From Patescibacteria group bacterium (GTDB lineage: Bacteria; Patescibacteriota; Microgenomatia; UBA10105; UBA927): DNA of 64,000 bases. Location of the stretch: assembly GCA_038062895.1 (NCBI GenBank), contig JBBTWJ010000014.1, positions 4,036 through 68,035 of the forward strand, given 5' to 3'. How positions within the stretch are numbered: the stretch's first letter is position 1; every line of letters begins with the position of its first letter. The translations under genes were made by a program, and so were the position numbers. This document shows positions 1 through 64,000 of this stretch, piece after piece. The notes below the pieces were generated by a model, which saw only the letters and a program-made list of their open reading frames with translations, was not told the DNA's origin and ran no database searches.

Positions 1-1114
1 CATTTTTTAAGTCGGCAAACTCAGATATATTGGTTTTCAGCTTAAGGCTTTGGGAATTTTGGCTTTTGTCTATGGCAAAAAAGCAGAAAGCCTGACTGAT
101 GTCTATGAAAAACTCATTCTTTTCCGGAATTGTATGGATAGTAGACAAGCGATAGTCATTAAGCATTCTATTTCTAAGCTCATAACTTTGTTTATCGCTT
201 AATAAGGTTGAGGGTATTAATAGACCCACTTTACCATCTTTTTTAGTGTAATTTTCAACTATTTCTTCAACAAATAATTTATATAAATTTAATGTTCCAT
301 TATTGTATTTATATGTATGATTCTTTCTTATAAAGTTTAATAATTTTGTTATTTGTTTTTTATAATTATCAGTTTCGTCATTGTATTTATTTGAATTAGC
401 CTTAAGTAGTTTGTAGGGTGGGTTTGTAAGAACAATGTCAAAACCATCTGTTCTATTAAAGATGTGTCGTGGGTCATTTTTAACGATAAAATCTTTATTA
501 AGATCAAAAAGGAGGTCGCCTATGTAGAGGTTCTTTGGCGGTATTGTTACTTTGAAAGTATATTTTGCGTTAATATAATGAGGAATTATTTGACTAAGTA
601 AAGAAATAGCTTCTGCATCTATATCAGCAAAATACATATTGTTGATAATTGTTTGTGCGTCTGCGTTTGTAGAATGTTTTTGATTGTCAAAAATATTATC
701 TAAATATGCTAAAGCGAAAATTCCAATACCCGAACAGGGTTCTAAGAAGCTTTTATTTAATGGGTTTATTGTCTTGTCATAAAGACTCACCGTTTCGTCT
801 GTAATTAACCTCGCAATATAATAATCGGTATAATAGATTCCGTTATGTTTTCTTTCATCTGTGCTTGAAAGTTTAACTTTCTCTTTTTTTTTCTGATGAG
901 TAAGACCTATGAGTTCAACGATCGCAATGTAGTTTAAATCTTTATTACTTGTTGCAAAATCGGATAGTAAGGTACTAAATGTCAATTCATTATTAATAGT
1001 CTTGTTTTTTAGAATTTCTAGTAAATTACTTATGATTACATCGTCATTAATGCCGTGTGAGGTAAGAGAGTTATAAATTGAGTATATTTTTCTTGTATTA
1101 CTTTGGGTAGGCAT
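1..1114 (-). CDS. N6-adenine DNA methyltransferase, N-terminal part (gene runs off window start)
   Basis: Own minus-strand translation from ATG at 1114: MPTQSNTRKIYS... It contains an EPCSGIGIF AdoMet motif (FxGxG) and a TNPPY catalytic motif (motif IV of amino-MTases). Not in the ORF track because it is truncated by the window edge. About 30% GC. Confidence 0.7.
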   Translation of the reverse strand, partial: MPTQSNTRKIYSIYNSLTSHGINDDVIISNLLEILKNKTINNELTFSTLLSDFATSNKDLNYIAIVELIGLTHQKKKEKVKLSSTDERKHNGIYYTDYYIARLITDETVSLYDKTINPLNKSFLEPCSGIGIFALAYLDNIFDNQKHSTNADAQTIINNMYFADIDAEAISLLSQIIPHYINAKYTFKVTIPPKNLYIGDLLFDLNKDFIVKNDPRHIFNRTDGFDIVLTNPPYKLLKANSNKYNDETDNYKKQITKLLNFIRKNHTYKYNNGTLNLYKLFVEEIVENYTKKDGKVGLLIPSTLLSDKQSYELRNRMLNDYRLSTIHTIPEKNEFFIDISQAFCFFAIDKSQNSQSLKLKTNISEFADLKN

Positions 1115-1143
1115 ATATTTATTATATTTGAAATCCTTAACAA

Positions 1144-1737
1144 TTATCCGTTTCTTATCAATCCTACAAATTTACCTCGTACTTCTAATTTTTGTGGTTC
1201 AATAACGAGATAATTCTTGTTTCTTGGTTCTAAGGTAATTTTCCCACCTCTTTTTCTAAAAACTTTTAAAGTTGCTCCATCTTCAGTAATAGCAACTATA
1301 ACTTCTCCGTTATTGGCTGTCATTTGGTGTTTAATCAAAACGATATCTTTATCAAGTATTCCCATATCGATCATGCTGTCGCCTTTAATCTTAAGGGCAT
1401 AATGCGGATACCTTGAGTCAATTTCAATATTTGAAGGAACTTGGATTTCTTCCGGGTTTTCAATTGGTTCGATAGGTTTTCCAGCAGCAATATAACCTAA
1501 TAAGGGGATATTGTGCTGGTTGGTTATTGGGGAAATACCCCTTGCTTTGTTTGCATTTTTAGTCAGATATCCTTTCTCTTCAAGCTCATTTACATAATAT
1601 TGTGCCGTACTTAAATTCTTACCTAAATAGTTGGCTATTTCATGAAGAGAGGGGGAAAACCCCTTTTCTCTCAAAAAAGAGTTAATAAAATCTAAGGTGT
1701 TTTTTTGTTTTCCAGTTAATGGTTGTATATCTTGCAT
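1144..1737 (-). CDS. lexA: LexA-type repressor (S24 peptidase with N-terminal wHTH)
   Basis: 197 aa. N-terminal LexA DNA-binding fold, an Ala-Gly cleavage site (YIAAGKP), a GDSM serine motif and a downstream KR. AT-rich. Sits 30 bp upstream of the MTase gene on the same strand. Confidence 0.85.
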   Translation of the reverse strand: MQDIQPLTGKQKNTLDFINSFLREKGFSPSLHEIANYLGKNLSTAQYYVNELEEKGYLTKNANKARGISPITNQHNIPLLGYIAAGKPIEPIENPEEIQVPSNIEIDSRYPHYALKIKGDSMIDMGILDKDIVLIKHQMTANNGEVIVAITEDGATLKVFRKRGGKITLEPRNKNYLVIEPQKLEVRGKFVGLIRNG

Positions 1738-1803
1738 ATATTATAAATATATGATAAATTTACAGTAAAGTCAAGAGTGAATTTTAAGGGGGTGAAATTA
1801 AAT

Positions 1804-2037
1804 ATGGCAAAACAAAATCAACATGTAGTACCGCATCAAGGTGATTGGGCAGTCAGAGGAGAAGGAAACTCAAGAGTTACTTCAATTCACCCGACACAAT
1901 CTTCGGCTTATGAAGTAGCAAGGAAAATTGCAATTAACAATAGGTCTGAGGTTGTTACTCACCGTCCTGATGGAACAATTAGGGATAAGGATAGTTTTGG
2001 GAACGATCCGTGTCCACCAAAAGACAAGAAGAATTAA
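1804..2037 (+). CDS. DUF2188 family small protein
   Basis: MAKQNQHVVPHQGDWAVRGEGNSRVTSIHPTQSSAYEVARKIA...DGTIRDKDSFGNDP matches the DUF2188 pattern. Strong SD (AAGGGGGTGA) 8 nt before the ATG at 1804. Confidence 0.7.
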   Translation: MAKQNQHVVPHQGDWAVRGEGNSRVTSIHPTQSSAYEVARKIAINNRSEVVTHRPDGTIRDKDSFGNDPCPPKDKKN

Positions 2038-2044
2038 TTCCAAT

Positions 2045-2962
2045 ATGGAAAATTTAATTAATAAAAAGGTAAAAATCGGAAGAAATGATCTCTATCCTTG
2101 TGGAAGCGGAAGGAAATATAAAAAGTGTTGTATGGTAAAAGAACCTACAGAGCAGTTGTTACCTGTAAAAGAGGTAAAAACAGTTATTAGCAATACGTAT
2201 GGGAATCTTTTTGATTTCAACAAAGAGTTAAAAAGTGTCGTAGATGGTATTTTTAAGAAAAAATGTAAGGCTGATGAATCCAAAACAGCATTTGCATCGT
2301 TTACCATAGGGAAAGCTTACAAAACACATGAAGCAATAATGATTTTATGTTCTGAAGGTTATGGTGAAGATGCCGCAATATTAGTCAGATCACTTTTTGA
2401 ACTATTAATAACTTTACTTTATATCTTAAAAGACTCTACAGACGAACGAGCCAACAGATATTATTCCTACGACTGGATTCTTCGCAAAAAAATGTTCGAC
2501 TACGCAAAAACTAAGCCAGAAATTGCAAAGGAAATGCAAGATAGAGCAACTAACCCTAAGATAGGCGATACAAACATTGAGGAAGTAATGAAACAGGCTA
2601 AAGTTGTGCAGGAAAAATATAAATATAACAATAAAGGTTGGTCGGATAAGTCAATTTACGATATGGCATCAGAGGTAGGGCGTATGGACCATTACAAGAC
2701 TATTTATGCTCTTCAGTCCCAAATTGCTCATACTGCAGTTAGAGTTATAAATGATTACGTTAAAGATAGCGGTTCAGGCTTAAATATAATGGTTGGTCCT
2801 GGTTTAAACTGGATTGAAAACGACCTAGTTGCGTTATTTGACTTCTATTATTCAATTGTTGGCGAGTGCGACAAACTATTTGAATTTGGTTATGCTAAGA
2901 AACTTGACGATATAGCTAAACGCTATCTTGCCCATGTGGGGGAAATCAATAATAAAACTTAA
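2045..2962 (+). CDS. SEC-C motif domain protein with uncharacterised C-terminal domain (possibly DUF5677-like)
   Basis: Starts MENLINKK.. with a SEC-C metal-binding motif (CGSGRKYKKCC) near the N-terminus. The internal ATG at 2045 is preferred over the track start at 1928, which overlaps the upstream gene. Confidence 0.65.
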   Translation: MENLINKKVKIGRNDLYPCGSGRKYKKCCMVKEPTEQLLPVKEVKTVISNTYGNLFDFNKELKSVVDGIFKKKCKADESKTAFASFTIGKAYKTHEAIMILCSEGYGEDAAILVRSLFELLITLLYILKDSTDERANRYYSYDWILRKKMFDYAKTKPEIAKEMQDRATNPKIGDTNIEEVMKQAKVVQEKYKYNNKGWSDKSIYDMASEVGRMDHYKTIYALQSQIAHTAVRVINDYVKDSGSGLNIMVGPGLNWIENDLVALFDFYYSIVGECDKLFEFGYAKKLDDIAKRYLAHVGEINNKT

Positions 2963-3005
2963 TTTGAAACAACCACCAAAAGGATCATCTTTTGAAACTA
3001 TAGAA

Positions 3006-3524
3006 ATGACTAAAGTAGACTTTTTTCAGGCATCACTTAATAAGCTACATGATGACGTAGGAACAATTCTCAGGTTACTTGATGAACACAATAAGCAATC
3101 TGCTCGTAAGGTAGGTTTTTGGGCAAGTATGAGGTTAATTATGCCAATTATTGAGGCGGTGGCAAATGTTACCGGAGAAAAACCCCAAGAGTTTCTTAAA
3201 AATCACTTAGAAGTTACTGCTCCTTACTTAACCTGGGATTTATTTAGACATTCACTTATCCACGGGGACTATATGCAACACGCAAAATACCAATCAAAAG
3301 AGATTGGTTGGGGTATCGCATTTATTGGAGTAGGCCATGTTATTACCAGTGGACACATAGGCATTGACGCTATACACCTTTACAACAAACTCAATGAATA
3401 TATAACCGCTGAAGTGGCAAAAAATGACCAAGCAGTCGTCAAAATTGAAGTAGGAGTTTTATATAAAAATCCAAAGCAGGAAGTTGTTGACGAGTTTAAT
3501 AAACTATGCGGTAAGGGTTTATAA
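3006..3524 (+). CDS. hypothetical protein (third gene of AT-rich operon)
   Basis: ORF 2928..3524. The internal start MTKVDFF at 3006 avoids overlap with the upstream gene. No recognisable motif. Confidence 0.45.
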   Translation: MTKVDFFQASLNKLHDDVGTILRLLDEHNKQSARKVGFWASMRLIMPIIEAVANVTGEKPQEFLKNHLEVTAPYLTWDLFRHSLIHGDYMQHAKYQSKEIGWGIAFIGVGHVITSGHIGIDAIHLYNKLNEYITAEVAKNDQAVVKIEVGVLYKNPKQEVVDEFNKLCGKGL

Positions 3525-3727
3525 TTGTTGGGATTGCTGAAGTGTAGTTTCTGGGTCAACACATAATTCAGCTCAGTCTACCGTACGAAACGTATCCCAG
3601 TTACTGAGCCTGTTGGCACTTAATATACTAAAATCGTGCTTGCAACCGTACATGCAACCTATGCAGGCAACCTGCCGGGTAGTTTAGATTTAAACCTCTC
3701 TCTTTATTAAATATCTGTTTTTTAACA

Positions 3728-3751
3728 TGCTCAAATTATACTCCCCTCACG
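3728..3751 (-). promoter_or_regulatory. copy 1 of conserved promoter-like motif GGGGAGTATAATTTGAGC (TATAAT -10 box)
   Basis: The same 20-24 bp motif recurs at 5117-5140 and 6020-6038. This copy lies in a 330-bp gene-free region. Confidence 0.4.
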
Positions 3752-3872
3752 CTCCCTTCGATAGACTTCCCTCGAAAAGACTCGGGACAGGCAGGGTAAA
3801 CAGACTCAGTGTGAACACTTCAGCAAGTTTATGGTGAGCCAAGCCGAACCAATCAGGGTAAATGATCGGGAT

Positions 3873-4778
3873 TTATTTCAATCTTTTTTTCTCTTCCGGC
3901 TCATGGAGAAAGTTTTGTTTGGAGACGACTGAACGGCCGAGGCGTTTCTCAAGCTTTTTTCTTGCTCCTCCGGCTATATCGCCTCCGGCCTTGGCATCTG
4001 CTTTTAACTTGGGCACACCTTGGGAATCCTCATTCCGGTGAATTTCCGTCGTAGCGCGTTCGCCTAACATGTTAAAAATCAATTCAAAATCATCCATGTG
4101 GTCACGTAAATTCTCGCGTCGCAGACCCTTTAGTTTTTTATATTCACTCGGCGTGACCCCAAACGTGGCTTTAGAAATTTCTGCGGTCAGTATTTCATAA
4201 TCTCTGTCTTCTCTTGCTCCACGCTTCTGCCACTGGTCGGTCAACTCTTCCCGAATCGCAATCCCACGCATCCGTTTCTCTATCCAATCATCTGAATACC
4301 CTTTTAGCTTGTAGAGCATTCGAGTTCTCTTGGTGCCTAACTCCGGGTTTTCTATCTCCTGCACCCGCTCGTACCCCACGCGGGCTAGCCACCGTTTAAA
4401 AGGCTCAGCTTTTGGGGATGGTATGGATTGGATGAGTCGAAAAATACCTTCCGTATGCCAACAATAGGCTTTTTGTACTCCTCCCGGGGTTTCAATATCC
4501 AACATAAGGGGTGGTACAAATTGTACCCCTCCTTTGTCAGTCAATTTTGCTAGCTCCCCATCTCTCTCCTTGAGCCGTTTGAAGTATTGCGCTGGATCAC
4601 GAGAATTAGCTAACGCTTCGATGACATCATTCACCGAAAACCACCATTCATTGTTATAAATAGTTTTCCTGATCTTTTTGCCTTTAAACAGAGCGATTTT
4701 TGTTGCATCCATAAACAAATAAATACCTAATGAGTCAAAGTATACTCCACCTTCTGTAGGGACACGCCTCATGCTCAA
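3873..4778 (-). CDS. Bro-N domain / DinD-like (DNA-damage-inducible protein D family) protein
   Basis: 301 aa. N-terminal Bro-N-like segment (FKGKKIRKTIYNNEWWFSVNDVIEAL). The C-terminal segment KKLKGLRRENLRDHMDDFELIFNMLGE resembles E. coli DinD (KGLKKNQKILDHMGSTELAANLF). Confidence 0.65.
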   Translation of the reverse strand: MSMRRVPTEGGVYFDSLGIYLFMDATKIALFKGKKIRKTIYNNEWWFSVNDVIEALANSRDPAQYFKRLKERDGELAKLTDKGGVQFVPPLMLDIETPGGVQKAYCWHTEGIFRLIQSIPSPKAEPFKRWLARVGYERVQEIENPELGTKRTRMLYKLKGYSDDWIEKRMRGIAIREELTDQWQKRGAREDRDYEILTAEISKATFGVTPSEYKKLKGLRRENLRDHMDDFELIFNMLGERATTEIHRNEDSQGVPKLKADAKAGGDIAGGARKKLEKRLGRSVVSKQNFLHEPEEKKRLK

Positions 4779-4795
4779 AATATGATTTATATTCG

Positions 4796-5110
4796 TTACT
4801 GTATCCTTCCTGTGGCGGCTAAGAAAAGAACGATGGGGATACTCATCGTATACACCAATCCACCTATACCAAACATGACGAGTAAAATTACCAGAATTGA
4901 ATTTTTATACACAACGCTCATTGTTATGGGAAACTTCACCAACGTGGCGTACGTCCGACGACAGAGGGTAACAATAGAAACATTGAAAATTCTTTTCGAT
5001 ACCTTGTCAGCAGTGAGATAGGCTCCGTACAGCGCAGAACACACGTCATATACAAACTCTTTCCAAAAATATTTCCTCACCCGGATGGTAATACGTACTG
5101 CGCTATCCAT
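4796..5110 (-). CDS. small membrane protein (2 C-terminal TM helices), hypothetical
   Basis: Track ORF 4796..5122 begins with TTG. The first ATG (MDSAVR...) is at 5110. A hydrophobic C-terminal segment follows. Preceded by motif copy 2. Confidence 0.35.
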   Translation of the reverse strand: MDSAVRITIRVRKYFWKEFVYDVCSALYGAYLTADKVSKRIFNVSIVTLCRRTYATLVKFPITMSVVYKNSILVILLVMFGIGGLVYTMSIPIVLFLAATGRIQ

Positions 5111-5116
5111 ATACTT

Positions 5117-5140
5117 ACTCAAAGTATACTCTCCTCACGC
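5117..5140 (-). promoter_or_regulatory. copy 2 of conserved promoter-like motif (GAGGAGAGTATACTTTGAG)
   Basis: Lies 7-30 nt upstream of the ATG at 5110 on the minus strand. Confidence 0.4.
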
Positions 5141-5187
5141 CAGGGAAGGGCATGGTACATCCCCCACGCGGCAAATAGCTATGAAAT

Positions 5188-6006
5188 TTATTTCAATTTT
5201 TTGATGGAGGGATTACCTAGTAGAGATTGCATTTGGGAAATGGCGGTTTGGTTTAGTTGAACTAATCTAACGGATTGGGAAATTTCTTGCCTGATGAGCT
5301 GGGCATTGAGACCCTCGAGGTTGGCCAGTACTACAAGTTGGGTGACGTCGGCATAGTCGCGGATATTACCATCTTTGCCCGGATTTTCATCCCGCCACAA
5401 TTTGGCTGTTTTGCCAAACAACGCCATGTTGAGTACATCAGCCTCACTGGCATAAACAATACTTGTTGTTTGTTGCGAAACAGAGGGAGGAACCAGGTGT
5501 TCTTTGATCGCATCGGTGTGGATTTTATAGTTAATCTTAGTCAGAGTCCTTTTCACATCCCAACCAAGCCGCAATTTTTCACTCTCTTCATTTTTTAGTC
5601 TCTGAAACTCTTTGATGAGATAAATTTTAAATTCAGGGCTTATCCACATCCCAAATTCAAAGGCAATATCTTTATGGGCATATGTTCCACCATATCGTCC
5701 GGCGGTTGCCTTGAGACCAACAGCATTCGTCTTTTTGACCCATTCTTTTACACTTATCTTGTAGTTATTCAAGCCTGCCTGACTTTTAATTGTGGCAAAT
5801 TCGCCATAATTAAAATTTGGATTATGTAACTTTTCCCATATACCCAAAAATTCAACGGTATTTCTATTTCTGAGCCAATCGGAAATAAAAAAATCACCAT
5901 CTTTTGCTTTCAACATGTCGGTAAGCGAAATAAAATCATCACCCCCAACATTTAAAATAATGCCGATTTGACTGCCCTGAACTATAATTTGTTTACTTTT
6001 CGTCAT
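5188..6006 (-). CDS. KilA-N domain protein (phage antirepressor-type DNA-binding protein)
   Basis: 272 aa. The N-terminal 100 aa match KilA-N/APSES-like proteins (QIGIILNVGGDDFISLTDML...). The C-terminal half is conserved in KilA-N domain-containing proteins (YAHKDIAFEFGMWISPEFKIYLIKEF). Confidence 0.7.
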   Translation of the reverse strand: MTKSKQIIVQGSQIGIILNVGGDDFISLTDMLKAKDGDFFISDWLRNRNTVEFLGIWEKLHNPNFNYGEFATIKSQAGLNNYKISVKEWVKKTNAVGLKATAGRYGGTYAHKDIAFEFGMWISPEFKIYLIKEFQRLKNEESEKLRLGWDVKRTLTKINYKIHTDAIKEHLVPPSVSQQTTSIVYASEADVLNMALFGKTAKLWRDENPGKDGNIRDYADVTQLVVLANLEGLNAQLIRQEISQSVRLVQLNQTAISQMQSLLGNPSIKKLK

Positions 6007-6019
6007 ATTGCAATAATTA

Positions 6020-6038
6020 GCTCAAATTATACTCCCCC
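6020..6038 (-). promoter_or_regulatory. copy 3 of conserved promoter-like motif (GGGGGAGTATAATTTGAGC), 22 nt upstream of KilA-N ATG
   Basis: Identical core to copy 1. No SD between the motif and the ATG. Confidence 0.45.
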
Positions 6039-6064
6039 TACCTACTAAACACGATCTAACATCA

Positions 6065-6418
6065 TTATGACTCTATGACCACTCCCTCCAGGACGTCCAT
6101 ATCGATGAAGGGGTACAGGAGCCTCAGATTTTTGGTATTGGAACGGTAAAAAAGATCCGCAACGACCCCGATAAACGGGAGGAGCCCCAGGAGATAATCC
6201 AAAAAGATATGCCAACCCATCGTCCAATAAATCCGCGACGGGACCTTCAATTGATACGCAATCCAGAAGAGATAGCAGGAGATACCTGCGCCAATCATGC
6301 TTCCGAACCCCGGCAAGATGTCCAGGATCGGATCTATCCCAAACCGGATACCAAAAAAGTTAAATTTGGTATCCATGAGAGTCACCAGACGCTGAGCGAA
6401 CTCAATATGTGATTTCAT
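6065..6418 (-). CDS. DUF4112 family membrane protein
   Basis: 117 aa, two TM helices, GIDPILDILPGFG ... GLLPFIGVVADLFYRSNTKN pattern typical of DUF4112. Confidence 0.55.
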   Translation of the reverse strand: MKSHIEFAQRLVTLMDTKFNFFGIRFGIDPILDILPGFGSMIGAGISCYLFWIAYQLKVPSRIYWTMGWHIFLDYLLGLLPFIGVVADLFYRSNTKNLRLLYPFIDMDVLEGVVIES

Positions 6419-7302
6419 TGAGGACTATACCCCTTCCCAATCTTCCACACGCCTTTTTCACGAAACGCAGGGATCGTCTGTCGACGGGCAGCGTTAAATA
6501 TGGCCGGAGCACCAAGATTATGCTCTTTGACATATGTGGCCAGAGTAACTATTTCACCACCTTGTAAATAGGTAATACGTTTATGCAACGACTCACATAT
6601 TGCCCGCGTAAGAACACGTTCCGTTGTGCTGGTCTTTTTGTCATCACGATATTGCGTAAATCCCCGATAATATTCCTGCTTTTCTTTATCACGGATGATA
6701 ATATTCGGAAAACCTATTCGTTGGAGTTGAAGATTGATCAGCGCTCTTCCTATGCGGCCATTACCGTCATTAAATGGATGAATCGTTTCAAACTCCAGAT
6801 GAAAACGTGCGATAGCATCAAGAGGATATAGCGTCAGATTACCCGTATATTCCTCAAGTAACCGATCCATCAACCGATCGATATGTTCCGGCGCAGGTGC
6901 GACAAAAGCTCCCACACGTACATATTCATTTGCGCTGCGAAACCGTCCGGCTATTTCATCATTTATTCCTACGAGGAGCATACCGTGAAGCGTACAAATA
7001 AATTCTTTGGATAACTCACGATCTTTTGATAACGCTCGTATAAAAGCCACAACACGGGCTAAATTTTTAGCCTCATACACTTCACGAACGCTCACCTGCC
7101 GGGATACTTCCATTTCCAGTAATATTTTTTCCGTTTCCGGAAGGCTGAGGGTCGAGTTTTCAATCGCGTTGGAGTTGTAGACACTTTCTGCGATTTCCGC
7201 CTCATCGATGAGGGTAAGGAGTGCGTCTTTGCCTATCCGCAACCGGTCAAATTGAGTCTTGATTATTCGTATTTTATCGGTGATCAATCGCGATGTAGCC
7301 AT
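6415..7302 (-). CDS. Fic family protein (AMPylase/phosphocholine transferase fold)
   Basis: Canonical Fic motif HPFNDGNGRIGRAL in a 295-aa protein. Confidence 0.85.
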   Translation of the reverse strand: MATSRLITDKIRIIKTQFDRLRIGKDALLTLIDEAEIAESVYNSNAIENSTLSLPETEKILLEMEVSRQVSVREVYEAKNLARVVAFIRALSKDRELSKEFICTLHGMLLVGINDEIAGRFRSANEYVRVGAFVAPAPEHIDRLMDRLLEEYTGNLTLYPLDAIARFHLEFETIHPFNDGNGRIGRALINLQLQRIGFPNIIIRDKEKQEYYRGFTQYRDDKKTSTTERVLTRAICESLHKRITYLQGGEIVTLATYVKEHNLGAPAIFNAARRQTIPAFREKGVWKIGKGYSPQ

Positions 7303-7372
7303 ACTTCATATAATAGCATATTCACGGTGTTTTGTCAATTTACCGTGAATATGGATAAGAAATCGGCTCTAT

Positions 7373-7621
7373 TCACGGTATTTTGATGGTATACACCACG
7401 CCGCGGGTGGAACCCATTTTTTGTATAAATCCCGCCTTAGCAAGCTGCTTGAGGTCATAATGAAGCGTACTTGGTGGCACGAGCCGGAATTGCCGTGATA
7501 AAAACGCGAATGATACCATCTTATTTTCCCGTATCGTCGCCACGATCTCCTGACGCCGGGGAAACGGCGACGAGTGAGGCTGTATGGTTATTATGCGCTG
7601 CATGGTCGCTAGTGAATCCAT
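7373..7621 (-). CDS. winged-helix (DeoR-like HTH) DNA-binding protein upstream of fic
   Basis: 82 aa with HTH_DeoR-like helix (VSFAFLSRQFRLVPPSTLHYDLKQLAKAGFI). Confidence 0.5.
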   Translation of the reverse strand: MDSLATMQRIITIQPHSSPFPRRQEIVATIRENKMVSFAFLSRQFRLVPPSTLHYDLKQLAKAGFIQKMGSTRGVVYTIKIP

Positions 7622-7630
7622 GAGAACATA

Positions 7631-7680
7631 TTAGAAGATATTAGAAGATGTTGCAAGATGTTGCAAGATGTTGCAAGATA
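7631..7680. repeat. five tandem 10-bp repeats (TTAGAAGATA x2, TTGCAAGATG x3) in divergent promoter region
   Basis: Perfect 10-bp periodicity read directly from the sequence. Lies between the wHTH gene start (7621) and the MBL gene start (7729). Confidence 0.8.
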
Positions 7681-7728
7681 TCACATGATTATGGCAAACG
7701 GCGACAGGAATACGGTACACTAATAATA

Positions 7729-9078
7729 ATGAAAATTAAATTTCTCGGAGCGGCAGGGATGGTGACGGGATCTTCCTATATTCTCACATCCGGATCCGGA
7801 CAATCCATCCTAATCGATCTTGGATTATTTTTAGGCACTCCGGATATCAACAAGCTCAATGAACAACCGTACGCCTATGACTGCAGCCAATTAGCCGGTG
7901 CCGTCTTGACGCACGCCCATCTGGATCACTGTGGCAGGCTGCCGATACTCTTGCCCCAGGGCTACAAAGGAAATATCTGGATGACGAGGGCAACGGGCGA
8001 CCTGACGGAAATATCGTTACTGGACAGCGCAAAAATTGCAAAGGAGGGAGACCGCCGCCCCCTGTTTGATAAAGCGCTCGCCGAGCAAACCATCAAACGG
8101 TTTATGACCGTCGACTACCGTACTCCTGTTTCCATCGGCAACTTCACCGTTACGCTGCGTGACGCGGGCCATATCCTGGGATCAGCAATCTTGGAAATAG
8201 TGGATACCAAGCCAGACTCCGGGGTCAAAAAGGTCGTCTTCAGCGGTGATTTGGGCAATACGCCGGAGGACTTACTCGAAGAGACAGAGTACCTTGATAG
8301 TGCCGATTGCGTCGTCATGGAGTCCACCTACGGCGACCGGCTCCATCCTATCTCTTCTGCCGAAGTTGCCCTTGAGTCAGAAATACACAGTATCGAAGCC
8401 TCCGGCGGGACGCTTCTTATCCCGGCATTTGCACTGGACCGGACCCAGGAACTTTTGCACATGATCATGCACATGAAACAATCGGGGAAAATGGGAGCCG
8501 GCACACCGGTTTTTTTGGACAGTCCGATGGCCGAAAAAGCGACGCTCGTCTATGGGAAGTATCCGCAAATTTTTAATACCCATATCCGGGATGATTTCAA
8601 AACCGGAAATCCCTTCGGGTTTGCCGGACTTACCGTCGTTGCCACCAACCAACAAAGCGACGCGCTCTTTACGCTTACCGGACCCAAAGTCATCATCGCC
8701 GGAAGCGGCATGATGACCGGAGGAAGAATTCTCAACCTTGCGACCCATTTTCTGCCGATTGCTTCTACCCGGTTATTTATCGTGGGATATCAGGGCGAGG
8801 AGACGCTGGGACACAACATACTTGCCGGAAATAAACAGGTGTCCATCAACGGCATCACCGTCCCCGTCCGGGCGACGGTCAACGATACACAAGGGATGAG
8901 TTCTCATGCCGACCAGAAACAGCTCATCGCATGGCTGGGGCACATCAAGCAGGTACAAAAAGTCATCCTCACCCACGGCGAAGACGGACCGCGCAACGCA
9001 TTGGCTCAAAAAATATCAGAAGATTTGGGGTTTACTAATGTCTCCCTCCCGGTCCTCCATCAGGAAATACAACTATAA
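7729..9078 (+). CDS. MBL-fold metallo-hydrolase of the beta-CASP (RNA-metabolising) family
   Basis: THAHLDHCG motif II, beta-CASP arrangement and a C-terminal H motif. The true start MKIKFLGAAG is at 7729. Confidence 0.8.
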   Translation: MKIKFLGAAGMVTGSSYILTSGSGQSILIDLGLFLGTPDINKLNEQPYAYDCSQLAGAVLTHAHLDHCGRLPILLPQGYKGNIWMTRATGDLTEISLLDSAKIAKEGDRRPLFDKALAEQTIKRFMTVDYRTPVSIGNFTVTLRDAGHILGSAILEIVDTKPDSGVKKVVFSGDLGNTPEDLLEETEYLDSADCVVMESTYGDRLHPISSAEVALESEIHSIEASGGTLLIPAFALDRTQELLHMIMHMKQSGKMGAGTPVFLDSPMAEKATLVYGKYPQIFNTHIRDDFKTGNPFGFAGLTVVATNQQSDALFTLTGPKVIIAGSGMMTGGRILNLATHFLPIASTRLFIVGYQGEETLGHNILAGNKQVSINGITVPVRATVNDTQGMSSHADQKQLIAWLGHIKQVQKVILTHGEDGPRNALAQKISEDLGFTNVSLPVLHQEIQL

Positions 9079-9112
9079 CGTCACCAGCGCATCGTGCTAT
9101 ACTATAAGCTAC

Positions 9113-9364
9113 ATGAATGACATTGTGACGGTAGAAGAGGCCGCTATGTTTCTCCATAAACATCCGGGAACCATACGGCGGTGGATAGAAAGCAATAAAC
9201 TCAAAGCCCGGCATCTTTCCGCCGGCGGACACGGGATCTATGCGATACTCCGGATGGATCTTCTGGAATGTATGATCGCCGGGGATATAAAGGAAAAAGA
9301 AAAAATCAAACACGCGCCTACCCCTAAAGCCCTACCCGATCCACAAACCCAACTTCCGCTTTAA
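9113..9364 (+). CDS. helix-turn-helix (excisionase/MerR-like HTH_17) DNA-binding protein
   Basis: 83 aa from an internal ATG. VTVEEAAMFLHKHPGTIRRWIESNKLKA is a typical HTH_17 segment. Confidence 0.5.
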   Translation: MNDIVTVEEAAMFLHKHPGTIRRWIESNKLKARHLSAGGHGIYAILRMDLLECMIAGDIKEKEKIKHAPTPKALPDPQTQLPL

Positions 9365-10530
9365 GGCGTATCCCCTGTCCCCTCCGGAAGGCTAAACACA
9401 CGGATTTCAGGAAGTGCCGGACCCATGATGCCCTGGAGTTCGCCGTACATTTTTGCCATATTATCGATAGCCCGATGGATCTGCATCTCACGCTTTTTCC
9501 ACAGCCGCTCCATACTCCGGCGTTCCGTGGATAAATCTTCCTCCATCCCCTTGATGGTTTCCGCATATGCTTCAAACCGGTGCCGGAAGGTGTCGCTACT
9601 GAGATATTGATAAAGAAATTCAAGCTTCTCATCTTTGTTGGCAGCTACCGACCGGGCTTGAGCGACTTGCATGACCGCGCGTCGCAGAAGCTCTGCCAAC
9701 GGTAATACAAATGGATATGTGGTCACGACGACCCCCTCCCGCATGGCAAATGTCCCGATGTCATCCGGTACGCTTTCGCTAATGAGAACGACAATCGTCG
9801 CCCCGGCATTCCTGCCGTCTTCACGAAGTTTGGGAAGCCAACTCGGCGTCCACTTGGCGCGTTTGGTCTCCCAGAGAATGATGCCCGCCGCCTTCCCCGC
9901 CTGATTTTTGACGGTTTGGATGATGTCTGCCCCTTGCGTGCCTTTGCCAACCGGAGCCACATCATCGTAGATAAATGCGGATTTCAGTTTCTCTTCGATA
10001 TTCAGTTCGAGGACTTCCCCCTGCAATTGTTGAGACTTCTGCGCGAGTTTATTTTTGGCATCGTCCAGGGATTTTTTGGTATCGTCCAATTGCTTTTTGA
10101 GCTCCAAGACCTCCATCTGGGATTTCTCACCGAGCGTTTTGGTGAGTTCCTCGTGATTTTTATCAATGGCTTCATTCAGGCGCTTCTCATATTCGAGGCC
10201 GCGCTTCTCGTCCTGATCTTTGAGGTCCCGGATGGATTTATTGAGATCCAGAAGTTGAATCGTGAGCGCTTTATTTTGTTCCCGCAGTTCACCAACCTGG
10301 TTCTCGCGGTCCTTCATCTGGATGGAAACATCCGCCACTGCCTTCTCCCGCGCCGTCTTCTCAACTTCCTCACGCACACGGTCAAGTTCTGCTTTATGGG
10401 AAGCGGCGACCGTATCCTTCACCTGCTCCTCCACTTCATGAAGAAGCGCCTTCGTGATCTCTATTTCGGCACCGCAATGGATACATTTGATGGTAGCTCC
10501 CATAGTAGAGGCATTGTAAACGATTGACAC
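9361..10530 (-). CDS. DUF2130-like protein (N-terminal zinc ribbon, long coiled coil, C-terminal conserved domain)
   Basis: N-terminal CIHCG zinc ribbon, an E/K-rich coiled-coil region of about 150 aa, and a conserved C-terminal globular part. Confidence 0.5.
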   Translation of the reverse strand: MSIVYNASTMGATIKCIHCGAEIEITKALLHEVEEQVKDTVAASHKAELDRVREEVEKTAREKAVADVSIQMKDRENQVGELREQNKALTIQLLDLNKSIRDLKDQDEKRGLEYEKRLNEAIDKNHEELTKTLGEKSQMEVLELKKQLDDTKKSLDDAKNKLAQKSQQLQGEVLELNIEEKLKSAFIYDDVAPVGKGTQGADIIQTVKNQAGKAAGIILWETKRAKWTPSWLPKLREDGRNAGATIVVLISESVPDDIGTFAMREGVVVTTYPFVLPLAELLRRAVMQVAQARSVAANKDEKLEFLYQYLSSDTFRHRFEAYAETIKGMEEDLSTERRSMERLWKKREMQIHRAIDNMAKMYGELQGIMGPALPEIRVFSLPEGTGDTP

Positions 10531-10563
10531 GCGCCGCTCAACCTGCCTATGATAGAAAGAAGC

Positions 10564-11979
10564 ATGAAATATGTAAAAATACTATTCCTCTTGGTCGCCG
10601 TCCTTATCCTCTTCTCCTTCAAATCTCCCTTGGTCGCCGCGCAGGAAAAACTCATCACACCGGATACATTCATGCCGCCGATTCCTCAAGATTCACCCAA
10701 CCTCGGACAGGACCATGCATATTCAGTGTTGCTGCGCGGCAACGGCGATGCGGTCGTCACCATGCGCGCGGCCTTTACCAATGAGGAGCCGACTCCCACA
10801 AACATCTTTTCCCTCCGTATCCCAAGGGTAGAACCCAAACGGGTGAGCGCATTTCAGATCTCCCGCGAGCCGCAGTGCCTGCGTTTCAAACCCTACAATC
10901 CAAGCGACTTGAGTGGACAACCGAATCAGTGCCAGGAATATCAGGATGCCAATTACTTCCAGTGGTATGGCCAGGCGAAGTACCAAAAAGCGACCACACA
11001 ATTTACGGGTGACACGCTCACGATCACCCTCCCTAAGCCGGTACTTCCTGCGAAATCCGGAAGCGTGTTGGTGGTCTTGATGGCCAGCGGATACGCCAAA
11101 AAAGATCCTTTCGGCGCATATAGCTATGCGTTCGAAACATTTCAGGTAGAAAAATCCAGTATCACGAAATCCACAATCGGCATAAGCGTCGACAGCGATC
11201 TCGTTCTTGACGGCGCCAAAGGCACGGTGAATTACCGGTTTAGCGAAACAGAAGCCCTTTCCCTCGCCGCAGGAGCGGAAAAAGAAGCAATGGTCAGTCC
11301 GCAACTTGATCAACTGTACAGTCAAACAGGCTATGGCACGATCACAAAAACCGCTTCCTACCTGGAGCCCCTGGAATCCTATACGGTCAAAGGACGCTAT
11401 GCGGATTCCCTCATCCGGCTGTATGGTAAAGGAATTCTCATAGGATTGGGCATCTTCGCGGCCGTTTTAGTCCTCCTCTTTTTCTTGGGCAGATCTGCCC
11501 TGCGCGCCCTTACTAACCCACGAATCAATGGAGCGACGCCTTCATCCGTGGACGTGATGCTCATGATTGGCGGGAGCTTCCTGTCTGCAGGACTCATCGC
11601 CGTCTATACGGCTGGATTATTTTTCCTGCGCACTACCATCCAGCAAGTTGTCTCGTATGAACTCGTGGGTGTCGTCCTTATTTTAGCGACGATCATCTCG
11701 ATTGGTCTGTACGGATTGCTTCTAATTGCCCCCGCTATCCTCGTGGGCCTCCGGCGCGGACTCGCGTGGGGTATGGGGACATTTGGATTGACTATTCTCT
11801 TTCTCATCATTAACACGTTTATCATGATCCTCACGCTCACACTTCTTTACGGCAACGCAGGCGGACCGATGTATCCTATGATGCGCAGCTCCGGTTCAGC
11901 CGTGAATAACCGTATCGATAGCATCCAGGAAACCCCACCATCCGGAGAATCTTCCCTCCCACTCAAGTCCCCGAAATAA
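10564..11979 (+). CDS. secreted/membrane protein (signal peptide, extracytoplasmic domain, C-terminal multi-TM region)
   Basis: MKYVKILFLLVAVLILFSF signal sequence and 4-5 C-terminal hydrophobic helices. Confidence 0.5.
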   Translation: MKYVKILFLLVAVLILFSFKSPLVAAQEKLITPDTFMPPIPQDSPNLGQDHAYSVLLRGNGDAVVTMRAAFTNEEPTPTNIFSLRIPRVEPKRVSAFQISREPQCLRFKPYNPSDLSGQPNQCQEYQDANYFQWYGQAKYQKATTQFTGDTLTITLPKPVLPAKSGSVLVVLMASGYAKKDPFGAYSYAFETFQVEKSSITKSTIGISVDSDLVLDGAKGTVNYRFSETEALSLAAGAEKEAMVSPQLDQLYSQTGYGTITKTASYLEPLESYTVKGRYADSLIRLYGKGILIGLGIFAAVLVLLFFLGRSALRALTNPRINGATPSSVDVMLMIGGSFLSAGLIAVYTAGLFFLRTTIQQVVSYELVGVVLILATIISIGLYGLLLIAPAILVGLRRGLAWGMGTFGLTILFLIINTFIMILTLTLLYGNAGGPMYPMMRSSGSAVNNRIDSIQETPPSGESSLPLKSPK

Positions 11980-11995
11980 GATAGTATTACTTCGT

Positions 11996-12766
11996 ATGTG
12001 GCGTATCCTTATTGGCATAGTGGTGGTCGGAATCCTCTCCTTGATGTTTCTACAGCCGAAACCCATGCCGGTTGCACCCCAACATCCGTCACCCTCCCCG
12101 ACGATTACTCGTAAGCCTACGCCGCCGGCGCAATCCGTCGACGTTTCGATTGACACCATCACGTATCGCGTCGCCTGGGCACTGGTCCGTGACCTCTCTT
12201 CGTTGACCCTCATCCCCAACTTCACCCAAAAACGCACTGCCCGCTCCCTCATAGATAGCGACGAATGCACATACGTCGTGAGCGGTGGTTTTTATACGAA
12301 GGATGATCAACCGACCGGACTCTTCTCGGCTCAAGGAAAAACCATCCGGACTTCCATCCCGAATAATTTGCTCAACGGATTTTTTTCTATGGATCAGAAT
12401 GATACCGCATCGATTTTGTCGTCGCCGCCTGGAGAATCCGTCCGGCTCGCCCTCCAAACCGGCCCCATCCTATTCCAAAACGGGATGCCGGTCAAACTGG
12501 CTATCCGAGACGATGAATTTGCCCGGCGTGTGGGACTGGGAGTTATGAAAAATGGATCGGTAGTATTCTTTATCATCTACGACCCAGAGAACACCTGGAG
12601 TGGACCGAAGCTTGCTGATATGCCAAATATTTTATCAAAAATTTTACCTCATCTTACTATTACCGATGCCGTCAATCTCGATGGTGGCTCTGCGTCGGCG
12701 TTTATCCGGGATGAGTTTTCTCTTCAGGAACTCACGTCAGTCGGAAGCTTCTTTTGCATCCGGTAA
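11996..12766 (+). CDS. phosphodiester glycosidase-like (NAGPA/DUF2233-like) exported protein
   Basis: N-terminal TM, a P-rich linker, SGGFY and DGGSAS segments reminiscent of the NAGPA domain. Weak assignment. Confidence 0.4.
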   Translation: MWRILIGIVVVGILSLMFLQPKPMPVAPQHPSPSPTITRKPTPPAQSVDVSIDTITYRVAWALVRDLSSLTLIPNFTQKRTARSLIDSDECTYVVSGGFYTKDDQPTGLFSAQGKTIRTSIPNNLLNGFFSMDQNDTASILSSPPGESVRLALQTGPILFQNGMPVKLAIRDDEFARRVGLGVMKNGSVVFFIIYDPENTWSGPKLADMPNILSKILPHLTITDAVNLDGGSASAFIRDEFSLQELTSVGSFFCIR

Positions 12767-12767
12767 C

Positions 12768-13781
12768 TTATTGAAGATATTTTTCACTATTCCTATTGTG
12801 TTCTTCCAGGGTCCGCGCGTAATGCACACCGCCTTTTGGATCGTGAAGATAATACCAATAATCACTCTCTTTAGGGCTTATCACGGCCCGGATAGAAGCA
12901 AGACCTGGATTGGCAATCGGCCCCGGTGGAAGTCCCGTATGAAGATACGTGTTATACGGGGATTTCACTTTTTTGTCTTCATCGGTAAGTGACTTTTTCC
13001 ACCACGTCTTTTCCCGTACCTGATAGCCCAGAGCATACTGCAGTGTCGCATCAGCCTGGATAGGCCAGTCTGCTTGTATGCGGTTGAAAAGAATACCGGC
13101 GATTACCGGACGGTCTTCCTCACTTCTCCCCTCCCGCTCAACGATAGAAGCCAGGGTCATGACTTCATCAAAAGATAAACCGGTCTTTTTGGCATCAGAG
13201 CGCATCTTCTCGTCTACCTTTGCCTCAAACGTCGAGAGAAAAAGCCCTGCGACAGCGCCCACCGTGGCATCTTTGGGCATGAGATACGTATCCGGAAACA
13301 TGTAACCTTCACGCGCTACTTTGACAAATTCACTCTCGGGAATATCTAATTCTTTATTGAGTTTCGCCGCCACCTCTTCTACTCGCCAACCTTCCAGTAT
13401 CGTCACCCACACGTCCAACGTCCCGTGTGTGAGCTCACGAGCAAGTTCTCCTGCGTCCATAGTAGGATTCAAACGATAATCCCCGGCTTGGAGATCCCGC
13501 TCAATACCCATGACTTTTACGAGGAGATAAAATCCGGTGGAACTTCGGATAAGTCCCGCAGCCGCAAGTCTGGCAGCAATACTTTTTACCCCTTCGCCGC
13601 GTTGGACAACAAAAATTTTAGGGCTGGTATCCGTAGAATCCACGGGACCTATCGCATCGCGCCACCATGCCCACGAAAAAAGCGCAAGAGCCCCTGCTAC
13701 AGCAAAAAAAAGAAAAAACCGATAAGGATAAGAATTATTTGACTTCATCAAGTGTCGCACGACGAAAGGTATCAGCCTCAC
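12768..13781 (-). CDS. mltG: endolytic murein transglycosylase MltG (YceG family)
   Basis: Conserved EGYMFPDTY and ASIVEREG motifs, an N-terminal TM and a LysM-like segment. Confidence 0.8.
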   Translation of the reverse strand: MRLIPFVVRHLMKSNNSYPYRFFLFFAVAGALALFSWAWWRDAIGPVDSTDTSPKIFVVQRGEGVKSIAARLAAAGLIRSSTGFYLLVKVMGIERDLQAGDYRLNPTMDAGELARELTHGTLDVWVTILEGWRVEEVAAKLNKELDIPESEFVKVAREGYMFPDTYLMPKDATVGAVAGLFLSTFEAKVDEKMRSDAKKTGLSFDEVMTLASIVEREGRSEEDRPVIAGILFNRIQADWPIQADATLQYALGYQVREKTWWKKSLTDEDKKVKSPYNTYLHTGLPPGPIANPGLASIRAVISPKESDYWYYLHDPKGGVHYARTLEEHNRNSEKYLQ

Positions 13782-13926
13782 TATCGTACATATATACGCG
13801 ACCGCAATGGCACGTTACCCGCGTAAAGCCTTTCCCTGTTTTCTTTTCCAGCAGCCGGCCGCATCCGACGCACTTTCCTTGCGACAGCAACCAGGCCTGG
13901 ACCGGTGAGATAATGTTTTTAAACAT
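13735..13926 (-). CDS. small zinc-ribbon protein (CxxC...CxC)
   Basis: 63 aa with CVGCG and CHCG pairs, just upstream of mltG. Confidence 0.35.
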   Translation of the reverse strand: MFKNIISPVQAWLLSQGKCVGCGRLLEKKTGKGFTRVTCHCGRVYMYDSEADTFRRATLDEVK

Positions 13927-14004
13927 ACAATGAACTCTAAACTTTAAAATGTAAACTTTAAAATTTTAAAAAGTTTGAAGTTTAAAGTTTGAATTTTCAA
14001 GTAA

Positions 14005-15264
14005 TCATTCTATCGTATATATGGGTACGTTCTTGATCGTTTCGACGGCTTCAGCAAGTCTCCATTTGTCCGATGAATAGAACGTATATAGTATATCACC
14101 CTTGTCCACCGTTTCCTCGAGCTTACGATCAAGGTACATCCCCGCGCGTTTATCCGTCGGGGATCCCAATATACGGCACACCACGGTGATCTCCTGGTTG
14201 TTGATACGACTCACCCTACCGGACCTCACGCTTTTGACTTCATGGCGGTATTTTCCCAACGCCATGTGGGTACCATCGACATCCGGGTCACCCCCTTGGA
14301 CTTTGATGATCTCCCGCATTTTTTTCATAGCCTGACCGGAAACCAGGATCTCGCGCGCGACTTTTTCTCCATCCATACTTTCTTTACCTTTTGTATCGGC
14401 GAAACAAAGGGAGAGAAGCTTGCCTGCCAGCCGCAATGCCTTCGCTTCGAGAGCCAGCGGCCGCTCCGGATCTTGGGCAAGAACGGCAAACACATCGCGC
14501 ACCTCCAAAACCGGTCCGATGCCGCGACCGGCATTTTCCAGCGCCTCATTGATGTCGGTGACCACCTTTATATCGAACTTACCGGCGAGGAATACAAATT
14601 TACGGGCGATCACCTCGGCATCTTTGAAATGCTGGATTTTCATGGTCGGTCCGACGGGAATATCAAACACCACGTGCGTCGCGCCCGATGCCACTTTTTT
14701 GGCCATAATGGAAACGATGATTTTATCAAAGGATTCAAACGCCAGAGGCGCTTCCACTTGAATGATCACGTCATCGGCGGGAGCCAGCCCCAAGTGACCG
14801 CCCCACACAATACACCCTCCTGCTTTGGCGACAAGTGCTTCAATCTGTTTTGGACTGAATGTGACAGGAGCCACGACCTCCATGGTGTCGGCAGTTCCCG
14901 CCGGCGATGTGATCGCACGGGAAGAAGTTTTCGGAATCTGAAAACCGGCTGCGGCGATGATGGGCACGAGAATCATGGTCGTCCGCGTACCGGCGACTCC
15001 GCCGGTTGAATGTTTATCCGCCACTATTCCGTTAAAATGAAGTTTCGGACCGGTATCCACCATGGCTTTCGCCAAAAAATAGAGTTCTTCATCATTAAAT
15101 CCCTCTTTAAATCCTGCGGCGGCAAAATATGTGGTGAGCACCGGCCCCAGACGCTCGTTGGCAATCTCATCCATGATAGAAAAAATTTCGTGGTAGGAAA
15201 GCGCCTTCCCGGTGAGCTTCTTTTTAATGGCTTCGATGGCAAATTGTTTTGAGCCTGTACTCAT
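14005..15264 (-). CDS. deoA: thymidine phosphorylase / AMP phosphorylase family (pyrimidine-nucleoside phosphorylase)
   Basis: Conserved KHSTGGVAGTRTT and TSPAGTADTME segments. Start MSTGSKQF overlaps the upstream sortase stop (ATGA). Confidence 0.85.
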   Translation of the reverse strand: MSTGSKQFAIEAIKKKLTGKALSYHEIFSIMDEIANERLGPVLTTYFAAAGFKEGFNDEELYFLAKAMVDTGPKLHFNGIVADKHSTGGVAGTRTTMILVPIIAAAGFQIPKTSSRAITSPAGTADTMEVVAPVTFSPKQIEALVAKAGGCIVWGGHLGLAPADDVIIQVEAPLAFESFDKIIVSIMAKKVASGATHVVFDIPVGPTMKIQHFKDAEVIARKFVFLAGKFDIKVVTDINEALENAGRGIGPVLEVRDVFAVLAQDPERPLALEAKALRLAGKLLSLCFADTKGKESMDGEKVAREILVSGQAMKKMREIIKVQGGDPDVDGTHMALGKYRHEVKSVRSGRVSRINNQEITVVCRILGSPTDKRAGMYLDRKLEETVDKGDILYTFYSSDKWRLAEAVETIKNVPIYTIE

Positions 15265-16085
15265 ATTTTCTCTAGTCGCGCCCGCACGTTGAGTCTCTTC
15301 CAGTATGTCCCCGGCGGCACACACGTGATAAGCGTCACATAGCTATCATCAAAGCGCTGGGCGAGAGGAGCCAAATCATTGGCCTCTGTGACAATCATCT
15401 CATACACCACGAAACGGTATTCTACTCCATCCAGACGTACAAAAATTTCATCTCCCGTTTTGAGCGTCGGAAGAGTCGAAAATATACTTTTATAATTGGC
15501 AGGATTATAAAATTGTGGCAGCACGGAGTGACCAAAAATGACGGCCGTACCATACTCCCCCGGCAGCCCCGTACCTCCGTAGTGAACGAGGCTTTTGTTG
15601 AGATCGTCACCAGCAATCGTCACGAATGCGTCCTTTATCCGCAATTTGGGAATGGAAAGCGTATAGGCGGTGACGGCAGAAACGATCTTTTTTTGAGGAG
15701 TTCCGGGAAACCAGACATTGGGATTGGTGTAGTCCGGTCCTTTCGTCACAATTTCTTCTATCGATGCGGCACTGGCCATCGGCGAAAGCACACTCATGAC
15801 CCGCGTGGCCGCAAATCCATCCTGCACCGGAGAGACAATCCCAGCAAACTGCGGGGCCGTAAAGAGCATAAATGACACGATCGGCCAAAACGCCCAGGAA
15901 AGAACCGCTAATCCCCCGAGGATGAACACATACGAGAGAACCTTCCGCCGCTCGGGCACTAAGGTCGCGCCCGTATATTCCACGGACACAGGATGTACTG
16001 CTGGCGGTGCTTTAACAAATTGATATGCCATGGGGCTTATTTTATTATTCCAGTACTGCAACAGAAATGGTGATATTCCCCGCAT
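15261..16085 (-). CDS. sortase family transpeptidase
   Basis: N-terminal TM, a GH motif, a TLITC active-site cysteine motif and a downstream Arg. Confidence 0.75.
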   Translation of the reverse strand: MRGISPFLLQYWNNKISPMAYQFVKAPPAVHPVSVEYTGATLVPERRKVLSYVFILGGLAVLSWAFWPIVSFMLFTAPQFAGIVSPVQDGFAATRVMSVLSPMASAASIEEIVTKGPDYTNPNVWFPGTPQKKIVSAVTAYTLSIPKLRIKDAFVTIAGDDLNKSLVHYGGTGLPGEYGTAVIFGHSVLPQFYNPANYKSIFSTLPTLKTGDEIFVRLDGVEYRFVVYEMIVTEANDLAPLAQRFDDSYVTLITCVPPGTYWKRLNVRARLEKI

Positions 16086-18408
16086 TTGCTGGCAAATTCT
16101 GGCCCCAAAGTGACCCGGTCACCTTCCCGATTTCTACCCCGCCCACACCACTGATGACTTTGAGTTCCTCCGATACTGCCGTCACCGATTTACCAGCTAA
16201 CTTCTGTTTGATGGCGGGGACATCAAACTCCGGAAGTGCCTGTCCTTGATACCCAACGGCCAAACTAATGCTTCCGTCTTTTTGGAGCTTCACGTTTGTG
16301 GCATTCATACGCTCTCCGGATTTGCGCAGCGTATAACCGGTTGGCACATTGGCAGCCACCAAATCAGCGAACAGTGAGGCGATATCTTCGTCTTTGTAAG
16401 AAACACCAGAAATGGCTACGGTGATACTTCCATGCAGATCGCGGATTTCCTGATCCAGTTCGGCGTCAAACTTTTTTTGTGTCACGGTAGTCTTGATCGT
16501 TTCATCAATCAGCCGCTCGCCTCCCACCACGCTGCTTGCCAATTCCGCTTTCGCTTTTATGATGAGTTCTTTCGTAAGACCGGTGATGAGTGTGTCGTAA
16601 TCAGCACGGGATACGACCGTCACGACTTTACTCGTCCCGCCGGAGATGGCCGCATCATTGCGGGCAACCATCACGCTTGAGGAGGTATCCTTCACGCTAA
16701 ACTCCGTATCTCTCGGGAGATTACTTTGCGGCCCGAGCTTGACTGCGGTGACCGCAGCGTTGGCCTTCCCATAGGTTACGGATCCACTTGCCAAACTTTC
16801 ACTTGCCGAAGCGATAGAAATGTCGGTATCGAGTGTAAAAGAGAGATTACCCGCTACCAAGACCGCGCCTTTTTTAAGCTGTTTACCGGATAACGATTTG
16901 TTGTACACCGTCACCGTGCCTCGGGCCGGATCACCCATATCCTTCTGTCCGGTCACGGCAATCGTTTTTTCTCCGCTCACGGTCTTCTCCTGTTTTTGCC
17001 CGGGAACGATTTTACTGGAGGCATCCACGAGGGTCGCCGTGGGACTCACGGTCACCGATGATGTTTCGATGATGATCTTGGGCACTTGCAAAATAGTGAT
17101 ACTTGTCTTTGGCAATACCCAATACGTCAGCCACCCGCCAACACCCACAAGAAGGACAACAATGAACAGGACAAAAAATCCAGTCTTCGGAATTGCGATG
17201 GAACGCTCCCGCGGCGCGTGTACACGGGAAACAAAACGGGATATTGTTTCTCGCAACTCCTCCCCTTTCCCCTTTTTCTCTCCTTCTATAATCTCGACGG
17301 TCTCCTGAATTACTTTTTTCTCGGCTTCCGGCGGATGTTCTAATATATCGACATTCTCCCGGAATCCAAGAACTTCAGGAGCTACCTCGACGAGGTTATC
17401 ATCCGCCTCATTGCTCTCGTTTTCTAACGCACCGGAATCAATGACATCATCCTCTATGACTTCCGGCTCCTGGGTCGCATCCGCTTCCTCCGTATGTTCG
17501 TCTTCGGATTCAACTTCGCCAACCGGTATGGATTCTTCAATTTTTTCTCCCTGTTCTGCCTCTTTTTTTACTGGCGTTCCTGGTCTTGCTGGTGTTGATG
17601 GGCTTACTCGCGTCGCTGGTGTTGCTTGCGTTACCGCTTCCTTCCCTACCTGCGTCGCCAATTCGCTCGCCCCGGCTAAAGAAACCGCTCCGGCAAGAGA
17701 CAAAAGGGGCAGTATTTCAATCTTGGGATAATGAAGAAAATTCGCCCGCGTGGGCCACGGGTGCTTCAGAAGATCACGCTTATACCCCTCGAGGGTCTCC
17801 TGGACGGAGCCATATAAAAGCACTCGGGAGGGCAGCACTTCAAGCTCCTTAAATCCTTTCAGTGCCCGCTCAAGCTCCGCGACGAGATCGTCATTTGCGA
17901 TATGCACTCTCCCCACGATCACCCCTACTTTATAGAGAATAACCGTGGTTTTATCCGGACCGGCCTCCAAAAGTATGGCACTCGTCGGCACTCCTTCTTC
18001 CTGACGCATCGCGTGGATGACCGCCTGATGAATGGGGACAAAGCCTATGGGAGTCAATTCCAGCTCTTCCGTAATAGTTTTGATGTGTCCGCGTACATCG
18101 CTGGCGATATCATCTTCCGAAGTCAGATAATAGACCGGTAATCCGAGCACGACTTTTTCAAAATCATCCCGACCTTCTTTTTCCGCGAGTCTGGCAATCG
18201 CGCGATCACATGCTTCTAACCGCTTTTCCCAAGAGTTTCCGGCTAGCTCTTCGATCACGGCTTCGCTGACATGAGGCTTCTTGCCCGTTGTAAGCGTCCA
18301 TACCGCAGCCTGCACCGAGCCCGCCTCGAGCACTAAAGAAAGGTACGCTTCCTGCCGCTCTGGGGGCTTATGAAGAAATTGATTGAATACATCGGGAAAC
18401 TTCATCAC
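16045..18408 (-). CDS. membrane protein with N-terminal FtsA/PilM-like actin-fold domain, acidic linker, TM helix and large extracytoplasmic domain
   Basis: The N-terminal 250 aa align with FtsA (LVLEAGSVQAAVWTL ... AILLEAGPDKTTVILYKVG). An E/D-rich linker follows, then one TM (FFVLFIVVLLVGVGGW), then 370 aa of extracellular sequence. Confidence 0.45.
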   Translation of the reverse strand: MMKFPDVFNQFLHKPPERQEAYLSLVLEAGSVQAAVWTLTTGKKPHVSEAVIEELAGNSWEKRLEACDRAIARLAEKEGRDDFEKVVLGLPVYYLTSEDDIASDVRGHIKTITEELELTPIGFVPIHQAVIHAMRQEEGVPTSAILLEAGPDKTTVILYKVGVIVGRVHIANDDLVAELERALKGFKELEVLPSRVLLYGSVQETLEGYKRDLLKHPWPTRANFLHYPKIEILPLLSLAGAVSLAGASELATQVGKEAVTQATPATRVSPSTPARPGTPVKKEAEQGEKIEESIPVGEVESEDEHTEEADATQEPEVIEDDVIDSGALENESNEADDNLVEVAPEVLGFRENVDILEHPPEAEKKVIQETVEIIEGEKKGKGEELRETISRFVSRVHAPRERSIAIPKTGFFVLFIVVLLVGVGGWLTYWVLPKTSITILQVPKIIIETSSVTVSPTATLVDASSKIVPGQKQEKTVSGEKTIAVTGQKDMGDPARGTVTVYNKSLSGKQLKKGAVLVAGNLSFTLDTDISIASASESLASGSVTYGKANAAVTAVKLGPQSNLPRDTEFSVKDTSSSVMVARNDAAISGGTSKVVTVVSRADYDTLITGLTKELIIKAKAELASSVVGGERLIDETIKTTVTQKKFDAELDQEIRDLHGSITVAISGVSYKDEDIASLFADLVAANVPTGYTLRKSGERMNATNVKLQKDGSISLAVGYQGQALPEFDVPAIKQKLAGKSVTAVSEELKVISGVGGVEIGKVTGSLWGQNLPANAGNITISVAVLE

Positions 18409-18466
18409 TATCCATTCTAGACTGCCCGTACCACCGTGTAAAGAAAATGGTTACTTTGTCACTTTA

Positions 18467-20374
18467 TCATTTAGTCAATTTGTTATTTTCGTCAACGGTG
18501 GCATAAATCCGTCGTATCCCCGCTCCTGCGGATTCTTCTTTGATAATCTTGAACGTACCCAACTGCCCTGTAGCGGTCACATGCGGCCCACCGCAAAATT
18601 CCGCGGAGAAAAAGTCGTTCTCCGGTCCCACCACATACACACTGACCCGCTCCGGATACTTGTGGCCGAATTCCATCTGAGCGCCGAGCTTCTCCGCCTC
18701 TTCCCGTAGCATTTCCCTGCGTACCACCGGTAAATTCTCCGATATCTTCCCGTTGACTAATGTTTCGACATCCATGAGTGTTTCCGGAGTCAGTTTTTCC
18801 CCGTAGTTAAAGTCCAGCCGCAGCCTTTCGGCGGTGATATTGCTGCCACGCTGTTTAATGTTAGGATCGACGATTTTTTGGAGCGATGATAATAACAAAT
18901 GATGCGCCGTATGCAGTTTGACCGTCTGTTCACTTTTATCCGCAAGCCCACCTTTAAACATACCCTTTGCCGCGGTGCGGGAAAGCTCCCTGTGAGTATT
19001 TTCTACATCTATAAATTCTTTTTCATCTCGAGATGTAAATTCTTGATTTTTTTTAAAAAGTATCTCTTTTGTTAATTCCAATGGAAAACCATCTGTTTGA
19101 TACAAATCGAAGGCAATTAATCCCCCGATACGCGTATAACTTAAATATTTTTCTAACTTCTTTAGTCCTCGATCTAACGAATTTCCAAATTTTTCTCCTT
19201 CTTCATCAATGATATCGCATATCAACGGCCAATTTTCAGTTACTTCTGGATACACCTCCTGAAATTCTTTACAAAGTAGAGATAAAATACTACCGTTTAA
19301 TCCAAAACCAAGAAGATGACAATGATACATAGCCCTTCTTAACAGCTTACGCAATACATAATCAGCTTTTTGTTTTCCTGGCCTAACACCATCAATAATT
19401 ATCATTGCAGACGCCCGCAAGTGATCAGCTATTATTCTCATGCTCCGTGTTGCGTTTTCATTAATTCCATATTTTTTGTGTGTTTCCTTTTCAATTCTGT
19501 CTATTATTCCTAAAAATATATCAATTTTAAACACGTCCGGATCATCATTCGTCACGGCTACCAACCGTTCGAGCCCCCCGCCGAAATCCACATTCTTTTG
19601 CGCAAGTTCTTTGAGTGATCCATCTGCTTGCTTTTGATATTGCATGAAGACGGAGTTGGCTATTTCCATATATCGCCCACAATCGCAGTTGGGGTGACAG
19701 ACCTCATCTTTCCATGGAGATTTCTCATGAAGCCCCCGCTCCGGTCCGAAGTCAAAAAACACCTCGCTATCCGGTCCTCCCGGTTCGCCGGCGGGCATGG
19801 CTTCCGGTTCACCGGAACGCGACCACCAATTCTTGCGAGCATTATACGTAAAGATGCGAGCGCCCGCCGATGAGGCGCGGTCTGCTACTTCAGCCTCTAT
19901 TCCTACTCCCGCGAAAATCTCTTTCCAAATACCTATGGACTCTGTATCTTTGGGTATCAGAGATTTCCCTTCTCTGGCGGAGCCAGATCCGGCTTCGCCG
20001 GAAAACACACTGACAAAAAGCCGTTGTGGATCCAACGCTAATTCTTTCGTCAAAAATTCAAAAATCCAAGACAACTGTTCTTTTTTAAAATAATCCCCAA
20101 ACGACCAATTACCCAACATTTCAAAAAATGTCGTATGCCGGTTATCCCCGACTTCTTCTATATCCTGTGCCCGGAAGGATTTTTGACTGTCGACAATTCT
20201 CGTTCCCGACGGATGGGGTTGGCCTAAGAGATACGGGACTAATGGTTGCATGCCCGAGGACGTAAACAGGGTCGTCGGATCGTTTTCCGGCACGAGGGGA
20301 GCCGAAGGAATTTCCACATGTCCCCGCGCTTTATAAAAATCTATAAACTTCTTCCTTACATCCGCCGATTTCAT
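18467..20374 (-). CDS. alaS: alanine--tRNA ligase (short form lacking C-Ala domain)
   Basis: Class II AlaRS motifs (TSSGMQPLVPYLLG, HTTFFEMLGNWSFGDYFK). Editing-domain HxxxH and CxxxH motifs are present. 635 aa against about 870 for canonical AlaRS. Confidence 0.85.
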   Translation of the reverse strand: MKSADVRKKFIDFYKARGHVEIPSAPLVPENDPTTLFTSSGMQPLVPYLLGQPHPSGTRIVDSQKSFRAQDIEEVGDNRHTTFFEMLGNWSFGDYFKKEQLSWIFEFLTKELALDPQRLFVSVFSGEAGSGSAREGKSLIPKDTESIGIWKEIFAGVGIEAEVADRASSAGARIFTYNARKNWWSRSGEPEAMPAGEPGGPDSEVFFDFGPERGLHEKSPWKDEVCHPNCDCGRYMEIANSVFMQYQKQADGSLKELAQKNVDFGGGLERLVAVTNDDPDVFKIDIFLGIIDRIEKETHKKYGINENATRSMRIIADHLRASAMIIIDGVRPGKQKADYVLRKLLRRAMYHCHLLGFGLNGSILSLLCKEFQEVYPEVTENWPLICDIIDEEGEKFGNSLDRGLKKLEKYLSYTRIGGLIAFDLYQTDGFPLELTKEILFKKNQEFTSRDEKEFIDVENTHRELSRTAAKGMFKGGLADKSEQTVKLHTAHHLLLSSLQKIVDPNIKQRGSNITAERLRLDFNYGEKLTPETLMDVETLVNGKISENLPVVRREMLREEAEKLGAQMEFGHKYPERVSVYVVGPENDFFSAEFCGGPHVTATGQLGTFKIIKEESAGAGIRRIYATVDENNKLTK

Positions 20375-20406
20375 AAATACGATTATAGCATGCTACAATT
20401 GCACAC

Positions 20407-21252
20407 ATGTGGCTCGTTCTCTCTATCATCGCAGCACTCATGTTCACCGCCCAAAATCTCCTTATGCGGGTCTTGGCAGTCAAAAGTGTCCACCCTCGGA
20501 CGTTTTCGTTCGTTTTTAACGGTTGGGGAACGTTCTTCGCAACCATTCTTCTCCTCATCGAGCGCCCGTCGCTTGCCGGTCTCCCCCAATTTTCATGGAT
20601 TCAAGTACTTCTGATTATCGGCGCAACCTTGGGATATGGATTCTATGAACGAACGCATTTTTTAGCAAGAAAAGAATTGGATGCTTCTACCACCGCCATC
20701 TTGTTTCGGTTAACTCCTGTGATCACGTTTGTCGGTGCAATGCTTTTTCTCCATGAATCATTTACCATCACAAAACTCGTGGGGGCCACGATCCTCATCG
20801 GAGCGTCATTGGTCGTTGTACACAAAAACCCCAAACTACAGGCAAGCAGGGCCGTATGGATCGCCGTCTTTGCAGCCGTCATGCTCGGGCTTGCCGGAGT
20901 GTTTGATAAACCTGCATCGCAGGGAATTCCAGCTAATCTCTATAGCGTCGCACTGTGGGGGTTGTCGCTTATTATTGTCGCATTTCCTACAATCTCTCTT
21001 TCCCAACTCAAGACCGAATTTATCATTGGTGGCTGGAAGGTCGCACTGACTGCGCTTCTCAATGTCATCGGGTTTGTTTTCTACGTGCAGGCACTCTCGT
21101 TGGCCGATGCGTCCCTTGTGGCCCCGGTTACGTCATCATCCGGCACACTCACGGTCCTTGCCGGTATTTTCATCCTAAAGGAAAAATCCTTTGTGAAGAG
21201 AAAAATCCTCGCCGGGATTCTCATGGTGATCGGAGTCATAATGCTTCGATGA
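20407..21252 (+). CDS. EamA/DMT family transporter
   Basis: About 10 TM segments and a duplicated EamA-like architecture. Confidence 0.7.
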   Translation: MWLVLSIIAALMFTAQNLLMRVLAVKSVHPRTFSFVFNGWGTFFATILLLIERPSLAGLPQFSWIQVLLIIGATLGYGFYERTHFLARKELDASTTAILFRLTPVITFVGAMLFLHESFTITKLVGATILIGASLVVVHKNPKLQASRAVWIAVFAAVMLGLAGVFDKPASQGIPANLYSVALWGLSLIIVAFPTISLSQLKTEFIIGGWKVALTALLNVIGFVFYVQALSLADASLVAPVTSSSGTLTVLAGIFILKEKSFVKRKILAGILMVIGVIMLR

Positions 21253-21263
21253 CAGAATTCGCA

Positions 21264-22475
21264 TCAGATAACCCCTAGTTCCCGGCCGACTGCGGCAAAC
21301 GCGGACAACCCGAAATCTAAATCTGTTTTACTGTGTGTGGCCGACGGCATCGCGCGGATACGTGCTTTTCCGAGGGCCACCATCGGAAACTTAATCGGAG
21401 TAGCAAATACCCGGCGCGCGAATAACTTCGCGCTAAATTCTTTCGCAAGGTTTTCTTCCCCCAACATGACCGGCGTGATCGGCGTTTCCGTCTGTCCCGT
21501 ATCAAATCCGAATTTGGTGAGTCCTTCACGCAGATACTTGGCATTGCTCCATAGTTTTTTCACGAGGACATTTGACCGCGAGAGTATCTCAACTCCCTTG
21601 ATAACCGCTGCAGTATCGGCAACACTCAAGCCCGTGGAAAATAGATACGGCCGTCCTTTTTGACGGTAATACTCTATCAGATCCCTTTTACCCGTAATCA
21701 CACCGCCCAAGACCCCGAACGCTTTGGACAAGGTTCCAACCTCGATGTCCAGTTGTCCCTCTAGATGAAAATGGTGCGCGATGCCCCTTCCTTCGCCCAA
21801 CACGCCCTCGCCATGGGCATCATCGACCATCGTGATGGCACCATATTGTTTGGCAAGCCCCACAATCCGAGGAAGGGGGGCAATATCCCCGTCCATGGAA
21901 AATACTCCGTCGGATATGATGAGGATGATCGGTGGACGCTCCCCGGGCTTTTGCAGCGTTTTGGTGAGTAGGACGGATTCCTTGAGACGCGCCTCAAGCT
22001 CACCCATATCTTTATGTTTATAGATAAATTTATTTTTCACTTGGGCAAGCTTGATGGCATCGATGATGCTTGCATGATTGAGCTCATCGGAAATGACGAT
22101 ATCGTCTTTGCCCACGATGGTCGCAATGGCCACAATATTAGCGATGAATCCGCCCGGCAGGAGAAATGCCGCTTCGGCGCCTTTCAGTTTGGCGAGAATA
22201 GCTTCCGCCTCCATATGGAGTTTGAGATTCCCGGAAATCGGCCGGACGGCGCCAGGTCCGACACCATATTTCTTCACCGCGGCGACAGCTGCCCTCACCA
22301 ACCGCTTGTCCTGGGCAAACCCGAGATAGTTATTGGAGCACAAATTCAGAAGCTTCTTACCGTCAATCGTAAACCACGGCCCCTGCGCCGACTCGAGCAC
22401 CCGCACGGGCGTATAAAGGCCCTTCTGCTTCATATCCTCAATGGTGTCGTAATATGATTGCAACGGATCAAGCAT
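21264..22475 (-). CDS. kbl: class II PLP-dependent aminotransferase of the KBL/AONS family (glycine C-acetyltransferase or 8-amino-7-oxononanoate synthase)
   Basis: NNYLGF, a pyridoxal-lysine region (TLSKAFG) and overall KBL/BioF-like layout. 403 aa. Confidence 0.8.
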   Translation of the reverse strand: MLDPLQSYYDTIEDMKQKGLYTPVRVLESAQGPWFTIDGKKLLNLCSNNYLGFAQDKRLVRAAVAAVKKYGVGPGAVRPISGNLKLHMEAEAILAKLKGAEAAFLLPGGFIANIVAIATIVGKDDIVISDELNHASIIDAIKLAQVKNKFIYKHKDMGELEARLKESVLLTKTLQKPGERPPIILIISDGVFSMDGDIAPLPRIVGLAKQYGAITMVDDAHGEGVLGEGRGIAHHFHLEGQLDIEVGTLSKAFGVLGGVITGKRDLIEYYRQKGRPYLFSTGLSVADTAAVIKGVEILSRSNVLVKKLWSNAKYLREGLTKFGFDTGQTETPITPVMLGEENLAKEFSAKLFARRVFATPIKFPMVALGKARIRAMPSATHSKTDLDFGLSAFAAVGRELGVI

Positions 22476-22775
22476 AAAATTATCCTTTTACCTCTTTGGT
22501 AGGCTCTACATTAATTGATTCACCACAGCTCAATGATTCTGGAAATAATTCAGATTTAGTATTATCGAATATCACTTCACCAAGTATGCCCGATGCTAGA
22601 TCACCATTTATTGGAGGACCCGATTCAACTAATGCTGCCAATGTATTCAACCAATCTGACATAATTATTCACCAACCTTCCGTTTCAAAACATAAATACA
22701 TTTTCCAACTGTATATATTAGTCTGATACAGTCGACAAAATCACGCGCGCAATCTACTATCTCTCCCTCTACCGT

Positions 22776-22807
22776 GGACAAAATACACCACGTGGTTTAT
22801 TTTGTCC
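22776..22807. promoter_or_regulatory. perfect inverted repeat GGACAAAATA-N12-TATTTTGTCC (central CCACGTGG palindrome) upstream of Cys-rich small ORF
   Basis: Read directly from the sequence. About 70 bp upstream of the ATG at 22879. A TAAAAT -10-like box lies between the repeat and the ATG. Confidence 0.6.
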
Positions 22808-22878
22808 AAGCTTACCAATGACGTGCATATCACTCCGCAAACTCTGTGATAAAATACACTATGAAAGGGGGTGATACT

Positions 22879-22989
22879 ATGTGTCAAACTTGTGGATGTG
22901 AAGCGTGTAAAACATGCGGCAAAAATATCAAAAAGGGCGTGTGTGAAGGTTGTGGAAAAGCGTCCGGCGACTGTACGTGTAATAAATAA
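22879..22989 (+). CDS. 36-aa cysteine-rich peptide MCQTCGCEACKTCGKNIKKGVCEGCGKASGDCTCNK (metallothionein-like)
   Basis: Own translation. Absent from the ORF track because it is under 60 aa. 10 Cys in 36 aa arranged as CxxCxC and CxxC pairs. Strong SD AAAGGGGGTGA 7 nt upstream. Confidence 0.5.
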   Translation: MCQTCGCEACKTCGKNIKKGVCEGCGKASGDCTCNK

Positions 22990-23010
22990 CGATCTGAACC
23001 AACTACTACT

Positions 23011-23460
23011 ATGAAGCGCGGCGTAGATTATATTGGTGTGGGCGTGGGAGCGGCGATCTTCAATCACGAAGGAAAACTTTTTCTGACGCTTCGGGGTAGA
23101 AAAGCAAAAAACGAGACCGGAAAATGGGAAATCCCAGGAGGGAGTGTGGAATTTGGTGAAACGCTTGAAGATGCACTCAAACGCGAAATCACAGAGGAAT
23201 ACGGGATAGAAATAGAGATTGTGGAGCTCCTCGGTGTGTGCAGTCACATCATCCCCGACGAGCATCAGCACTGGGTCTCTCCCACATACATCTGTAAAAT
23301 TATGAAAGGGGAGCCCAAGATTTTAGAACCGGAGAAATGCGCCGCCATCGGATGGTTCACCCGCAAGGAAGCCAAAAAATTACCCCTCTCCATCATCACC
23401 CAGCACGACTTCGTAACCCTTGATCACAAATATCCCAACGGATTTCCAAAAAATTCATGA
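23011..23460 (+). CDS. NUDIX hydrolase
   Basis: Nudix box GGSVEFGETLEDALKREITEEYGI. Confidence 0.8.
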   Translation: MKRGVDYIGVGVGAAIFNHEGKLFLTLRGRKAKNETGKWEIPGGSVEFGETLEDALKREITEEYGIEIEIVELLGVCSHIIPDEHQHWVSPTYICKIMKGEPKILEPEKCAAIGWFTRKEAKKLPLSIITQHDFVTLDHKYPNGFPKNS

Positions 23461-24131
23461 ATCAAAGACTCCAAAGCATCTACGACGGATTTGCATCACA
23501 GAATCGTCAAAAATTTCTCGATAATGATATTGAATTTGATGCCATGTGGGGCAAGCCGATTAAAGGCATCACCCTCCAGATCGATCTTTCTGAAAAAATG
23601 CGCAGCGCCGTAGGTCACCTACAGAAAACACTATCCGAACTCGAACCAAAAGCGCTTCTTCTCACTCCCCGACCCTTTCAACATATCAGTTTCAATCAAG
23701 TGGTCTTCTGGGGCGGACAATACAACCTCGGACACGATCAAGCGTGGGAAGTGATTGAAAAAAATTTTCTCACCGCATTTCAAAAACTCGACAATAAATT
23801 CCCTTCCTTCACTATCTCATTTATCAACCTTATCCCGATGACCTCTGCCATCATCTGGTCCGCCGTTGACCAACACGATGAGATGCAGAGATTACGCACA
23901 CGTCTAAAGGCTAGCCTTCCCTTCCCCAAAGAAACAACCAAAGAAAACACCTTCATCCACACCACCGTTACGCGATACATGTCAAAACTCCGTGACCCGC
24001 AACAGGTATTTAAACTTCTGGAAGAATATCAAGCGCCCATCTCCATGGAGATCAAGGAAATCATACTGCGGAAAGAAAATATATATCCATCGCTTGGCAC
24101 TACAGAACTCGCCCGTATTCGGTTACAATAA
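23457..24131 (+). CDS. 2H phosphoesterase superfamily protein (LigT-like)
   Basis: Two H-x-[ST]-x motifs (FQHISF and FIHTTVTRY) at the spacing expected for 2H phosphoesterases. Confidence 0.5.
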   Translation: MNQRLQSIYDGFASQNRQKFLDNDIEFDAMWGKPIKGITLQIDLSEKMRSAVGHLQKTLSELEPKALLLTPRPFQHISFNQVVFWGGQYNLGHDQAWEVIEKNFLTAFQKLDNKFPSFTISFINLIPMTSAIIWSAVDQHDEMQRLRTRLKASLPFPKETTKENTFIHTTVTRYMSKLRDPQQVFKLLEEYQAPISMEIKEIILRKENIYPSLGTTELARIRLQ

Positions 24132-24135
24132 TTAC

Positions 24136-24480
24136 ATGAAAATCATTCCATCATCACAAACCAATAAAATTCAGATGTCTCCCACTACCGCGGTCTGGGA
24201 ATTCACTATCGAGGATACATCTATAAGCGGTGCTATTGCAGAAATCAAAGATCGATATCCCGAAAAAGGATTTATCATAAATGAAATTTCCAAAGAACTT
24301 GCCTTCGTGATCGCAGGAAACGGATACGTCGTTACTCCGACTCACAAAAATCCGATACAGGTCGGCGACCTCATTTTTTTGGACAATGGCGAATCTTATG
24401 CATGGGAAACGAGCAGCACGCTCACCCTCTTCATGGCCAACACCCCAAAATTTGACCCGGGGCAGCACAAAAATATATGA
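24136..24480 (+). CDS. hypothetical protein
   Basis: ORF 23992..24480. The internal ATG at 24136 begins just after the upstream stop. No motif recognised. Confidence 0.4.
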   Translation: MKIIPSSQTNKIQMSPTTAVWEFTIEDTSISGAIAEIKDRYPEKGFIINEISKELAFVIAGNGYVVTPTHKNPIQVGDLIFLDNGESYAWETSSTLTLFMANTPKFDPGQHKNI

Positions 24481-25466
24481 AATTATGGCTTGATAGGCCT
24501 GATATTAAAGAATCATTAGATGATTTCCTTCACGATGTCGCCAACGTGTTTCAACTAGGAACCATCAAGAAGTTTTCAAGATTTCCCTTTGGTTACCAAG
24601 AGCTAAATATAAAACTAGAAACGTCCCAAGGTATCTACGCCGTCAAAACTTTCTCCAGAGAAAAACCATTATCACGGGTTAAAGAAAACATTCAAGGATA
24701 TCTCGAGTTTCCAAAATTGGGTATTCCTATGCCAAAACTTCTGGTAACGAACAATAATGAGACCATTCTCATTACAGAAGGAAAACATCAAAAAGTCTAT
24801 ACGTGCGTCATGGAATATTTTGAGGGCAAGTCTTTCCTACAACTACCTGTTACGAAACGCGACGTCATACAAATCACCAAATGTATGGCATACATACATC
24901 AATCAAAACTTAAACCGGCACACTATTACGATACGTTAGGAATAGTTAACTTTGAATATATCTATGAGAAACAAGTTGATACACTTTCCGCGCAGGATAA
25001 CAATGAAATAAAACAAACACTGAAGGAGTTTCAGAGAATAAATCTAACGAAGTTTCATCAAAGTGTCATTCATGGCACTCTGGAACGAGAAAATATTCTA
25101 AAAAATTCTCAAGGAGCCTACTGCATCCTCGATTTAGGATGTATGGACTATAATGCTTCTATCGTTGATATTGCGACGTTTCTGGCAAACTTTACTATCG
25201 ATATGGACGGAGAGGAAACTGTTGAAATGATAAAAGAGTCACTTACCGAATATCAAAAATTTCATATGCTTACTGCAGATGAACGACTGGCATTACCGAT
25301 TCTTATCGAAGCACAATACGCCATTCTGGTAATGGGCATGACGCATGCGATGAAAATGGAACATGATGATAGCAAACAAACAAACCGTTGGTTAGAATTT
25401 GGAAAACACGGCCTAAAAAAATTTCAGGGAATCCACTCCCTGCCTTTACAGAAGCCAATGGGATGA
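24477..25466 (+). CDS. phosphotransferase enzyme family (APH/choline-kinase-like) protein
   Basis: HGTLERENIL (HGDxxxxN-like catalytic loop) and ILDLGCMDY (DxG). Confidence 0.6.
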   Translation: MKLWLDRPDIKESLDDFLHDVANVFQLGTIKKFSRFPFGYQELNIKLETSQGIYAVKTFSREKPLSRVKENIQGYLEFPKLGIPMPKLLVTNNNETILITEGKHQKVYTCVMEYFEGKSFLQLPVTKRDVIQITKCMAYIHQSKLKPAHYYDTLGIVNFEYIYEKQVDTLSAQDNNEIKQTLKEFQRINLTKFHQSVIHGTLERENILKNSQGAYCILDLGCMDYNASIVDIATFLANFTIDMDGEETVEMIKESLTEYQKFHMLTADERLALPILIEAQYAILVMGMTHAMKMEHDDSKQTNRWLEFGKHGLKKFQGIHSLPLQKPMG

Positions 25467-25510
25467 CTACAATAGGGTCCATTCATCAATAAAACTGAAG
25501 TAGAAAAATT

Positions 25511-26500
25511 ATGAACGTAAAAATTGCTGATCTCAAAAATCTCGGACTCAAGGCACTCAAAAAACAAGGCTACAACGACACCGAGGCAGATACCGTCTTG
25601 GGTATGCTCCTGTATGCACAGCTCCGGGGAAACAATCAGGGGATGGTCAAACTCATCGGCAAAGGAATCCCTAAAAATCCTGCGGCTGGCGCCATCACGA
25701 TCGAAAAAGAAACTAAACTTTCCGCCCGCATCAATGGAGCACATAATCCTGGTGCCATCGTTATAAAAAAGGCCATGGATTTGGCTATCACAAAAGCAAA
25801 AGAACACGGGATCGGTATCGTGGGAACCAATACCACTAATAGTTCAACCGGCGCCCTGGGCTACTGGGCCGGACAAATTGCGCGGGAAGGACTTGTCGGA
25901 TTCGTCTTTGCCGGATCACCGGAAACCGTCTGCTATCACGGATCCTTTGAACCGATTTTTGGCACCAATCCTATGGCCATCGGCGTTCCTACTGACGGCG
26001 ATCCGATTGTTTTAGATATGGCTACCGCCACCATGGCCTATTACGGACTCATTGAAGCTAAGACCGCGGGCCGCAAAATCCCGCCCGGCATTGCATACGA
26101 TACTGAAGGAAATTTAACCGATGATCCGGCTAAAGCCATGGATGGGTCTCTCCGGCCATTTGATAAAAGCTACAAAAGCGCGGGGCTTGCCCTCATGGTC
26201 GAGATCCTCACCGGACCATTGGTGGGAGCCTCCTTCACCGGCATCGGCGACACTGCCGCCAACTGGGGAAACCTCGTCTTTGTCATCGATCCGGAAATGC
26301 TTGGCGACCGTAAAGAATTTGCCAAAAATGTTTCGGCTCTCGCCGTCCGCGTGAAGGCGACCAAGAAACTTCCGGGTGTAACAGAAATTCTCATGCCAGG
26401 AGAACGCGGCGATAAACTTACCAAACAACACAAAACCGAAGGCACCATCGATATCGAAGACAATCTCTACCACGCGCTTGAAGAAGCAGCAAAAAATTGA
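25511..26500 (+). CDS. Ldh_2 family (malate/L-lactate/sulfolactate) dehydrogenase
   Basis: Overall match to the Ldh_2 fold (HNPGAIV, GTNPMAIGVP, catalytic His region). Confidence 0.65.
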   Translation: MNVKIADLKNLGLKALKKQGYNDTEADTVLGMLLYAQLRGNNQGMVKLIGKGIPKNPAAGAITIEKETKLSARINGAHNPGAIVIKKAMDLAITKAKEHGIGIVGTNTTNSSTGALGYWAGQIAREGLVGFVFAGSPETVCYHGSFEPIFGTNPMAIGVPTDGDPIVLDMATATMAYYGLIEAKTAGRKIPPGIAYDTEGNLTDDPAKAMDGSLRPFDKSYKSAGLALMVEILTGPLVGASFTGIGDTAANWGNLVFVIDPEMLGDRKEFAKNVSALAVRVKATKKLPGVTEILMPGERGDKLTKQHKTEGTIDIEDNLYHALEEAAKN

Positions 26501-27387
26501 TCAATAGCCTAATGCCTTCATTTCATACCATTCGACTATCCCCGGGATTCAAGTTCTCCCTCATGGCTTCCCTATCCTGGGCCATCAGTATTGTTCTCAC
26601 CCGAACCATCCTCACGACCGGCGGGGAAAATGCATACACCCTGGCCTACTGGTCCACGATTCTTGCGACGCCATTTTGGGGCTATATGCTCTTGAGAAAC
26701 AAAAAGGAAGTTACAACATTAAAAAAGGGAGATCTGTATCTTTTTATCATCATGGGACTCATCGGAACCATAGGAGTGTCAATCGTGCAATCTCTGGCGC
26801 TTGCCAGTAGCAACGCGATCAATTATGCATTTCTCATCCGCACGGTCACGGTATTTACCATTCTCTTTGCGGCAGTATTGCTACGCGAACGCATGACGAA
26901 TAAAAAAGGAATACTGGTTACCCTGACGATCCTTGGCGCGTATCTTTTGACGACTGAAGGGCAAAGCTTAAAACTTACCACGGGGGATCTTTTCATCCTC
27001 TTACAAGCCATACTTCTCGCCCTCAATACAATCTTAGGAAAAATTGCTACGAATCGCATGAGCGCAAACGTAAGCGCAGCAGGAAGATTTTTTGCATCGT
27101 TCCTCCCTTTTACCCTCATCACTTGGTATCAGCAAGGACTGCAAGCGCCACACGCAATCCTCCCTGTTTTACTACTGACGGGAGTTTCCATCGTGGTGAC
27201 AACTACTCTTTTCCAAGCGTTTAAGCATGCTTCTGCTTCCTACGTGACGATGATTATGTCCTTCACGCCTGTCTTTGTATCCATCATCTCTATCCCACTT
27301 CTCCACGAGACGCTCTCAACCATGCAGATTCTTGGAGGGATTTTCATCATCGGCGCCGGTGTTGCAGCCGAAAAACTAAAAATATAA
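26497..27387 (+). CDS. EamA/DMT family transporter (second copy)
   Basis: 10 predicted TM helices in two EamA repeats. Confidence 0.7.
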   Translation: MINSLMPSFHTIRLSPGFKFSLMASLSWAISIVLTRTILTTGGENAYTLAYWSTILATPFWGYMLLRNKKEVTTLKKGDLYLFIIMGLIGTIGVSIVQSLALASSNAINYAFLIRTVTVFTILFAAVLLRERMTNKKGILVTLTILGAYLLTTEGQSLKLTTGDLFILLQAILLALNTILGKIATNRMSANVSAAGRFFASFLPFTLITWYQQGLQAPHAILPVLLLTGVSIVVTTTLFQAFKHASASYVTMIMSFTPVFVSIISIPLLHETLSTMQILGGIFIIGAGVAAEKLKI

Positions 27388-27395
27388 TACGCTTC

Positions 27396-27782
27396 TTATT
27401 TCCTCTTCGGAAGATTTTTGAAGAATCTTTGACGGATGTGTTTGGTGGTCTCCACACTTTGTTCCTGAAGCTTCTCGATCTGGGCTAGTGCGGTGTCCAA
27501 CCTCTCGGCTGCCACATCAGTAAGGTCTTCCTTTTTTTCTTTGATTTCGCCCACAACCTGCTCTTTGATCTCCTCGCCTTGTTTTACGAGCTCTTTTCCG
27601 CGCTTTTCCATCTCCTCAAGCTTTTCCTGAAGTTCTTCAAGCAAATCTTTTCCTTTATCCTCCAAGACTTTCCCGGTCTTTTTCCCTTCCTTCGTCCCCA
27701 TAAAAAACAGGAGAAGTGCTCCTAAAAGCCCTCCTATGAAAAACCCAAACCAAAATCTATTGTCGTGATTTCCTTTATCCAT
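27396..27782 (-). CDS. YtxH-like protein (N-terminal TM + coiled coil)
   Basis: FWFGFFIGGLLGALLLFF followed by a K/E-rich coiled coil. Confidence 0.5.
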   Translation of the reverse strand: MDKGNHDNRFWFGFFIGGLLGALLLFFMGTKEGKKTGKVLEDKGKDLLEELQEKLEEMEKRGKELVKQGEEIKEQVVGEIKEKKEDLTDVAAERLDTALAQIEKLQEQSVETTKHIRQRFFKNLPKRK

Positions 27783-27784
27783 AA

Positions 27785-28042
27785 TTAATCCTCCTGTTTT
27801 TTTCCCCGAAGAGAGGAAAACAATGATAATCCTGCCTTCACCCCACTCATGAGTCCGGCGACACTCGTAAAACCCGCGCTGACTGTACCCGTCACTTTGG
27901 TCGCGTCATCCAGCATGGTGTTCACTTTCTGAAAAGAAGTACGCATTTCTTTGAGGATATACCAAACCTGTACACCGAGGAATACAAACAGTGCCGTGAG
28001 GATGAGACTAACGGCTATGATGGTGAGTTGGACAGGATCCAT
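27785..28042 (-). CDS. DUF948-like (YtxG-like) small membrane protein
   Basis: 85 aa with an N-terminal TM helix. Sits immediately upstream of the ytxH-like gene, as in the Bacillus ytxG-ytxH pair. Confidence 0.45.
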   Translation of the reverse strand: MDPVQLTIIAVSLILTALFVFLGVQVWYILKEMRTSFQKVNTMLDDATKVTGTVSAGFTSVAGLMSGVKAGLSLFSSLRGKKQED

Positions 28043-28057
28043 ATGGGCAGACGTAGT

Positions 28058-28186
28058 GTAAATCCAAAATCCTAATTTCTAAATCCTAAATAAAAATTAA
28101 TGTTAAATGCGTAACTGTTTTGAATTTATAATTTTGAACATTTGGATTTGTTTAGGATTTAGTGCTTAGAATTTAGAATTTAAGAT
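28058..28186. repeat. MITE-like intergenic element, copy A (arms AAATCCTAATTTCTAAATCCTAAATAA / CATTTGGATTTGTTTAGGATTTAGTGCTTAGAATTTAGAATTT)
   Basis: 12-bp TIR core CTAAATCCTAAA / TTTAGGATTTAG. The family recurs at 32838-33325 and 38903-39045. Lies between the DUF948 gene start and the rodZ stop. Confidence 0.75.
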
Positions 28187-28217
28187 ATATCTAGTATCTC
28201 CTAAACGCTCTACGCTG

Positions 28218-28874
28218 TCAACGAGGGTTCGCCTCTTCTGTTTGGTTCATTACCGTTCTCGTCACGGTCGATGATTTTCCGTATCGGCTGGTTGCAATAA
28301 CGATGATCGTATTGTTTCCCGGCTCGAGAGTCACTTGGTCAAAAAACTTGCCGTCGCCACGCACAAGCACGGATATCCCATTCACCGTCACCGTCGCATC
28401 AGAATCCGTCACCCCGAGTACCTCGACTTTTTTCGTCGTAATGACGGCGCTCTCCTTCGGCGTTTCAATGGTAAGTCCAGGTGGACTTTGGAGTTGTCCA
28501 TATTGGAGACCTAAATATATGAGGAACGCCAAGACCAATCCCATAAAAAGAAATATGAGAAACTTACCCGGGGTCAACTGAAACCACGCGCGGTTCAAAG
28601 ACTGCGCCACTCCCGTTGGGAGAATGGATGATCTGGTTATTTCTTGCGTTTGCCGCCTAAAAAATGCGAGAATCGTGGGAGCCGGAATACCTAAAAACTC
28701 TGCATAGTTTTTTACAAAACCCTTCGCGTACGCTTGCGAGGGAAGACTACTATAGTCATCCGATTCGATACCCGCAAGGAACTTTGCACGAATTTTGGTC
28801 GAAAGTTCCGCCTGTTCAAACGTGAGATGTTTGGCTTCCCTCGCTTCTTTGAGGATAGATCCGACGGTTTTCAT
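28218..28874 (-). CDS. rodZ: RodZ-like cytoskeleton protein (HTH_25 + TM + C-terminal DUF4115-like domain)
   Basis: N-terminal HTH (LKEAREAKHLTFEQAELSTKIRAKFLAGIE) followed by a single TM. Confidence 0.6.
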   Translation of the reverse strand: MKTVGSILKEAREAKHLTFEQAELSTKIRAKFLAGIESDDYSSLPSQAYAKGFVKNYAEFLGIPAPTILAFFRRQTQEITRSSILPTGVAQSLNRAWFQLTPGKFLIFLFMGLVLAFLIYLGLQYGQLQSPPGLTIETPKESAVITTKKVEVLGVTDSDATVTVNGISVLVRGDGKFFDQVTLEPGNNTIIVIATSRYGKSSTVTRTVMNQTEEANPR

Positions 28875-31105
28875 TGCTGTTGCGCTTGTTGTTGTGCCAG
28901 ATACTCTTCTGCGTTTTTCATAAGGACGTCACGGGGTTTACTACCTTCCCCCGGGCCGATAATGCCTGACTCTTCCAGCTGATCCAAAATCCGCGCCGCC
29001 CGTGCGTAGCCGATCGAAAGCCGGCGCTGGAGAAGCGAAGCGGACGCTTTATCATATTGGCACACGAGCCGGATGGCATCTTCAAAAAGATTATCATGTC
29101 CGTCTCCGCCGGATGTCCCCACGTTCCCCTTTTTGCCACCCACCGGTACGGAGAGACTCGTCACTTCTTCAGTGTACTGGACCGGCATATTTTTACTCCG
29201 AAGAAATTCAACAAGCTTGCTGACTTCCTGCTCCGATACGAACGTTCCCTGGATGCGGCTGGGCTTGGCTTGATCCGGCGGTACGTAGAGCATATCTCCT
29301 TTTCCTAGTAGCTTTTCCGCTCCGGGCATATCGATAACGACCCTCGAGTCGACCATTGAGGAAACGCTAAAAGCGATCCGGGCCGGGACATTGGCTTTGA
29401 TAAGTCCCGTGATGACGTCTACCGACGGCCGTTGGGTAGCAAGCACTAAATGTATCCCGGTTGCCCGGGCCATCTGCGCGATCCGACAAATACTGTCCTC
29501 TACCTCCACAGGAGCATACGCCATGAGATCGGCAAGTTCATCAATGACGATGACGATATAGGGCATCGCTTGGAAACCGGAGAGTTCATTGAAGCTATCG
29601 ATATTTCGCACCCCCACTTCGGCAAACTGCTTATACCGGCTTTCCATTTCTCCCATCGCCCATCGAAGCGATGAAAGAATTTTATCCGGCTCGACGATGA
29701 CAGGAGTGAGAAGATGGGGTATGCCGTTATAACCCGTAAGCTCAACCCGCTTGGGATCAACCATGATAAACCGTACTTCCTGCGGCGTCGTACGAAAAAG
29801 CAGCGAACATATCCACGAGTTGATGAGGACGGATTTTCCTGATCCTGTCGTACCGGCAATCAGGACGTGCGGCATCTTCCCGATATCCCCGATCACTGCA
29901 CTTCCGGATACATCCAGACCCAAAGCAACGGTCAGCTTACTCTTCGCTTTACGCATCACCTCGGATCCAAGCATATTTTTAAGCGTCACAAACTCCAAGC
30001 CTCTATTGGGTATTTCTATGCCGACGAGCTTTTTCCCCGGAATCGGTGCTTCTATACGGACCTGGCCCGTGGGAGCCGCGAGAGCCAAAGCGAGATCACT
30101 GGAAAGTGCAGTGATCTTGGATACTTTGGTCCCCAGAGCAATCTCGAGGGCATATTGGGTGACTGCCGGGCCTTTATTGACTTCTACCACATCTGCTTTG
30201 ATGCCAAACCCTTCTAACGTTTTTTCGATAACCTGCGCATTATCGCGTACATCACCCCTGTCCGCTTTACCACCCGGCCCGTCGGAGAGAAGCGAAAGCG
30301 GCGGATATTCCCAGACGGCTGTGCCCTCTCCCGCCTGCGCGTTTGCCAGTGGAACTTGAATCTTCAATTCGGATTTAGGCGTTGCGGCAGACTTATCTCC
30401 ACCGGACACAGGTGGCGGCACCATGGGCGCTTTTGCAGACAGTCTCCCATCATCACCGCCTTTAATTCTTAAGATAGGTTTATCTTCTCTCTCAAAAAGA
30501 GGCTTTTCGCGCCGGCCGGTCATACGCTCGAGCGCCGTATTTGCCCATTCGAAGATGGCCTGCGCCCCCATAAATAAAAAGTTCATAAACCGGTCAAGAG
30601 AAGCGTTAAAAAGAACGATGAGACTTATCATAAAAAGTCCAAGTGCCGCGATGACTGCTCCTTCCGGAGCGATTGCTCCCGATAAAAGCGACCACAAGAA
30701 AACTCCCATATCCCCCGATTGCGTGAGTGTCGCCAGCGAAATGAGCATGAGCCCAATACCTAAGGGCACGTTGGGACGACCGATGTCTGATTTGACTTTA
30801 AAAAACAGAAAACTCGCCGATACGAGAAATGGGGGGGTGAGATACATGATCCACCCGACGTGGGTAGTAAGAGCGTCCCGAAGCGACGTAAGCACGGTGC
30901 CTTCACCGAAAAACGAAAGCGTAATAACTGCCGCAAACAGCCACATCCAGATCGCCCCGACGGTATACACCGTCTGTTGTTTGAGTTTAAATTGGAAGGG
31001 GCTGTGCTTCTTGTACCTTCTGCGCTTTCCCCCGCCAAAGATTGACCGTTTCATCGTAAAAACTAGTATAGAAGGATATGGCGCTACTGGCAAGCTTGAG
31101 GACAA
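28871..31105 (-). CDS. ftsK: DNA translocase FtsK/SpoIIIE
   Basis: N-terminal TM domain, a linker, a motor domain with Walker A (GTTGSGKSV) and a C-terminal gamma domain. Confidence 0.9.
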   Translation of the reverse strand: MSSSLPVAPYPSILVFTMKRSIFGGGKRRRYKKHSPFQFKLKQQTVYTVGAIWMWLFAAVITLSFFGEGTVLTSLRDALTTHVGWIMYLTPPFLVSASFLFFKVKSDIGRPNVPLGIGLMLISLATLTQSGDMGVFLWSLLSGAIAPEGAVIAALGLFMISLIVLFNASLDRFMNFLFMGAQAIFEWANTALERMTGRREKPLFEREDKPILRIKGGDDGRLSAKAPMVPPPVSGGDKSAATPKSELKIQVPLANAQAGEGTAVWEYPPLSLLSDGPGGKADRGDVRDNAQVIEKTLEGFGIKADVVEVNKGPAVTQYALEIALGTKVSKITALSSDLALALAAPTGQVRIEAPIPGKKLVGIEIPNRGLEFVTLKNMLGSEVMRKAKSKLTVALGLDVSGSAVIGDIGKMPHVLIAGTTGSGKSVLINSWICSLLFRTTPQEVRFIMVDPKRVELTGYNGIPHLLTPVIVEPDKILSSLRWAMGEMESRYKQFAEVGVRNIDSFNELSGFQAMPYIVIVIDELADLMAYAPVEVEDSICRIAQMARATGIHLVLATQRPSVDVITGLIKANVPARIAFSVSSMVDSRVVIDMPGAEKLLGKGDMLYVPPDQAKPSRIQGTFVSEQEVSKLVEFLRSKNMPVQYTEEVTSLSVPVGGKKGNVGTSGGDGHDNLFEDAIRLVCQYDKASASLLQRRLSIGYARAARILDQLEESGIIGPGEGSKPRDVLMKNAEEYLAQQQAQQQ

Positions 31106-32842
31106 TCAAACTTCCACGATCACCGGAACGATGAGGGGGTGGCGGCCGGTTTCTTTCGCCAAGAGGCTAGAAAGATTTTCGCTGATTTGCTTCCTCACAA
31201 AAAGCCAGTCCATCATCCGGCCTTTCTTGAGACGCAGCGATTGGAGAATAACGTGTCGGGCTTGATCCAGAAGTACTCCCGAGTCTTTCATATACACAAA
31301 GCCACGGGATATGATATCCGGACCACTCGTCACCTTGCCGGTAGACTTCTGAATTGGGATGACGACTACCACGATGCCTTCCGTGGCAATCGTCTGCCGG
31401 TCGCGCAGAACCACACTCCCTACGTCTCCCACACCGAGTCCGTCAACCATCACGTTTTCCAACTCAACGGTCTCAACCACCCGAGGCGGATTATGAGGGC
31501 TAAACTCCAATACCTGCCCCTCCTCCGGGACGAGAACATCTTTTTTGTCGAACCCCAAATCTTGCGCGAGCCGCCGATATTGCATAAGGTGCTTATAGGT
31601 GCCGCCGATCGGAAAAACATACCGCGGCCCCAGAGCGGACAAAAGAAGCATCATATCCCCCTGGCTCCCATGGCCGGAGATGTGAAGATCTTCCATGATA
31701 TCGCTATAAGAAACCCGCGCGCCTTTGCGGTAAATCTGATCGATGAGGTTATTGACATCATGTTCCCGTCCCGGTATGGGATCAGCGGAAATGATCACCG
31801 TATCCCCTTCATCTAAAGTCACAAATCGATGATTATCATTGGCAATCCGTGACAGAGCGCTATCCGGCTGACCCTGGCTACCGGCCACGACCAAAAATTG
31901 TTTGGTAGCCGGCACCCGCTTGAGATCCCGGTCACGCACCAGCGCTTCGCGCTCAAACTTCATGTAGCCGAGCTTAACGGACTCCTCGACGTTTTGGTCT
32001 ATGCTGCGCCCCAAGAATGTCACGTGTCTGCCATATTGGATAGCCAGCTCAATCGCCCTCTGGATGCGCGATATATTGCTGGACTGTGTCGTAAAGAGCA
32101 CTTTTCCGGTTGCGAGTTTCAGCTCCTTCTCGATCGTCTCTCCGACGACCTGCTCGGAGGGCGTAAATCCCGGCCGTTCGCTGCCAAGTGAATCAGACAA
32201 AAGACACAAGACTCCTCGTTTGCCCACCGCATTGATTTTGGCAAGTTCCGAGCGCTTGCCGTCCAGAGGATCAAAATCAAACTTAAAATCACTGCCATGA
32301 TAAAAAATTCCCATCGGTGTTTCGATGATGAGATTGGCAGCATCCGGCACCGAATGGGTCATGCGCACAAATGATACGGTAAACGCACCGATGATCAATG
32401 TTTTGTCAAACTCCACGGGCGTGACCCGGGTGTTGAGTTTAATCTCCCGGAGTTTGATATTGGCAAATGCTGCCGTCAGCGTCGTCCCCCACATGGGGAC
32501 GTTGCCGAGCTTGCTATAGACATACGGAATGCCGCCGATATGGTCGTCGTGACCGTGTGTGAAGACGAGTCCGCGGATATATTGTTTTTTATTTTCCAAA
32601 TACCGGACGTCCGGAATGACCACATCCACCCCATACATTTCAGGATCCGGAAACCCTATCCCGCAATCCACAATGAGAATATCACGGATCTTTCCCTCTA
32701 CACGGTACTCATACACAAACATATTTTTCGTTACGTTGCCCGTGCCCCCAAGCGGGATGATCCGGACCGAATCTTTACCGGTTTTTGAGGATCCCTGAAA
32801 AATCGTCCTGTGCTGTGTTTTCCAAAAACTCATAATTTTCAA
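31106..32842 (-). CDS. rnj: ribonuclease J
   Basis: MBL + beta-CASP with HGHDDHIGG and RNase J-specific N- and C-terminal regions. 578 aa. Confidence 0.9.
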   Translation of the reverse strand: MKIMSFWKTQHRTIFQGSSKTGKDSVRIIPLGGTGNVTKNMFVYEYRVEGKIRDILIVDCGIGFPDPEMYGVDVVIPDVRYLENKKQYIRGLVFTHGHDDHIGGIPYVYSKLGNVPMWGTTLTAAFANIKLREIKLNTRVTPVEFDKTLIIGAFTVSFVRMTHSVPDAANLIIETPMGIFYHGSDFKFDFDPLDGKRSELAKINAVGKRGVLCLLSDSLGSERPGFTPSEQVVGETIEKELKLATGKVLFTTQSSNISRIQRAIELAIQYGRHVTFLGRSIDQNVEESVKLGYMKFEREALVRDRDLKRVPATKQFLVVAGSQGQPDSALSRIANDNHRFVTLDEGDTVIISADPIPGREHDVNNLIDQIYRKGARVSYSDIMEDLHISGHGSQGDMMLLLSALGPRYVFPIGGTYKHLMQYRRLAQDLGFDKKDVLVPEEGQVLEFSPHNPPRVVETVELENVMVDGLGVGDVGSVVLRDRQTIATEGIVVVVIPIQKSTGKVTSGPDIISRGFVYMKDSGVLLDQARHVILQSLRLKKGRMMDWLFVRKQISENLSSLLAKETGRHPLIVPVIVEV

Positions 32843-33325
32843 ATTCCAAATCCTAATTTCTAAATCCTAAATAATTTCAAAATATAAAATTCAAATGTCT
32901 AAAACAATCACTTATTCCGATTTTGTAACAATCGACCCAAAAATTTTACAGAACTCATTGGCTTCTTGTATCAACCGAATTCTTTCTTTCTCTAACGTTT
33001 CGTTTTGACTTATAACAATAAGTTGAAGCCAATATTTGGACTCCTTAGATTCTTTTCTACAAATCTTGATTCGATGAAAAAAATCTTTCTTACTTATAGC
33101 TTCATTCGCCTCTATATAGTTGGCCCCAATAGATCCAGACGATCGAATTAATTGAGGGCCATCTTCAATATTAGAGATTGTCCGTGATAGATGTATCACC
33201 AAACTGCGACAATCACGGGCAAAAATAAACGTTCGTTCTTCAAGATCATAGTGTTTGTGCATTGGTATTTCGGTCATTTGAATTTGTTTAGGATTTAGTG
33301 TTTAGAATTTAGGATTTCCTAAATC
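32838..33325 (-). mobile_element. MITE-like element copy B carrying a four-helix-bundle protein gene as cargo
   Basis: The same two arms as copies A and C flank the 366-bp AT-rich gene 32912..33277. Its ATG is the CAT at 33275-33277, which is the first triplet of the conserved right arm (CATTTGAATTTG...). Confidence 0.65.
32912..33277 (-). CDS. four helix bundle protein (TIGR02436-like, rRNA intervening-sequence-type protein)
   Basis: 121 aa. The RSSGSIGANYIEANEA and SKKDFFHRIKICRKESKESKYWL segments resemble the four-helix-bundle family often encoded in 23S rRNA IVS and other insertions. Locally low GC. Confidence 0.6.
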   Translation of the reverse strand: MTEIPMHKHYDLEERTFIFARDCRSLVIHLSRTISNIEDGPQLIRSSGSIGANYIEANEAISKKDFFHRIKICRKESKESKYWLQLIVISQNETLEKERIRLIQEANEFCKIFGSIVTKSE

Positions 33326-34424
33326 AATACGTCTCCATATACTCCTTCATATTTTTTTGTGTGATGTGGAAACTCTTACCCTTTCCTTCCACAATCATCC
33401 TGGCTACCTTCCGGCACAGGGCATTCATCGTCCGCTCAAGACTACGGATACCGGCATCATAACCCAGAGGACGGACAAGTTTGGGCCAGAGCTCCTCATC
33501 AATGGTTAAATTTTCGCCCGTCAGTCCCGACTCCCGCATAAGTTGCGGCATGACATAGTCTTTGGCAATTTTAATCTTCTCTTCATCGCTATATGATGGC
33601 ATCTGTATCGGCTCGATGCGGTCCAGGACGGCGGTGGCGATATTGGTGGTATTATTGCCGGTCGCAATGAAGAGTACCTCTGAAAGATCAAACGGAAAGT
33701 CCAAATAGTGATCGGTAAACGCTACATTTTGTTCCGGATCCAAAAGTTCCACTAACACCCCCATGATATCTCCGCGAGTCCCTTCCGCTACCCGGTCGAT
33801 TTCATCCAGTAACATCACCGGATTACGGCTTCCGGCAAACCGGAGCCCTTTGAGGATAAGCCCAATCTCCGCATCCGGTCGGACCCGCGACTGACCACGC
33901 AGATCCAACGCATCGCTCATGCCGCCAAACGGAATTCTTATGAACCTGCGTCCCATAGATTCGGCAATAGACTTGGCAAGCGTCGTTTTCCCGGTTCCCA
34001 CGAGTCCAACGAGGCAAAGAATGGGGGCCCGCCGGGCTAGGATGGAATGGGAAAGTTTCGCTTCTTTATTTTGCCCTTCCTCTTTCTTTTGTTCCTCGTC
34101 CCACCGTAGTTTATTGAGTTTGAGTATCGCAAGATATTCTAAAATTCTTTCTTTCACCGGCTCCAGACCGTAATGGTGCTTATCCAGTATTTCGCGCGCA
34201 CGTACTAAGTCCACGACATCCGTGGTCCGGACATTCCACGGAAGATTCACGACCCAATCCACGTACCGCAACATCTGCTCGATATGGACACGGGAGCTGA
34301 TATCATGCTCAAGCCGAACGATCTCATCAAGATTTCCTTGGACGCGGGACTGGAGCGCTTCTGGCAAGCGCGCTTCGGTAACTTTTTTCCGCAGGCTTTC
34401 TACTTCTTCAATCATTTTAGACAT
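33324..34424 (-). CDS. Lon-like AAA+ ATPase lacking the N-terminal globular domain and the S16 protease domain
   Basis: Aligns to E. coli Lon from about residue 240 to 590. The HHYGLEPVKERILEYLAIL hallmark, Walker A (LVGLVGTGKTT), Walker B and sensor 2 are present. Ends at ...CRKVARMIVEGKGKSFHITQKNMKEYMETY, exactly at the ATPase/protease boundary. No protease domain lies downstream. Confidence 0.7.
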   Translation of the reverse strand: MSKMIEEVESLRKKVTEARLPEALQSRVQGNLDEIVRLEHDISSRVHIEQMLRYVDWVVNLPWNVRTTDVVDLVRAREILDKHHYGLEPVKERILEYLAILKLNKLRWDEEQKKEEGQNKEAKLSHSILARRAPILCLVGLVGTGKTTLAKSIAESMGRRFIRIPFGGMSDALDLRGQSRVRPDAEIGLILKGLRFAGSRNPVMLLDEIDRVAEGTRGDIMGVLVELLDPEQNVAFTDHYLDFPFDLSEVLFIATGNNTTNIATAVLDRIEPIQMPSYSDEEKIKIAKDYVMPQLMRESGLTGENLTIDEELWPKLVRPLGYDAGIRSLERTMNALCRKVARMIVEGKGKSFHITQKNMKEYMETY

Positions 34425-34493
34425 ATACTCATCATAACCTAACGTCTTTGGAGAAAAAAGAGTGAGGGTTCCTTTGAAGGGTACGGTGTATTC

Positions 34494-36659
34494 CTAAAAT
34501 CTCCTATTCCCCCGGTTAAATGGACGACGGGGACGATCACCGAAATCATGGTGCTCGCGGGGAGGCGCTTTTTTGGCATCCTCGCCGAAGAGCATAGAGA
34601 GATTGACGCGTTTCTGGTCGTCTATCTCCATCACCCTGACTTTTACTTTTTGACCAAGAGCGACCACGTCATTCGGAGAGCTCACAAATCCTGTGGACAT
34701 CTGGGATACGTGCACCATGCCTTCTTTACCCGGCAACACCTCAACAAATGCACCGAACGGTAAAATCCGTTTGACCTCTCCTTCGTATTCATCGCCGGGT
34801 ACCAAGTCTTTGGTGAGTCCCTCTACCCACTCCACGGCCTTTGCTACCGCTTCGTCCGAACCGGAAATCATGACGGATCCATCATCCTCGACATCCACCG
34901 TGGCTCCGGTTGTGGCGATAATCTGCCGGATCATCTTGCCTCCGGGTCCGATGACTTCGCCAATTTTTTCTGTAGGAATTTTCACAACTTTTACCCGGGG
35001 TGCATACTGGGAGAGAGTTTTCCGAGACTCCGGCAATGTAGCAAGCATGACTTCTAAAATCTTCATTCTCGCGCTTTGAGCCCGGGTCAGCGTTTCACTC
35101 ACCATCTCATCGGTAATGCCGTCAATCTTCATGTCAAGCTGAATTGCGGTAATCCCATTTTTCGTACCCGCGACTTTAAAGTCCATATCTCCGGCAAAAT
35201 CCTCGATGCCGAGAATATCGGTAAGAAGGACGTATTTTTTCTCATCCGTCATGAGACCGATGGAAATACCTGCGACCGGCTCTTTTATGGGAACTCCGGC
35301 ATCCATGAGGGCAAGGGTTGATCCGCATGTTGAGGCCATGGACGTCGATCCATTACTGGACATAATTTCTGACACGAGACGGATGGTATACGGAAACTCG
35401 TCTTCTGACGGAATGACGGAGAGAAGAGCGCGTTCGGCAAGTGCTCCGTGACCAATCTCTCGGCGGCTCGGAGTCCCGACTCTGCCGGTCTCTCCCACAG
35501 AGTATGGCGGCATGCTGTAGTGATGGATATATCGTTTGGATTCTTCACCGATCGGACTTTCGAGAAGTTGAGCGAGAGCCGGTGTGCCCAATGTCACGAT
35601 CGTGAGAGCCTGTGTCTGACCGCGCTTAAACATAGCGCTTCCGTGCGTCCTGGGAAGAATTCCTACGTCCACAGAAATGGGCCGGATTTCATCAAGCTTC
35701 CGCCCGTCAAACCGTTTCGCTTTGGTCAGAACCAATTCCCGGACTTGTTTTTTAAATAGCGCGTCCAGAGCCTCTTCTATCGCCTTCACACTATATTGCG
35801 TGCCATACGCCTCCGCGATCGTTTTGGAAAGAGCCACGACCTCATCACCGCCAAATTCTTTTTCTGCTTTTTTGGCAAACGCTTCAGTCATTTCTTTCTT
35901 GTAGTCATCCGTGATCTTCTTTTTGAGCTCATCGGCGGCGCTTACCTCCGGCACCGCGACTTTCGGCTTACCGACTTCGCGGGCGAGTGAGTCAATGAGG
36001 TCAATAAGCTTGACATTGGCTTCTTTCGCTTTTTGTACGGCTTCAAATACCACTGCCTCGGGCGTTTCACAAAATCCCCCTTCAAGCATCATGGTTTTCT
36101 CTTTCGTGCTGGCAATGACAAAATCAAACTCACTCTGCGCCTGCTCCGGAAGGGTTGGATTAATGATAAACTTACTGTCCCCATTTTCATTCACGTATCC
36201 CACCCGGCAACCTGCTATCGGTCCGTTCCAGGGGATCGGCGAGATGGCAATAGCCGCGCTCACGGCGACTAATGCCAAGACATCCGGGTCGTTTTCTGCA
36301 TCGACAGAAAGAACGGTGATGATGACCTGCACATCATGCTTATATGATTTCGGAAACAACGGACGGATGGACCGGTCAATAATACGGCCGGCAAGCACGG
36401 CATCATCCGTCGGCCTTCCTTCGCGCTTGACCCACCGGCTGCCTTTAATCCTGCCCCCGGCATAAAGCCGCTCGACGTATTCCACGCTTAATGGAAAATA
36501 ATCAAGAGTTGTTTCTTTAGAAGATGCGGTAACGGTTGCCAGAACCATCGTATCGCCAAAACGTGCCAATACCGCCGCAGATGCCTGTTCGGCAAATCGG
36601 CCAACTTCTAAAGAAAGTTCTTTCCCGTTTAACTCTATGAATTTTTTGACAAGCTTCAT
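34494..36659 (-). CDS. pnp: polynucleotide phosphorylase
   Basis: Two RNase PH domains plus KH and S1 domains. 721 aa. Confidence 0.9.
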   Translation of the reverse strand: MKLVKKFIELNGKELSLEVGRFAEQASAAVLARFGDTMVLATVTASSKETTLDYFPLSVEYVERLYAGGRIKGSRWVKREGRPTDDAVLAGRIIDRSIRPLFPKSYKHDVQVIITVLSVDAENDPDVLALVAVSAAIAISPIPWNGPIAGCRVGYVNENGDSKFIINPTLPEQAQSEFDFVIASTKEKTMMLEGGFCETPEAVVFEAVQKAKEANVKLIDLIDSLAREVGKPKVAVPEVSAADELKKKITDDYKKEMTEAFAKKAEKEFGGDEVVALSKTIAEAYGTQYSVKAIEEALDALFKKQVRELVLTKAKRFDGRKLDEIRPISVDVGILPRTHGSAMFKRGQTQALTIVTLGTPALAQLLESPIGEESKRYIHHYSMPPYSVGETGRVGTPSRREIGHGALAERALLSVIPSEDEFPYTIRLVSEIMSSNGSTSMASTCGSTLALMDAGVPIKEPVAGISIGLMTDEKKYVLLTDILGIEDFAGDMDFKVAGTKNGITAIQLDMKIDGITDEMVSETLTRAQSARMKILEVMLATLPESRKTLSQYAPRVKVVKIPTEKIGEVIGPGGKMIRQIIATTGATVDVEDDGSVMISGSDEAVAKAVEWVEGLTKDLVPGDEYEGEVKRILPFGAFVEVLPGKEGMVHVSQMSTGFVSSPNDVVALGQKVKVRVMEIDDQKRVNLSMLFGEDAKKAPPREHHDFGDRPRRPFNRGNRRF

Positions 36660-36836
36660 GAAAAAATATTTATGAGGGAATGTTTGAAGTGAGATTGCTT
36701 GAACTGTTCATCCGCGCGTCTGCGGATCAATACCTCAAGAGATCACACTTCATGGATACTTCCCTCTCTCACACGAGTATACAACCTTTGTCATTCCTAC
36801 GCTAGAAGCAATAATCAGGAGTCTCGTGGATGACGA

Positions 36837-37259
36837 TCACTTTGCGAGTCCCAATTTCTGCGATACTTCTTTAAATCGAGCAACGTCTTTTTTCTCAAGG
36901 TAGTTAAGGAGACGTCGGCGCTTACTGACGATACCGAGCAATCCGCGTCTCGAATGGTTATCCGACGGATTACTCTTGAGATGTCCGACGAGCTTCTCGA
37001 TCCGCTTGGTCAGAAGTGCAACCTGCACTTCAGGACTCCCCGTATCCCCGGCTTTCACCTGAAATTGCGTGATGACTTCTTGCTTTTCTGCGCTCGGGGC
37101 AGCCACGGGACCAGTCTGTGCTTCAGCGGCTTTTGCCTTTTTGGTTAATTTGGTAGGCTTGGCTTGCTTCGCCGGTTTTGTATCCACTTTCACCGCTTTC
37201 ATTTTTACGGCACCGGTTTTTTTGGTCTTGGCAGTCTTTGTTGTTTTTTTTACTGGCAT
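36837..37259 (-). CDS. rpsO: 30S ribosomal protein S15 with about 55-aa Lys/Ala-rich N-terminal extension
   Basis: The C-terminal 85 aa are canonical S15 ([27 protein letters not shown]...). The N-terminus is [17 protein letters not shown]... in a histone-H1-like style. Confidence 0.85.
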
Positions 37260-37624
37260 AGTCGAAGTACTGATGATTCAATAGTTAAAAAATGAAGCAC
37301 TTGTGCGCTCCACTTAAGATGTAGTTTACATGATTACAACCCAAAAAACAAGGGATTATTGCTATACCGCTGTTGTTGGCGACCTCCTCTATCTCGTGCA
37401 ACAATATCGCACCATCTGATACATGATGAGGATTGTTTTCCTTAAATTTCTCACAACGCCTACGTATCACCCGGGCAAATTCAAGATAAAACAGCGTCTG
37501 TTCCTCCTGCAGGAGTGTGTCGATACGATAATGATGGATCAGTTGTTCAAGGAGGCTAAAAATCTGCGGGTCATTGGTATCCAGAAGTATAGTATTCATG
37601 GCAGAGTAAAAAAATCGAAAATTA

Positions 37625-37918
37625 TCACATAATCTCTTGACCATGACCTTTTTCAACAAAAAAACCTCTTCCGTCTGCTTTGAGCACACTCACTGTGTAG
37701 CTATCATCGTACACAAACAGCGTGTATGGTACCGTATCGCCACGAGCATTCATGCGTCCTTCTAAATAGTTCACAGCTCTAAAGCAGCCTTTGGGGTCAC
37801 CGTTATCATTTAATCCACAACATCCAAATCGAGTTTCTGTATATATACATACACCACTAGCTCCACCGATTGAACAAGGGAAACATTCTTTAACTTTTTT
37901 CGGGTTAGTGAGACTCAT
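37625..37918 (-). CDS. hypothetical Cys-rich small protein
   Basis: 97 aa with CFPCS...GVC...GCCG...GC. No family recognised. Confidence 0.3.
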   Translation of the reverse strand: MSLTNPKKVKECFPCSIGGASGVCIYTETRFGCCGLNDNGDPKGCFRAVNYLEGRMNARGDTVPYTLFVYDDSYTVSVLKADGRGFFVEKGHGQEIM

Positions 37919-37931
37919 AAATCATTATCTA

Positions 37932-38897
37932 TTACAATAAATTTGAGCTCTTAAATATCTTCGGCTTGAGCCAGTCGGCTGGAGCTTGCCCACCGGAAGA
38001 TACCGGCTGACCCATTGGTTGCATTCCTTCATGAGCCGTAACGTGAGGATGCGGGTGATCATGTACAGTCTGGGAGACGAATGGTTGCGTCGTAGTTTCC
38101 ATGGGCTGAGATACCACGGTTTCTTCAAATGGCTTTTCTTCCGGAGTGGGAACAACTTGCGCCCCAAACCGCTTCCCGCCGGCTTTGAGAGCAACGGATG
38201 CCACATCAAAGGCTCCTGCGGAGACATTGGCTGCGGTAAAATTAGTGGTCCCGCCATACACAGCGTTGAGGAGGTTGGTCGCAATATCAACAGTCAGCTT
38301 GACGCCGAGCATCGAAAGGACCCGTGCGACGACTTCGGCGGTGGTCGAGGCTGCCATATCAACGACATTAACCGCCCCATATAATGCATTATTCGGATGC
38401 CGGTCGACGTTCACGATCTGTTTACCGGCAAAAAGGTCCTTATTGCCTTCGTATAACTTTTTTAATCCCCCAAGGTGAATCGTGTTCACGGAAAATATGA
38501 GGTCCGCGCTGCCACTTGCATAAGAATAGTGTACTTTCTCCTGGGAAAAAGTCTCAAATCCAACCCTTGGCTCAACCACGAGATTAAATTTATCGCCTTC
38601 GATATTGTAGCTGACTTTTTCTATCGACCCGTCGACGTAGTCGAGCGAAATGACAAAATTTTTCTTCGCGGAAAGATCAGTAATCACCTTGTTCACCCCG
38701 ACGTATCCAGATAACCCGACCGTAATCGCATCCGGACAAGCAATAGTCACCTTTTTTCCAAGGCTTAAGAGACCTAAATACAACGCGAGGCTTGCGCCGG
38801 TGCTGTCGTCTGTGGGATTTTCATGCGTAACGATCAGGACATCCTTGGCTTTTGCCAACATATCCTTGATCTTGGTGACTTCAGCTTGATAGTCCAT
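37932..38897 (-). CDS. DHH family phosphoesterase (NrnA-like oligoribonuclease/pAp phosphatase)
   Basis: DHH N-terminal motifs (LIVTHENPTDDSTGASLAL; VNVDRH) and a DHHA1-like C-terminus. Confidence 0.7.
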   Translation of the reverse strand: MDYQAEVTKIKDMLAKAKDVLIVTHENPTDDSTGASLALYLGLLSLGKKVTIACPDAITVGLSGYVGVNKVITDLSAKKNFVISLDYVDGSIEKVSYNIEGDKFNLVVEPRVGFETFSQEKVHYSYASGSADLIFSVNTIHLGGLKKLYEGNKDLFAGKQIVNVDRHPNNALYGAVNVVDMAASTTAEVVARVLSMLGVKLTVDIATNLLNAVYGGTTNFTAANVSAGAFDVASVALKAGGKRFGAQVVPTPEEKPFEETVVSQPMETTTQPFVSQTVHDHPHPHVTAHEGMQPMGQPVSSGGQAPADWLKPKIFKSSNLL

Positions 38898-38902
38898 ATA
38901 TT

Positions 38903-39045
38903 CTCAAATCCTAAATCCTAATTTCTAAATCCTAAACAAACAATAAATTCAAATGTCAAAAATTCTAAACAGTTTCGTATTTTGGATTTTAGTCATTTGG
39001 ATTTGTTTTGAATTTAGAACTTGGAACTTAGAATTTCCCATTCTA
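38903..39045. repeat. MITE-like intergenic element, copy C
   Basis: Arms CTCAAATCCTAAATCCTAATTTCTAAATCCTAAA and CATTTGGATTTGTTTTGAATTTAGAACTTGGAACTTAGAATTT. Lies between the nrnA-like start and the infB stop. Confidence 0.75.
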
Positions 39046-39056
39046 GCCTATAGGCT

Positions 39057-40631
39057 TTATTGGGTGAAGGCGATTATATCATCTCCTATAGTAAAATCAA
39101 GCTTTTGATCAAAAAGTACTCCGCATTCGTGGCCAATGTCTGCTTTGGTAATATCGTCTTTCCCGTGACGGAGTGACTTGATCTTAGCACGGGCGACTTC
39201 TGTCCCTCCACGCATGATCTTCACCCGGTCCCCACGGGCAAGCCTCCCGGATACGACTTTTGTGCCTGCGATACGATCCCGTTCGAAAGGAAATTCCGCA
39301 ACGACCTGTCCTTCCCCAAGCTGCCGCTCCTCATGGAGCACTTCTTTTAAGCCTGCAATCACCTCTCCCAATTCGTCCAAAAGTTCATAAATGATCCGAT
39401 ACATCCGATACACCACTTTTTCCGTCTCGGCAAGCTTGACGACCCCCGCTTTAATCCCGACGCCAAACCCAATAACAATAGCTTTTATTGATTTAGCCGA
39501 TAAAATATCCGCCTCCGTGATATCCCCGACTCCCCGTTGAACCACGATCACTTTTTTGGGAAGAGAAGCAATGATGGCTTCCAGCGACCCTGCAGTATCG
39601 GTTTTAAGAATAATATTGATGATTCGATCGGCTTCCAGATCGATGGGTTTGAGAAAATCCGGAAGTTCATCAATCAGTGACGGTGTGGGATTTCCGGTGA
39701 GCGTGTTGGACGGCGTGTCCTGCGCGATTTCGTCCGCAGCGCCAAAAAGCGTGGTACCCACCTCGGGAAGCTTCGTGAAGCCTAAAACTTCGACCGGTTT
39801 ACTGGGAAGCGCAGCTTTTACGGCGGTACCCCGCTCATCATTCATGGCACGGACTTTTGCTATCTGACTGGCCCCGTCGTAGAGCGCATCACCTACGGTA
39901 AGCGTCCCATTTTTGACGATAAGCGTGGCTACCATGCCCTTTCCTTTATCTACCCTTGTCTCAATGACGATTGCTTCGGCTACTGCTTTTGGATCGCCGA
40001 TCAATCCTTTCATGTCGCTTACTAAGAGAATGAGGTCCAAAAGCTCACTCACCCCTGTGCCCTGTTTGGCAGAAATGAGGATAAACGGTACGTCACCACC
40101 AAACCCTTCTACTTGCACCCCGTGTTTGGCCAAATCCTGTTTAACGCGATCTACTTGCGCTGTGGGAAGGTCCACTTTATTGATGGCAACAATCACAGGA
40201 ATACCAGCGCTTTTTATTTGCTCAATAGACTCGACGGTTTGAGGCTTCACGCTATCATCGGCAGCCACGACCAAAATAGCGATATCTGCAGCCCCAGCGC
40301 CGCGCGCGCGCATCTTTGTAAACGCCTCATGTCCCGGAGTATCAATGAAGGTGATTTTGCGCTCCTGCACAAAATCATCCTGAGCCTGTCGAAGGATCTC
40401 TGTTTTTTTTCCGGGGGGGATCCCTCGGCTCCCTTCGGTCGCTCGGGATGACCGTTCGGAAACGGTCATCTGATACGCTCCTATAGCCTGGGTAATCCCA
40501 CCATGCTCGCCGCCTGCGACGTTTGTTTTTCGGATGGTATCAAGAAGTGTGGTTTTTCCGTGATCAACGTGACCCAATACTGCCACGACGGGTGGACGAG
40601 GAACGGGTAGTTGTGGTTGTGTCGATTTCAT
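39057..40631 (-). CDS. infB: translation initiation factor IF-2 (minimal form: G domain + domain II + C-terminal domains)
   Basis: [20 protein letters not shown] and NKVD G motifs. 524 aa. Contains an in-frame insertion of about 30 aa between the GAYQ and ITFIDTPGH strands. Confidence 0.9.
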
Positions 40632-40760
40632 ACCAGGTAGTAGATTTTCGATATTCCTTCGGAATAAAAACCCTCTGTTTTACAAAAAGGTTTCGATAAA
40701 CGCCAGGCATTGGATAAATTTGGGCTCTCTCAAAGATCGAAAATTCACTACCTGGCATAC
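40629..40760 (-). repeat. structured leader element copy 1 (TIR GTATGCCAGGTAGTGAATTTTCGA ... TCGAAAATCTACTACCTGGTATG) between nusA stop and infB ATG
   Basis: Read on the minus strand, the element begins directly after the nusA TAG and ends in the infB start codon. Related elements occur at 55700-55836, 58720-58854 and 61533-61667. Confidence 0.7.
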
Positions 40761-41905
40761 TATTCACTCGACTTGTTCTCTGTATCCGGTGTTTCTTTCG
40801 TTTCCTCCGGTGTATGTTCCTCTTTCTTTTCCTTTTCTTTTGTTCCCTTTTCTTTTGTTTTTTTACTGACTGGCGGCTCCTTTTTCTCTTCACCGGGCTT
40901 GCCCGTGTCGCTGACATCACTCGCGTTACTCGTGTTGCTCGTGTTACTTGCGTTGCTAGTCTTCCCCTTTATATCTATCTTCCACCCGGTCACCTTAGCG
41001 GCTAACCGCACGTTTTGACCTTCCCGCCCGATGGCGAGCGACAGCTGGTCTTCCGGTACAAATACTTCCGCTGCTTTCTTTTTTTCATTCAGCCGGACTT
41101 CCAACTCCTTGGCGGGAGCCAGAGCAGCCGTAATAAATTGACGTATATCTTCACTCCATTGGATAATATCTACTTTCTCGTTCCCACCCAGCTCGTTGAT
41201 AACCGCTTGGACTCGTACTCCCTTTTGTCCGACACACGAGCCTACCGGATCGACACCGGATTGGTTGGAAAATACAGCGAGCTTCGTGCGTCCTCCTGCC
41301 TCCCTGGCAATGATGCGAAGCTCAACAGCTCCGGAGGCCACTTCTGGCACTTCCCGTTTAAACAACCCTTCCACGAGGCCCTTATGTGCACGGGAGACGA
41401 TAATCTCGTTGCCGCGCATGGTCTCACGAATGCCTTCAATATAAAACGTAAGCCTCTGGTTTAAGTGATACCGCTCACTGGGACTTTGCTCTTGAGGAGG
41501 CATGACGGCCTGTGCACGACCAATATCCACGATGATATTAGGACCGTCAAACCGCAGGATCATGCCGGTACCGATGCTGCCGACTTTCGCTTGAAAATCA
41601 GCAAGCACTGCCTGCTTTTCCGCTTCGCGGATCCGCTGGAGGATAACCTGCTTGGCCGTCTGTGCTGCAATCCGACCAAATCCCGGAGGCGTAATGTTGA
41701 CGCCATCTTTGAAGATCTTGGCTTCTCCGTTATCGGCGTTGAGCTCAACCGTCAGCGTCTCGAGTTCCGTCGTCCCGTAATCTTTGCGGTATGCGGCTAA
41801 AATTGCGGCTTTAATCGTCTCAATGACCACTAGGGGATCAATCCCCCGCTCGGTGGCGACTTGATTGAGCGCTAATGCAAATTCGCTTCGTACAATTGCT
41901 GGCAT
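40760..41905 (-). CDS. nusA: transcription termination/antitermination factor NusA with low-complexity K/E/T/S-rich C-terminal tail
   Basis: NusA N-terminal domain, S1 domain and two KH domains. The tail is encoded by 9-bp tandem repeats (NTSNTSNAS). Confidence 0.9.
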   Translation of the reverse strand: MPAIVRSEFALALNQVATERGIDPLVVIETIKAAILAAYRKDYGTTELETLTVELNADNGEAKIFKDGVNITPPGFGRIAAQTAKQVILQRIREAEKQAVLADFQAKVGSIGTGMILRFDGPNIIVDIGRAQAVMPPQEQSPSERYHLNQRLTFYIEGIRETMRGNEIIVSRAHKGLVEGLFKREVPEVASGAVELRIIAREAGGRTKLAVFSNQSGVDPVGSCVGQKGVRVQAVINELGGNEKVDIIQWSEDIRQFITAALAPAKELEVRLNEKKKAAEVFVPEDQLSLAIGREGQNVRLAAKVTGWKIDIKGKTSNASNTSNTSNASDVSDTGKPGEEKKEPPVSKKTKEKGTKEKEKKEEHTPEETKETPDTENKSSE

Positions 41906-41918
41906 ACTAGTGTCCGCA

Positions 41919-41946
41919 TGCTAATCTGATTTCCAGAGGATTAGCA
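41919..41946. promoter_or_regulatory. perfect palindrome TGCTAATC-N12-GATTAGCA 14-41 nt upstream of nusA start
   Basis: Read from the sequence. An operator-like inverted repeat. Confidence 0.5.
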
Positions 41947-42044
41947 TAGCGGCCTCTGTACCCACCGCTCACGCGCTCTTTGAGTCGTCTACGAATAGTA
42001 GTGAAAAGACTCAAAGGAAGCGTAGGTGGGTAACTTCCTCTAAT

Positions 42045-42066
42045 AAAAAAGGTGGGCTACCCCACC
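42045..42066 (-). terminator. Rho-independent terminator (GGTGGGGTAGCCCACC + TTTTTT on minus strand) after vapC
   Basis: GC-rich 6-bp stem with a 4-nt loop, followed by a T6 run. Confidence 0.7.
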
Positions 42067-42113
42067 TAAATCTCTTGAAACCATCCTTATTATATACGCA
42101 CGCCTACTTCCCG

Positions 42114-42548
42114 TCAATCGCCTTGACCCCGGCCAGGCTTAAACGGATTAAGTACCGCGATTTCTTCATACATCATAAAATCTCGCTCATTATCCGTGGC
42201 TATTTGTTTGATGTCGTGTGTTAGCATGGTAGCGGCCAAGTACGCATCAAAAATCCGATTGGCAGCCCGCTCATATTTGCGCATAAGCATGATGGCTATG
42301 GGAAGTGTTTCTTCTGTGGGGGAAATCACAGTCGCAGCCACTGCGATAGCATTCACAGCATTATCTGCTTGAAAAAACGACATCGGATGAGCAAATTTTC
42401 CATGGGTAAGAACCCGCATGGCTTCTAATATATTTTGGTCTGCCACAACTAAATCTTCCTGTTGTTCAAGAAAAAATTGCTTCGCCAGAAGATGCTTGGG
42501 CGAAGCACTATTGATCGCGTAGATGATAATGTTGGTGTCAATCAGCAT
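42114..42548 (-). CDS. vapC: PIN-domain toxin VapC
   Basis: MLIDTNIIIYA N-terminus with conserved acidic residues. 145 aa. Overlaps the upstream RHH gene. Confidence 0.7.
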   Translation of the reverse strand: MLIDTNIIIYAINSASPKHLLAKQFFLEQQEDLVVADQNILEAMRVLTHGKFAHPMSFFQADNAVNAIAVAATVISPTEETLPIAIMLMRKYERAANRIFDAYLAATMLTHDIKQIATDNERDFMMYEEIAVLNPFKPGRGQGD

Positions 42549-42780
42549 GGACAGCCGGTTCGGGGTAATAATCATCTCTGGTCAAATTATCCAGAGGCAC
42601 CCCCAAATCATGGGTATGAAAAACGAGCCGCTGTGCTTTACGCATCGCAGCTTTCGCTAAATAATCTTCCAGCGCACGGTGCGCTATAGCTTGAAACGTC
42701 GTATCTTCTTCAAGCGCTTTGCGTTCCACGGCTTTTTTAAGATCCGGTCGAAGTCGAAACGTGGTACGAATTAGTTGCAT
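42538..42780 (-). CDS. vapB: ribbon-helix-helix antitoxin (VapB/CopG-like)
   Basis: MQLIRTTFRLRPDLKKAVERKALEEDTTFQAIAHRALEDYL is an RHH fold. An 11-nt overlap with vapC is typical of TA modules. Confidence 0.55.
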   Translation of the reverse strand: MQLIRTTFRLRPDLKKAVERKALEEDTTFQAIAHRALEDYLAKAAMRKAQRLVFHTHDLGVPLDNLTRDDYYPEPAVHAD

Positions 42781-43061
42781 ATGACATAAATATGACATAT
42801 TTATGTCTAGATGTCAAGCTGTCAAAAAAGCGGGTAGTGGGTCAATTTGAAAATCACTGGCTCCGGGCCGTCAAAACGAAATCTAGTTGACAATACTGCC
42901 GGTCGCTTGGTAAGTTAGTAATACGACTGTAATATGATTGTAAGATGGAATTTGAAAATGAATATGAAGAATGATATACTATCCATCCTGCTAGAACGCC
43001 CCAAATTAGAAGCACTTTTATATCGTAGATCAAGTTGGTAAGAGAATAAAGGACGTGTATA

Positions 43062-43154
43062 TTGCACCGGCGCCGGGAATTGAACCCGGTCTGGAACCTG
43101 CGATGGTTATATGTAGTTTTCAAGACTACCCGTGCAATCCGTACACTACGCCGG
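43062..43154 (-). tRNA. tRNA-Ser (anticodon UGA) with long variable arm
   Basis: Manual fold of the minus strand. Acceptor stem GCCGGCG/CGCCGGT, a D arm, anticodon stem GTAGT/ACTAC with loop CTTGAAA (U33, UGA), a variable arm of about 20 nt, T arm CCGGG-TTCAATT-CCCGG and discriminator G. Confidence 0.7.
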
Positions 43155-43257
43155 CTTCTCTTACCAGCTTGGTTTACGATTTTTTGCATCTAATACCCCC
43201 TTGGTGAAACAGTAATCCCTTGTGAATCTTCAGAGGACAGAGGTCATCGAGCGGATA

Positions 43258-43342
43258 ATAAGAAGTGTACGCTCCTATGGAAAAGGGGGACTTGGGTCCC
43301 CCCAACAAAAGGTTGGACCCTTTTCCGCAAGAGCGTACGTTA
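43258..43342. repeat. 85-bp compound palindrome (GTACGCTC...GGAAAAGGG / CCCTTTTCC...GAGCGTAC with two internal hairpins)
   Basis: Read from the sequence. Lies between tRNA-Ser and the transposase gene. Confidence 0.6.
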
Positions 43343-43423
43343 TTTATTTTTTAAGGAGCCAACCGTTTTGTTTTTTCCGTTGCAAATGCAACACCATACT
43401 TATAAGTCTTTTTACAATTTTCG

Positions 43424-44269
43424 TCAAGGGCCAACTAAACGGATTATGTCTTCAATTTTCCAAATCCTATCGGTTACTCCTGCCGCCATCGCAGGGGTTT
43501 TTCCTAATGATCGTACCGGATTGAGCGTCTTATGTGGTCGACAAAAGTTGTAATACATCAAGTGTAGAGCGACGGCATGCTCCAAATTTTCAATTTTCTT
43601 TGAAAATGCATTCGTTAAACGAGTGAAGCGCCGCATATTCATACGCATCGTGAGATTTTGGCGCTCTACATAGCTTGTAAACACTTTGGTCATGTCGGGT
43701 TTTCCTTGCATCACGTGTTTTTCTGAAGCGATACATTCAGAGGGACTGTAACGCTTTTCGCCTTCTTGTTGCGGTCCATACAGTTTTATGAGTATACCGT
43801 AGTCCACTTCGGAGCCAAATGCGTCTTCAATTGCCCAAACATACGCTCGGTGACCATCGGTTGTTAGTTGTACCCGATTGGCAAGCCGTTTCTTAAAGTC
43901 TTGCATGAACTCATGAGCACATGCGGCGTCACGACGCCCGATGTACCAGCTCGGAACGAGTTTTGTATCGGCGTCTATGGCTGTCCATGTCCACACGTCG
44001 CCATACCCAAATTGGCCTTTATGTTCTTCAGGCACGTTTTTATCCTTTGCGTAGCAGAATGACCAGATTTCATCACACTGAATGTGTTTACAAGGGAGAT
44101 TGCGGAATACTTTATCTTGATATGCGACACAGGTTCTTCCCACTGCTTCTAAAAGACGGGTTACTGTTCCTTTTGCGGCGCCTGTCATGCGGCAAGTTGC
44201 TCTTATGGAGTTACCTTCTACCAAAGCGGTGATTACTTGCGTCTGCTTTTCAATAGTTAACTTATTCAT
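43424..44269 (-). CDS. IS1-family-like DDE transposase (single ORF with N-terminal HTH)
   Basis: QCDEIWSF ... WTWTAIDADTKLV ... LTTDGHRAY mirrors IS1 InsB (DEQWGY ... MTDGWPLY). 281 aa. Confidence 0.55.
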   Translation of the reverse strand: MNKLTIEKQTQVITALVEGNSIRATCRMTGAAKGTVTRLLEAVGRTCVAYQDKVFRNLPCKHIQCDEIWSFCYAKDKNVPEEHKGQFGYGDVWTWTAIDADTKLVPSWYIGRRDAACAHEFMQDFKKRLANRVQLTTDGHRAYVWAIEDAFGSEVDYGILIKLYGPQQEGEKRYSPSECIASEKHVMQGKPDMTKVFTSYVERQNLTMRMNMRRFTRLTNAFSKKIENLEHAVALHLMYYNFCRPHKTLNPVRSLGKTPAMAAGVTDRIWKIEDIIRLVGP

Positions 44270-44358
44270 TAAGCGTATTATACTTGCTCGGGTTAGTATA
44301 TGTCAATAGGTGCTCGGGCAAGTATTGACATTTCCTGCAGACTTGATATACTGCTCTC
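43424..44358 (-). mobile_element. IS1-like insertion sequence remnant next to tRNA-Ser. Element ends not resolved.
   Basis: Transposase gene plus flanking repeats (GGTGCTCGGGCAAGTATTGACAT-like sequence at 44319-44341). No clean IR pair could be defined by eye. Confidence 0.35.
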
Positions 44359-45435
44359 ATGTCCACATCCTCCACACATGCAAAAGAACTCTCAAAACTA
44401 GGAGCTGCTAAAGGTGGTAATGCTCGTGCAGAACTTCTTACCTCTCAAGAACGGAAAGAAATCGCCAGTATGGCTGTTAGAGCAAGATGGGCAAAAGAAA
44501 AAGGAGTACCTATTGAACAGATAGGAGGAGGGCAAGTATCCCCGCCTGCACAAGCTAGCAAAGAAGATAAAACGCCTCCCCAAGGACTCATTTCGCTTTT
44601 TCGAGGTACCTTACAAATGGGAAATGTAAGTTTTGCATGCCATGTTTTGAACAATGGAAACCGAGTAATAGCACAGTCAGAAATCGTAAAAGTATTGGCA
44701 GGCACGGCTTCAGGTGATTTACCGAGGTATATCTCAGCAGTTGCTATTAGCAAGTATATTAATGTCGCTGAAGTATCAAAAAAGACTATTAAATTTAAAG
44801 TGCCTGGAACACAGTATGAGGTAACAGGTTATGATGCTACGCTTCTGATAGAAATATGTGACGCTTATCTCAAAGCGAGAGATAATGAAAATTTAACCGC
44901 AACACAAGAGAAGTTGGCAAAACAAGCAGAAATTATCATGCGTGCATGTGCGAAGGTCGGTATTATTGCGCTCATTGATGAGGCTACTGGGTATCAAAAA
45001 ATACGATCAGAAAACGCGTTGCGCCTTAAATTGCAGGCATTTATAGCCGAGGACATGCAGGAATGGGCAAGAATGTTTCCCGAAGATTTTTTCTTTGAAC
45101 TTGCGAGACTGGAAAATATAAGTTATTCACCACGAGGTCGTCCATTGCGCTGGGGAAGATATATTATGAACTTTGTTTATCGTGCTATAGATAAAGATGT
45201 AGCAAAAGAGCTAAAAGACAAAATTCCTAATCCACACAAGGGACAAAATTTGCATCAATGGTTACGAGATTATGGTAAAGACAGGCTTACAGCTCAAATT
45301 CATCAGGTGTTAGGAGTTATGAAAACCTGCAAGAACATGGATGAATTTAGAGGAAAATTCAAGACGATTTTTGGGCACGAACCTGAGCAGCTTTCTTTTT
45401 TGGATTTAGCTGATTCTTCTGTGTCGCCTTCTTAA
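44359..45435 (+). CDS. phage-associated protein, possibly P63C-domain-like
   Basis: 358 aa at about 42% GC, lower than the flanks. The IALIDEATGYQKIR segment resembles P63C-domain proteins. Weak. Confidence 0.4.
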   Translation: MSTSSTHAKELSKLGAAKGGNARAELLTSQERKEIASMAVRARWAKEKGVPIEQIGGGQVSPPAQASKEDKTPPQGLISLFRGTLQMGNVSFACHVLNNGNRVIAQSEIVKVLAGTASGDLPRYISAVAISKYINVAEVSKKTIKFKVPGTQYEVTGYDATLLIEICDAYLKARDNENLTATQEKLAKQAEIIMRACAKVGIIALIDEATGYQKIRSENALRLKLQAFIAEDMQEWARMFPEDFFFELARLENISYSPRGRPLRWGRYIMNFVYRAIDKDVAKELKDKIPNPHKGQNLHQWLRDYGKDRLTAQIHQVLGVMKTCKNMDEFRGKFKTIFGHEPEQLSFLDLADSSVSPS

Positions 45436-45516
45436 CAATCTGCGCTGCCAATTTGTTTATATCCTTCATGAAAGTAGTATGCCATACGGGTTTACTCGTG
45501 TCTAGGCCATTTCATT

Positions 45517-46407
45517 TCAAATTGACCCACTACCTAATTCTTCCAGAAGTTCCCGCTCCCGACGGGAAAGATGTGTGGGGATCGTGAGCTGGATACGGAC
45601 ATACTGATCGCCCCTACCATTACCCCGCACGTTGGGCACACCTTTGCCGCGAAGACGAATGAGTGTCCCGGGCTGTGTCCCGGGCTGAACACGGATAGAT
45701 AATGGTCCATCAATCGTCGGCACTTCCACCACCGCGCCAAGGGCTGCCTGCGTGAAGGTAATTTCCTGATCAACAATCAGATCATTGCCCTCCCGTTTAA
45801 ACTGTTTATCGGGGTGTACCGCAATCACAATATCAAAATCATCAAACCGGATGCGTGATCCGGTATCCACCCCTGCCGGGATCTTAATTGTTTTTCGCGT
45901 TGTGCCCTCTCCTGCCCGGCCACGCGGCACGTGGACTTCTTTCGTTACCCCGCGTGCGGCCTCTAATAAATCTATGGTAATTTCATACACTTCCCGCCTG
46001 GCTCTCGTTTGACGTTGTGAAAACCCGCCACCAAAAAACTGTTCAAAGATATCGAACGGATCTATCGTTTGTTCAAAATCTGCTCCGAATGGCGAACCGC
46101 CGCCTGAAGACCACGAGTAAGTGAACGGTCCCTGTCCACCACCGAATGGCCCCTGGCCCGGAGCGCCCCCACCCATACCAGGTTGAAATGCGGCAGCTCC
46201 AAACTGATCATAGGTTTCTCGCTTTTTCGGATCCGATACGACCGCATACGCCTCGTTGATTTCTTTAAACTTTTCATTTGCCCCGGCGCTTTTATTGCGA
46301 TCCGGATGCCACTCAAGCGCAAGTTTCCGGTACGCCTTCTTGATCTCGTCAACAGGGGCACTTTTGGAAACTCCTAATATGTCATAATAATCCCGTTTCG
46401 TCGCCAT
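45517..46407 (-). CDS. dnaJ: DnaJ-class co-chaperone lacking the Cys-rich zinc-finger domain (CbpA-like)
   Basis: J domain with HPD ([13 protein letters not shown]), a G/F-rich region and C-terminal CTD I/II. No CxxCxGxG repeats. Confidence 0.8.
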
Positions 46408-46519
46408 AGGCTTAGATTAGCACATGATGAATGAACTTGATGAGCACATGATACAAGGGGCGCGCTTCCGCGCGCCCAATTATATTATTCTTTTATTTTA
46501 TTATTCGCTTATTTGTGTA

Positions 46520-48442
46520 TTAACTCACGACCTCTCCCTCTTCCACCTTTTTCTCGTCCTTCTTCTTCCCGTTCCCCGATTGAGCCTTATCATCTCCCTG
46601 TTCTGCAGAAGGCTGAGCACTGTCCGCTGACGGCTCTGCGCCACCCGGCGGATTTTGATACGCTGCCGCTCCCACCTTCTGAACTATTTCAGAAAGCTCA
46701 CTCGTTGCCTTTTCCAAATCTTCTTTGCTTCCCGTCTCCAGGATATCTTTGAGGGCCTTCGTTTTTTCCTCAACCGCCGTTTTATCCTCAGGCTTAACCT
46801 TATCCCCCATGTCTTTGAGCGTCTTCTCTGCGGTATAAATCATGTTATCCGCACGATTTCGGACTTCAATCTTTTCCTTTTTGGCGGTATCTTCCGCGGC
46901 ATGCTCTTCAGCTTCTTTTCTCATCTTCTCGACTTCGTCTTTGGAAAGACCGGTCGAACCCGTGATCGTAATATTAGACACCTTGCCGCTTGCTTTATCT
47001 TTAGCGGTCACGTTGAGAATTCCGCTTGCATCAATATCAAAGGTCACCTCTACCTGCGGCACACCACGTGGCGCTGGCGGGATACCCGAAAGCACAAAAC
47101 GGCCTAACGATTTATTATCGGTGGCCATCGGTCGTTCACCCTGGAGCACATTGATCTCAACGGACGTCTGACTATCAGCGGCGGTTGAAAATATTTCGCT
47201 CTTGCTCGTGGGAACGGTCGTGTTGCGCGTAATCAAAGGCGTTGAAACACCACCAAGCGTCTCGACCCCAAGCGTGAGCGGTGTCACGTCCAGAAGGACC
47301 ACATCTTTGACGTCCCCGGAAAGCACCCCCGCCTGCACGGCAGCACCGATAGCAACCACTTCATCCGGATTGACCGACCGGTTCGGATCACGGCCAAAAA
47401 ATGACTTGACCACTTCCACAACCTTTGGCATCCGCGTCATGCCACCCACCATAACCACTTCATTGATGTCGCTTATCTTCATCTTGGCGTCGGCCAAACA
47501 CTTTTTGACCGGCTCAATCGACTTTTGGATAAGCTCGCCCACAAGCGACTCAAGCTTAGATCTGGTTAATTTCATCACCAGATGCAGTGGCCCCTCTTTC
47601 CCCTGTGTGATGAAGGGGAGATTAACTTCGGTTTCAAGCGAGCTGGAAAGCTCAACTTTGGCTTTCTCTGCCGCGTCCCTCAACCTCTGAAGAGCTTGCG
47701 GGTCGCTGCGCAGATCTACCCCGTGTTCTTTCTTAAACTCATCGGCAAAAAAATCAAGGATGACTTTATCAAAATCATCGCCGCCCAGATGGGTATCCCC
47801 ATTCGTAGATTTCACTTCATACACGCCTTCTCCTAGTTCCAGAATCGAGATATCAAACGTACCGCCACCCAGATCATACACGGCGATCGTATGCACGTTT
47901 TTTTTGTCTAATCCGTACGCAAGCGCTGCCGCCGTGGGCTCGTTGAGAATGCGAAGTACTTCCAGTCCCGCGATCTCTCCGGCCTGTTTCGTTGCCTGCC
48001 GCTGACTATCGTCAAAATAAGCAGGAACGGTGATGACTGCTTGCGTGATCGCACCACCCAAATATTTCTCTGCGTCGGCTTTGATTTTAGAAAGCACTTT
48101 GGCAGAAATTTCCTGCGGGGTGAACTGCCGGCCTTCGACTTCCACGACAGCCATGTCATTTTTACCGGATTTGATCGTATACGGCAACCACTTCGCGTCC
48201 CGCTGCACAGAATCGTCGGAATACTTACGCCCCATGAGGCGTTTCACGGAAAATACGGTCGATTTGGGGTTGATGACCATTTGACGTTTTGCCACGTCAC
48301 CCACAATATTTTTTATGGGATCCACGACGGATGGAACGGTATTTTTCCCTTCTGCGGAATGGATCACTTTGGGAGATCCTCCCTCCATAACTGCCACACA
48401 TGAATTTGTTGTTCCCAGATCAATACCAATTATTTTTGCCAT
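46520..48442 (-). CDS. dnaK: molecular chaperone DnaK (Hsp70)
   Basis: [22 protein letters not shown] and the full Hsp70 layout. The start is placed at the internal ATG (48442). Confidence 0.95.
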
Positions 48443-48581
48443 ATGTACCTTTCTAGAAGCTCTTTCCAATGCAAAGCATTGGATTAGAGATTCTTGAACC
48501 CTCCTAAGACCGCTCTTCGAGCCGTGTACGAATAGTACCTAAAGGCGAGAAGTAAGGTCAGGAGGGCCTTATTTATATATA

Positions 48582-49040
48582 TTATATAGTATTTTTCTTT
48601 CCAACCTTCACCTGTGCTACCCGGATGATCTTTCCGTGGAGCATATATCCGGGAAGCAATTCTTGGACAACCACGTTATCTTCCCCATCAACGACTTCAA
48701 TGCACTCCATGCTGCCGGGATCAAACAGCGCTCCTGCGACCATAAACTTCACCACTCCCTGCGACGCAAAAAATGCATCTAATTCCTTTAGGACTAAGGC
48801 TAACCCGCTGTCCTCTAGATGTTTCTGGGCCCGCTCCAGTGTGTCCACCACCGGCAATAACCTGGTTATCACGGACTGAGCGGCATATCCCCTGATTTCT
48901 GCTTTTTCTAGCCCGGACCGTTTTTCTAAATTCTGATAATCCGCCAGCGCCCGCAGATATTTACTTTTCCATTCCTCTGCTTGCTTCTGCAACTCAACAA
49001 ATTGTTCATCTGTTTTCTTTGTCATATTTGGACTCACCAA
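48582..49040 (-). CDS. grpE: nucleotide exchange factor GrpE
   Basis: Coiled-coil N-terminus and a conserved C-terminal beta domain. 152 aa. Confidence 0.85.
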   Translation of the reverse strand: MVSPNMTKKTDEQFVELQKQAEEWKSKYLRALADYQNLEKRSGLEKAEIRGYAAQSVITRLLPVVDTLERAQKHLEDSGLALVLKELDAFFASQGVVKFMVAGALFDPGSMECIEVVDGEDNVVVQELLPGYMLHGKIIRVAQVKVGKKNTI

Positions 49041-49765
49041 CTGGCGGCAAATTCATCAATCAGTCCGCCCAAATAATGAACAACAGGGATGATGCTCGGA
49101 TAGTTTAACCTTGATGGGCCCACTACGCCAATCGCCCCGGACACATGCGGCGTCGTAAACTTCGTATAGATGAAGCCACACTGGGACAAATTTTTTCCTC
49201 CTAGTTCATCGCCCAATAGTATCGCCGATACATCATCGTGGGACTCTAGAAGCTTCCACCAATAGTCAAATTCATCCAACGTTCCCAATAAATCATGCGT
49301 CAGATCATAATCAAAAAACTCCGGACTATCCAGGATATGAGCAGTACCTGCATAATAGAGGTCGCCATCTTTTGTCGCAGTAATCGCGAGTGATTTTGTA
49401 CGATCAGCGAGCGCTTTCGTTGCTTCCCGCAATAGCTTATCTATCTCTTGACGGTAGTCCCAGATCTTATCTTTTACCGCGACCTCTTCGGCGACAGACA
49501 TATCCTTGGTTTTCATGAGGTGATCGACGTAGTAACGCATGGCCACGGGTGTCGGAGCTCTCCCTGAAGAAGTGTGCTGCTGATGGAGGAGTTTCATATC
49601 CGTGAGCCTCACCATCTCATTTCGGATGGTTGCGGGAGAAACTCCTAAAGAATATTTTTTATCCAACGTCTCGCTACCCACCGGCTCTGCTGTCGCGATA
49701 TATTCCTCGATGATAGCGTTAAGGATTTGAATTTGTCGATCTGAAAGATTTGGTATTTGATCCAT
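49034..49765 (-). CDS. hrcA: heat-inducible transcription repressor HrcA
   Basis: N-terminal wHTH (ILNAIIEEYIATAEPVGSETL) and HrcA C-terminal domains. Confidence 0.85.
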   Translation of the reverse strand: MDQIPNLSDRQIQILNAIIEEYIATAEPVGSETLDKKYSLGVSPATIRNEMVRLTDMKLLHQQHTSSGRAPTPVAMRYYVDHLMKTKDMSVAEEVAVKDKIWDYRQEIDKLLREATKALADRTKSLAITATKDGDLYYAGTAHILDSPEFFDYDLTHDLLGTLDEFDYWWKLLESHDDVSAILLGDELGGKNLSQCGFIYTKFTTPHVSGAIGVVGPSRLNYPSIIPVVHYLGGLIDEFAASW

Positions 49766-49767
49766 GA

Positions 49768-49794
49768 TTAGCACTAATATACCTCGAGTGCTAA
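49768..49794. promoter_or_regulatory. CIRCE operator TTAGCACTA-N9-GAGTGCTAA directly upstream of hrcA
   Basis: One mismatch from the consensus TTAGCACTC-N9-GAGTGCTAA. Established as the HrcA binding site of dnaK/groE operons. Confidence 0.85.
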
Positions 49795-49834
49795 CCCTTG
49801 TCAATACCCTTCTTATTCTTCATAATGATGATGT

Positions 49835-50893
49835 ATGAAAAAACTTCCTCAACTCCTGATCGGACTCCTCCTCCTTGTCGCTATTCCCGTTACGATATTT
49901 CTCGCTGGACAACGGCAGGAAATCAGAAAAAAAGCCGCTCCCGCAACGACCATGGCCATTATCCCGGCATCAATCACTAAAAAAGTGGACGATGTATTCA
50001 CCGTAGAAGTTACCATCGACACCGGCGAAAATCAGATCGTTGCCATCGAACTTCATATCACATTTGACGAAACGAAACTGGAAGCGAAAACCATCACCAA
50101 CGGCTCTTTGTTTCCCAATGTTCTGGCTTCCGGTACTATTGAGCCTGGTGCGGGTTCAATTACCGTCGGGGCGGCAGATGCAAAAGAACCAGTACGGGGG
50201 GTTGGCACTGTGGCTACAATTACATTCCAAGCAAAAGAAAAAACAGACGCTCCTGCCGCCATCAGATTTGCGTCCAACACGTTCGTCGGAGGGTTAAGTG
50301 AAGGAGCAACAAACGTGTTGGTAGGGACGACTCCCTCATCCGTCACCATCGCCAATAGTATTGTCCAAAACACCCTCACTACGACCCCAAGTCCGACACT
50401 AACCATCACACCGAGTAAACCCGCTTCGCAATCGAGTCCATCCGGCGAGGCTACAACAACTCCTACGGCGACGCCTACGACAGCAGTCACGACACAGCTA
50501 TCTATCGTCTCACCGGTGGCAAATGATACTGCCACTACTCATAAACCGACCATACAAGGCAAAGCTGTACCGGGATCAACCATCACGGTCACGGTGTATT
50601 CCACGCCGCAAACGGTAACGCTCACGGCTGACGCAAACGGCAACTGGAGTTTTACCCCCGATGCGCCCCTTGAGGCTGGTCCTCATAATATTGTCGTTTC
50701 CACGACTGACCAAAGCGGTCAAACACAAACTGCTACTGCGGCCTTCGTCGTGGCAGCTTCAGACATACAGATAGGTGGGTCGGAAAGCACAATCCCTGTT
50801 TCCGGGACTATGGAAAATACCTTGTTGCTCATCTTGATAGGTATTGCATTCATACTTATGGGCGTTGTCATTCCCGCGCTTAGTTCCATATGA
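49835..50893 (+). CDS. surface protein with cohesin-like domain, Thr-rich linker, Ig-like domain and C-terminal IPVSG + hydrophobic anchor
   Basis: Signal peptide. The DDVFTVEVTIDTGENQIVAIELHITFDETKLEAKTITNGSLFPN segment resembles cohesin domains. C-terminus is TIPVSGTMENTLLLILIGIAFIL. Confidence 0.5.
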   Translation: MKKLPQLLIGLLLLVAIPVTIFLAGQRQEIRKKAAPATTMAIIPASITKKVDDVFTVEVTIDTGENQIVAIELHITFDETKLEAKTITNGSLFPNVLASGTIEPGAGSITVGAADAKEPVRGVGTVATITFQAKEKTDAPAAIRFASNTFVGGLSEGATNVLVGTTPSSVTIANSIVQNTLTTTPSPTLTITPSKPASQSSPSGEATTTPTATPTTAVTTQLSIVSPVANDTATTHKPTIQGKAVPGSTITVTVYSTPQTVTLTADANGNWSFTPDAPLEAGPHNIVVSTTDQSGQTQTATAAFVVAASDIQIGGSESTIPVSGTMENTLLLILIGIAFILMGVVIPALSSI

Positions 50894-52308
50894 AAATCTC
50901 TTTCACGGCTCGGGTCGCAAATAAAACCATGTCCGTCATCTCATTTGTGGCACTTCTCGTCTTTTTGCCACTCCTCCTTTTGGCCGTCTATCAGACGGCA
51001 ACGATCATATCCAGAGCCACGGGTACTCAAGCAAATATCATGGTCGATGTAAGTGTCCAGACCCGCCAAAAAGTCGACCCTACGTTCATGCATGCATTTG
51101 CCCAAGGAGGAGAGGAAACCGACAATTGGTTGACCCCCATACTAAAAGAGGTGACCGCACTCAAGCCGGCACGCATACGTATCGATCATATCTATGATTA
51201 TTACAATATTGTCAACAAAAAAGATAATACACTCTCATTTGATTTTTCCCGGCTCGATCTGATTATCGATGCCATCAGCCAGACCGGCGCGACGCCAGTT
51301 ATCTCCCTATCCTACATGCCGGCAGCAATCGCCAAAGACGGAAAAATCATCAATCCGCCCACCAACTGGGATGACTGGGCACTCGTCGTCCAAAAAACAA
51401 TTGAACACGTGAGCGGGCAATCCCAAAAGAATCTTTCCGGAGTATATTATGAAGTTTGGAATGAGCCGGATCATGAACAATTCGGCGGATGGTCTCTTAG
51501 TGGAGATAAAAATTATCTCACTCTCTACCAGAATGCAGCCAAAGGCGCCTCTGCCGCCACACAAACCCGCCCCTTTTTCTTCGGTGGACCGGCAACCACT
51601 GGTCTTTATAAAAACTGGATCGTAAAACTCGTAGAAAGCGGGGCAAGGCTCGATTTCCTCTCTTGGCATTCATACCTTGACGACCCCATGCGTTTTCGGG
51701 AAGATCAAAACAATCTCATCTCTTGGCTCATACGGTACCCGGAAGCCGTTCTTCTTCCGAAACTCATCACAGAATTCGGATTTACCGGCGCCAAAGATAT
51801 ACGATACGGCAATCAGTTTGCTGCGGCCTATACCGCCGCGGTGTTTCGGCAACTGGCAACGGCAGGTCCCCAAGGACTTTTTACCTTTCAGATCAAAGAC
51901 GGGCCCAATCAGGAAAAAGGAGATGGATGGGGACTTATCACTCATCAGTCACAAGGAAAAACTCTTAAACCTCGCTATTATGTCTTCTCATTCCTTGATC
52001 GTATGGCCGGCACCCAACTGTCTGTGACCGGAGAAGGGACATGGGTAAGTGCTCTTGCTACCCAACAGGGAGAAACTATGCGTATTCTCCTCGTAAATTA
52101 CGACGCAACCGGCAATCATACCGAAACTGTTCCGGTGCGCATTACCAATCTGAACAATGGCACGTATACATACGCCCAACAATATCTTCAGGGATTGCTG
52201 CCCGACGAGGCTAAAACCACAACAGAAATTATTTCAGACGGAACCCTTTCAAAGCAACTCTTCATGCCCGCACAGAGCGTCGTTCTTCTGGAAATCTCCA
52301 AAAAATAA
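50890..52308 (+). CDS. TIM-barrel glycoside hydrolase (clan GH-A, GH39/GH5-like) with N-terminal TM anchor
   Basis: YYEVWNEPD catalytic acid/base motif and a second E in the ITEFGF region. Confidence 0.55.
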   Translation: MKISFTARVANKTMSVISFVALLVFLPLLLLAVYQTATIISRATGTQANIMVDVSVQTRQKVDPTFMHAFAQGGEETDNWLTPILKEVTALKPARIRIDHIYDYYNIVNKKDNTLSFDFSRLDLIIDAISQTGATPVISLSYMPAAIAKDGKIINPPTNWDDWALVVQKTIEHVSGQSQKNLSGVYYEVWNEPDHEQFGGWSLSGDKNYLTLYQNAAKGASAATQTRPFFFGGPATTGLYKNWIVKLVESGARLDFLSWHSYLDDPMRFREDQNNLISWLIRYPEAVLLPKLITEFGFTGAKDIRYGNQFAAAYTAAVFRQLATAGPQGLFTFQIKDGPNQEKGDGWGLITHQSQGKTLKPRYYVFSFLDRMAGTQLSVTGEGTWVSALATQQGETMRILLVNYDATGNHTETVPVRITNLNNGTYTYAQQYLQGLLPDEAKTTTEIISDGTLSKQLFMPAQSVVLLEISKK

Positions 52309-52312
52309 CCCA

Positions 52313-53974
52313 TTAATCAATCTTATCCTGTACTCCGCCGTTTATCACCTCGCGCGCCGGTTCAAAGAGAACAGCGGGCATCCGACGGACCCGCTTGAGC
52401 ATGGAAAGAAACGAATGCACTTCGCCCACCCCCATCACCCAAGAGAGAAAGATATAAACACCCAGTCCAATAGTCGTGGTCATGCCCGTCAACAGGAGGA
52501 GACCAAACGTGCGCGTCGTATCAAATACCAGTTGATCCAGTATTTTAAGGGGAATATATACCGCCACTCCGGCAATCAGGGCCGCAACCGACATTTTCAT
52601 GAGGGGAACAAAAAACTCTCTGCGTGAAAATGATTCCAGTCGTTTGTCTAATAATACAAACAGAGCCACAGCCTGTGCAATACTTGCAATAGAGGTAGAA
52701 AGACCAAGGGACCAAACCGGCAACCGCAACCACGTGATAAACATAATCGAGAGCAATGCATTGCCCAGGATGCTGCCGACGGCCACGACCACAGGGGTCT
52801 TACTATCATAGAGTGCATAATACGCACGTGCTAAAAGATTAATGGCTGCTTGAGCCCCTAGGGATAGGCTAAACATGGAAAGCGTCATCCCAGTAAGCAC
52901 GGTCGCTTCCCAATCAAACCGTCCGGCACCAAATATAAGCCGCACGATGGGCGTCCGGAGGATAATAAACAAAACGCTCACGGGCAATATAAAAAATAAC
53001 ATCTGATGAAGCGACGTGATAATGGATCTCTTGAATTCATCCTTATCATTATTTGCGGCCGATAGCGAAAGCGATGGAAGTGCCGCCTGAGCGATGGTTA
53101 CCCCAAATAAACCAATGGGCAACTGCTGGAGATGTTGAGCAAAATTAAATATCGTCACCATCCTGGCGCCCAGAAAACTAGCGAGCATAAGATCAACCGT
53201 CGTATCGATCTGTGATGCGGCCAACCCCAACGTTCTGGGGGCCATGAGTTTCATGACATCCCGTACTCCTTTATGATTCAAATCCACGACATACTGATGC
53301 CGGTATCCTAAAGAGATGAGCACTGGTATCTGTATAAGCATAAAGAGCATCGCCCCAATGCCAACGCCTATGACGGGAGCAAACAATCCAAGCGTGGGCG
53401 TAAACACGATAATTCCGAGGATGATGCCTATGTTGTACACAACAGGAGCAAGCGCCGGCACTAAAAAAGACCGAAATGACTGGAGAATACCGGTGAAAAA
53501 ATTTCCCACTAATAATGGTGCAACTTGAAGAACTAAAATAAGCCTGGTAAACTGGGCCATCTGGTTGATTTGCGCTGTCGTAAATCCGGGAGCAAACAAC
53601 CGTGATATATCCGGCGCCCAGATAAACATCGGGATCACCACAAGGGACAAGAGAAAAAGCGACGCGTTAATGATCGTTGATGCCATCCTCCAGGCCTCTT
53701 CCTCTTTTTCTCCCGTTAAATATCGGGTAAATACCGGTATGAAGGAGGTGGTCAAAGCACCCATCACCAGAAGCTCAAAAAGAAAATTCGGGGTGCGAAA
53801 TGCCGCAAAATATACACCCAACTCATCGGTGCTAAAACGGGCAGCAAGCATCCGGTCTCGCAGAAGTCCCAAAAATCGTGAAGTCGCAACCATCGACGCA
53901 AGAATAAGAGCGGCTGACCCAATCGATGTTTGCCGCCGTGTAAATATCTGCCAGAACGTGCGTTTCATCTCCAC
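52313..53974 (-). CDS. murJ: lipid II flippase MurJ (MviN)
   Basis: 14-TM MOP-superfamily protein with a MurJ-typical N-terminal region. Confidence 0.85.
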   Translation of the reverse strand: MEMKRTFWQIFTRRQTSIGSAALILASMVATSRFLGLLRDRMLAARFSTDELGVYFAAFRTPNFLFELLVMGALTTSFIPVFTRYLTGEKEEEAWRMASTIINASLFLLSLVVIPMFIWAPDISRLFAPGFTTAQINQMAQFTRLILVLQVAPLLVGNFFTGILQSFRSFLVPALAPVVYNIGIILGIIVFTPTLGLFAPVIGVGIGAMLFMLIQIPVLISLGYRHQYVVDLNHKGVRDVMKLMAPRTLGLAASQIDTTVDLMLASFLGARMVTIFNFAQHLQQLPIGLFGVTIAQAALPSLSLSAANNDKDEFKRSIITSLHQMLFFILPVSVLFIILRTPIVRLIFGAGRFDWEATVLTGMTLSMFSLSLGAQAAINLLARAYYALYDSKTPVVVAVGSILGNALLSIMFITWLRLPVWSLGLSTSIASIAQAVALFVLLDKRLESFSRREFFVPLMKMSVAALIAGVAVYIPLKILDQLVFDTTRTFGLLLLTGMTTTIGLGVYIFLSWVMGVGEVHSFLSMLKRVRRMPAVLFEPAREVINGGVQDKID

Positions 53975-54030
53975 TATTATAGTGGAACGCTCCTTGACCA
54001 GCTAGAGACCAATACGATATACTCGTGCGT

Positions 54031-54270
54031 ATGCCTATCACCAAACAAGCGATCAAAAAACTCCGACGAGACCGAACACTCGAAACCCACAACGCCAAGG
54101 TCCGCATGAGTCTGCGTGAATCGATCAAATCCGTACGCCGGAATCCGACCGTCAAGGCGCTCTCACTTGCGTTTAAGCATCTGGATAAAGCTGCTAAAAT
54201 TCACGTTGTCCATAAAAATAAAGCCTCACGTCTCAAATCCCGCCTCTCCCATCTTCTCAAATCGAAATAA
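54031..54270 (+). CDS. rpsT: 30S ribosomal protein S20
   Basis: KQAIKKLRRDRT ... HKNKASRLKSRL matches S20. Confidence 0.8.
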   Translation: MPITKQAIKKLRRDRTLETHNAKVRMSLRESIKSVRRNPTVKALSLAFKHLDKAAKIHVVHKNKASRLKSRLSHLLKSK

Positions 54271-54375
54271 TCCGACCAATCCAGACCAATAAATGAATAA
54301 ATGGGCAAATGATTGAATCATTCAGTAATTTTATTATTCATTGGTCGGATTGGGTTATTGGTAAATTGGTCGGAT
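54271..54375. promoter_or_regulatory. about 100-bp imperfect palindrome downstream of rpsT (TCCGACCAAT...ATTGGTCGGA, CCAATAAATGAATAA...TTATTCATTGG)
   Basis: Read from the sequence. A terminator and/or regulatory structure. Confidence 0.45.
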
Positions 54376-54393
54376 TCGCCTTATACTAGGCAT

Positions 54394-54942
54394 ATGCCTG
54401 CCAAATCCATCGCTATCAATCTACTAGGTCAAGAGGACCTCAAGCATACCCCTCAAGGCCGGCTAATCGGTTGGGCGCTAACCTATGGACGGTATATCAT
54501 GATCGGCACGGAAATCGTTGTCCTTCTCGCTTTTATCTCCCGATTTAGTCTGGACCGCAAACTGACGGATCTTAAGGAAGAAATTAACCAAAAGCAAGCT
54601 ATTTTGGAAGCCAATAGCGGTCTTGAGCTTGAAATCAGAAGACTGCAGGATCAATTAGTGAAGACAAAACAAACGATGACCAATCAACAAATTCCACTCA
54701 ATACGCTCACACTCCTTCAGACGCTCTTGCCTACTGATGTCTATGCGGAAAAGCTGGAAGTTGCCTCAGATCGTCTTTCCGTTGATGCGATCGCAGGGAC
54801 GACCCATGGATTTTCCCAATTTCTCACAAATCTTCAAGCGACCAAACAATTTTCCCGTATCGATATCGGGGATATTAAAAAAAACGCGCTTACCGGTATA
54901 GAATTTAAATTCACTGCATTTCTCTCTAATAAATCCAGATGA
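54394..54942 (+). CDS. pilN: type IV pilus assembly protein PilN-like
   Basis: MPAKSIAINLLGQEDL N-terminus (INLL motif), one TM, then a coiled coil. Confidence 0.5.
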   Translation: MPAKSIAINLLGQEDLKHTPQGRLIGWALTYGRYIMIGTEIVVLLAFISRFSLDRKLTDLKEEINQKQAILEANSGLELEIRRLQDQLVKTKQTMTNQQIPLNTLTLLQTLLPTDVYAEKLEVASDRLSVDAIAGTTHGFSQFLTNLQATKQFSRIDIGDIKKNALTGIEFKFTAFLSNKSR

Positions 54943-55025
54943 AAAACCTTTTACCTTTTTTGACTTTCCCGCCTGCAACGCTTTGCGTAGCATTGCGGGC
55001 AGGTGACTTTTGACTTTTTTAAAGT

Positions 55026-63914: not shown

Positions 63915-64000
63915 TATGCTAATATTATATGTTATGTCCGACACCCTCCTCAATGACTTAAACTCCGAACAACAAAAGGCGGTTTTACAGACGGATGGTC

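Follow-up and report, generated by a model that had tools for sequence, protein, structure and literature searches.

Controller (C) proteins of restriction-modification (RM) systems are small Xre-type HTH proteins that lack a protease domain and usually precede the endonuclease gene. Their classic logic is that of an autoregulated regulator encoded by the first gene of its operon, and LexA repression of toxic genes, such as the toxins tisB and symE and the colicins, is also established (review PMC3874152). The genes of the DNA-damage regulators CapH/CapP, in turn, lie ahead of CBASS and DUF2188 operons and point the opposite way (bioRxiv 10.1101/2022.04.27.489752, Lau et al.). Here we describe a locus at the left end of a 64-kb stretch of Patescibacteria DNA, the whole of which we call the window. 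In our reading, to which we assign a probability of roughly 60% as a whole and with the mechanism proposed below, this end is half of an approximately 7-kb horizontally acquired defence island on a Patescibacteria chromosome. Two operons would share one 66-bp control region, and lexA together with this region would form a conserved hub whose flanking cassettes have been exchanged across the clade.

The likeness to CapH/CapP lies in a predicted damage-responsive, protease-inactivated repressor standing opposite a defence operon, and in the CBASS or DUF2188 cargo of the window and of two related loci (L044 and L062). However, CapH/CapP are two proteins, an Xre-type HTH repressor and the metallopeptidase that cleaves it, whereas the island has a single LexA that combines a winged helix with an S24 Ser-Lys peptidase. 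In addition, the island regulator appears to be co-transcribed with RM methylases, no such link being described for CapH/CapP. Since the regulator is a LexA and neither an Xre nor a Zn-metallopeptidase gene was found within the island, we rejected membership in CapH/CapP; by analogy, the island seems to work like them, as a variant of the known damage-responsive defence regulation.

Extent of the island and its restriction-modification genes

The first 3540 nt of the window have a GC content of 0.333 (33% versus 48% for the remaining window). Compared with a baseline of 56 one-kb windows located beyond 8 kb (mean 0.483, sd 0.033), the four one-kb windows of the island have z-scores of -5.7, -4.5, -4.3 and -3.3. 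The five-gene low-GC island of the original prediction is therefore confirmed, but not its size of 3.5 kb. Contig L001, which is identical to the window over 11.7 kb in total (100% and 99.99% on either side of the lexA start), carries the AT-rich island 3.4 kb past the window edge at a GC content of 0.336, extending it to about 7 kb. The GC content of both parts also supports the foreign composition proposed earlier. The GC content of lexA itself (0.34) matches that of low-GC Patescibacteria loci (0.33-0.39) and not that of the host (0.48); lexA therefore arrived with the island.

Next to lexA, on the minus strand, is the gene for an Eco57I-type N6-adenine methylase. Its N-terminal 371 aa are encoded at positions 1-1114, where the gene is truncated by the window edge (Pfam Eco57I, E 4.2e-14; motif I EPCSGIG, then TNPPY). 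The complete gene on L001 (10624-12516) encodes 630 aa with Eco57I and TaqI_C domains and matches NCBIfam TIGR02987 (met_A_Alw26) over profile positions 1-517 of 523 (E 5e-95), its 319 bits falling short of the curated 353.5. The second methylase, past the window edge, is a circularly permuted C5 enzyme of 375 aa. Motif X (GNAVPP) comes first and is followed by motif I (DLFCGAGG), motif IV (PPCQ) and motif VI (ENV); the match to the dcm profile is split in two, profile positions 1-163 falling on residues 138-312. Circular permutation of the C5 methylase, with motifs IX-X before I-VIII, is a hallmark of the Alw26I/Eco31I/Esp3I family (PMC5944983). The endonuclease gene (L001 13623-15008; Pfam RE_Alw26IDE) is convergent to the methylase operon and has its own promoter. 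Its product matches the full TIGR02986 profile with 388 bits (E 6.6e-116), which is below the curated 443.85 bits and thus indicates a divergent member.

Judging from these matches, operon 1 runs leftwards as lexA, N6-adenine methylase and permuted C5 methylase, and together with the endonuclease it constitutes a predicted complete type IIS RM system of the Alw26I/Eco31I/Esp3I type. Systems of this type have a GTCTC-containing recognition site and cleave outside it. The island shares with them (BsaI and BsmBI being further representatives) the RE_Alw26IDE endonuclease, the met_A_Alw26 methylase and the permuted C5 methylase, and with Eco31I also the presence of two separate methylase genes. 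What sets it apart is the divergence of all three proteins, two of which (endonuclease and adenine methylase) score under the NCBI cut-offs, and the lexA gene at the head of the methylase operon. A literature search returned no earlier description of lexA at the head of an Alw26I-family methylase operon. As for the partners that had been suspected past the window edge, the rest of the methylase, the C5 methylase and the endonuclease are indeed there; a BREX or specificity partner, in contrast, does not exist, and the methylases are those of an ordinary type IIS RM system.

LexA and its relatives

The lexA gene (1144-1737, minus strand) encodes a protein of 197 aa with an N-terminal winged-helix domain (Pfam LexA_DNA_bind, residues 5-67, E 1.3e-11) and a C-terminal Peptidase_S24 domain (E 6e-23). 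The protein passes the cut-off of the NCBIfam lexA equivalog TIGR00498 (155.8 bits against 110.95), so that it need not be regarded as merely LexA-like, as had been supposed. Its closest solved structure is Thermotoga LexA (3k2z, E 1e-30), and it aligns end to end with both the Thermotoga and the E. coli LexA structures. The predicted Ala85-Gly86 cleavage site and the Ser121/Lys158 dyad are invariant at all four residues in 33 relatives, which argues that damage sensing has probably been retained. Thus, the island protein resembles the canonical LexA/SOS regulon in family, in all catalytic features and in having a candidate site in its own promoter, yet its gene resides in mobile DNA of foreign composition and is physically joined to RM operons.

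On the same strand, 29 nt separate the end of lexA from the ATG of the methylase gene, in agreement with the roughly 30 bp given originally. This spacer (1115-1143) has no Shine-Dalgarno sequence at a working distance on inspection and no terminator-like site in a terminator scan. We surveyed 13 distinct LexA relatives of 55-100% identity, all from uncultured bacteria and, where named, from Patescibacteria; the loci were picked for long contigs and do not constitute a census. In eight of them a methylase gene follows lexA within 29 nt, the gaps in the seven other loci ranging from a 4-nt overlap to 19 nt. Such short gaps (4-nt overlap to 29 nt across loci) and the missing terminator suggest that lexA and the methylase are read as one operon. 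The methylases represent four unrelated families (Eco57I-type, C5, D12 and N4/N6), and the paired endonucleases include ThaI, BglI/SfiI, BamHI, HinfI and Alw26I. The proximity of LexA to a methylase, initially seen as an anomaly, is therefore the common state in this clade, even though five of the 13 relatives have no downstream methylase.

A divergent operon is present opposite lexA in all 13 loci and contains known or candidate defence domains in at least eight. The cargo includes CD-NTase + Cap15, SAVED + CD-NTase, SMODS/AGS_C, TIR + 8xMP, TIR + caspase, pP_pnuc_1 and DUF2188, so that the proposed combination of a LexA-type repressor with divergent defence genes is clearly not a one-off. 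In L040, L044, L045, L055, L056 and L062, CBASS or TIR genes occupy the position of the window operon. Between lexA and the divergent operon there are 38-76 nt in 11 loci; the exceptions are L055, with 267 nt, and L062, where the gene call gives about 30 nt. Nucleotide homology between the window and L040 covers lexA and the intergenic region, and that between the window and L044 extends from DUF2188 through the lexA-methylase spacer; in both cases it breaks at gene boundaries.

According to a rival explanation, an integrative or conjugative element would use LexA as its CI/SetR-type maintenance repressor, the flanks would be its cargo and the window would hold a decayed remnant. Serine recombinases are found near lexA in L046, L050 and L055, conjugation genes (TraG/TraC, NikA) are nearby in L062, and the surroundings of the window island include Bro-N, KilA-N, Fic and Gp49 genes on its flanks. 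However, the 7-kb island contains no integrase, replication or transfer gene, and a search for flanking direct repeats found none. Furthermore, a scan of 2.9 million viral contigs revealed only distant S24 relatives (at most 46% identity, in the C-terminal domain), and in most loci the adjacent genes are defence and methylase genes rather than those of an element life cycle. We therefore consider this explanation very unlikely.

The shared control region

A bidirectional control block (1732-1774, both strands) is predicted to contain two fully overlapping back-to-back promoters. The lexA promoter (PlexA), identified on the minus strand by a promoter scan, consists of a -35 element TTGACT (1774-1769), a 17-nt spacer and a -10 element TATATT (1751-1746). 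The -10 element is only about 5 nt ahead of the lexA ATG, and the lexA mRNA would consequently be leaderless. The candidate plus-strand promoter of the divergent operon has a -35 element TTGCAT (1732-1737) that shares bases with the lexA start codon, a 17-nt spacer and an extended -10 element TGn-TAAATT (1752-1760); it was read by eye, as its consensus score of 8/12 left it out of the promoter-scan listing. In 11-12 loci with unrelated flanking genes, a 45-bp promoter/operator block has been conserved, although the two promoters alone might account for part of this conservation.

The candidate LexA operator is the palindrome TTTACAGTAAA (1759-1769; TTAC-N-GTAA), located within the PlexA spacer, where it also coincides with the position at which transcription from the divergent promoter is predicted to start. 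The exact 9-mer TTAC-N-GTAA occurs once in the 64-kb window and the exact 11-mer once in the island, while in the fetched loci the 10-mer is found almost only upstream of lexA genes. L046, L052, L056 and L058 have a second copy of the palindrome 22 bp away, over the lexA start codon. The half-sites are only about 5 bp apart, which is tighter than in known LexA boxes, and neither a CTGT-N8-ACAG nor a GAAC-N4-GTTC box is present in the control region. In other words, the LexA-box-like palindrome anticipated in the divergent region has a counterpart in a conserved operator-like site inside the overlapping promoters, but this site differs from the described SOS boxes.

Could this be an ordinary SOS repressor whose neighbourhood is simply a preferred insertion site for RM and defence genes, with no regulatory coupling? 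The TIGR00498 result would fit such a housekeeping gene, as would the location of several relatives on large chromosomal contigs (215-500 kb) and the single LexA copy seen in the window. Likewise, the cargo is highly variable on both sides, as in defence hot spots flanked by core genes. Nonetheless, no conserved core genes were seen on the outer sides of the cargo in the loci surveyed, and the window lexA is itself foreign in GC content and lies inside the island. The methylase genes, joined to lexA with no terminator, must be co-transcribed with it, and the close divergent starts in 11 of the 13 loci mean that their promoters must overlap PlexA and the palindrome. A lack of coupling thus appears unlikely.

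The same geometry bears on the idea that LexA only times the methylase against the endonuclease upon entry into a new cell, the DUF2188/DUF5677/P186 operon being an independent neighbour. Autoregulated first-gene regulators are, after all, classic for C proteins (PMC3874152), and lexA heads methylase operons of four families. Moreover, the place of lexA is taken in L016 by a small HTH_17 regulator, followed by Vsr and a C5 methylase. Like a C protein, the island LexA would be a small autoregulated DNA-binding protein encoded first in an RM operon, and it could delay or balance restriction versus modification. Known C proteins, however, are small Xre-type HTH proteins found mostly before the endonuclease gene and are not self-cleaving S24 proteins, whereas the island regulator is a full LexA ahead of the methylases; in the island sequence, the candidate operator is absent upstream of the endonuclease. 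The relatives without a methylase still stand opposite a defence-type operon, the intergenic region leaves too little room for separate promoters, and the invariant cleavage site and Ser-Lys dyad argue for retained damage sensing. We consequently give little credence to a role restricted to RM control and favour LexA control of both operons.

The divergent operon and the proposed switch

The first gene of the window's divergent operon (1804-2037, plus strand) encodes a DUF2188 protein of 77 aa (Pfam, 2.4e-23) and is preceded by a strong Shine-Dalgarno sequence, AAGGGGGTGA, as noted in the original prediction. Based on a full-profile match (E 1.6e-35), the protein is assigned to PADLOC PDC-S16, which is a candidate defence family only; a DUF2188 gene is found at the same position in L044 and L058. 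The second gene (2045-2962, plus strand) encodes 305 aa with an N-terminal SEC-C zinc motif. Most of this protein is an all-helical DUF5677 domain (E 3.6e-40) that had initially gone unnamed. In Enterococcus, a DUF5677 gene alone was not among the protective genes (PMC12632615). The third gene (2964-3524, plus strand) starts with TTG one base past the DUF5677 stop codon and encodes P186, whose family is rare and has no Pfam model. All its homologues start with MKQPP..., and the window encodes the same start from TTG 2964, so that the protein has 186 aa and not the 172 aa counted from an ATG. The three-gene operon proposed earlier is thus present, with a longer third protein.

The fold of P186 may be weakly HEPN-like, and the protein has an R-x4-H motif (R95-H-S-L-I-H100) that is invariant in 76 members sharing 20-44% identity. 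This motif agrees with the catalytic R-x4-6-H of the HEPN superfamily, in which the HEPN toxins of HEPN-MNT systems (e.g. PDB 7ae2 and 5yep) are the nearest comparison. P186 is thus a candidate HEPN-like effector and may be an RNase of the HEPN type. Pfam and PADLOC searches found no CD-NTase or TIR enzyme in the window's divergent operon, and membership in CBASS or Thoeris was rejected for this reason.

Considering the anatomy of the locus and its relatives, it is most likely that LexA represses both operons and that DNA damage relieves the repression. LexA dimers would bind one or more TTAC-N-GTAA operators within the overlapping promoters and keep both the methylase and the defence operon off. 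DNA damage or single-stranded DNA, resulting from phage attack or self-restriction, would activate RecA, and LexA would cleave itself at Ala85-Gly86, turning both operons on. The defence cassette would then be made only when needed, and the extra methylase would shield host DNA that has just been repaired and is still unmethylated from the endonuclease, whose expression would be constitutive. In a new host without a LexA of the same type, the methylase would come first and repression later, much as with controller proteins.

The earlier reading of the island as a whole is thus partly supported. Related bacteria have this layout too, but with other cargo, which suggests that it is a portable switch placing anti-phage genes under damage sensing. 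It is tempting to go further, though only tentatively, and to view the Patescibacteria lexA with its 45-bp bidirectional promoter/operator as a portable SOS-sensing hub. On one side of it RM methylase cassettes, and on the other those for abortive infection (CBASS, Thoeris-like TIR, DUF5677/P186 and others), would be swapped at gene boundaries, damage would arm second-line defences and raise methylation, and the DUF2188/DUF5677/R-x4-H trio would represent a new LexA-controlled defence system. The raised methylation would correspond, in a type II system, to the restriction alleviation that DNA damage is known to induce in type I systems. A dedicated transcription factor at the edge of interchangeable defence systems is also seen in the WYL-domain BrxR/CapW regulators of BREX, CBASS and defence islands (PMC9122601, PMC9122589). 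These, however, belong to an unrelated family and sense a ligand, whereas RecA-stimulated self-cleavage is predicted for the island LexA.

LexA and the restriction-modification operon of the island

Judged from its sequence, the repressor encoded in the AT-rich island is a genuine LexA, and the original prediction of a LexA-type S24 repressor holds. The 197-aa protein (window 1144-1737, reverse strand), whose gene lies 29 nt upstream of a methylase gene, combines LexA_DNA_bind and Peptidase_S24 domains and scores 155.8 bits against a cut-off of 110.95 in the LexA equivalog model. Solved LexA structures align with it end to end, and it keeps both the Ala85-Gly86 cleavage site and the Ser121/Lys158 dyad, which are invariant across 33 relatives. 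Its relatives (61-93% identity) belong to uncultured bacteria, and those with a name are Patescibacteria (Microgenomates, Curtissbacteria). The GC content of lexA (0.34) fits the low-GC loci of these relatives (0.33-0.39) and not the present host (0.48), which argues that the gene entered with the island. A second LexA was not found within the 64-kb window. A phage origin of LexA was considered and rejected, as a scan of viral contigs with the LexA alignment gave just three distant S24 relatives.

The AT-rich island expected at the start of the window is borne out by a composition count: GC is 0.333 in the first 3.54 kb, compared with a mean of 0.483 (sd 0.033) in 56 one-kb windows beyond 8 kb, and the one-kb windows of the island fall 3.3 to 5.7 sd under this host mean. 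All five genes assigned to it are present, namely those for the methylase, LexA, DUF2188, a SEC-C protein and a third member of the divergent operon, here called P186. The AT-rich stretch is nonetheless larger than the 3.5 kb first proposed. Several public contigs carry a gene for this LexA protein, and one of them, L001 (assembly GCA_964357735.1), matches the window at 100% and 99.99% identity to the two sides of the start of lexA, over 11.7 kb altogether. Because of this near-identity we used L001 as the leftward extension of the window; the whole island spans about 7 kb on it (about 8200-15100) at a GC of 0.336. We found no convincing flanking direct repeats at the island borders and no integrase within the 7 kb. 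The remaining window is ordinary chromosome (AlaRS, FtsK, RNase J, PNPase, IF-2, DnaK, MurJ).

The partners suspected beyond the window edge proved to be restriction-modification genes on L001. The window holds the N-terminus of the first methylase (1-1114, reverse strand; Eco57I domain, TNPPY), which in full has 630 aa. It is followed, with a 4-nt overlap, by a 375-aa C5 methylase and then by a convergent 461-aa endonuclease. The endonuclease matches RE_Alw26IDE/TIGR02986 (E 6.6e-116) and the adenine methylase TIGR02987 (E 5e-95); both stay under the NCBI curated cut-offs and are therefore divergent family members. The C5 methylase is circularly permuted, motif X (GNAVPP) preceding motifs I, IV and VI, and such permutation is a recognised hallmark of M.Alw26I, M2.Eco31I, M.Esp3I and M2.BsaI (PMC5944983). 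In other words, the island carries a predicted complete type IIS restriction-modification system, with lexA heading its methylase operon. Directly past the endonuclease gene, some 3.7 kb beyond the left end of the window, L001 has a Gp49-family (HigB-like toxin) gene (15400-15771), at which the composition regains the host level.

It might be argued that an ordinary housekeeping LexA simply stands at an insertion hot spot. We consider this improbable, since lexA itself is of foreign composition, forms operon junctions and has its promoter region in common with the divergent operon.

Shared promoter region and candidate operator

A block of about 45 bp between the two operons is conserved in 11-12 loci, with the consensus CTTGAC-TTTACTGTAAAwwTATCATAAAyTTAyTGTAAATGCAAG. 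We read it as two back-to-back promoters that overlap fully. The lexA promoter, PlexA (window 1774-1746, reverse strand; -35 TTGACw, spacer of 17-18 nt, -10 TAwAwT), is in the promoter-scan list. The predicted promoter of the divergent operon (1732-1760, forward strand; TTGCAT, 17 nt, TGn-TAAATT) was recognised by eye and is the weaker of the two; its TTGCAT is, read in reverse, the conserved ATGCAA with which lexA starts. Since the -10 element of PlexA ends about 5 nt ahead of the ATG and there is no Shine-Dalgarno sequence, the lexA mRNA is probably leaderless, and in all aligned loci translation appears to proceed from a leaderless or nearly leaderless message. The DUF2188 gene, by contrast, has a strong Shine-Dalgarno sequence.

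Within this block, the palindrome TTAC-N-GTAA (window 1760-1768; box sequence TTACNGTAA) is a good candidate for the LexA operator. It sits inside the PlexA spacer and coincides with the start site predicted for the divergent promoter. Its exact 9-mer has a single occurrence in the 64-kb window, at this position, and the exact 11-mer a single one in the island, where no further copy lies ahead of the endonuclease gene or at any other point. Across all fetched loci, the 10-mer is found almost only ahead of lexA genes. Four loci of LexA relatives (L046, L052, L056 and L058) have a second copy of TTAC-N-GTAA 22 bp off in a mirror-image position, and in L056 the two copies form a nearly two-fold symmetric unit. 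The half-sites sit closer than in described LexA boxes, and conservation of the block could in part be due to the promoters themselves. TTAC-N-GTAA is the candidate for the LexA-box-like palindrome looked for between 1738 and 1803; the canonical SOS boxes CTGT-N8-ACAG and GAAC-N4-GTTC are absent from that interval.

Another palindrome, CATATAT-N5-ATATATG over the lexA start, was dismissed as an operator: it is not conserved at other loci and was therefore treated as chance in AT-rich DNA. In addition, a 22-nt inverted repeat (1112-1133/1732-1753, 86% complementary) brackets lexA exactly, one arm lying across the lexA start and the other just ahead of the methylase start, which has TATAAT upstream and is without a Shine-Dalgarno sequence. 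This repeat could be a coincidence of AT-rich sequence or an additional promoter/operator, for the methylase.

Recurrence of the arrangement and its likely regulation

We surveyed the surroundings of 13 distinct LexA proteins (55-100% identity), chosen for long flanking sequence and not for gene context. A methylase gene on the same strand follows lexA in eight of them, the gap ranging from a 4-nt overlap to 29 nt. The methylases are Eco57I-type and then permuted C5 in the window (Alw26I-type endonuclease), C5 in L022 and L040 (the latter with ThaI endonuclease and Vsr), D12 and then N4/N6 in L044, N4/N6 in L045 (BglI/SfiI-type endonuclease), L049 (BamHI-type endonuclease) and L055, and D12 in L056 (HinfI-type endonuclease and an N4/N6 methylase). 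As four unrelated methylase families follow lexA, the junction must have arisen repeatedly.

On the other side, a divergent multi-gene operon faces lexA in 13/13. Its content is small HNH, TIR and 8xMP in L040 and L056; DUF2188, CD-NTase and Cap15 in L044; SMODS/AGS_C in L045; TIR and caspase in L055; SAVED and CD-NTase in L062; pP_pnuc_1 in L054; P186 alone in L022; DUF2188 with two proteins lacking family assignment in L058; and proteins lacking family assignment in L046, L049 and L052. These operons have no common first gene (DUF2188 in three loci, small HNH in two, unrelated genes elsewhere). One could suppose that LexA controls the restriction-modification system only, yet five loci without a methylase still face a defence operon, and this makes the idea unlikely.

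Nucleotide homology between the window island and other lexA loci ends at gene boundaries. With L040 it covers the intergenic region and lexA only, with L044 it extends from the stop codon of DUF2188 up to the last base ahead of the methylase ATG, and the P186 gene alone (87-91% nucleotide identity) is common to the window and loci with another upstream partner. L040 and L056 agree in the left-hand cassette but not in the restriction-modification system; DUF2188 is common to the window and L044, which differ in the genes after it. Evidently, cassettes have been exchanged while the lexA hub between them was conserved.

Some loci contain recombinase and conjugation genes, which would suit a LexA serving as repressor of a mobile element. 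However, the cargo under its putative direct control consists of defence genes, and the LexA clade is absent from viral contigs; we regard this explanation as very unlikely. Some LexA relatives do appear to be located in mobile elements. In L046 (1-7037), lexA is divergent from an operon with an FtsK_gamma protein, past which lies a large serine recombinase gene on the same strand. L062 has conjugation genes on the same contig as lexA (TraG/TraC, NikA), RadC and a Gp49/HTH pair, and its SAVED/CD-NTase genes opposite lexA represent a CBASS system.

Alongside the directly observed anatomy, family memberships, recurrence and conserved control block, we infer LexA repression and damage induction of both operons as the most likely mechanism. 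LexA would bind the palindrome(s) and repress both promoters until activated RecA set off its self-cleavage. The defence operon and the methylases would then be induced together, while the endonuclease, lacking an operator, would stay constant. A potentially toxic effector would be armed only under attack, and methylation would be raised while repair synthesis makes unmethylated sites. In a naive recipient cell, the methylase would come first and repression later.

To our knowledge, the timing control of costly or self-harming anti-phage systems is little understood, the known examples being CapH/CapP, WYL regulators and quorum sensing. In the present case LexA, the oldest damage sensor, seems to have become part of mobile defence islands in ultra-small, uncultured bacteria, linked to restriction-modification methylases in one direction and to exchangeable defence cassettes in the other. 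Were this true, damage-gated immunity would reach a major uncultured bacterial branch, and the arrangement would suggest how type II restriction-modification systems might spare the host during DNA repair. Moreover, genes divergent from this lexA would be a simple genomic marker for new defence systems in such genomes, and DUF2188, the SEC-C/DUF5677 protein and a new R-x4-H protein would be nominated as a candidate system. The literature searched had nothing relevant on LexA-headed restriction-modification operons or LexA in Patescibacteria. The regulatory principle is familiar; the embedded LexA, the type II methylase coupling, the candidate operator and the candidate system are new. It is generally known that some defence genes are responsive to LexA or to damaged DNA (bioRxiv 10.1101/2022.04.27.489752 among sources). 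CapH/CapP, encoded opposite CBASS and DUF2188 operons, likewise respond to damage (bioRxiv 10.1101/2022.04.27.489752), whereas the island sensor is a single protein of a different kind.

The divergent operon of the window and its neighbourhood

The first gene of the divergent operon (window 1804-2037, forward strand) encodes DUF2188, which matches the PADLOC candidate PDC-S16 and has been reported beside CBASS, Thoeris and CapH/CapP-regulated operons. The second (2045-2962, forward strand) encodes the 305-aa SEC-C protein, which consists mostly of a DUF5677 domain (E 3.6e-40). Its relatives are from uncultured bacteria, the few named ones being Patescibacteria, and at the N-terminus they have SEC-C, HTH_17 or no addition, a variety that may point to a conserved helical DUF5677 body with a head for binding nucleic acid or a partner. 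In the structure model (pLDDT 85), HEPN-domain chains occur among many generic bundle matches. A lone DUF5677 gene tested in Enterococcus was not protective (PMC12632615).

The third gene (2964-3524, forward strand) exists as predicted, but not at 172 aa: all 40 homologues share an MKQPP... start that the window also encodes, and initiation at TTG 2964, one base past the preceding stop, gives 186 aa. The P186 family is rare (183 representative clusters among 1.84 billion proteins; homologues at 5 loci in reference genomes), and P186 with 76 family members had no match in Pfam, PADLOC or NCBIfam. In 76 diverse members R57, P61, R95 and H100 are invariant, defining an R-x4-H motif; a HEPN-like RNase is the leading but unproven candidate. 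A Foldseek search of the PDB with the P186 model gave no significant match. The gene directly ahead of P186 varies, being DUF5677 in about 12 of the 31 fetched loci and another gene in the rest, so that the association is partial. The closest P186 relatives (about 90% identity; L014 8354-10504, also L009, L015 and L032) are paired not with DUF5677 but with a 224-aa protein without family match. In L014, an 8xMP membrane protein, known from TIR operons by other lexA genes, is encoded just upstream of this pair. A profile-profile comparison spoke against P186 and DUF5677 being paralogues (probability 0.1), nor is the 224-aa partner a DUF5677 protein. An HMM search of all ORFs in the fetched loci found no P186-like proteins in TIR/8xMP operons by other lexA genes. 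At L016 (7104-10105), HTH_17 (59 aa), Vsr and C5 methylase genes are divergent from DUF5677 and P186, which is the window layout with a small regulator replacing LexA.

Four more genes adjoin the island at 3873-7302, where GC is intermediate (0.36-0.47): Bro-N (PADLOC PDC-S13, E 5e-102), KilA-N (PDC-S22, E 9e-130), DUF4112 and Fic (SoFic/PDC-S04). The defence or mobile-element region therefore exceeds the 7-kb island. The sole tRNA gene of the window, tRNA-Ser (TGA; 43064-43155, reverse strand), is distant from the island and no obvious integration site for it. Between 7648 and 10530, where the composition changes to that of the host, there are genes for a 476-aa beta-CASP/RMMBL nuclease-like protein, a small HTH_17 protein and a DUF2130 protein; a second, canonical RNase J is encoded at 31106-32842.

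What the first reader, a model, noticed from the sequence alone, without database searches (positions are those of the whole stretch)
3540..7650. Phage-type antirepressor / regulatory gene cluster (Bro-N/DinD-like, KilA-N, Fic, wHTH, DUF4112) continuing the island
Five consecutive minus-strand genes encode families typical of prophages and defence islands. A Bro-N/DinD-like protein belongs to a family that is a classic LexA-regulon member in E. coli. A KilA-N protein, a Fic enzyme with a small wHTH gene directly upstream, and a small membrane protein complete the set. Together with the LexA-like repressor at 1144-1737 this looks like a decayed prophage or an SOS-responsive accessory region, not core genome.
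Basis: partly seen in the sequence, partly recalled or inferred. Interest (0 to 1): 0.55.

Follow-up and report, generated by a model that had tools for sequence, protein, structure and literature searches.

The report
Mosaic accessory island with self-regulated Fic
This stretch of a groundwater Patescibacteria genome is a patchwork of independently acquired accessory genes next to a restriction system, not a decayed prophage, and its clearest feature is a Fic enzyme gene that probably switches off its own promoter.

Summary
Six minus-strand genes (not five) encode wHTH, Fic, DUF4112, KilA-N, a missed 104-aa membrane ORF, and a Bro-N/DinD-like protein.

- **Accessory, not prophage.** The region has three GC3 strata and sits beside a type IIS R-M block. 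The informative relatives lack most of it. No integrase, att repeats or structural genes appear in the roughly 12 kb of contig to its left or the 56 kb of window to its right.
- **No SOS link.** No known LexA box was found. The LexA gene belongs to the low-GC R-M block, 29 nt upstream of its methylases.
- **Fic needs no antitoxin.** It is class II, with its own inhibitory motif (S44xxxE48N). The wHTH ORF matches the C-terminal domain of a second Fic family.
- **New detail.** This Fic family carries a conserved promoter with three GTGAAT half-sites in 68 of 75 loci. It has no conserved neighbour gene. Self-repression through its invariant C-terminal HTH-like tail is the likely mechanism, as shown for CccR.
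- **Separate cassettes.** KilA-N, ORF104 and Bro-N each follow a lineage-specific element, GGAGTATAMTTTGA. Their families match untested PADLOC candidates.

Overall this is ordinary accessory DNA with one neat regulatory feature.

The parts
7628..7689 (-). Six tandem 10-bp units (CATCTTGCAA x3, then degenerate copies) between the wHTH82 start (7621) and the beta-CASP start (7729). This is a promoter-region repeat.
   Evidence: TRF finds period 10 and 6.2 copies (sequence). The same repeat array lies directly upstream of the full-length Fic-wHTH gene in L216 and, as a remnant, upstream of Fic in L044.
7373..7621 (-). wHTH82, an 82-aa free-standing winged-helix protein. Residues 16-80 match the C-terminal wHTH of ~330-aa Fic proteins.
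   Evidence: 58% identity to residues 262-326 of L216 Fic329, E=3e-25. There are 165 representative homologues, many of them the C-terminus of 320-335-aa proteins; 7 of 10 sampled proteins of 178-347 aa carry a Pfam Fic domain. Against the L043 orthologue, 20 codons differ synonymously and 7 non-synonymously over 49 codons. It has no [ST]xxxE[GN] motif.
7310..7379 (-). Fic promoter-operator. Half-sites ACCGTGAATA (7379-7370, containing the wHTH82 stop codon) and TATTCACGGT (7351-7342); -35 TTGACA (7338-7333); third half-site ACCGTGAATAT (7328-7318) in the spacer; -10 TATTAT (7315-7310), 7 nt before the ATG.
   Evidence: Promoter scan scores 11/12 (sequence). The architecture is conserved in 68 of 75 unique upstream regions of this Fic family, against a shuffle mean of 1.9 and maximum of 6. 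There are 3.1 half-sites per 130 nt against 0.29 in background.
6415..7302 (-). Class II Fic protein, 295 aa. Inhibitory motif S44-N-A-I-E48-N; active-site motif H175-PFNDGNGRIGR; invariant C-terminal HTH-like tail (residues ~249-288, ...NAARRQxIPAFREKGVWKI).
   Evidence: Pfam Fic 9.1e-22. Aligns with FICD/FIC-1, with SNAIEN on TVAIEGN. Motifs confirmed and invariant columns. PADLOC PDC-S04 1e-35 and SoFic 9e-32.
6065..6418 (-). DUF4112 small membrane protein, 117 aa. Its start overlaps the Fic stop by 4 nt (ATGA). GC3 is native-like (0.62).
   Evidence: Pfam 3.6e-25. Hydrophobic segment found; GC3. It is adjacent to Fic or beta-CASP in relatives L013, L014/15, L017 and L043, but in only 1 of 80 loci of the wider Fic family.
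6016..6043 (-). Copy 1 of the -10-like element (AGGTAGGGGGAGTATAATTTGAGCTAAT), upstream of KilA-N.
5188..6006 (-). KilA-N protein, 272 aa, with a conserved helical C-terminal half. Matches PADLOC candidate PDC-S22.
   Evidence: Pfam KilA-N 1.8e-23. PDC-S22 8.6e-130, full length; phrog_2657. Homologues reach 72-86% identity across CPR, Nitrospirota and Margulisbacteria. About 52% identity in Staphylococcus phage EW and Streptococcus satellites, where the gene sits next to the integrase.
5113..5140 (-). Copy 2 of the -10-like element (GCGTGAGGAGAGTATACTTTGAGTAAGT), upstream of ORF104.
4796..5110 (-). ORF104, a small protein with a conserved N-terminal half and a hydrophobic C-terminus.
   Evidence: Called as a gene in L001. 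No family hit. Homologues lie directly upstream of Bro-N in L216/L217 (E=6e-17) and in L014 (E=1e-13). Hydropathy.
4735..4748 (-). Copy 3 of the -10-like element (GGAGTATACTTTGA), 22 nt upstream of the Bro-N ATG at 4712.
   Evidence: The same element (GCGTGAGGGGAGTATAATTTGAC) precedes the 92.8%-identical Bro-N gene in L216.
3873..4712 (-). Bro-N / DinD-like protein, 279 aa. Matches PADLOC candidate PDC-S13.
   Evidence: Pfam Bro-N 2.2e-12. PDLC04920 5e-102, full length; phrog_15286 1.8e-78. Link to DinD. Homologues reach 80-92% identity across CPR, Planctomycetota, Omnitrophica and Bipolaricaulota.
3725..3752 (-). Copy 4 of the element (GCGTGAGGGGAGTATAATTTGAGCATGT). It is an orphan: it points into 200 nt of non-coding DNA at the boundary with the low-GC block.
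   Evidence: The downstream 3525-3724 is not unusually structured (z = -0.5) and has no Rfam match. The compositional boundary falls here.

Best explanation
Window 3540-7650 is the middle of a mosaic accessory locus of at least 15 kb. It lies at the end of a contig from a Patescibacteria (CPR) MAG; the closest named protein relatives are Gottesmanbacteria and Roizmanbacteria. It resembles a defence island. It is neither a prophage nor one multi-gene system, but several separately promoted units of different ages.

**(1) The Fic unit.** This is a class II Fic AMP-transferase. Its active-site motif is intact, and it is held in check by an inhibitory helix in the same polypeptide (shown by sequence).
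- Its sigma70-type promoter is overlapped by three GTGAAT half-sites. These travel with the gene across many hosts (shown).
- No neighbouring gene is conserved (shown).
- The protein therefore most likely represses its own promoter through its invariant C-terminal HTH-like tail (inferred), as demonstrated for the Fic-DNA-binding protein CccR. This would keep a potentially toxic enzyme at a low level.
- In this lineage a small membrane protein, DUF4112, is translationally coupled to it.

**(2) wHTH82.** This is a free-standing copy of the wHTH that forms the C-terminus of a second Fic family. It keeps that gene's 10-bp-repeat promoter region. It probably arose by loss of the Fic domain (inferred). 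It is not an antitoxin.

**(3) Three single-gene cassettes.** KilA-N (PDC-S22), ORF104 and Bro-N/DinD-like (PDC-S13) each sit behind a copy of the -10-like element GGAGTATAMTTTGA.
- KilA-N and Bro-N each combine an N-terminal DNA-binding domain with a helical C-terminal region. The two C-terminal regions share a possible motif.
- I take them to be stand-alone DNA-binding proteins that interfere with invading phage or mobile DNA, like genes in the lysogeny modules of temperate phages. This step has low confidence and is untested.

**(4) The junction.** An orphan fourth copy of the element marks the boundary with a recently acquired low-GC block. That block holds an Alw26I-type IIS restriction-modification system, a LexA-family repressor, DUF2188 and DUF5677.
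For: **Gene content:**

**Composition.** GC3 is 0.27-0.30 for LexA through unk198. It is 0.39-0.48 for KilA-N, Fic, Bro-N and ORF104. It is 0.57-0.62 for DUF4112, wHTH82 and beta-CASP (profiles). The junctions between strata are recovered in independent assemblies.

**R-M block:** Eco57I-type and C5 methylases plus RE_Alw26IDE.

**Fic.**
- The inhibitory motif aligns with that of FICD; both motifs are confirmed.
- Promoter-operator architecture is present in 68/75 upstream regions against a shuffle maximum of 6. There are 3.1 half-sites per 130 nt against 0.29 in background, and a sigma70 promoter in 70/75.
- The variant half-site GTTAAT changes at all three sites together in 6 of 7 loci. Residue 269 is L or I in 10/10 such loci.
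- No conserved neighbour exists in about 50 loci with adequate flanks; the largest neighbour cluster covers 6 loci.
- The C-terminal tail is invariant.
- Precedent: CccR (PMC9755527).

**DUF4112.** It overlaps Fic by 4 nt and is adjacent to Fic in L013, L014 and L043. L043 has a second copy of the operator in front of it.

**wHTH82:**

**-10-like element.** Four copies lie within 2.3 kb, all on the minus strand. No other copy with 0-1 mismatch exists in the 64 kb, and no shuffle reached five matches at up to 2 mismatches. It also precedes Bro-N in L216 and DUF4112 in L014.

**Independence of the genes.**
- KilA-N and Bro-N never occur together in 94 viral loci.
- Bro-N homologues sit alone among housekeeping genes in L220-L223.
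- KilA-N homologues sit next to R-M, helicase, RhuM or STAND-type genes.

**Absence from relatives:**
Against: - The DNA-binding nature of the Fic tail is not established. The best profile hit is the HTH of YbaQ at E=0.32, there is no Pfam hit, and I made no structure model of it.
- The association between residue 269 and operator type could simply reflect shared ancestry.
- A host factor common to all these hosts, binding GTGAAT, is not excluded.
- The far (left) flank of the island is never seen. Every assembly breaks about 400-760 nt beyond the restriction gene, some inside a Gp49/HigB-like gene. An integrase further out therefore cannot be excluded.
- Only two or three relatives give an informative synteny comparison, and beta-CASP has no conserved context in genomes at 69% identity or less.
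- PADLOC PDC families are untested candidates. PDC-S04 showed no defence in the one native-host test found.
- Bro-N homologues among housekeeping genes argue that these are not always island genes.
- L216 shows a partly parallel array (Fic, Fic-wHTH, ORF99, Bro-N). Some linkage among these genes is therefore real.
- Structure models of KilA-N and Bro-N were poor (pLDDT 57 and 45), so their C-terminal domains remain uncharacterised.
Confidence: 0.6

Rival explanations
1. The region is a decayed prophage or phage-satellite remnant. Its lysogeny-module genes (an S24 repressor, plus KilA-N and Bro-N 'antirepressors') survived while the rest was deleted.
For: - KilA-N homologues (~52% identity) sit next to the integrase in Staphylococcus phage EW and in Streptococcus Javan satellites, just after the repressor or its ImmA-like protease gene.
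- Both families occur on IMG/VR viral contigs (63 and 31 loci), and several Bro-N hits lie within a few kb of a contig end.
- An autocleavable LexA/CI-type repressor lies nearby.
- wHTH82 looks like a truncated gene.
Against: - No integrase, att-like repeats, or structural, lysis or replication genes appear anywhere in the contig on either side.
- The region has three distinct GC3 strata, not one.
- An R-M system sits inside the block.
- Both families are rare in isolated phages: 17 and 4 of 50,697 records. They are abundant in cellular genomes, and Bro-N can be solitary among housekeeping genes.
- The repeated promoter element is specific to this lineage, not linked to phage copies of the genes.
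Confidence: 0.12
2. The region is an SOS-responsive regulon. The adjacent LexA represses Bro-N/DinD-like, KilA-N and Fic, and DNA damage induces them.
For: - LexA at 1144-1737 passes the NCBIfam lexA equivalog cutoff (155.8 against 110.95). By eye it keeps the Ala-Gly cleavage site and the Ser/Lys dyad (translation).
- E. coli dinD is a classic LexA-regulon gene (established knowledge), and the Bro-N protein belongs to the same candidate family.
Against: - No match to the E. coli, Gram-positive, cyanobacterial, alpha-proteobacterial, Bdellovibrio or Verrucomicrobia LexA-box consensus was found in window 1-8000. The lexA promoter and the island's other intergenic regions share no palindrome.
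- The cassettes share a non-palindromic -10-like element instead.
- Fic has its own operator set, which is conserved in genomes lacking this LexA.
- LexA has the GC3 of the R-M block (0.27) and lies 29 nt upstream of its methylases.
Confidence: 0.08
3. wHTH82 and Fic form a two-gene toxin-antitoxin module. The small upstream protein neutralises Fic and represses the operon.
For: - The genes have the same orientation and a 70-nt gap, and the wHTH82 stop codon lies inside the first operator half-site.
- The same arrangement recurs in L043 and L073.
- The wHTH family is fused to Fic domains elsewhere, which is Rosetta-stone-type evidence of a functional link.
- The wHTH coding sequence is under purifying selection.
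Against: - Fic has the inhibitory motif in cis, the class II arrangement. wHTH82 has no [ST]xxxE[GN] motif.
- Only 2 of 80 loci of the Fic family have a wHTH82 homologue nearby by tblastn. The related neighbour cluster covers 6 of about 50-55 loci. The operator is present in 68 of 75.
- In L014 the operator is intact although the wHTH gene is absent.
Confidence: 0.1
4. The six genes form one co-functioning multi-gene defence system or operon.
For: - All six have the same orientation with short gaps.
- L216 has a partly parallel array: Fic, Fic-wHTH, an ORF104 homologue, Bro-N, and an R-M system nearby.
- A shared promoter element precedes three of the genes.
Against: - There are separate promoter-like elements before Fic, KilA-N, ORF104 and Bro-N.
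- GC3 differs between the genes.
- KilA-N and DUF4112 are missing from the L216 array.
- Co-occurrence is otherwise rare: 1-2 of 80 Fic loci and 0 of 94 viral loci.
Confidence: 0.1

Closest known systems
[quoted passage not shown]
   Same: [quoted passage not shown] That is the mechanism inferred here from the conserved three-site operator.
   Different: - CccR is a secreted T6SS effector that AMPylates FtsZ. Nothing here suggests secretion.
- The present family is shorter (295 aa). I did not compare it directly with CccR or identify CccR among the PDB matches.
- Its HTH is not statistically established.
- Binding to the promoter is inferred, not shown.
Class II Fic proteins: FICD/HYPE, C. elegans FIC-1, SoFic, Bacteroides BT_2513 (3CUC)
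   Same: - It is their best sequence relative among solved structures, at E=7.6e-22.
- The inhibitory (S/T)xxxE(G/N) helix lies N-terminal of the Fic core in the same chain.
- It has the canonical HPFx(D/E)GNGRxxR motif.
- It matches the PADLOC SoFic model at 9e-32.
   Different: - It lacks the TPR and membrane anchor of FICD and the Fic_N plus long wHTH of SoFic.
- It has a distinct invariant tail (NAARRQxIPAFREKGVWKI) and a dedicated operator.
- Its target and activity are unknown.
E. coli DinD (DNA damage-inducible protein D) and PADLOC PDC-S13
   Same: It has an N-terminal Bro-N domain and a related C-terminal region. DinD hits this protein's PADLOC model at 2e-16, and both fall in PDC-S13.
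   Different: - It matches a different sub-model (PDLC04920, against PDLC04919 for DinD).
- Pairwise similarity is not significant, and there is no NCBIfam hit.
- There is no evidence of LexA control here.
- DinD's reported RecA-filament inhibition (my recollection of the literature) is untested for this family.
PADLOC PDC-S22 and phrog_2657: KilA-N proteins of Staphylococcus phage EW (ORF014) and Streptococcus Javan satellites
   Same: It is a full-length match (8.6e-130 and 4.8e-57; ~52% identity to the phage copies) to a single stand-alone gene.
   Different: In the phages and satellites the gene lies next to the integrase. Here there is no integrase or phage backbone. The function is untested everywhere.
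Class I Fic toxin-antitoxin pairs (VbhT/VbhA, FicT/FicA)
   Same: A small gene lies directly upstream of a Fic gene.
   Different: In class I pairs the defining inhibitory motif lies on the small protein. Here it lies on Fic itself, and the small protein is a wHTH without the motif.

Membership tests
Fic/Fido AMP-transferases, class II (classification of Engel et al. 2012, from my knowledge) | Active-site motif HxFx(D/E)GN(G/K)RxxR | tested here: met
   HPFNDGNGRIGR at residues 175-186. The motif is invariant in 33 homologues. Pfam Fic 9.1e-22.
Fic/Fido AMP-transferases, class II | Inhibitory motif (S/T)xxxE(G/N) on a helix N-terminal of the Fic core, in the same polypeptide | tested here: met
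   SNAIEN at residues 44-49. It aligns with TVAIEGN of FICD/FIC-1 and is invariant in the family.
Fic/Fido AMP-transferases, class II | AMPylation (or de-AMPylation) activity on a protein target | not testable with these tools
   This needs biochemistry.
Class I Fic toxin-antitoxin (small antitoxin carrying the inhibitory motif) | A separate small upstream protein with (S/T)xxxE(G/N) | tested here: not met
   wHTH82 has no such motif; the nearest stretch is A28-T-I-R-E32-N33. A wHTH82 homologue lies near only 2 of 80 family loci.
Autorepressing Fic-DNA-binding proteins (CccR type) | [quoted passage not shown] | tested here: inconclusive
   The tail is invariant. The best profile match is the HTH of YbaQ at E=0.32, and there is no Pfam hit.
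Autorepressing Fic-DNA-binding proteins (CccR type) | The protein binds operators in its own promoter | not testable with these tools
   Indirect support only. A three-half-site operator is conserved in 68/75 loci, there is no conserved neighbour gene, and the half-site variants co-vary.
PADLOC candidates PDC-S04, PDC-S13 and PDC-S22 | A full-length match to the candidate's HMM | tested here: met
   1e-35, 5e-102 and 8.6e-130 respectively.
PADLOC candidates PDC-S04, PDC-S13 and PDC-S22 | Embedded within BREX, DISARM or type I R-M systems, the criterion by which the candidates were found | tested here: not met
   Here the genes lie beside a type IIS R-M block, not inside it. The KilA-N and Bro-N genes are about 2-5 kb from its nearest methylase gene, which starts at window 1114. 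The criterion is described in 10.1101/2024.01.29.577857.
PADLOC candidates PDC-S04, PDC-S13 and PDC-S22 | Protection against phage | not testable with these tools
   The candidates are untested. PDC-S04 was negative in one native-host test.
Prophage or phage satellite | Integrase and flanking att direct repeats | tested here: not met
   No integrase was found among the Pfam-annotated genes of record positions 1-21 kb. No flanking direct repeats were found. The only tRNA is 35 kb away. The left flank is cut by the contig end.
Prophage or phage satellite | Structural, lysis or replication genes | tested here: not met
   None among the called genes.
LexA (SOS) regulon | A LexA box in the promoters of member genes | tested here: inconclusive
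   No match to six known consensus types in window 1-8000, and no shared palindrome. The box used by this LexA is unknown.
DinD family | Bro-N domain plus the DinD C-terminal region | tested here: met
   Both proteins have Bro-N. DinD matches model PDLC04920 at 2e-16 over residues 122-250. Pairwise BLASTP gives E=0.095.

The most novel reading that the evidence does not exclude
The 295-aa Fic-HTH family may be a self-contained, single-gene, toxin-antitoxin-like unit.

In this reading:
- enzyme activity is gated by the cis inhibitory helix;
- transcription is gated by the protein's own tail binding a three-site operator that moves with the gene between phyla;
- the free-standing wHTH and DUF4112 are lineage-specific add-ons, namely a trans-acting domain split off from a second Fic family and a co-translated membrane partner or target.

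If this unit proved to be an anti-phage or stress switch, it would be one of the commonest accessory regulators in CPR genomes.
Probability: 0.4. Interest if true: 0.45.

Novelty: new member of a known kind. Interest (0 to 1): 0.3.

Why it matters
For genome annotation, it shows that 'phage antirepressor'-type labels plus a nearby LexA do not make a prophage or an SOS island. The cluster here is a layered accessory hotspot next to a restriction system.

For biology, the useful product is a concrete, testable regulatory model for a very common but unstudied Fic family of CPR bacteria. The model names a three-half-site operator, its exact coordinates, and a candidate binder.

The analysis also documents that the KilA-N (PDC-S22) and Bro-N/DinD-like (PDC-S13) families are 72-92% identical across distant phyla. 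That pattern points to frequent horizontal transfer under strong constraint. These families would be sensible first choices for testing the untested PADLOC candidates.

Tried and rejected
- **Synteny via beta-CASP.** My single genome-contig scan returned 14 loci at 69% identity or less. None shared flanking genes on either side, so beta-CASP is not a stable anchor. Only L017 was informative.
- **Presence/absence within the source population.** All contigs carrying the identical Fic, beta-CASP or LexA show the same neighbours. No polymorphism was seen.
- **att-like repeats at the island edges.** None found.
- **Structure prediction.** The KilA-N and Bro-N models had pLDDT 57 and 45, because the alignments of 72-92% identical sequences were too shallow. 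Foldseek on the KilA-N model gave nothing significant; the best hit was DdrC at E=0.05 with TM 0.22.
- **Profile searches of PDB.** Alignments A1, A2 and A4 gave no significant hits.
- **A shared C-terminal domain.** For KilA-N against Bro-N, hhalign gave E=0.002 but probability of only 13%. Comparisons with RhuM were not significant. I treat this as a lead only.
- **The element as a ribosome-binding site plus TTG start.** Rejected for GGAGTATAMTTTGA, because the TTG is in frame with the downstream gene in only one of the three gene-linked copies.
- **The element as a gene-linked motif.** It is absent upstream of KilA-N and Bro-N homologues in 1.5 Mb of other loci, so it is lineage-specific.
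- **A structured RNA after the orphan element.** Folding gave z = -0.5 and there was no Rfam hit.
- **The divergent HTH_17 gene as operator binder.** It sits next to Fic in L216 but is absent from the 80 metagenome loci.
- **Literature.** I found no functional data for PDC-S13, PDC-S16 or PDC-S22.

Full report
**Source and setting**

The window is part of contig CAYHMG010000004.1 (74,350 bp) of MAG GCA_964357735.1, from Hainich groundwater. Window position 1 corresponds to record position 4036. Identical copies of the region occur in independent assemblies of several samples from the same site. The junctions described below are therefore not assembly artefacts.

The closest named protein relatives are Candidatus Gottesmanbacteria and Roizmanbacteria, and some records are named only 'Patescibacteria group'. 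The organism is a CPR bacterium, probably of the Microgenomates group.

**Check of the observation**

The minus strand of 3540-7650 carries six ORFs, not five.

| Gene | Coordinates | Size | Evidence |
|---|---|---|---|
| wHTH82 | 7373-7621 | 82 aa | weak HTH_20 only |
| Fic | 6415-7302 | 295 aa | PF02661, 9.1e-22 |
| DUF4112 | 6065-6418 | 117 aa | 3.6e-25; 4-nt overlap with the Fic stop |
| KilA-N | 5188-6006 | 272 aa | 1.8e-23 |
| ORF104 | 4796-5110 | 104 aa | no family; hydrophobic C-terminus |
| Bro-N | 3873-4712 | 279 aa | 2.2e-12 |

- The Bro-N start is the ATG at 4712. This matches the 279-aa NCBI-called protein and the start of the PADLOC profile alignment.
- The beta-CASP gene on the other strand most likely starts at 7729.
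- 'DinD-like' is fair at the level of architecture. E. coli DinD has a Bro-N domain. It is the type of PADLOC PDC-S13 model PDLC04919 (2e-121), and it hits this protein's own model PDLC04920 at 2e-16 over its C-terminal half. Pairwise BLASTP is not significant.

**What surrounds it**

To the left, the contig continues as follows:
- an unknown 198-aa gene;
- DUF5677 with a SEC-C motif;
- DUF2188 (PADLOC PDC-S16, 2e-35);
- a LexA-family repressor (TIGR00498, 155.8 bits against a cutoff of 110.95);
- 29 nt further and in the same orientation, an Eco57I-type methylase and a C5 methylase;
- a convergent RE_Alw26IDE endonuclease.

From my knowledge of the Alw26I/Eco31I/Esp3I systems, an adenine methylase paired with a cytosine methylase is what such type IIS systems use.

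All the assemblies shown that reach the restriction gene stop about 400-760 nt beyond it. At least three of them end inside a Gp49/HigB-like toxin gene, so the far flank is never seen.

To the right lie beta-CASP, an HTH_17 gene, DUF2130 and housekeeping-type genes at about 51% GC.

**Composition shows layers, not one element**

| Genes | GC3 |
|---|---|
| LexA, DUF2188, DUF5677, unk198 | 0.27-0.30 |
| KilA-N, Fic, Bro-N, ORF104 | 0.39-0.48 |
| DUF4112, wHTH82, beta-CASP | 0.57-0.62 |

The last group matches the native flank. The low-GC block runs from the restriction gene to about window 3550.

No integrase, no att-like direct repeats and no nearby tRNA were found. No phage structural, lysis or replication genes were found either.

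**Comparison with relatives**

- Genomes whose Fic is 84-87% identical (L013, L014/L015, L043, L044) keep Fic. Where the contig is long enough, they also keep DUF4112 (74-88% identical). There the pair sits next to PFOR-Lon-beta-lactamase genes.
- L017 is the closest beta-CASP relative, at 69%. It has beta-CASP flanked by DUF4112 (66%) and by a different, SoFic-like Fic, beside the same Lon-PFOR genes.
- None of these relatives has KilA-N, Bro-N or the low-GC block.
- At the corresponding position L014 has other accessory genes: a Doc-like Fic, an ORF104 homologue, GIY-YIG, Mrr and an AAA_14 ATPase.

Fic, DUF4112 and beta-CASP therefore form a lineage-resident neighbourhood at a variable hotspot, and the remainder is cargo. 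The test is limited to two or three informative relatives. Beta-CASP has no conserved context in more distant genomes.

**The Fic unit**

The protein aligns best with FICD and C. elegans FIC-1 (E=7.6e-22). Its SNAIEN (residues 44-49) falls on their inhibitory TVAIEGN, and HPFNDGNGRIGR (175-186) is the canonical active site. This makes it a class II Fic that needs no separate antitoxin.

Thirty-three homologues at 62-91% identity, from many CPR groups and one Bacteroidota MAG, keep three things invariant: both motifs and a C-terminal tail...NAARRQxIPAFREKGVWKI.

Upstream of Fic lies a strong sigma70-type promoter: TTGACA, 17 nt, TATTAT, at 7338-7310.
- An inverted repeat, ACCGTGAATA-N18-TATTCACGGT, lies just upstream of the -35 box.
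- A third ACCGTGAATAT sits in the promoter spacer.

- The same architecture is present in 68 of 75 distinct upstream regions. Shuffled controls gave a mean of 1.9 and a maximum of 6.
- There are 3.1 half-sites per 130 nt, against 0.29 in 484 kb of flanking DNA.
- A sigma70 promoter is present in 70 of 75.
- In a minority of loci the half-site is GTTAAT. It then changes at all three sites together in 6 of 7 loci.
- In the 10 loci classed as GTTAAT-type, residue 269, at the start of the presumed recognition helix, is always L or I. The other loci have F, T, S or L there.
- Clustering of all ORFs within 1.5 kb on either side, in about 50 loci with adequate flanks, found no conserved neighbour. 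The largest cluster covers 6 loci.

The parsimonious reading is that the protein binds its own operator. [quoted passage not shown]

Two caveats apply. The HTH nature of the tail is not statistically supported: the best profile hit is the HTH of YbaQ at E=0.32, and there is no Pfam hit. The correlation at residue 269 may also be phylogenetic.

**DUF4112**

In this genome DUF4112 is translationally coupled to Fic. In L043 it is separated from Fic by a peroxiredoxin-like gene and has a second copy of the GTGAAT operator in front of it. In L014 it follows the other promoter element instead. The linkage is confined to this lineage: only 1 of 80 loci of the wider Fic family has it.

**wHTH82**

wHTH82 has 165 representative homologues. 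Many of the best 150 are the C-terminal ~65 residues of proteins of about 320-335 aa. Of ten such proteins I checked, seven (all those of 223-347 aa) have a Pfam Fic domain.

L216 is a 455-kb contig from another genome. It encodes such a Fic-wHTH protein (329 aa) whose residues 262-326 are 58% identical to wHTH82 (E=3e-25). Directly upstream of its start codon is the same 10-bp tandem repeat, (C/T)ATCTTGCAA, that lies upstream of wHTH82 at 7628-7689. A remnant of the repeat sits upstream of Fic in L044, where the wHTH gene is absent.

wHTH82 is thus most simply a Fic-wHTH gene that lost its Fic domain. The coding sequence has nevertheless been under purifying selection: 20 synonymous against 7 non-synonymous codon differences from L043. 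One caution is that the L043 copy is cut by the contig end and could be full length. A free-standing 77-aa wHTH also occupies the same position in the divergent locus L073.

wHTH82 has no inhibitory motif. A functional connection of this wHTH with Fic enzymes is supported, by domain fusion elsewhere.

**The three cassettes**

An element with the core GGAGTATAMTTTGA, similar over up to 28 nt, occurs four times. All copies are on the minus strand, at 6043-6016, 5140-5113, 4748-4735 and 3752-3725. No other copy with 0-1 mismatch exists in the 64 kb, and no shuffle reached five matches at up to 2 mismatches.

The first three copies lie 12-26 nt upstream of the ATGs of KilA-N, ORF104 and Bro-N. The element contains TATAAT or TATACT. 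It is not a ribosome-binding site with a TTG start, because the frame fits in only one case. I read it as a -10-type promoter.

The element is not linked to these gene families in general; it is absent from 1.5 Mb of other loci. It does recur in related genomes, before DUF4112 in L014 and before the 92.8%-identical Bro-N in L216.

The fourth copy points into 200 nt of non-coding DNA, exactly at the boundary with the low-GC block. That DNA is not unusually structured (z = -0.5) and has no Rfam match. I take this copy to be the orphaned promoter of a gene displaced when the low-GC block arrived.

**KilA-N and Bro-N families**

Both have thousands of homologues and are strikingly conserved.
- KilA-N reaches 72-86% identity in CPR, Nitrospirota and Margulisbacteria.
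- Bro-N reaches 80-92% identity in CPR, Planctomycetota, Omnitrophica and Bipolaricaulota.

Both are full-length matches to PADLOC candidates. Those candidates were defined by 'guilt by embedding' in BREX, DISARM and type I R-M systems, and they are untested (10.1101/2024.01.29.577857).

Contexts vary.
- KilA-N homologues lie beside MmeI-type R-M, PD-(D/E)xK and helicase genes (L034), beside RhuM (L035, L218), and beside an AAA_14-DUF4143 ATPase.
- In Staphylococcus phage EW and Streptococcus Javan satellites, KilA-N sits next to the integrase, just after the repressor or its ImmA-like protease gene. That is the slot where temperate elements usually carry host-protective cargo.
- Bro-N homologues can be solitary among housekeeping genes.
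- Both occur on IMG/VR contigs (63 and 31 loci) but never together.
- They are rare in isolated phages: 17 and 4 of 50,697 records.

L216 shows a partly parallel array: Fic, Fic-wHTH, an ORF104 homologue and Bro-N, with an R-M gene nearby. ORF104 with Bro-N, and the two Fic families with each other, therefore do travel together to some extent.

I could not characterise the C-terminal halves.
- The structure models were poor.
- No PDB relatives were found.
- The one lead is a possible shared motif, FG.T...[WY][RK]...N[IL]RD[YH].D..[QE]L. hhalign gives it E=0.002 but a probability of only 13%.

**LexA and SOS**

The LexA gene looks intact. However, its GC3 and its position tie it to the R-M block.

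None of six known LexA-box consensus types occurs in window 1-8000, and the island's intergenic regions share no palindrome. This does not exclude an unknown box. There is no positive evidence that the Bro-N, KilA-N or Fic genes are SOS-controlled.

**Verdict**

The label 'phage-type regulatory genes, accessory' is acceptable. 'Decayed prophage', 'SOS-responsive' and 'wHTH antitoxin' are not supported.

The region is an ordinary, layered accessory hotspot of a CPR genome. The one result of wider use is the conserved self-contained promoter-operator of a very common Fic family, together with its likely autoregulation.

Interest is low to moderate. The finding is a new member of known kinds.

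Noticed in passing
window 1144-1737 (-) and L036:10001-15008: An intact LexA-family repressor (TIGR00498 above cutoff) lies 29 nt upstream of two methylases of an Alw26I-type IIS R-M system, in the same orientation. All have the same very low GC3 (0.27-0.30). A LexA-type autocleavable repressor heading an R-M methylase operon could couple methylase expression to DNA damage. This is unusual for R-M control proteins.
   Followed up: partly
window 7628-7689: Six tandem 10-bp units place the palindromic hexamer TTGCAA once per helical turn, in the divergent region between wHTH82 and beta-CASP. The same array precedes a full-length Fic-wHTH gene in L216 (6560-6630), and a remnant precedes Fic in L044 (975-1005). 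The binding factor is unknown.
   Followed up: partly
window 3525-3752: An orphan fourth copy of the GGAGTATAATTTGAGC promoter-like element points into 200 nt of non-coding DNA at the GC boundary. The DNA contains three GGTTGC repeats. It has no significant fold and no Rfam hit. It may be the scar of a displaced gene.
   Followed up: yes
L036:15400-15771 (record positions 2-373, beyond the window start): Every assembly shown that reaches the restriction gene ends about 400-760 nt beyond it. At least three end inside a Gp49/HigB-like toxin gene. This suggests a repeat or a strain-variable junction there.
   Followed up: partly
window 5186-5202 and 3871-3887: KilA-N and Bro-N end with nearly the same 17 nt, AAAAA(A/G)ATTGAAATAAAT, which encodes K(K/R)LK-stop. 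This could be chance or a shared cassette boundary.
   Followed up: no
window 7648-7728: The beta-CASP ORF is called at 476 aa in the NCBI record, but the first 27 codons run through the 10-bp repeat array. Other gene calls and all homologues start at the MKIKFLGAAG methionine (7729).
   Followed up: yes
window 9038-9364 (+) and L216:5126-5377: A small HTH_17 gene overlaps the 3' end of beta-CASP. Its 49%-identical homologue lies divergently next to the Fic gene in L216. It may belong to the same mobile neighbourhood. It is absent from the 80 other Fic loci.
   Followed up: partly
window 1777-2037 (+), 1970-2962 (+), 2934-3524 (+): DUF2188 is a full-length match to PADLOC candidate PDC-S16 (2e-35). 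It sits in the low-GC block with a DUF5677 protein carrying a SEC-C zinc motif and an unknown 196-aa protein. They may form a further unit, and I did not examine them.
   Followed up: no
L043:1100-1660: In a close relative, a peroxiredoxin-like gene lies between Fic and DUF4112. A degenerate second copy of the Fic operator-promoter precedes DUF4112.
   Followed up: partly
L010 (MT838532.1, 5161 bp, human faecal 'Bacteriophage sp.'): An unverified fragment carries a Bro-N homologue (41% identity) flanked by two copies of a KilA-N N-terminal domain gene (943-1281 and 4391-4729). It is the only other locus seen with both families together.
   Followed up: no

Follow-up and report, generated by a model that had tools for sequence, protein, structure and literature searches.

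An unannotated nine-cysteine miniprotein gene and its upstream palindrome in a Patescibacteria contig

A stretch of 64,000 nucleotides from a Patescibacteria group bacterium (the window, in what follows) was found to carry a short open reading frame which, on the evidence of its conservation in sequence, is a genuine cysteine-rich peptide gene under protein-level selection. The family to which it belongs is widespread among bacteria and yet undescribed, and falls within no described family. On balance, we consider it probable that the locus as a whole represents a missed gene for a metal-thiolate, metallothionein-like miniprotein, preceded by a palindrome which would be bound by a dimeric regulator specific to the lineage. 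The features of the locus, and the identity of its segments to the locus of a distant Patescibacteria relative (L097), are collected in Table 1.

Table 1. Features of the peptide locus in the window and identity of its segments to locus L097
Feature	Position	Strand	Basis or remarks
34-nt near-perfect palindrome TGGACAAAATAcACCACGTGGTtTATTTTGTCCA	22775..22808	.	candidate dimeric-regulator site; core ACCACGTGGT
Extended -10-like element TGaTAAAAT	22847..22855	+	read from sequence; lies inside TCTGTGATAAAATA, 22843-22856; putative promoter role
Shine-Dalgarno (SD) sequence AAAGGGGGTGA	22864..22874	+	13/15 nt of SD block kept in L097; SD-like motif at the same place in 85/86 family loci
CDS of 36-aa nine-cysteine miniprotein	22879..22989, including stop codon	+	family match, invariant Cys, codon-position pattern, AlphaFold
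NUDIX hydrolase gene	23011..23460	+	PF00293, 1.9e-21
224-aa gene, weak 2H-phosphoesterase-like match	23457..24131	+	PF13563, E=3e-4, below gathering score
Identity to L097, upstream of palindrome	22700-22769		22/70, essentially no homology
Identity to L097, palindrome and flank	22774-22809		36/36
Identity to L097, spacer	22810-22842		15/33, 6 gapped columns
Identity to L097, TCTGTGATAAAATA block	22843-22856		13/14
Identity to L097, SD block	22864-22878		13/15
Identity to L097, CDS	22879-22989		92/111; codon changes 5 synonymous, 8 non-synonymous; all Cys kept
Identity to L097, 3' of stop codon			none

The peptide gene, its family and its neighbours

The translation of the ORF was exactly MCQTCGCEACKTCGKNIKKGVCEGCGKASGDCTCNK, 36 residues in length, in agreement with a preliminary description of this DNA, which had however counted ten cysteines where there are nine, at positions 2, 5, 7, 10, 13, 22, 25, 32 and 34. 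Cysteine makes up 25% of the peptide, which is also rich in lysine and contains no His, Phe, Tyr or Trp, and the cysteines are set out in two CxC motifs (C5xC7 and C32xC34) and four CxxC motifs (C2xxC5, C7xxC10, C10xxC13 and C22xxC25). The strong SD at good spacing that had been described was confirmed, with its G-run 7 nt before the ATG. Two alternative in-frame starts lie further 5', a GTG at 22846 and an ATG at 22861, both of which merely read through the SD. The start was placed at 22879 because members of the family share the N-terminus M-C-Q with an SD directly before it. Methionine aminopeptidase is expected, from its specificity, to remove an initiator methionine that precedes cysteine at position 2, and the peptide should therefore begin with an N-terminal cysteine.

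The exact peptide sequence was absent from a collection of 15 billion proteins. The ORF is also missing from the gene calls on this organism's ENA and Logan contigs, whereas the proteins on either side have NCBI accessions (MEK7544112-17, 'Patescibacteria group bacterium'). The gene is therefore unannotated, as had been supposed. An antisense ORF of 176 aa (22741-23271) was regarded as spurious because it overlaps the Pfam-supported NUDIX gene. The source genome is Microgenomates-like, and its alanyl-tRNA synthetase (AlaRS) is at most 68% identical to any other, the named relatives being Gottesmanbacteria and Woesebacteria. DNA identical to that of the window is present in several Hainich (H41) groundwater assemblies.

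Scans of the peptide against Pfam and NCBIfam returned no match at E <= 1. A word-index homologue search with a 47-aa extended ORF was also empty, because small ORFs are rarely predicted and the words shared are too few. Using phmmer against 1.84 billion representatives, we recovered eight small proteins, all of which have the nine cysteines in common with the peptide, and a profile built from these eight gave 72 clusters at E <= 1, nearly all of them carrying the signature M-C-Q-x-C-G-C-x-P-C-x-x-C-G-x-x-I-x-x-x-V-C-x-G-C-x6-C-x-C. The proteins are 35-48 aa long, every cluster is labelled 'hypothetical' and none holds a Pfam domain. The tails that follow the signature are variable, either Lys-rich or long and acidic, and range between members from poly-Lys to long stretches of poly-Glu/Asp.

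When one genome of each GTDB species was searched with a back-translated pattern, 145 loci with the signature came up, and all 80 of those listed came from metagenome-assembled genomes (MAGs). The family was found in Planctomycetota (Sedimentisphaerales, Phycisphaerales, Pirellulales and Brocadiia), Desulfobacterota/Deferrimicrobium, Nitrospirota, Omnitrophota, Patescibacteria, Dehalococcoidales and others, with two or three copies of the peptide gene in some genomes. An origin of the peptide in phage was rejected on the absence of homologues from the viral contigs searched. Literature searches on the sequence motif and on bacterial metallothionein families yielded no description of the present family.

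Nucleotide sequences from 86 family loci, all of them distinct, were used to analyse selection. The nine cysteines are invariant in all 86, with TGC (534) and TGT (240) both serving as codons, and the mean pairwise difference at codon positions 1, 2 and 3 is 0.24, 0.18 and 0.53. Since the pattern used to retrieve the genome loci covered residues 1-10, invariance in that part is partly a matter of ascertainment; residues 13-34 lay outside the pattern. Besides the cysteines, Q3, G6, P9, G14, I17, V21 and G24 are conserved in the family, G14 and G24 being nearly invariant. The preliminary description had made its reading of the ORF depend on conservation at the protein level, and such conservation is what these loci display.

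It had also been proposed that an operon may continue from the peptide gene into the NUDIX and 2H-phosphoesterase genes. Within the window this is possible, as 21 nt separate the peptide stop from the NUDIX start and hold no terminator-like site; the 224-aa gene then starts in a 4-nt overlap with the NUDIX stop and co-directional genes run to 27387. The peptide and NUDIX genes may thus be co-transcribed, though in this genome only: in L097 the gene 3' of the peptide encodes an AAA_14/DUF4143 ATPase and not a NUDIX hydrolase, and the arrangement is not conserved in the family either. Neighbours were called at 80 genome loci and then scanned against Pfam, and among them there was no partner gene conserved across clades, the contexts being heterogeneous. 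Nine to ten Sedimentisphaerales/Phycisphaerales genomes have two HtrA-like proteases upstream and PheT downstream, and the arrangement shared by three Desulfobacterota-type genomes comprises an FMN reductase, a pyridine-nucleotide-disulfide oxidoreductase and a dienelactone hydrolase. Across these contexts the peptide gene behaves as a monocistronic unit that stands alone and is probably highly expressed.

The same neighbourhoods bear on whether the peptide could be the Cys-rich precursor of a RiPP, of the SCIFF/ranthipeptide type. It is indeed a short Cys-rich ORF, and at one locus (L011) a radical-SAM gene lies about 4 kb away. That class is recognised by a match to a precursor model and an adjacent radical-SAM maturase, and neither was found: no SCIFF or other NCBIfam/Pfam precursor model matched, and radical-SAM or other maturases were absent from the commonest immediate-neighbour families at about 80 loci. 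Moreover, the conserved region begins at Met1 and there is no leader/core architecture, so that a RiPP precursor is a very improbable reading.

Predicted fold and likeness to known cysteine-rich proteins

AlphaFold, supplied with an alignment of 47 sequences, returned a confident and compact model (mean pLDDT 84). A short helix lies at the N-terminus, and a beta-hairpin is formed by residues 17-22. The two predicted strands of the hairpin (17-18 and 21-22) fall between C10xxC13G and C22xGC25G, and this arrangement would fit a pair of knuckles of the zinc-ribbon or rubredoxin kind. Neither PDB sequences nor PDB folds gave a significant match to the peptide. The zinc ribbons returned by the sequence search were non-significant at E >= 0.1 (L37e at E=0.1, and the MutM and RecR fingers), and the best Foldseek matches, to zinc ribbons and RanBP2-type zinc fingers, were likewise non-significant, all with E > 3. 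When 47 family members were scanned against Pfam, faint zinc-finger and zinc-ribbon matches appeared (Zn_Ribbon_1 in 1 of the 47), as did Metallothio_Euk in two members (best E 0.44). No significant match was obtained to metallothionein, zinc-finger, rubredoxin or ferredoxin models of Pfam or NCBIfam.

The peptide has the features by which metallothioneins are operationally recognised in sequence, namely small size, an abundance of cysteine set in CxC/CxxC motifs, and a scarcity or lack of aromatic residues and histidines. Nine is also the number of cysteines that forms an M(II)3Cys9 cluster. Compared with the nine-cysteine beta-domain of animal metallothioneins and with bacterial SmtA/BmtA and MymT (general background in PMC10612145), the peptide is likewise very small, with about 25% of its residues being cysteines in CxC/CxxC motifs, is without His or aromatic residues, and is rich in Lys, Ser, Gly and Thr. 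It differs in having no detectable homology to any metallothionein family, the profiles of the known families (Metallothio_* in Pfam, with the prokaryotic SmtA type among them) giving no significant match; in the several invariant non-Cys residues of its family, which imply a defined fold; and in its context, where no metal-responsive regulator or transporter was found. From its sequence we consider it most likely that the peptide is a cytosolic metal-thiolate miniprotein, either metallothionein-like or zinc-ribbon-like.

Conserved residues other than cysteine suggest a fixed fold, which is commoner in structural zinc fingers than in classical metallothioneins, and the peptide could be envisaged as a structural zinc-finger micro-protein which acts as a regulator or adaptor, bound to a protein or nucleic-acid partner, and buffers no metal. 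Micro-proteins with two C(P)XCG motifs, a motif class rather than a homologous family, have been described in archaea, for example HVO_0758 (PMC10716476). The peptide shares with these and with zinc-ribbon/rubredoxin-type proteins a length of less than 70 aa and two such motifs (C10-K-T-C13-G and C22-E-G-C25-G), the knuckles CKTCG and CEGCG flanking the predicted beta-hairpin. In keeping with this reading, the model is confident and compact, the core residues are conserved, the weak best matches are to zinc ribbons of ribosomal proteins, to eIF2gamma and to RanBP2 fingers, and many members have Lys-rich tails. However, the nine invariant cysteines far exceed what one Cys4 site needs, five of them being extra cysteines at the two termini; the switching of tails between poly-Lys and poly-Glu/Asp argues against a conserved nucleic-acid-binding tail; and no conserved partner gene was found beside the gene at about 80 loci. 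In addition, the described micro-proteins are archaeal, whereas the peptide is bacterial and gave no significant profile or fold match. A purely structural zinc finger is, in our judgement, unlikely, although it deserves more weight than the other alternatives for the peptide considered here.

Nine cysteines packed into a segment of about 35-50 residues, and so able to share three metal ions, are also seen in the Zn3Cys9 cluster domains of MSL2 (CXC) and in pre-SET domains (PMC3447885). With these the peptide has only the cysteine count in common; the spacing differs, there was no match in sequence or fold, and those domains sit in large eukaryotic proteins that bind DNA or chromatin.

The peptide might instead be a minimal iron or iron-sulfur redox protein, with a rubredoxin-/desulforedoxin-like Fe(Cys)4 site or a small Fe-S cluster, acting in oxidative stress or electron transfer in anaerobes. 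Sedimentisphaerales, Brocadiia, Desulfobacterota, Nitrospirota, Omnitrophota and Patescibacteria are taken to come largely from anoxic habitats, and the family occurs mostly in MAGs of such lineages. The C7-x2-C10-x2-C13 spacing and the rubredoxin-like knuckles would also suit an iron site. Redox and stress genes do occur near the peptide gene at low frequency (FMN_red at 4 loci, Pyr_redox_2 at 3, Fe/Mn SOD at 2 and AhpC at 2), a desulfoferrodoxin gene lies two genes 3' of family member P0001, and CsbD adjoins P0011. These redox neighbours are confined to a minority of loci, however, and none is conserved across clades. Furthermore, rubredoxin and ferredoxin models did not match, and the peptide lacks the aromatic core that is typical of rubredoxins. 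We therefore regard an iron or iron-sulfur redox protein as improbable, and the metal-thiolate miniprotein is retained as the working interpretation.

The palindrome upstream of the peptide gene

The preliminary description had pointed to a perfect 10-bp inverted repeat with a 12-nt gap about 70 bp 5' of the ORF, and this was found with arms GGACAAAATA (22776-22785) and TATTTTGTCC (22798-22807) around the gap CACCACGTGGTT, 71 nt from the ATG. The 32-mer so formed is self-complementary at 30 of 32 positions (15 of 16 pairs) and reaches 34 nt (TGGACA...TGTCCA) with one mismatched pair. No inverted repeat of the 64-kb window ranks above it, and the arm pattern, defined as 10-bp arms with a gap of 8-16 nt, has a single occurrence there; of 100 dinucleotide shuffles, none contained it. 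Logan contigs (k=31) from four runs break here, each of them beginning exactly within the palindrome. Breaks of this kind at the palindrome are an effect of assembly, and they also show that the palindrome is present in independent data. Rfam detected no RNA family anywhere in the window. Further copies, from which it had been hoped to define a regulon, did not turn up, either elsewhere in the window or in some 5 kb of flanking sequence beyond it (roughly 70 kb in all). To our knowledge, the palindrome resembles no known regulator box.

A metagenome scan for the two arms gave 39 loci, of which L097 and L107 alone have the central core ACCAC(G/A)TGGT. The other loci, from which the core is absent, were judged to be unrelated hairpins or longer palindromes that contain the 10-mers by chance. 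Three instances of the palindrome are hence known, including that of the window. In L097 (4.9 kb, GC 45%) an identical 32-mer lies 65 nt 5' of a diverged peptide gene, MCQSCGCQSCKTCGKNIKNGVCEGCSKPSGDCSCKK. The AlaRS proteins of the window and L097 are only 55% identical, and the two organisms are therefore distant; in both, the AlaRS gene lies within a few kb of the peptide gene and is divergently oriented. Homology between the two loci sets in 6 nt 5' of the palindrome and does not go past the stop codon. On this alignment, the palindrome, the candidate promoter and the peptide gene make up a conserved cassette in the window and L097. Loss of the palindrome from related genomes that keep the ORF had been named as a finding that would speak against an operator, and L097 has kept both, with all 36 nt of the palindrome and its flank identical. 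As the spacer and the coding region have diverged in the same interval, the palindrome is probably under functional constraint and is a candidate cis-regulatory site; at the divergence rate of the coding region, 38 unchanged positions would be expected with P ~8e-4.

In L107 (GC 33%) a near-identical site reads GGACAAAATA-GACCATGTGGTT-TATTTTGTCC and lies 16 nt 5' of a gene for an HD-domain protein, in a 64-nt gap between co-directional genes, the gene before it encoding a protein of 168 aa with two W-H-x-H-x-L-x-P-x-C motifs. A conserved cassette together with a site before another gene in a relative is as expected for a transcription-factor site with a small regulon. The motif is lineage-specific, and no upstream palindrome is common to the family across 85 loci. 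In three closer relatives (L136-L138, with AlaRS 65-68% identical), the surroundings of AlaRS contain no copy of the peptide gene and no palindrome, and since the interval between YtxH and AlaRS holds different genes in each of them, the cassette sits in a variable region.

Two promoter candidates were identified from the sequence. Transcription could start from the extended -10-like element of Table 1, which would place the centre of the dyad near -70, or from a TGGACA-17-TATTTT pair that a consensus promoter scan detected inside the palindrome on both strands. Between the palindrome and the -10-like block, the spacing in L097 departs by 6 nt from that in the window; this shift, along with the close spacing in L107, would fit a repressor or roadblock better than an activator dependent on the face of the helix. 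In an RNA fold, the segment 22826-22836 paired with the SD. A helix sequestering the SD was rejected as a conserved riboregulator, the segment being deleted in L097.

The palindrome might, on the other hand, act not as a protein operator but as an RNA or DNA hairpin, such as a 5'-UTR stabiliser or an RNase III-type processing site, or as a pair of symmetric, overlapping divergent promoters. RNA folding does yield a long stem over the palindrome, the TGGACA-N17-TATTTT pair is there on both strands, and the upstream genes of the window are divergent, so that a bidirectional promoter would be useful; placement of the L107 palindrome between co-directional genes has also been counted on this side. 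Yet there is no U-tract and no terminator call at the palindrome, and homology starting so close to its 5' edge leaves no conserved promoter to transcribe it. In L097, moreover, the upstream gene is co-directional, a divergent promoter is not needed, and the symmetry is still fully kept. What has been preserved is the sequence itself, as three diverged organisms agree at every one of the 20 arm positions and no compensatory change has occurred, which favours recognition by a protein over a mere RNA stem. A hairpin or promoter pair thus appears unlikely to us, and we continue with the palindrome as a candidate operator.

Among the window ORFs scanned, the DNA-binding proteins were LexA (1144-1737, reverse strand), HrcA (49034-49804, reverse strand), a RodZ-like HTH_25 protein (28218-28874, reverse strand) and an HTH_17 protein near 9038-9364, and only LexA and HrcA are clear transcription factors. 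LexA was rejected as the regulator of the palindrome, since the region upstream of lexA has a different palindrome. No candidate for the cognate regulator was found among these ORFs. The preliminary description had likened the palindrome to the sites of metal sensors, and a cognate metalloregulator or metal transporter nearby would mark a metal-sensor regulon. None of ArsR, CsoR, CopY, MerR or a metal transporter adjoins the peptide gene in the window, and all were absent from the 25 commonest Pfam families of neighbours on either side at the 80 loci, where MarR occurred twice. The likeness to a metal-sensor operator thus went unsupported by the genes beside the palindrome, and to tie the palindrome to a metal sensor is conjecture. 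In common with the operators of dimeric regulators (ArsR/SmtB, CsoR, CopY and MerR, and the LexA and HrcA boxes), the palindrome is a long perfect dyad before a gene, conserved across species and found also before a second gene in a relative. It differs in being, at 32-34 bp, longer than most single-dimer sites and in having no cognate regulator gene adjacent to it.

Proposed function and meaning of the family

In the mechanism that we propose, the nine invariant thiols of the peptide would ligate metal. C10xxC13G and C22xGC25G would provide the two knuckles of a zinc-ribbon/rubredoxin-like Cys4 site around the short beta-hairpin, and the N-terminal C2, C5 and C7 could come together with C32 and C34 of the C-terminus in a further thiolate site or a shared cluster. 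Each peptide might hold two to three metal ions in total, nine cysteines being sufficient for an M3Cys9 cluster, and would serve as a small and abundant metal or thiol-redox buffer, metallothionein-like in its action. It would be expressed from the strong SD and the conserved extended -10-like element, and the 34-nt palindrome some 70 nt upstream is most likely bound by a dimeric transcription factor specific to the lineage, which would also control at least one other gene, that of the HD-domain hydrolase, in a relative. Metal binding and its stoichiometry, the physiological role, the identity of the regulator and its signal, and the choice between repression and activation are what we infer in this scheme.

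A still broader reading can be put forward tentatively, as possible but more doubtful than not: the peptide would be the founding member of a phylogenetically broad and as yet undescribed class, made up of nine-cysteine miniproteins from bacteria that are uncultured and for the most part anaerobic, with a new compact metal-thiolate centre (M3Cys9-like or minimal Fe-S/Fe(Cys)4), and the palindrome would belong to a new palindrome-binding regulator with a small regulon in Microgenomates. If true, this would in effect amount to a new class of bacterial metallothioneins or mini-redox-proteins.

The gene is invisible to standard annotation, and yet its family is strongly conserved in at least 145 species-level genomes of many phyla, including genome-reduced Patescibacteria, which keep few dispensable genes. 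In bacteria of the candidate phyla radiation, comparative genomics can define very few candidate transcription-factor sites, and the perfectly conserved 34-nt palindrome is among them. If the nine thiols bind metal, the metallothionein-like or mini zinc/iron proteins of bacteria, of which very few are on record, would gain a new family, and the peptide would offer a tractable model of 36 residues for a metal-thiolate cluster.

Sequence context of the peptide gene

The inverted repeat upstream of the peptide gene, a candidate regulatory site, coincided with breaks in public assemblies. The Logan contigs (k=31) from several independent sequencing runs (loci L002, L003, L005, L006 and L096) all had the second base of the palindrome (GACAAAATACACC...) as their first. 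De Bruijn assemblies are interrupted at this site by the inverted repeat itself.

Between the palindrome and the peptide gene, the segment TATCACTCC is complementary to the downstream Shine-Dalgarno sequence GGGGGTGATA, and the two were paired in the predicted RNA fold. This segment is deleted in L097, the distant relative which carries the same palindrome and a diverged peptide gene, and the pairing is therefore probably fortuitous. A putative ORF of 60 aa, oriented divergently to the peptide gene, is called as a gene in the public assemblies and had no Pfam or NCBIfam match.

Features of the window and of contig L107
Feature	Position	Strand	Remarks
lexA	1144-1737	-	
Imperfect palindrome TGTATATCTTGCATATATT/AATATATGATAAATTTACA	1724-1764		overlaps the lexA start and extends into its upstream region
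YtxH-like gene to AlaRS interval	20407-27387		EamA, Kbl, peptide, NUDIX, 2H-like, cupin-like, APH-like kinase, Ldh_2, EamA
Putative 60-aa ORF	22480-22662	-	
Palindrome of the peptide gene	22776-22807		
Complementary segment	22826-22836		
Shine-Dalgarno segment complementary to it	22867-22877		
Direct repeat, exact, 941 nt	58448-59388 and 61261-62201		copies 2813 nt apart
168-aa protein gene	L107 1343-1849	-	

Variants of the peptide family and a possible His/Cys metal-binding protein in L107

In a sub-family (members P0066-P0069), the fourth and fifth cysteines are spaced C-x-C rather than C-x-x-C (…CTPCKCG…), and the cysteine count is still nine. Cysteines are substituted in two other database members, P0007 (Y2/Y10) and P0058 (R13/F22), which could reflect sequencing errors or decaying copies.

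On L107, the HD-domain gene preceded by the near-identical site lies directly downstream of a gene encoding a 168-aa protein. The latter falls in no Pfam family and carries the motif W-H-x-H-x-L-x-P-x-C twice, as KKWHFHILTPEC and KSWHHHMLFPDC; metal binding through His and Cys residues is a possible function.

Repeats and variable regions of the window

The imperfect palindrome at the lexA start is a candidate LexA box of this organism's lineage, and is unrelated to that of the peptide gene. The surrounding genes (window ~1-10000) encode Fic, KilA-N, Bro-N, DUF2130 and HTH_17 proteins, and beyond the window start (L139) lie type II restriction-modification genes, a set made up of Eco57I-like, DNA methylase and RE_Alw26IDE; the whole has the appearance of a mobile element or defence island. 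The 941-nt direct repeat arose by duplication in the recent past or else is an artefact of the assembly; each of its copies contains a 178-aa ORF with no Pfam match.

The cargo between the YtxH-like gene and AlaRS, which in the window includes the peptide gene, differs among the related Patescibacteria genomes compared (the window, the closer relatives L136, L137 and L138, and L097), and this interval looks like a variable, accessory region.

Follow-up and report, generated by a model that had tools for sequence, protein, structure and literature searches.

Three homologous palindromic elements that separate co-directional genes in the 64-kb stretch of DNA analyzed here (the window) are, judged by their sequences, members of a hairpin family that is rich in A and T, very widespread and of the same kind as the intervening sequences (IVSs) of rRNA genes. 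rRNA IVSs that share the architecture of an inverted-repeat stem, an S23p ORF in the loop and a low GC content are excised by RNase III (PMC4990558). On balance, we favor the explanation that the elements of the window are slowly mobile, IVS-type palindromes whose transcripts form long hairpins that are probably cut by RNase III. An earlier note on this DNA rightly connected the four-helix-bundle protein encoded in one copy with rRNA IVSs, but missed that the elements themselves are an rRNA IVS family found across many phyla.

Anatomy of the Three Copies

All three copies recognized previously, A (28060-28181), B (32841-33317) and C (38906-39036), are present where they had been placed, and each separates co-directional genes of the minus strand. 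Their limits were refined with an nhmmer profile built from 37 family members, which over the 64 kb matched A, B and C only. The window has three exact matches to the 24-mer AAATCCTAATTTCTAAATCCTAAA (chance expectation, 0) and eight to the 12-mer core with at most one mismatch, versus 0.32 expected. An inverted-repeat search also confirmed that the arms are inverted repeats of each other: 7-nt units are strung together as (AAAYYCT)n in one arm and as the inverted (AGRRTTT)n in the other, for which TRF reported a period of 7 in all arms and 3.4-4.7 copies per arm. The orientation given to the arms before needs correction: every gene of this region is encoded by the minus strand, so that the former "left arm" is the 3' arm of the transcript and the "right arm" its 5' arm. 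The element ends 15, 7 and 8 nt ahead of the next start codon in A, B and C, respectively.

Copy A (minus strand; nhmmer E 1.2e-19) is a short, ORF-less hairpin element between an HTH_25/RodZ-like gene (28218-28874) and an 85-aa gene (27785-28042), whose former DUF948 label could not be confirmed (E 0.075, 13.7 bits vs. a cutoff of 37.2). Its 5' arm in transcript sense (28142-28181, minus strand), recognized by sequence and the TRF period of 7, reads AAATTCT AAATTCT AAGCACT AAATCCT AAACAAATCCAAATG and is followed by a vestigial ATG at 28141-28139, and its 3' arm (28060-28096, minus strand), recognized by sequence, the exact 24-mer and TRF, reads TTTAGGA TTTAGAA ATTAGGA TTTTGGA TTT. The sense RNA is predicted to fold into a single long hairpin (-28.5 kcal/mol), and the GC content is 22% vs. 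47% for the window. Copy C (minus strand; nhmmer E 3.5e-26), also a short hairpin element (-33.2 kcal/mol for the sense RNA), lies between the IF-2 gene (39057-40631) and a DHH/NrnA-like gene (37932-38897) and retains an ATG and eight IVP-like codons, MTKIQNTK. In their inverted arms, small size (A, 122 bp; C, 131 bp) and lack of coding capacity, A and C resemble MITEs, whereas the gene in B rules out this label for the long copy. As in rRNA IVSs, RNA transcribed from the elements is predicted to pair its terminal inverted repeats into a long stem (z -5.2, -4.7 and -3.4 for A, B and C, respectively), but all three copies lie between protein-coding genes rather than inside an rRNA gene, and no rRNA genes were found in the window. 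Rfam covariance models gave no match with E ≤ 1 in 27000-40000 and none at the gathering score in the whole window.

The Four-Helix-Bundle Gene of Copy B

Copy B (minus strand), with arms matched by nhmmer at 33228-33317 and 32842-32923, is the long form of the element and separates a Lon-like AAA gene (33324-34424) from the RNase J gene rnj (31106-32833). When the whole element was folded, its arms were paired. The loop holds a gene for a 121-aa four-helix-bundle protein (23S_rRNA_IVP/TIGR02436; 32912-33277, minus strand), an assignment made before and now supported by profile matches (PF05635, E 4e-11; TIGR02436, 63.6 bits vs. a cutoff of 24). The nearest solved structure is PDB 2RLD (E 5.6e-11), and the motif RxxxSxxxNxxE (PMC3936711) is present as R44-S48-N52-E55. 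The 5' arm directly before the ATG (33278-33317, minus strand) is AAATCCT AAATTCT AAACACT AAATCCT AAACAAATTCAA, and the 3' stem and arm (32841-32911, minus strand) are GTTTTAGACATTTGAATTT...TTTAGGATTTAGAAATTAGGATTTGGAATTT(G). It also holds true that the ATG is inside the conserved arm, and the inner stem consists of codons 1-8 of the gene and sequence beyond its stop codon. The gene has the orientation of the operon, and ORF-bearing copies are co-oriented with their neighbors at all 5-6 independent sites.

With a dN/dS of 0.075 against its counterpart in the related locus L127, compared to 0.05 for RNase J, the gene of copy B is, on the evidence of its substitutions, under strong purifying selection. 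The arms are conserved even better: the 5' arm is ~95% identical to that of L127 (~5% divergence), while 59% of the synonymous sites of the ORF differ, and long forms are on average 86% identical in the 5' arm, 77% in the 3' region and 68% in the ORF. Within PF05635, the heptamer arms are restricted to genes of the 121-aa "MTEIQNSK...ANYIEANEA" subfamily; other PF05635 genes (the second gene of L212 and those of L021, L037 and L076) are without these arms or have different inverted repeats.

A Widespread Family in Genomes, rRNA Genes and Phages

Matches to the arm pattern were found at at least 120 genome loci labeled as about 12 phyla and in 45 viral contigs. Among the at least 120 loci listed, 59 are complete intergenic hairpins, and the profile matches 91 of the 120 arm-pattern loci listed. 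A sample of 0.96 Mb, whose loci were picked by PNPase irrespective of the element, contains 11 further members of the family in seven loci, in addition to an orthologous remnant of B in L136. The non-repetitive center (AAACAAATTCAAATGACC...) and the inverted layout are common to the 37 aligned copies, in which columns with an invariant A or T are spaced at 7-nt intervals; some genome matches are pure (TTTAGGA)n arrays. The short forms are a discrete size class and not a continuum of decay, and they are found in convergent and divergent spacers about as often as such spacers occur (67 tandem, 11 convergent and 10 divergent).

Complete, homologous short copies are also located within rRNA genes. 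In locus L026 they interrupt the LSU model exactly between positions 583 and 584 and between 1218 and 1219, in the terminal loops of helix 25 and helix 45, the sites where rRNA IVSs are classically found, and further copies are inside a 23S gene (L096) and a 16S gene (L095). In four different phage contigs, copies occupy the spacers around portal and major-head genes. The 64-kb window has three copies, and a 6-kb phage contig has up to four. No IVP is encoded on the phage contigs bearing three to four short copies, and for most short copies no IVP gene was found within 8 kb.

Gain and Loss at Orthologous Junctions

The mobile-like behavior suspected before is supported within one phage contig, where two near-identical copies have unrelated flanks, and at orthologous junctions, where copies come and go and empty sites were found in relatives. 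The three closest relatives are L139, L136 and L127 (PNPase 86-89% identical). Copy A is absent from the orthologous junction of L136 and L139, and copy C from those of L127, L139, L133, L140 and L130, in which only 2-12 nt separate the IF-2 stop codon from the DHH ATG; neither was found in any relative examined. Copy B is present at the lon-like/rnj junction of the window, L127 and L130, internally half-deleted in L136, cleanly absent in L139 and also absent in L133, L134 and L141. The identities of the B gene, 83.5 and 71%, compare with 77-87 and 65-78% for its neighbors.

Pairing and Sequence Conservation of the Arms

Mismatches between the arms of the 59 short elements show no preference for G.U (195 vs. 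200, no overdispersion, p 0.89), nor does the gene-sense strand of the short elements (104 vs. 105), and no wobble bias was found in long forms or phage copies. With no G.U preference on either strand, pairing in mRNA is therefore not visibly selected. In the 16S copy of L095, G.U is favored on the strand of the rRNA (9 vs. 1). Watson-Crick pairing occurs at only 74% of arm positions, and across the family RNAalifold retained only a core stem of 12 bp. The arms are conserved as sequence, i.e., as heptamers, which points to recognition by a protein, and RNase III alone does not account for that. Apart from the L095 bias, these findings weigh against the IVS-type model, as do the occurrence of short forms in convergent and divergent spacers and the outcome of the searches for a mobility enzyme and for target-site duplications, which found neither.

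Alternative Explanations

Copy B occupies the same junction in the window, L127 and L130, and its gene diverges in step with the neighbors, as would regulatory spacers that are not mobile DNA but old parts of this operon passed on by vertical inheritance; we regard this origin as very improbable, because it is contradicted by the empty orthologous sites of all three copies and by the presence of the element in many phyla, in rRNA genes and in phages, where its surroundings are unrelated. The chance of low-complexity sequence or local microsatellite expansion without common origin is close to nil: the arms are indeed period-7 repeats and some matches are pure arrays, but the common center, the inverted layout and the exact 24-mers contradict it. 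The earlier note suggested a MITE derived from a classical DNA transposon, with the short copies as deletion derivatives of B and the host using them as terminator and ribosome-binding cassette, which on the present evidence is unlikely, if less so. In favor of this suggestion are a family with inverted arms, short ORF-less and long PF05635-bearing forms and insertion polymorphism, and L136 demonstrates that internal deletion of the ORF occurs. Among 57 elements, there is no signal of target-site duplication (the longest direct flank match averages 3.32 vs. 3.27 +/- 0.13 when permuted), with element ends that are fuzzy because heptamer number varies; no target-site duplication was seen at filled vs. 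empty junctions, and no related transposase or mobility enzyme with the same ends was found, the four-helix-bundle gene being the sole gene found between such arms. The arms of A and C are as close to elements of other phyla as to B, and C starts with MTKIQNTK but B with MTEIPMHK, which argues against derivation from B. The region 27500-39500 has 11 terminator-like sites, not above shuffles, of which none is in arms or short copies and the single weak one in B (33044-33025) is within the IVP coding region; the AT-rich stems lack a GC clamp, unlike the GC-rich stem and T run of an intrinsic terminator. A role in supplying SD sequences is likewise not upheld: copy A has no SD-like motif ≤20 nt from the start, relatives with an empty site at rnj also do without one, and in phage copies a separate GGAG of the downstream gene follows the element. 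Only copy C, which offers AGGA and GAG 11 and 5 nt before the downstream ATG, plausibly replaces a displaced native AGGA.

A stronger competitor, which we nevertheless consider clearly less likely than the IVS explanation, is that the heptamer arrays are iterons bound, as DNA or RNA, by the pentameric four-helix-bundle protein as the element's cis-acting partner, and that the RNA hairpin is a side effect. ORF-bearing copies would then be autonomous and the short hairpins non-autonomous riders, as in RAYT/REP or IS/MITE pairs. It would account for arms that are better conserved than the ORF, with divergence far below that of its synonymous sites, for the strict 7-nt period of conservation, for the missing wobble asymmetry, as expected of sites read as sequence, for the restriction of the arms to the 121-aa subfamily and for the discrete size class of the short forms. 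The homolog 2RLD has five chains, a Xanthomonas homolog is pentameric (PMC4990558) and Avd, the accessory protein of diversity-generating retroelements (DGRs), is homologous (PMC10053308). Against it, non-DGR members have no known nucleic-acid-binding or catalytic activity, the phage contigs with three to four short copies encode no IVP, and most short copies have no IVP gene within 8 kb. With still more reserve, we raise the possibility that the hairpin and the 121-aa gene are one self-propagating system, in which the pentameric protein reads its own 7-nt iterons and helps both forms, with and without the ORF, to be copied to gene boundaries and into hairpin loops, in rRNA, operons and phages of a dozen phyla. 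If true, this would be the long-sought source of bacterial rRNA IVSs, and its enzyme chemistry would be new to mobile DNA and RNA.

Proposed Mechanism

In the IVS-type model that we favor, the element is a pair of inverted heptamer arrays, (AAAYYCT)n ... (AGRRTTT)n, of about 115-160 bp in total, with a loop that is empty in A and C and in the long form B holds a promoter-less gene for the 121-aa four-helix-bundle protein. In the course of evolution, elements would appear at and vanish from gene boundaries and colonize sites where an extra hairpin is tolerated, such as the tips of helices 25 and 45 of rRNA, the 16S 5' domain, operon spacers and phage late operons. Co-transcribed with the host operon, each copy should fold into a long, imperfect dsRNA stem of ~40-60 bp. 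Since rRNA IVSs are built alike, RNase III would be expected to cleave this stem as well, which would remove the element from rRNA and, in the operon of the window, sever the polycistronic mRNA at the IF-2/nrnA, Lon-like/rnj and RodZ-like/85-aa gene junctions. The B gene, with its start codon in the stem, would be expressed via read-through; purifying selection keeps it.

Comparison with Known Systems

For copies A and C, the closest model of action may be the Correia/NEMIS repeats of Neisseria, palindromes of ~100-155 bp in intergenic spacers that are co-transcribed with genes. Their hairpin RNA is reportedly cut by RNase III, with altered mRNA stability (attributed to De Gregorio et al., 2002-2003). 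Unlike the window family, Correia repeats have TA target duplications, are confined to one genus and have neither an ORF-bearing form nor heptamers. Similar in architecture are the ORF-less 23S IVSs of Salmonella, Yersinia and Campylobacter, hairpins of ~90-150 nt in the helix 25/45 loops, which Burgin et al., cited in PMC4990558 and PMC2801512, are said to have found in 1990 to be removed by RNase III without religation; these are known only from rRNA genes, unlike the window copies. The STRR repeats of heterocystous cyanobacteria, reportedly described by Mazel et al. in 1990, are also tandem 7-nt intergenic repeats, but with other unit sequences and not as inverted arrays around a conserved center. 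In phage T7, mRNAs of strongly expressed operons have intercistronic hairpins as RNase III sites, comparable to the phage copies that flank portal and major-head genes, but these sites are short unique structures and not a dispersed repeat family. REP/BIME sequences and RAYTs (REPtrons) share the many short palindromic intergenic copies and, as in B, a few copies whose inverted repeats surround one small gene with a presumed action on the repeats. The RAYT is, however, an HUH Y1 transposase, while the window gene is a PF05635 four-helix bundle with no known catalytic activity, which sets the family apart from REPtrons. Avd has a homologous pentameric four-helix-bundle fold (PMC10053308) but belongs to a different subfamily, and near B there is no reverse transcriptase or template/variable repeats.

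The ORF-bearing 23S IVSs of Leptospira and Coxiella burnetii resemble copy B in length (~430-490 nt), in terminal inverted repeats that pair as a long stem, in a PF05635 ORF in the loop, in a GC content below that of the host and in sporadic distribution (PMC4990558). Heptamer-array arms are not reported for them, and the window copies are in mRNA spacers instead of rRNA; short members of the window's family do occupy the same helix 25/45 loops. While strong purifying selection acts on the B ORF, that of Coxiella is described as decaying and untranslated (PMC4990558). In the Candidate Phyla Radiation (CPR), IVP ORFs are found in insertions of 16S and 23S genes (PMC11270868), and IVP genes are scattered within cas operons (PMC3936711).

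Three copies of one hairpin element in operon spacers

The three repeat copies claimed in the earlier note are real: the 24-mer AAATCCTAATTTCTAAATCCTAAA is found exactly three times in the window, where zero occurrences are expected, and the 12-mer core with at most one mismatch is found eight times versus 0.32 expected. A repeat finder recovers the arms as direct families (D2, D3 and D5) and as inverted pairs (I3 and I4), and an nhmmer profile built from 37 family members matches only three elements in the 64 kb, delimiting copy A at 28060-28181, copy B at 32841-33317 and copy C at 38906-39036, all on the minus strand. The minus strand carries all genes of the region, whose order is NusA, IF-2, copy C, a DHH/NrnA-like protein and, further on, S15, PNPase, a Lon-like AAA protein, copy B, RNase J, FtsK, an HTH_25/RodZ-like protein, copy A, an 85-aa gene and a YtxH-like gene. 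The GC content of the elements is 22-32% versus 47% for the window, and no Rfam family matches any of them. The arms do form the inverted pair described before, but transcript sense makes the former right arm the 5' arm and the former left arm the 3' arm. Promoter-like hexamers are found directly upstream of A (TTGACA-17-GATACT, 28193-28221, minus strand), in the 3' end of the preceding gene, and directly upstream of C (TTGATT-16-TATAAT with TG before it, 39073-39100, minus strand), where they also lie in the 3' end of the preceding gene and are kept in relatives as coding sequence.

All arms are arrays of 7-nt units (TRF period 7, 3.4-4.7 copies): the 5' arm reads AAATCCT AAATTCT AAGCACT AAATCCT AAACAAA TTCAAATG and the 3' arm has the series inverted, ...TTTAGGA TTTAGAA ATTAGGA TTTGGAA TTT. 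In an alignment of 37 ORF-less copies (short forms) from many organisms, invariant columns of A in the 5' half or T in the 3' half recur at 7-nt spacing over the whole element, which is therefore a palindromic array of about nine heptamers per side. Each copy folds into a single long hairpin (z -5.2 for A, -3.4 for C and -4.7 for B), and A and C align as the hairpin of B minus its loop. The proposal that A and C were derived from B finds no support in the arms, whose similarity does not single out B; C retains ATG-MTKIQNTK, which fits the family consensus start MTEIQNSK and not the MTEIPMHK of B. The covariation analysis with RNAalifold retained the 12-bp invariant core alone because heptamer registers shift between arms, and an nhmmer profile was therefore used instead of a covariance model. 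Orienting the short forms by a vestigial ATGAC was abandoned, as 46 of 59 were unassignable. Some AT-rich elements contain nested GC-rich mini-palindromes, such as CCTGCCTGCCGGCAGGCAGG (L110, ~3100-3120; L092, ~1130-1170; L022, ~6210-6230; loci from other genomes), where a different, very small repeat seems to have inserted secondarily.

The four-helix-bundle gene of copy B

The 366-nt gene in copy B encodes, as first proposed, a four-helix-bundle protein (PF05635, E 4e-11; TIGR02436, 63.6 bits; PDB 2RLD, E 5.6e-11) of the kind associated with rRNA intervening sequences (IVSs), here called IVP. Its ATG and first eight codons belong to the 5' heptamer array and pair with the sequence directly past the stop codon; thus, codon 9 to stop forms the hairpin loop. 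The gene is under purifying selection, with a dN/dS of 0.075 at a dS of 1.17 relative to its orthologue in the related locus L127 (0.05 for RNase J). Between the window and L127 the arms differ by ~5% and synonymous sites by 59%, and seven ORF-bearing copies (long forms) share on average 86% identity in the 5' arm, 77% in the 3' region and 68% in the ORF. ORF-bearing copies run in the same direction as their neighbors at every independent site (5-6 of 5-6), which fits expression of a promoter-less IVP gene by read-through. Partial ORF remnants are rare, with L136 the sole case, which sets the short form apart as a discrete class.

At least 7998 IVP relatives were found; the best 120 of these are 60-84% identical, nearly all about 121 aa long (117-146) and mostly on very short contigs. 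Short IVP-bearing contigs (L003-L006, L128, L129 and L131) stop inside the 3' arm or within ~70 nt of it, with a distance of only a few nt in seven of them; arms present in many copies would be expected to break assemblies in this way. Searches for the IVP gene returned two partial matches from GenBank phages and, among plasmids, distant homologues alone (<46% identity, cyanobacterial plasmids). A further PF05635/bAvd-like gene, distantly related and encoding 125 aa, is placed between the T4SS pilin genes of L212 (6985-7362, minus strand), with its own, different inverted repeat, TAGTGTGTAG / CTATACACTA, on its sides; from this case, hairpin-flanked insertion into operons may be general for the four-helix-bundle family.

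Gain and loss at the three junctions

The window derives from Hainich groundwater (ENA ERZ1292625), and its relatives are labelled Gottesmanbacteria. Orthologous loci were found via the IVP protein and PNPase and mapped by tblastn. In agreement with the view that these are mobile elements and not ancient conserved spacers, the copies are not at the same positions throughout, and C, A and B are each missing in some relatives. Junction C is empty in five relatives, where 2-12 nt separate the IF-2 stop from the DHH start, and junction A is empty in the two closest relatives covering it; the 102-nt spacer at junction A of L130, a more distant relative, may be what remains of a copy after decay. 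For A and C, the simplest history is a gain in the lineage of the window. At junction B, the window, L127 and L130 have the full cassette, and L136 keeps both arms with codons 1-16 and 60-91 only. L139, no more distant from the window than L127, shows no trace of B and reads TAA TCCGCA ATG, and B is also missing from L133, L134 and L141. IVP identities follow those of the neighboring proteins (83.5% and 71% vs 77-87% and 65-78%). B is thus of long standing in this clade, where it has been passed on vertically, with at least one clean loss and one partial loss. The same Lon-like/RNase J boundary has taken another insertion in L135, where an ORF of about 200 aa that is not an IVP cassette occupies 3290-3890.

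Copies in other genomes, rRNA genes and phages

Scanned against one genome per species, the pattern TTTAGGATTTAGNNNTTAGRATTT yielded at least 120 loci. Among the matches listed, 59 are complete hairpins of this design in intergenic positions and some are simple (TTTAGGA)n arrays; long pure arrays are present in Flavobacteriaceae, Anaerolineales, Microcoleus and others (L024, L035, L043, L084, L122, L033 and L089), and those of L089 and L033 pass into TTAGGG-like repeats. By MAG-record labels, the matches come from many classes of Patescibacteria, Planctomycetota, Chloroflexota, Gamma- and 'Delta'-proteobacteria, Omnitrophota, Elusimicrobia, Nitrospirota, Actinomycetes, Bacteroidota, Verrucomicrobiota and Bdellovibrio. 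Contigs of 0.2-3.4 Mb carry several of these, and mis-binning is therefore unable to account for this breadth. In 0.96 Mb of PNPase-anchored loci, which were chosen blind to the element, 11 other family matches, some partial, are found in 7 loci, in addition to the orthologous B remnant in L136. The spacer is usually filled by the element, and spacer types (67 tandem, 11 convergent and 10 divergent) are about as gene order alone predicts. An iterated HMM of the ORF detects few IVP genes near the genome matches because most matches are ORF-less. Full cassettes with the same arms are found in a Pirellulales MAG, a Terrybacteria MAG and two unclassified MAGs; those between czcB and czcA of a Brocadia genome and in a 1.08-Mb Patescibacteria genome have heptamers with CGAA/TTCG in both arms instead of CTAA/TTAG.

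The family also occurs inside rRNA genes. The 23S rRNA gene of a Paceibacterota (L026) contains two short copies exactly in helix terminal loops, at LSU model positions 583/584 and 1218/1219; these are the loops of helices 25 and 45, the two classical IVS sites. Further copies lie in a Saccharibacteria 23S rRNA gene (L096) and a Thermodesulfovibrionales 16S rRNA gene (L095). The arm pattern matches 45 viral contigs, and four different small phage contigs have 3-4 short copies each, every one filling the spacer of co-directional genes, including those for portal and major head proteins. Two copies on the phage contig L241 are nearly identical over ~100 nt with unrelated flanks. On that contig, a tiny stem-loop such as CUCCGAAGGAG follows every hairpin element (1133-1170, 1713-1740, 2781-2803 and 4252-4270) and encloses the GGAG of the next gene.

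Possible functions

The safest reading is that A, B and C belong to the family that is called an intervening sequence inside rRNA genes, here residing in operon spacers; the likeness to the IVSs of Leptospira, Coxiella and Salmonella is one of build. The elements had been read as non-autonomous mobile elements doubling as terminator/RBS cassettes. The classical MITE reading fails on target-site duplications, for which there is no signal (flank complementarity is likewise absent), and on the transposase. The cassette reading fails its direct tests: no consensus terminator is found in the arms or in the short copies A and C, and the supply of Shine-Dalgarno (SD) sequence is plausible only for C, which may replace a displaced AGGA, while at A no SD-like sequence lies within 20 nt of the start codon and relatives with an empty site at rnj have none either. 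The genes downstream of the phage copies each keep a separate GGAG. No consensus promoter is found within A, B or C.

RNase III excision is experimentally established for rRNA IVSs of the same build (PMC4990558 and works cited there), and a 40-60-bp imperfect stem in polycistronic mRNA would be a natural substrate of RNase III. On these two grounds, by analogy, A, B and C would most likely act as sites at which the operon transcript is processed. The main rival, or complement, to processing by RNase III is that the arms are read by a protein, for which the pentameric four-helix-bundle protein is the obvious candidate. In the arms of the 59 short copies, pairing involves 74% of positions, and G.U mismatches are equally frequent by strand (195 vs 200), without skew in individual elements (chi-square 45.4, 58 df, p 0.89), as well as relative to the gene-sense strand (104 vs 105); the exception is the copy inside 16S rRNA (L095; 9 vs 1). 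Strand-specific RNA selection was accordingly rejected, as fold energies and G.U counts on both strands of 59 short, 9 long and 13 phage copies show no bias except in the 16S copy. The absent wobble asymmetry and the strict conservation of the heptamers as sequence argue that something reads the arms as sequence, and the four-helix-bundle gene is the sole gene ever found with these arms.

Insertions in the rRNA genes of CPR bacteria have been described to contain IVP ORFs (PMC11270868), cas operons contain scattered IVP genes (PMC3936711), and Flavobacterium columnare has a 366-bp four-helix-bundle gene flanked by gmk and nadD (genome table of PMC5524665). In the literature searched, neither the heptamer-array arms with their cross-phylum conservation nor the ORF-less hairpins as one family in rRNA, operons and phages are described, and the arm sequences as text return unrelated primer lists only. 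One sequence family thus joins short IVS hairpins at canonical rRNA sites, ORF-bearing cassettes in housekeeping operons and copies between phage head genes with a strongly conserved 7-nt repeat architecture. To our knowledge, the origin and mode of spread of bacterial rRNA IVSs and the role of the small protein encoded by some have been open since 1990; the family gives testable substrates, namely the arms for protein binding and RNase III and the filled and empty sites for mobility. It explains the 'four helix bundle protein' genes wedged in unrelated operons of many genomes, and for annotation it accounts for AT-rich spacers and contig breaks in CPR and other environmental genomes.

A second hairpin family

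A second hairpin family of about 140 nt, unrelated to A, B and C and without a match in Rfam, has a 23-bp closing stem, UAUGCCAGGUAGUGAAAAUUCGA ... UCGAAAUUUCUACUACCUGGUAUG, and fold z of -5.9 to -8.0. One copy (40625-40765, minus strand) fills the NusA/IF-2 spacer, which is only 28 nt in L127, and its 3' arm ends in AUG, at 40631 the IF-2 start. The 3' arms at 55695-55840 and 58715-58860 (plus strand) also end in AUG; a further copy is placed at 61528-61673 (plus strand). An exact 300-nt direct repeat (58448-58747 and 61261-61560, 2813 nt apart) overlaps two of these hairpins, which suggests that a block of genes was recently duplicated in tandem.
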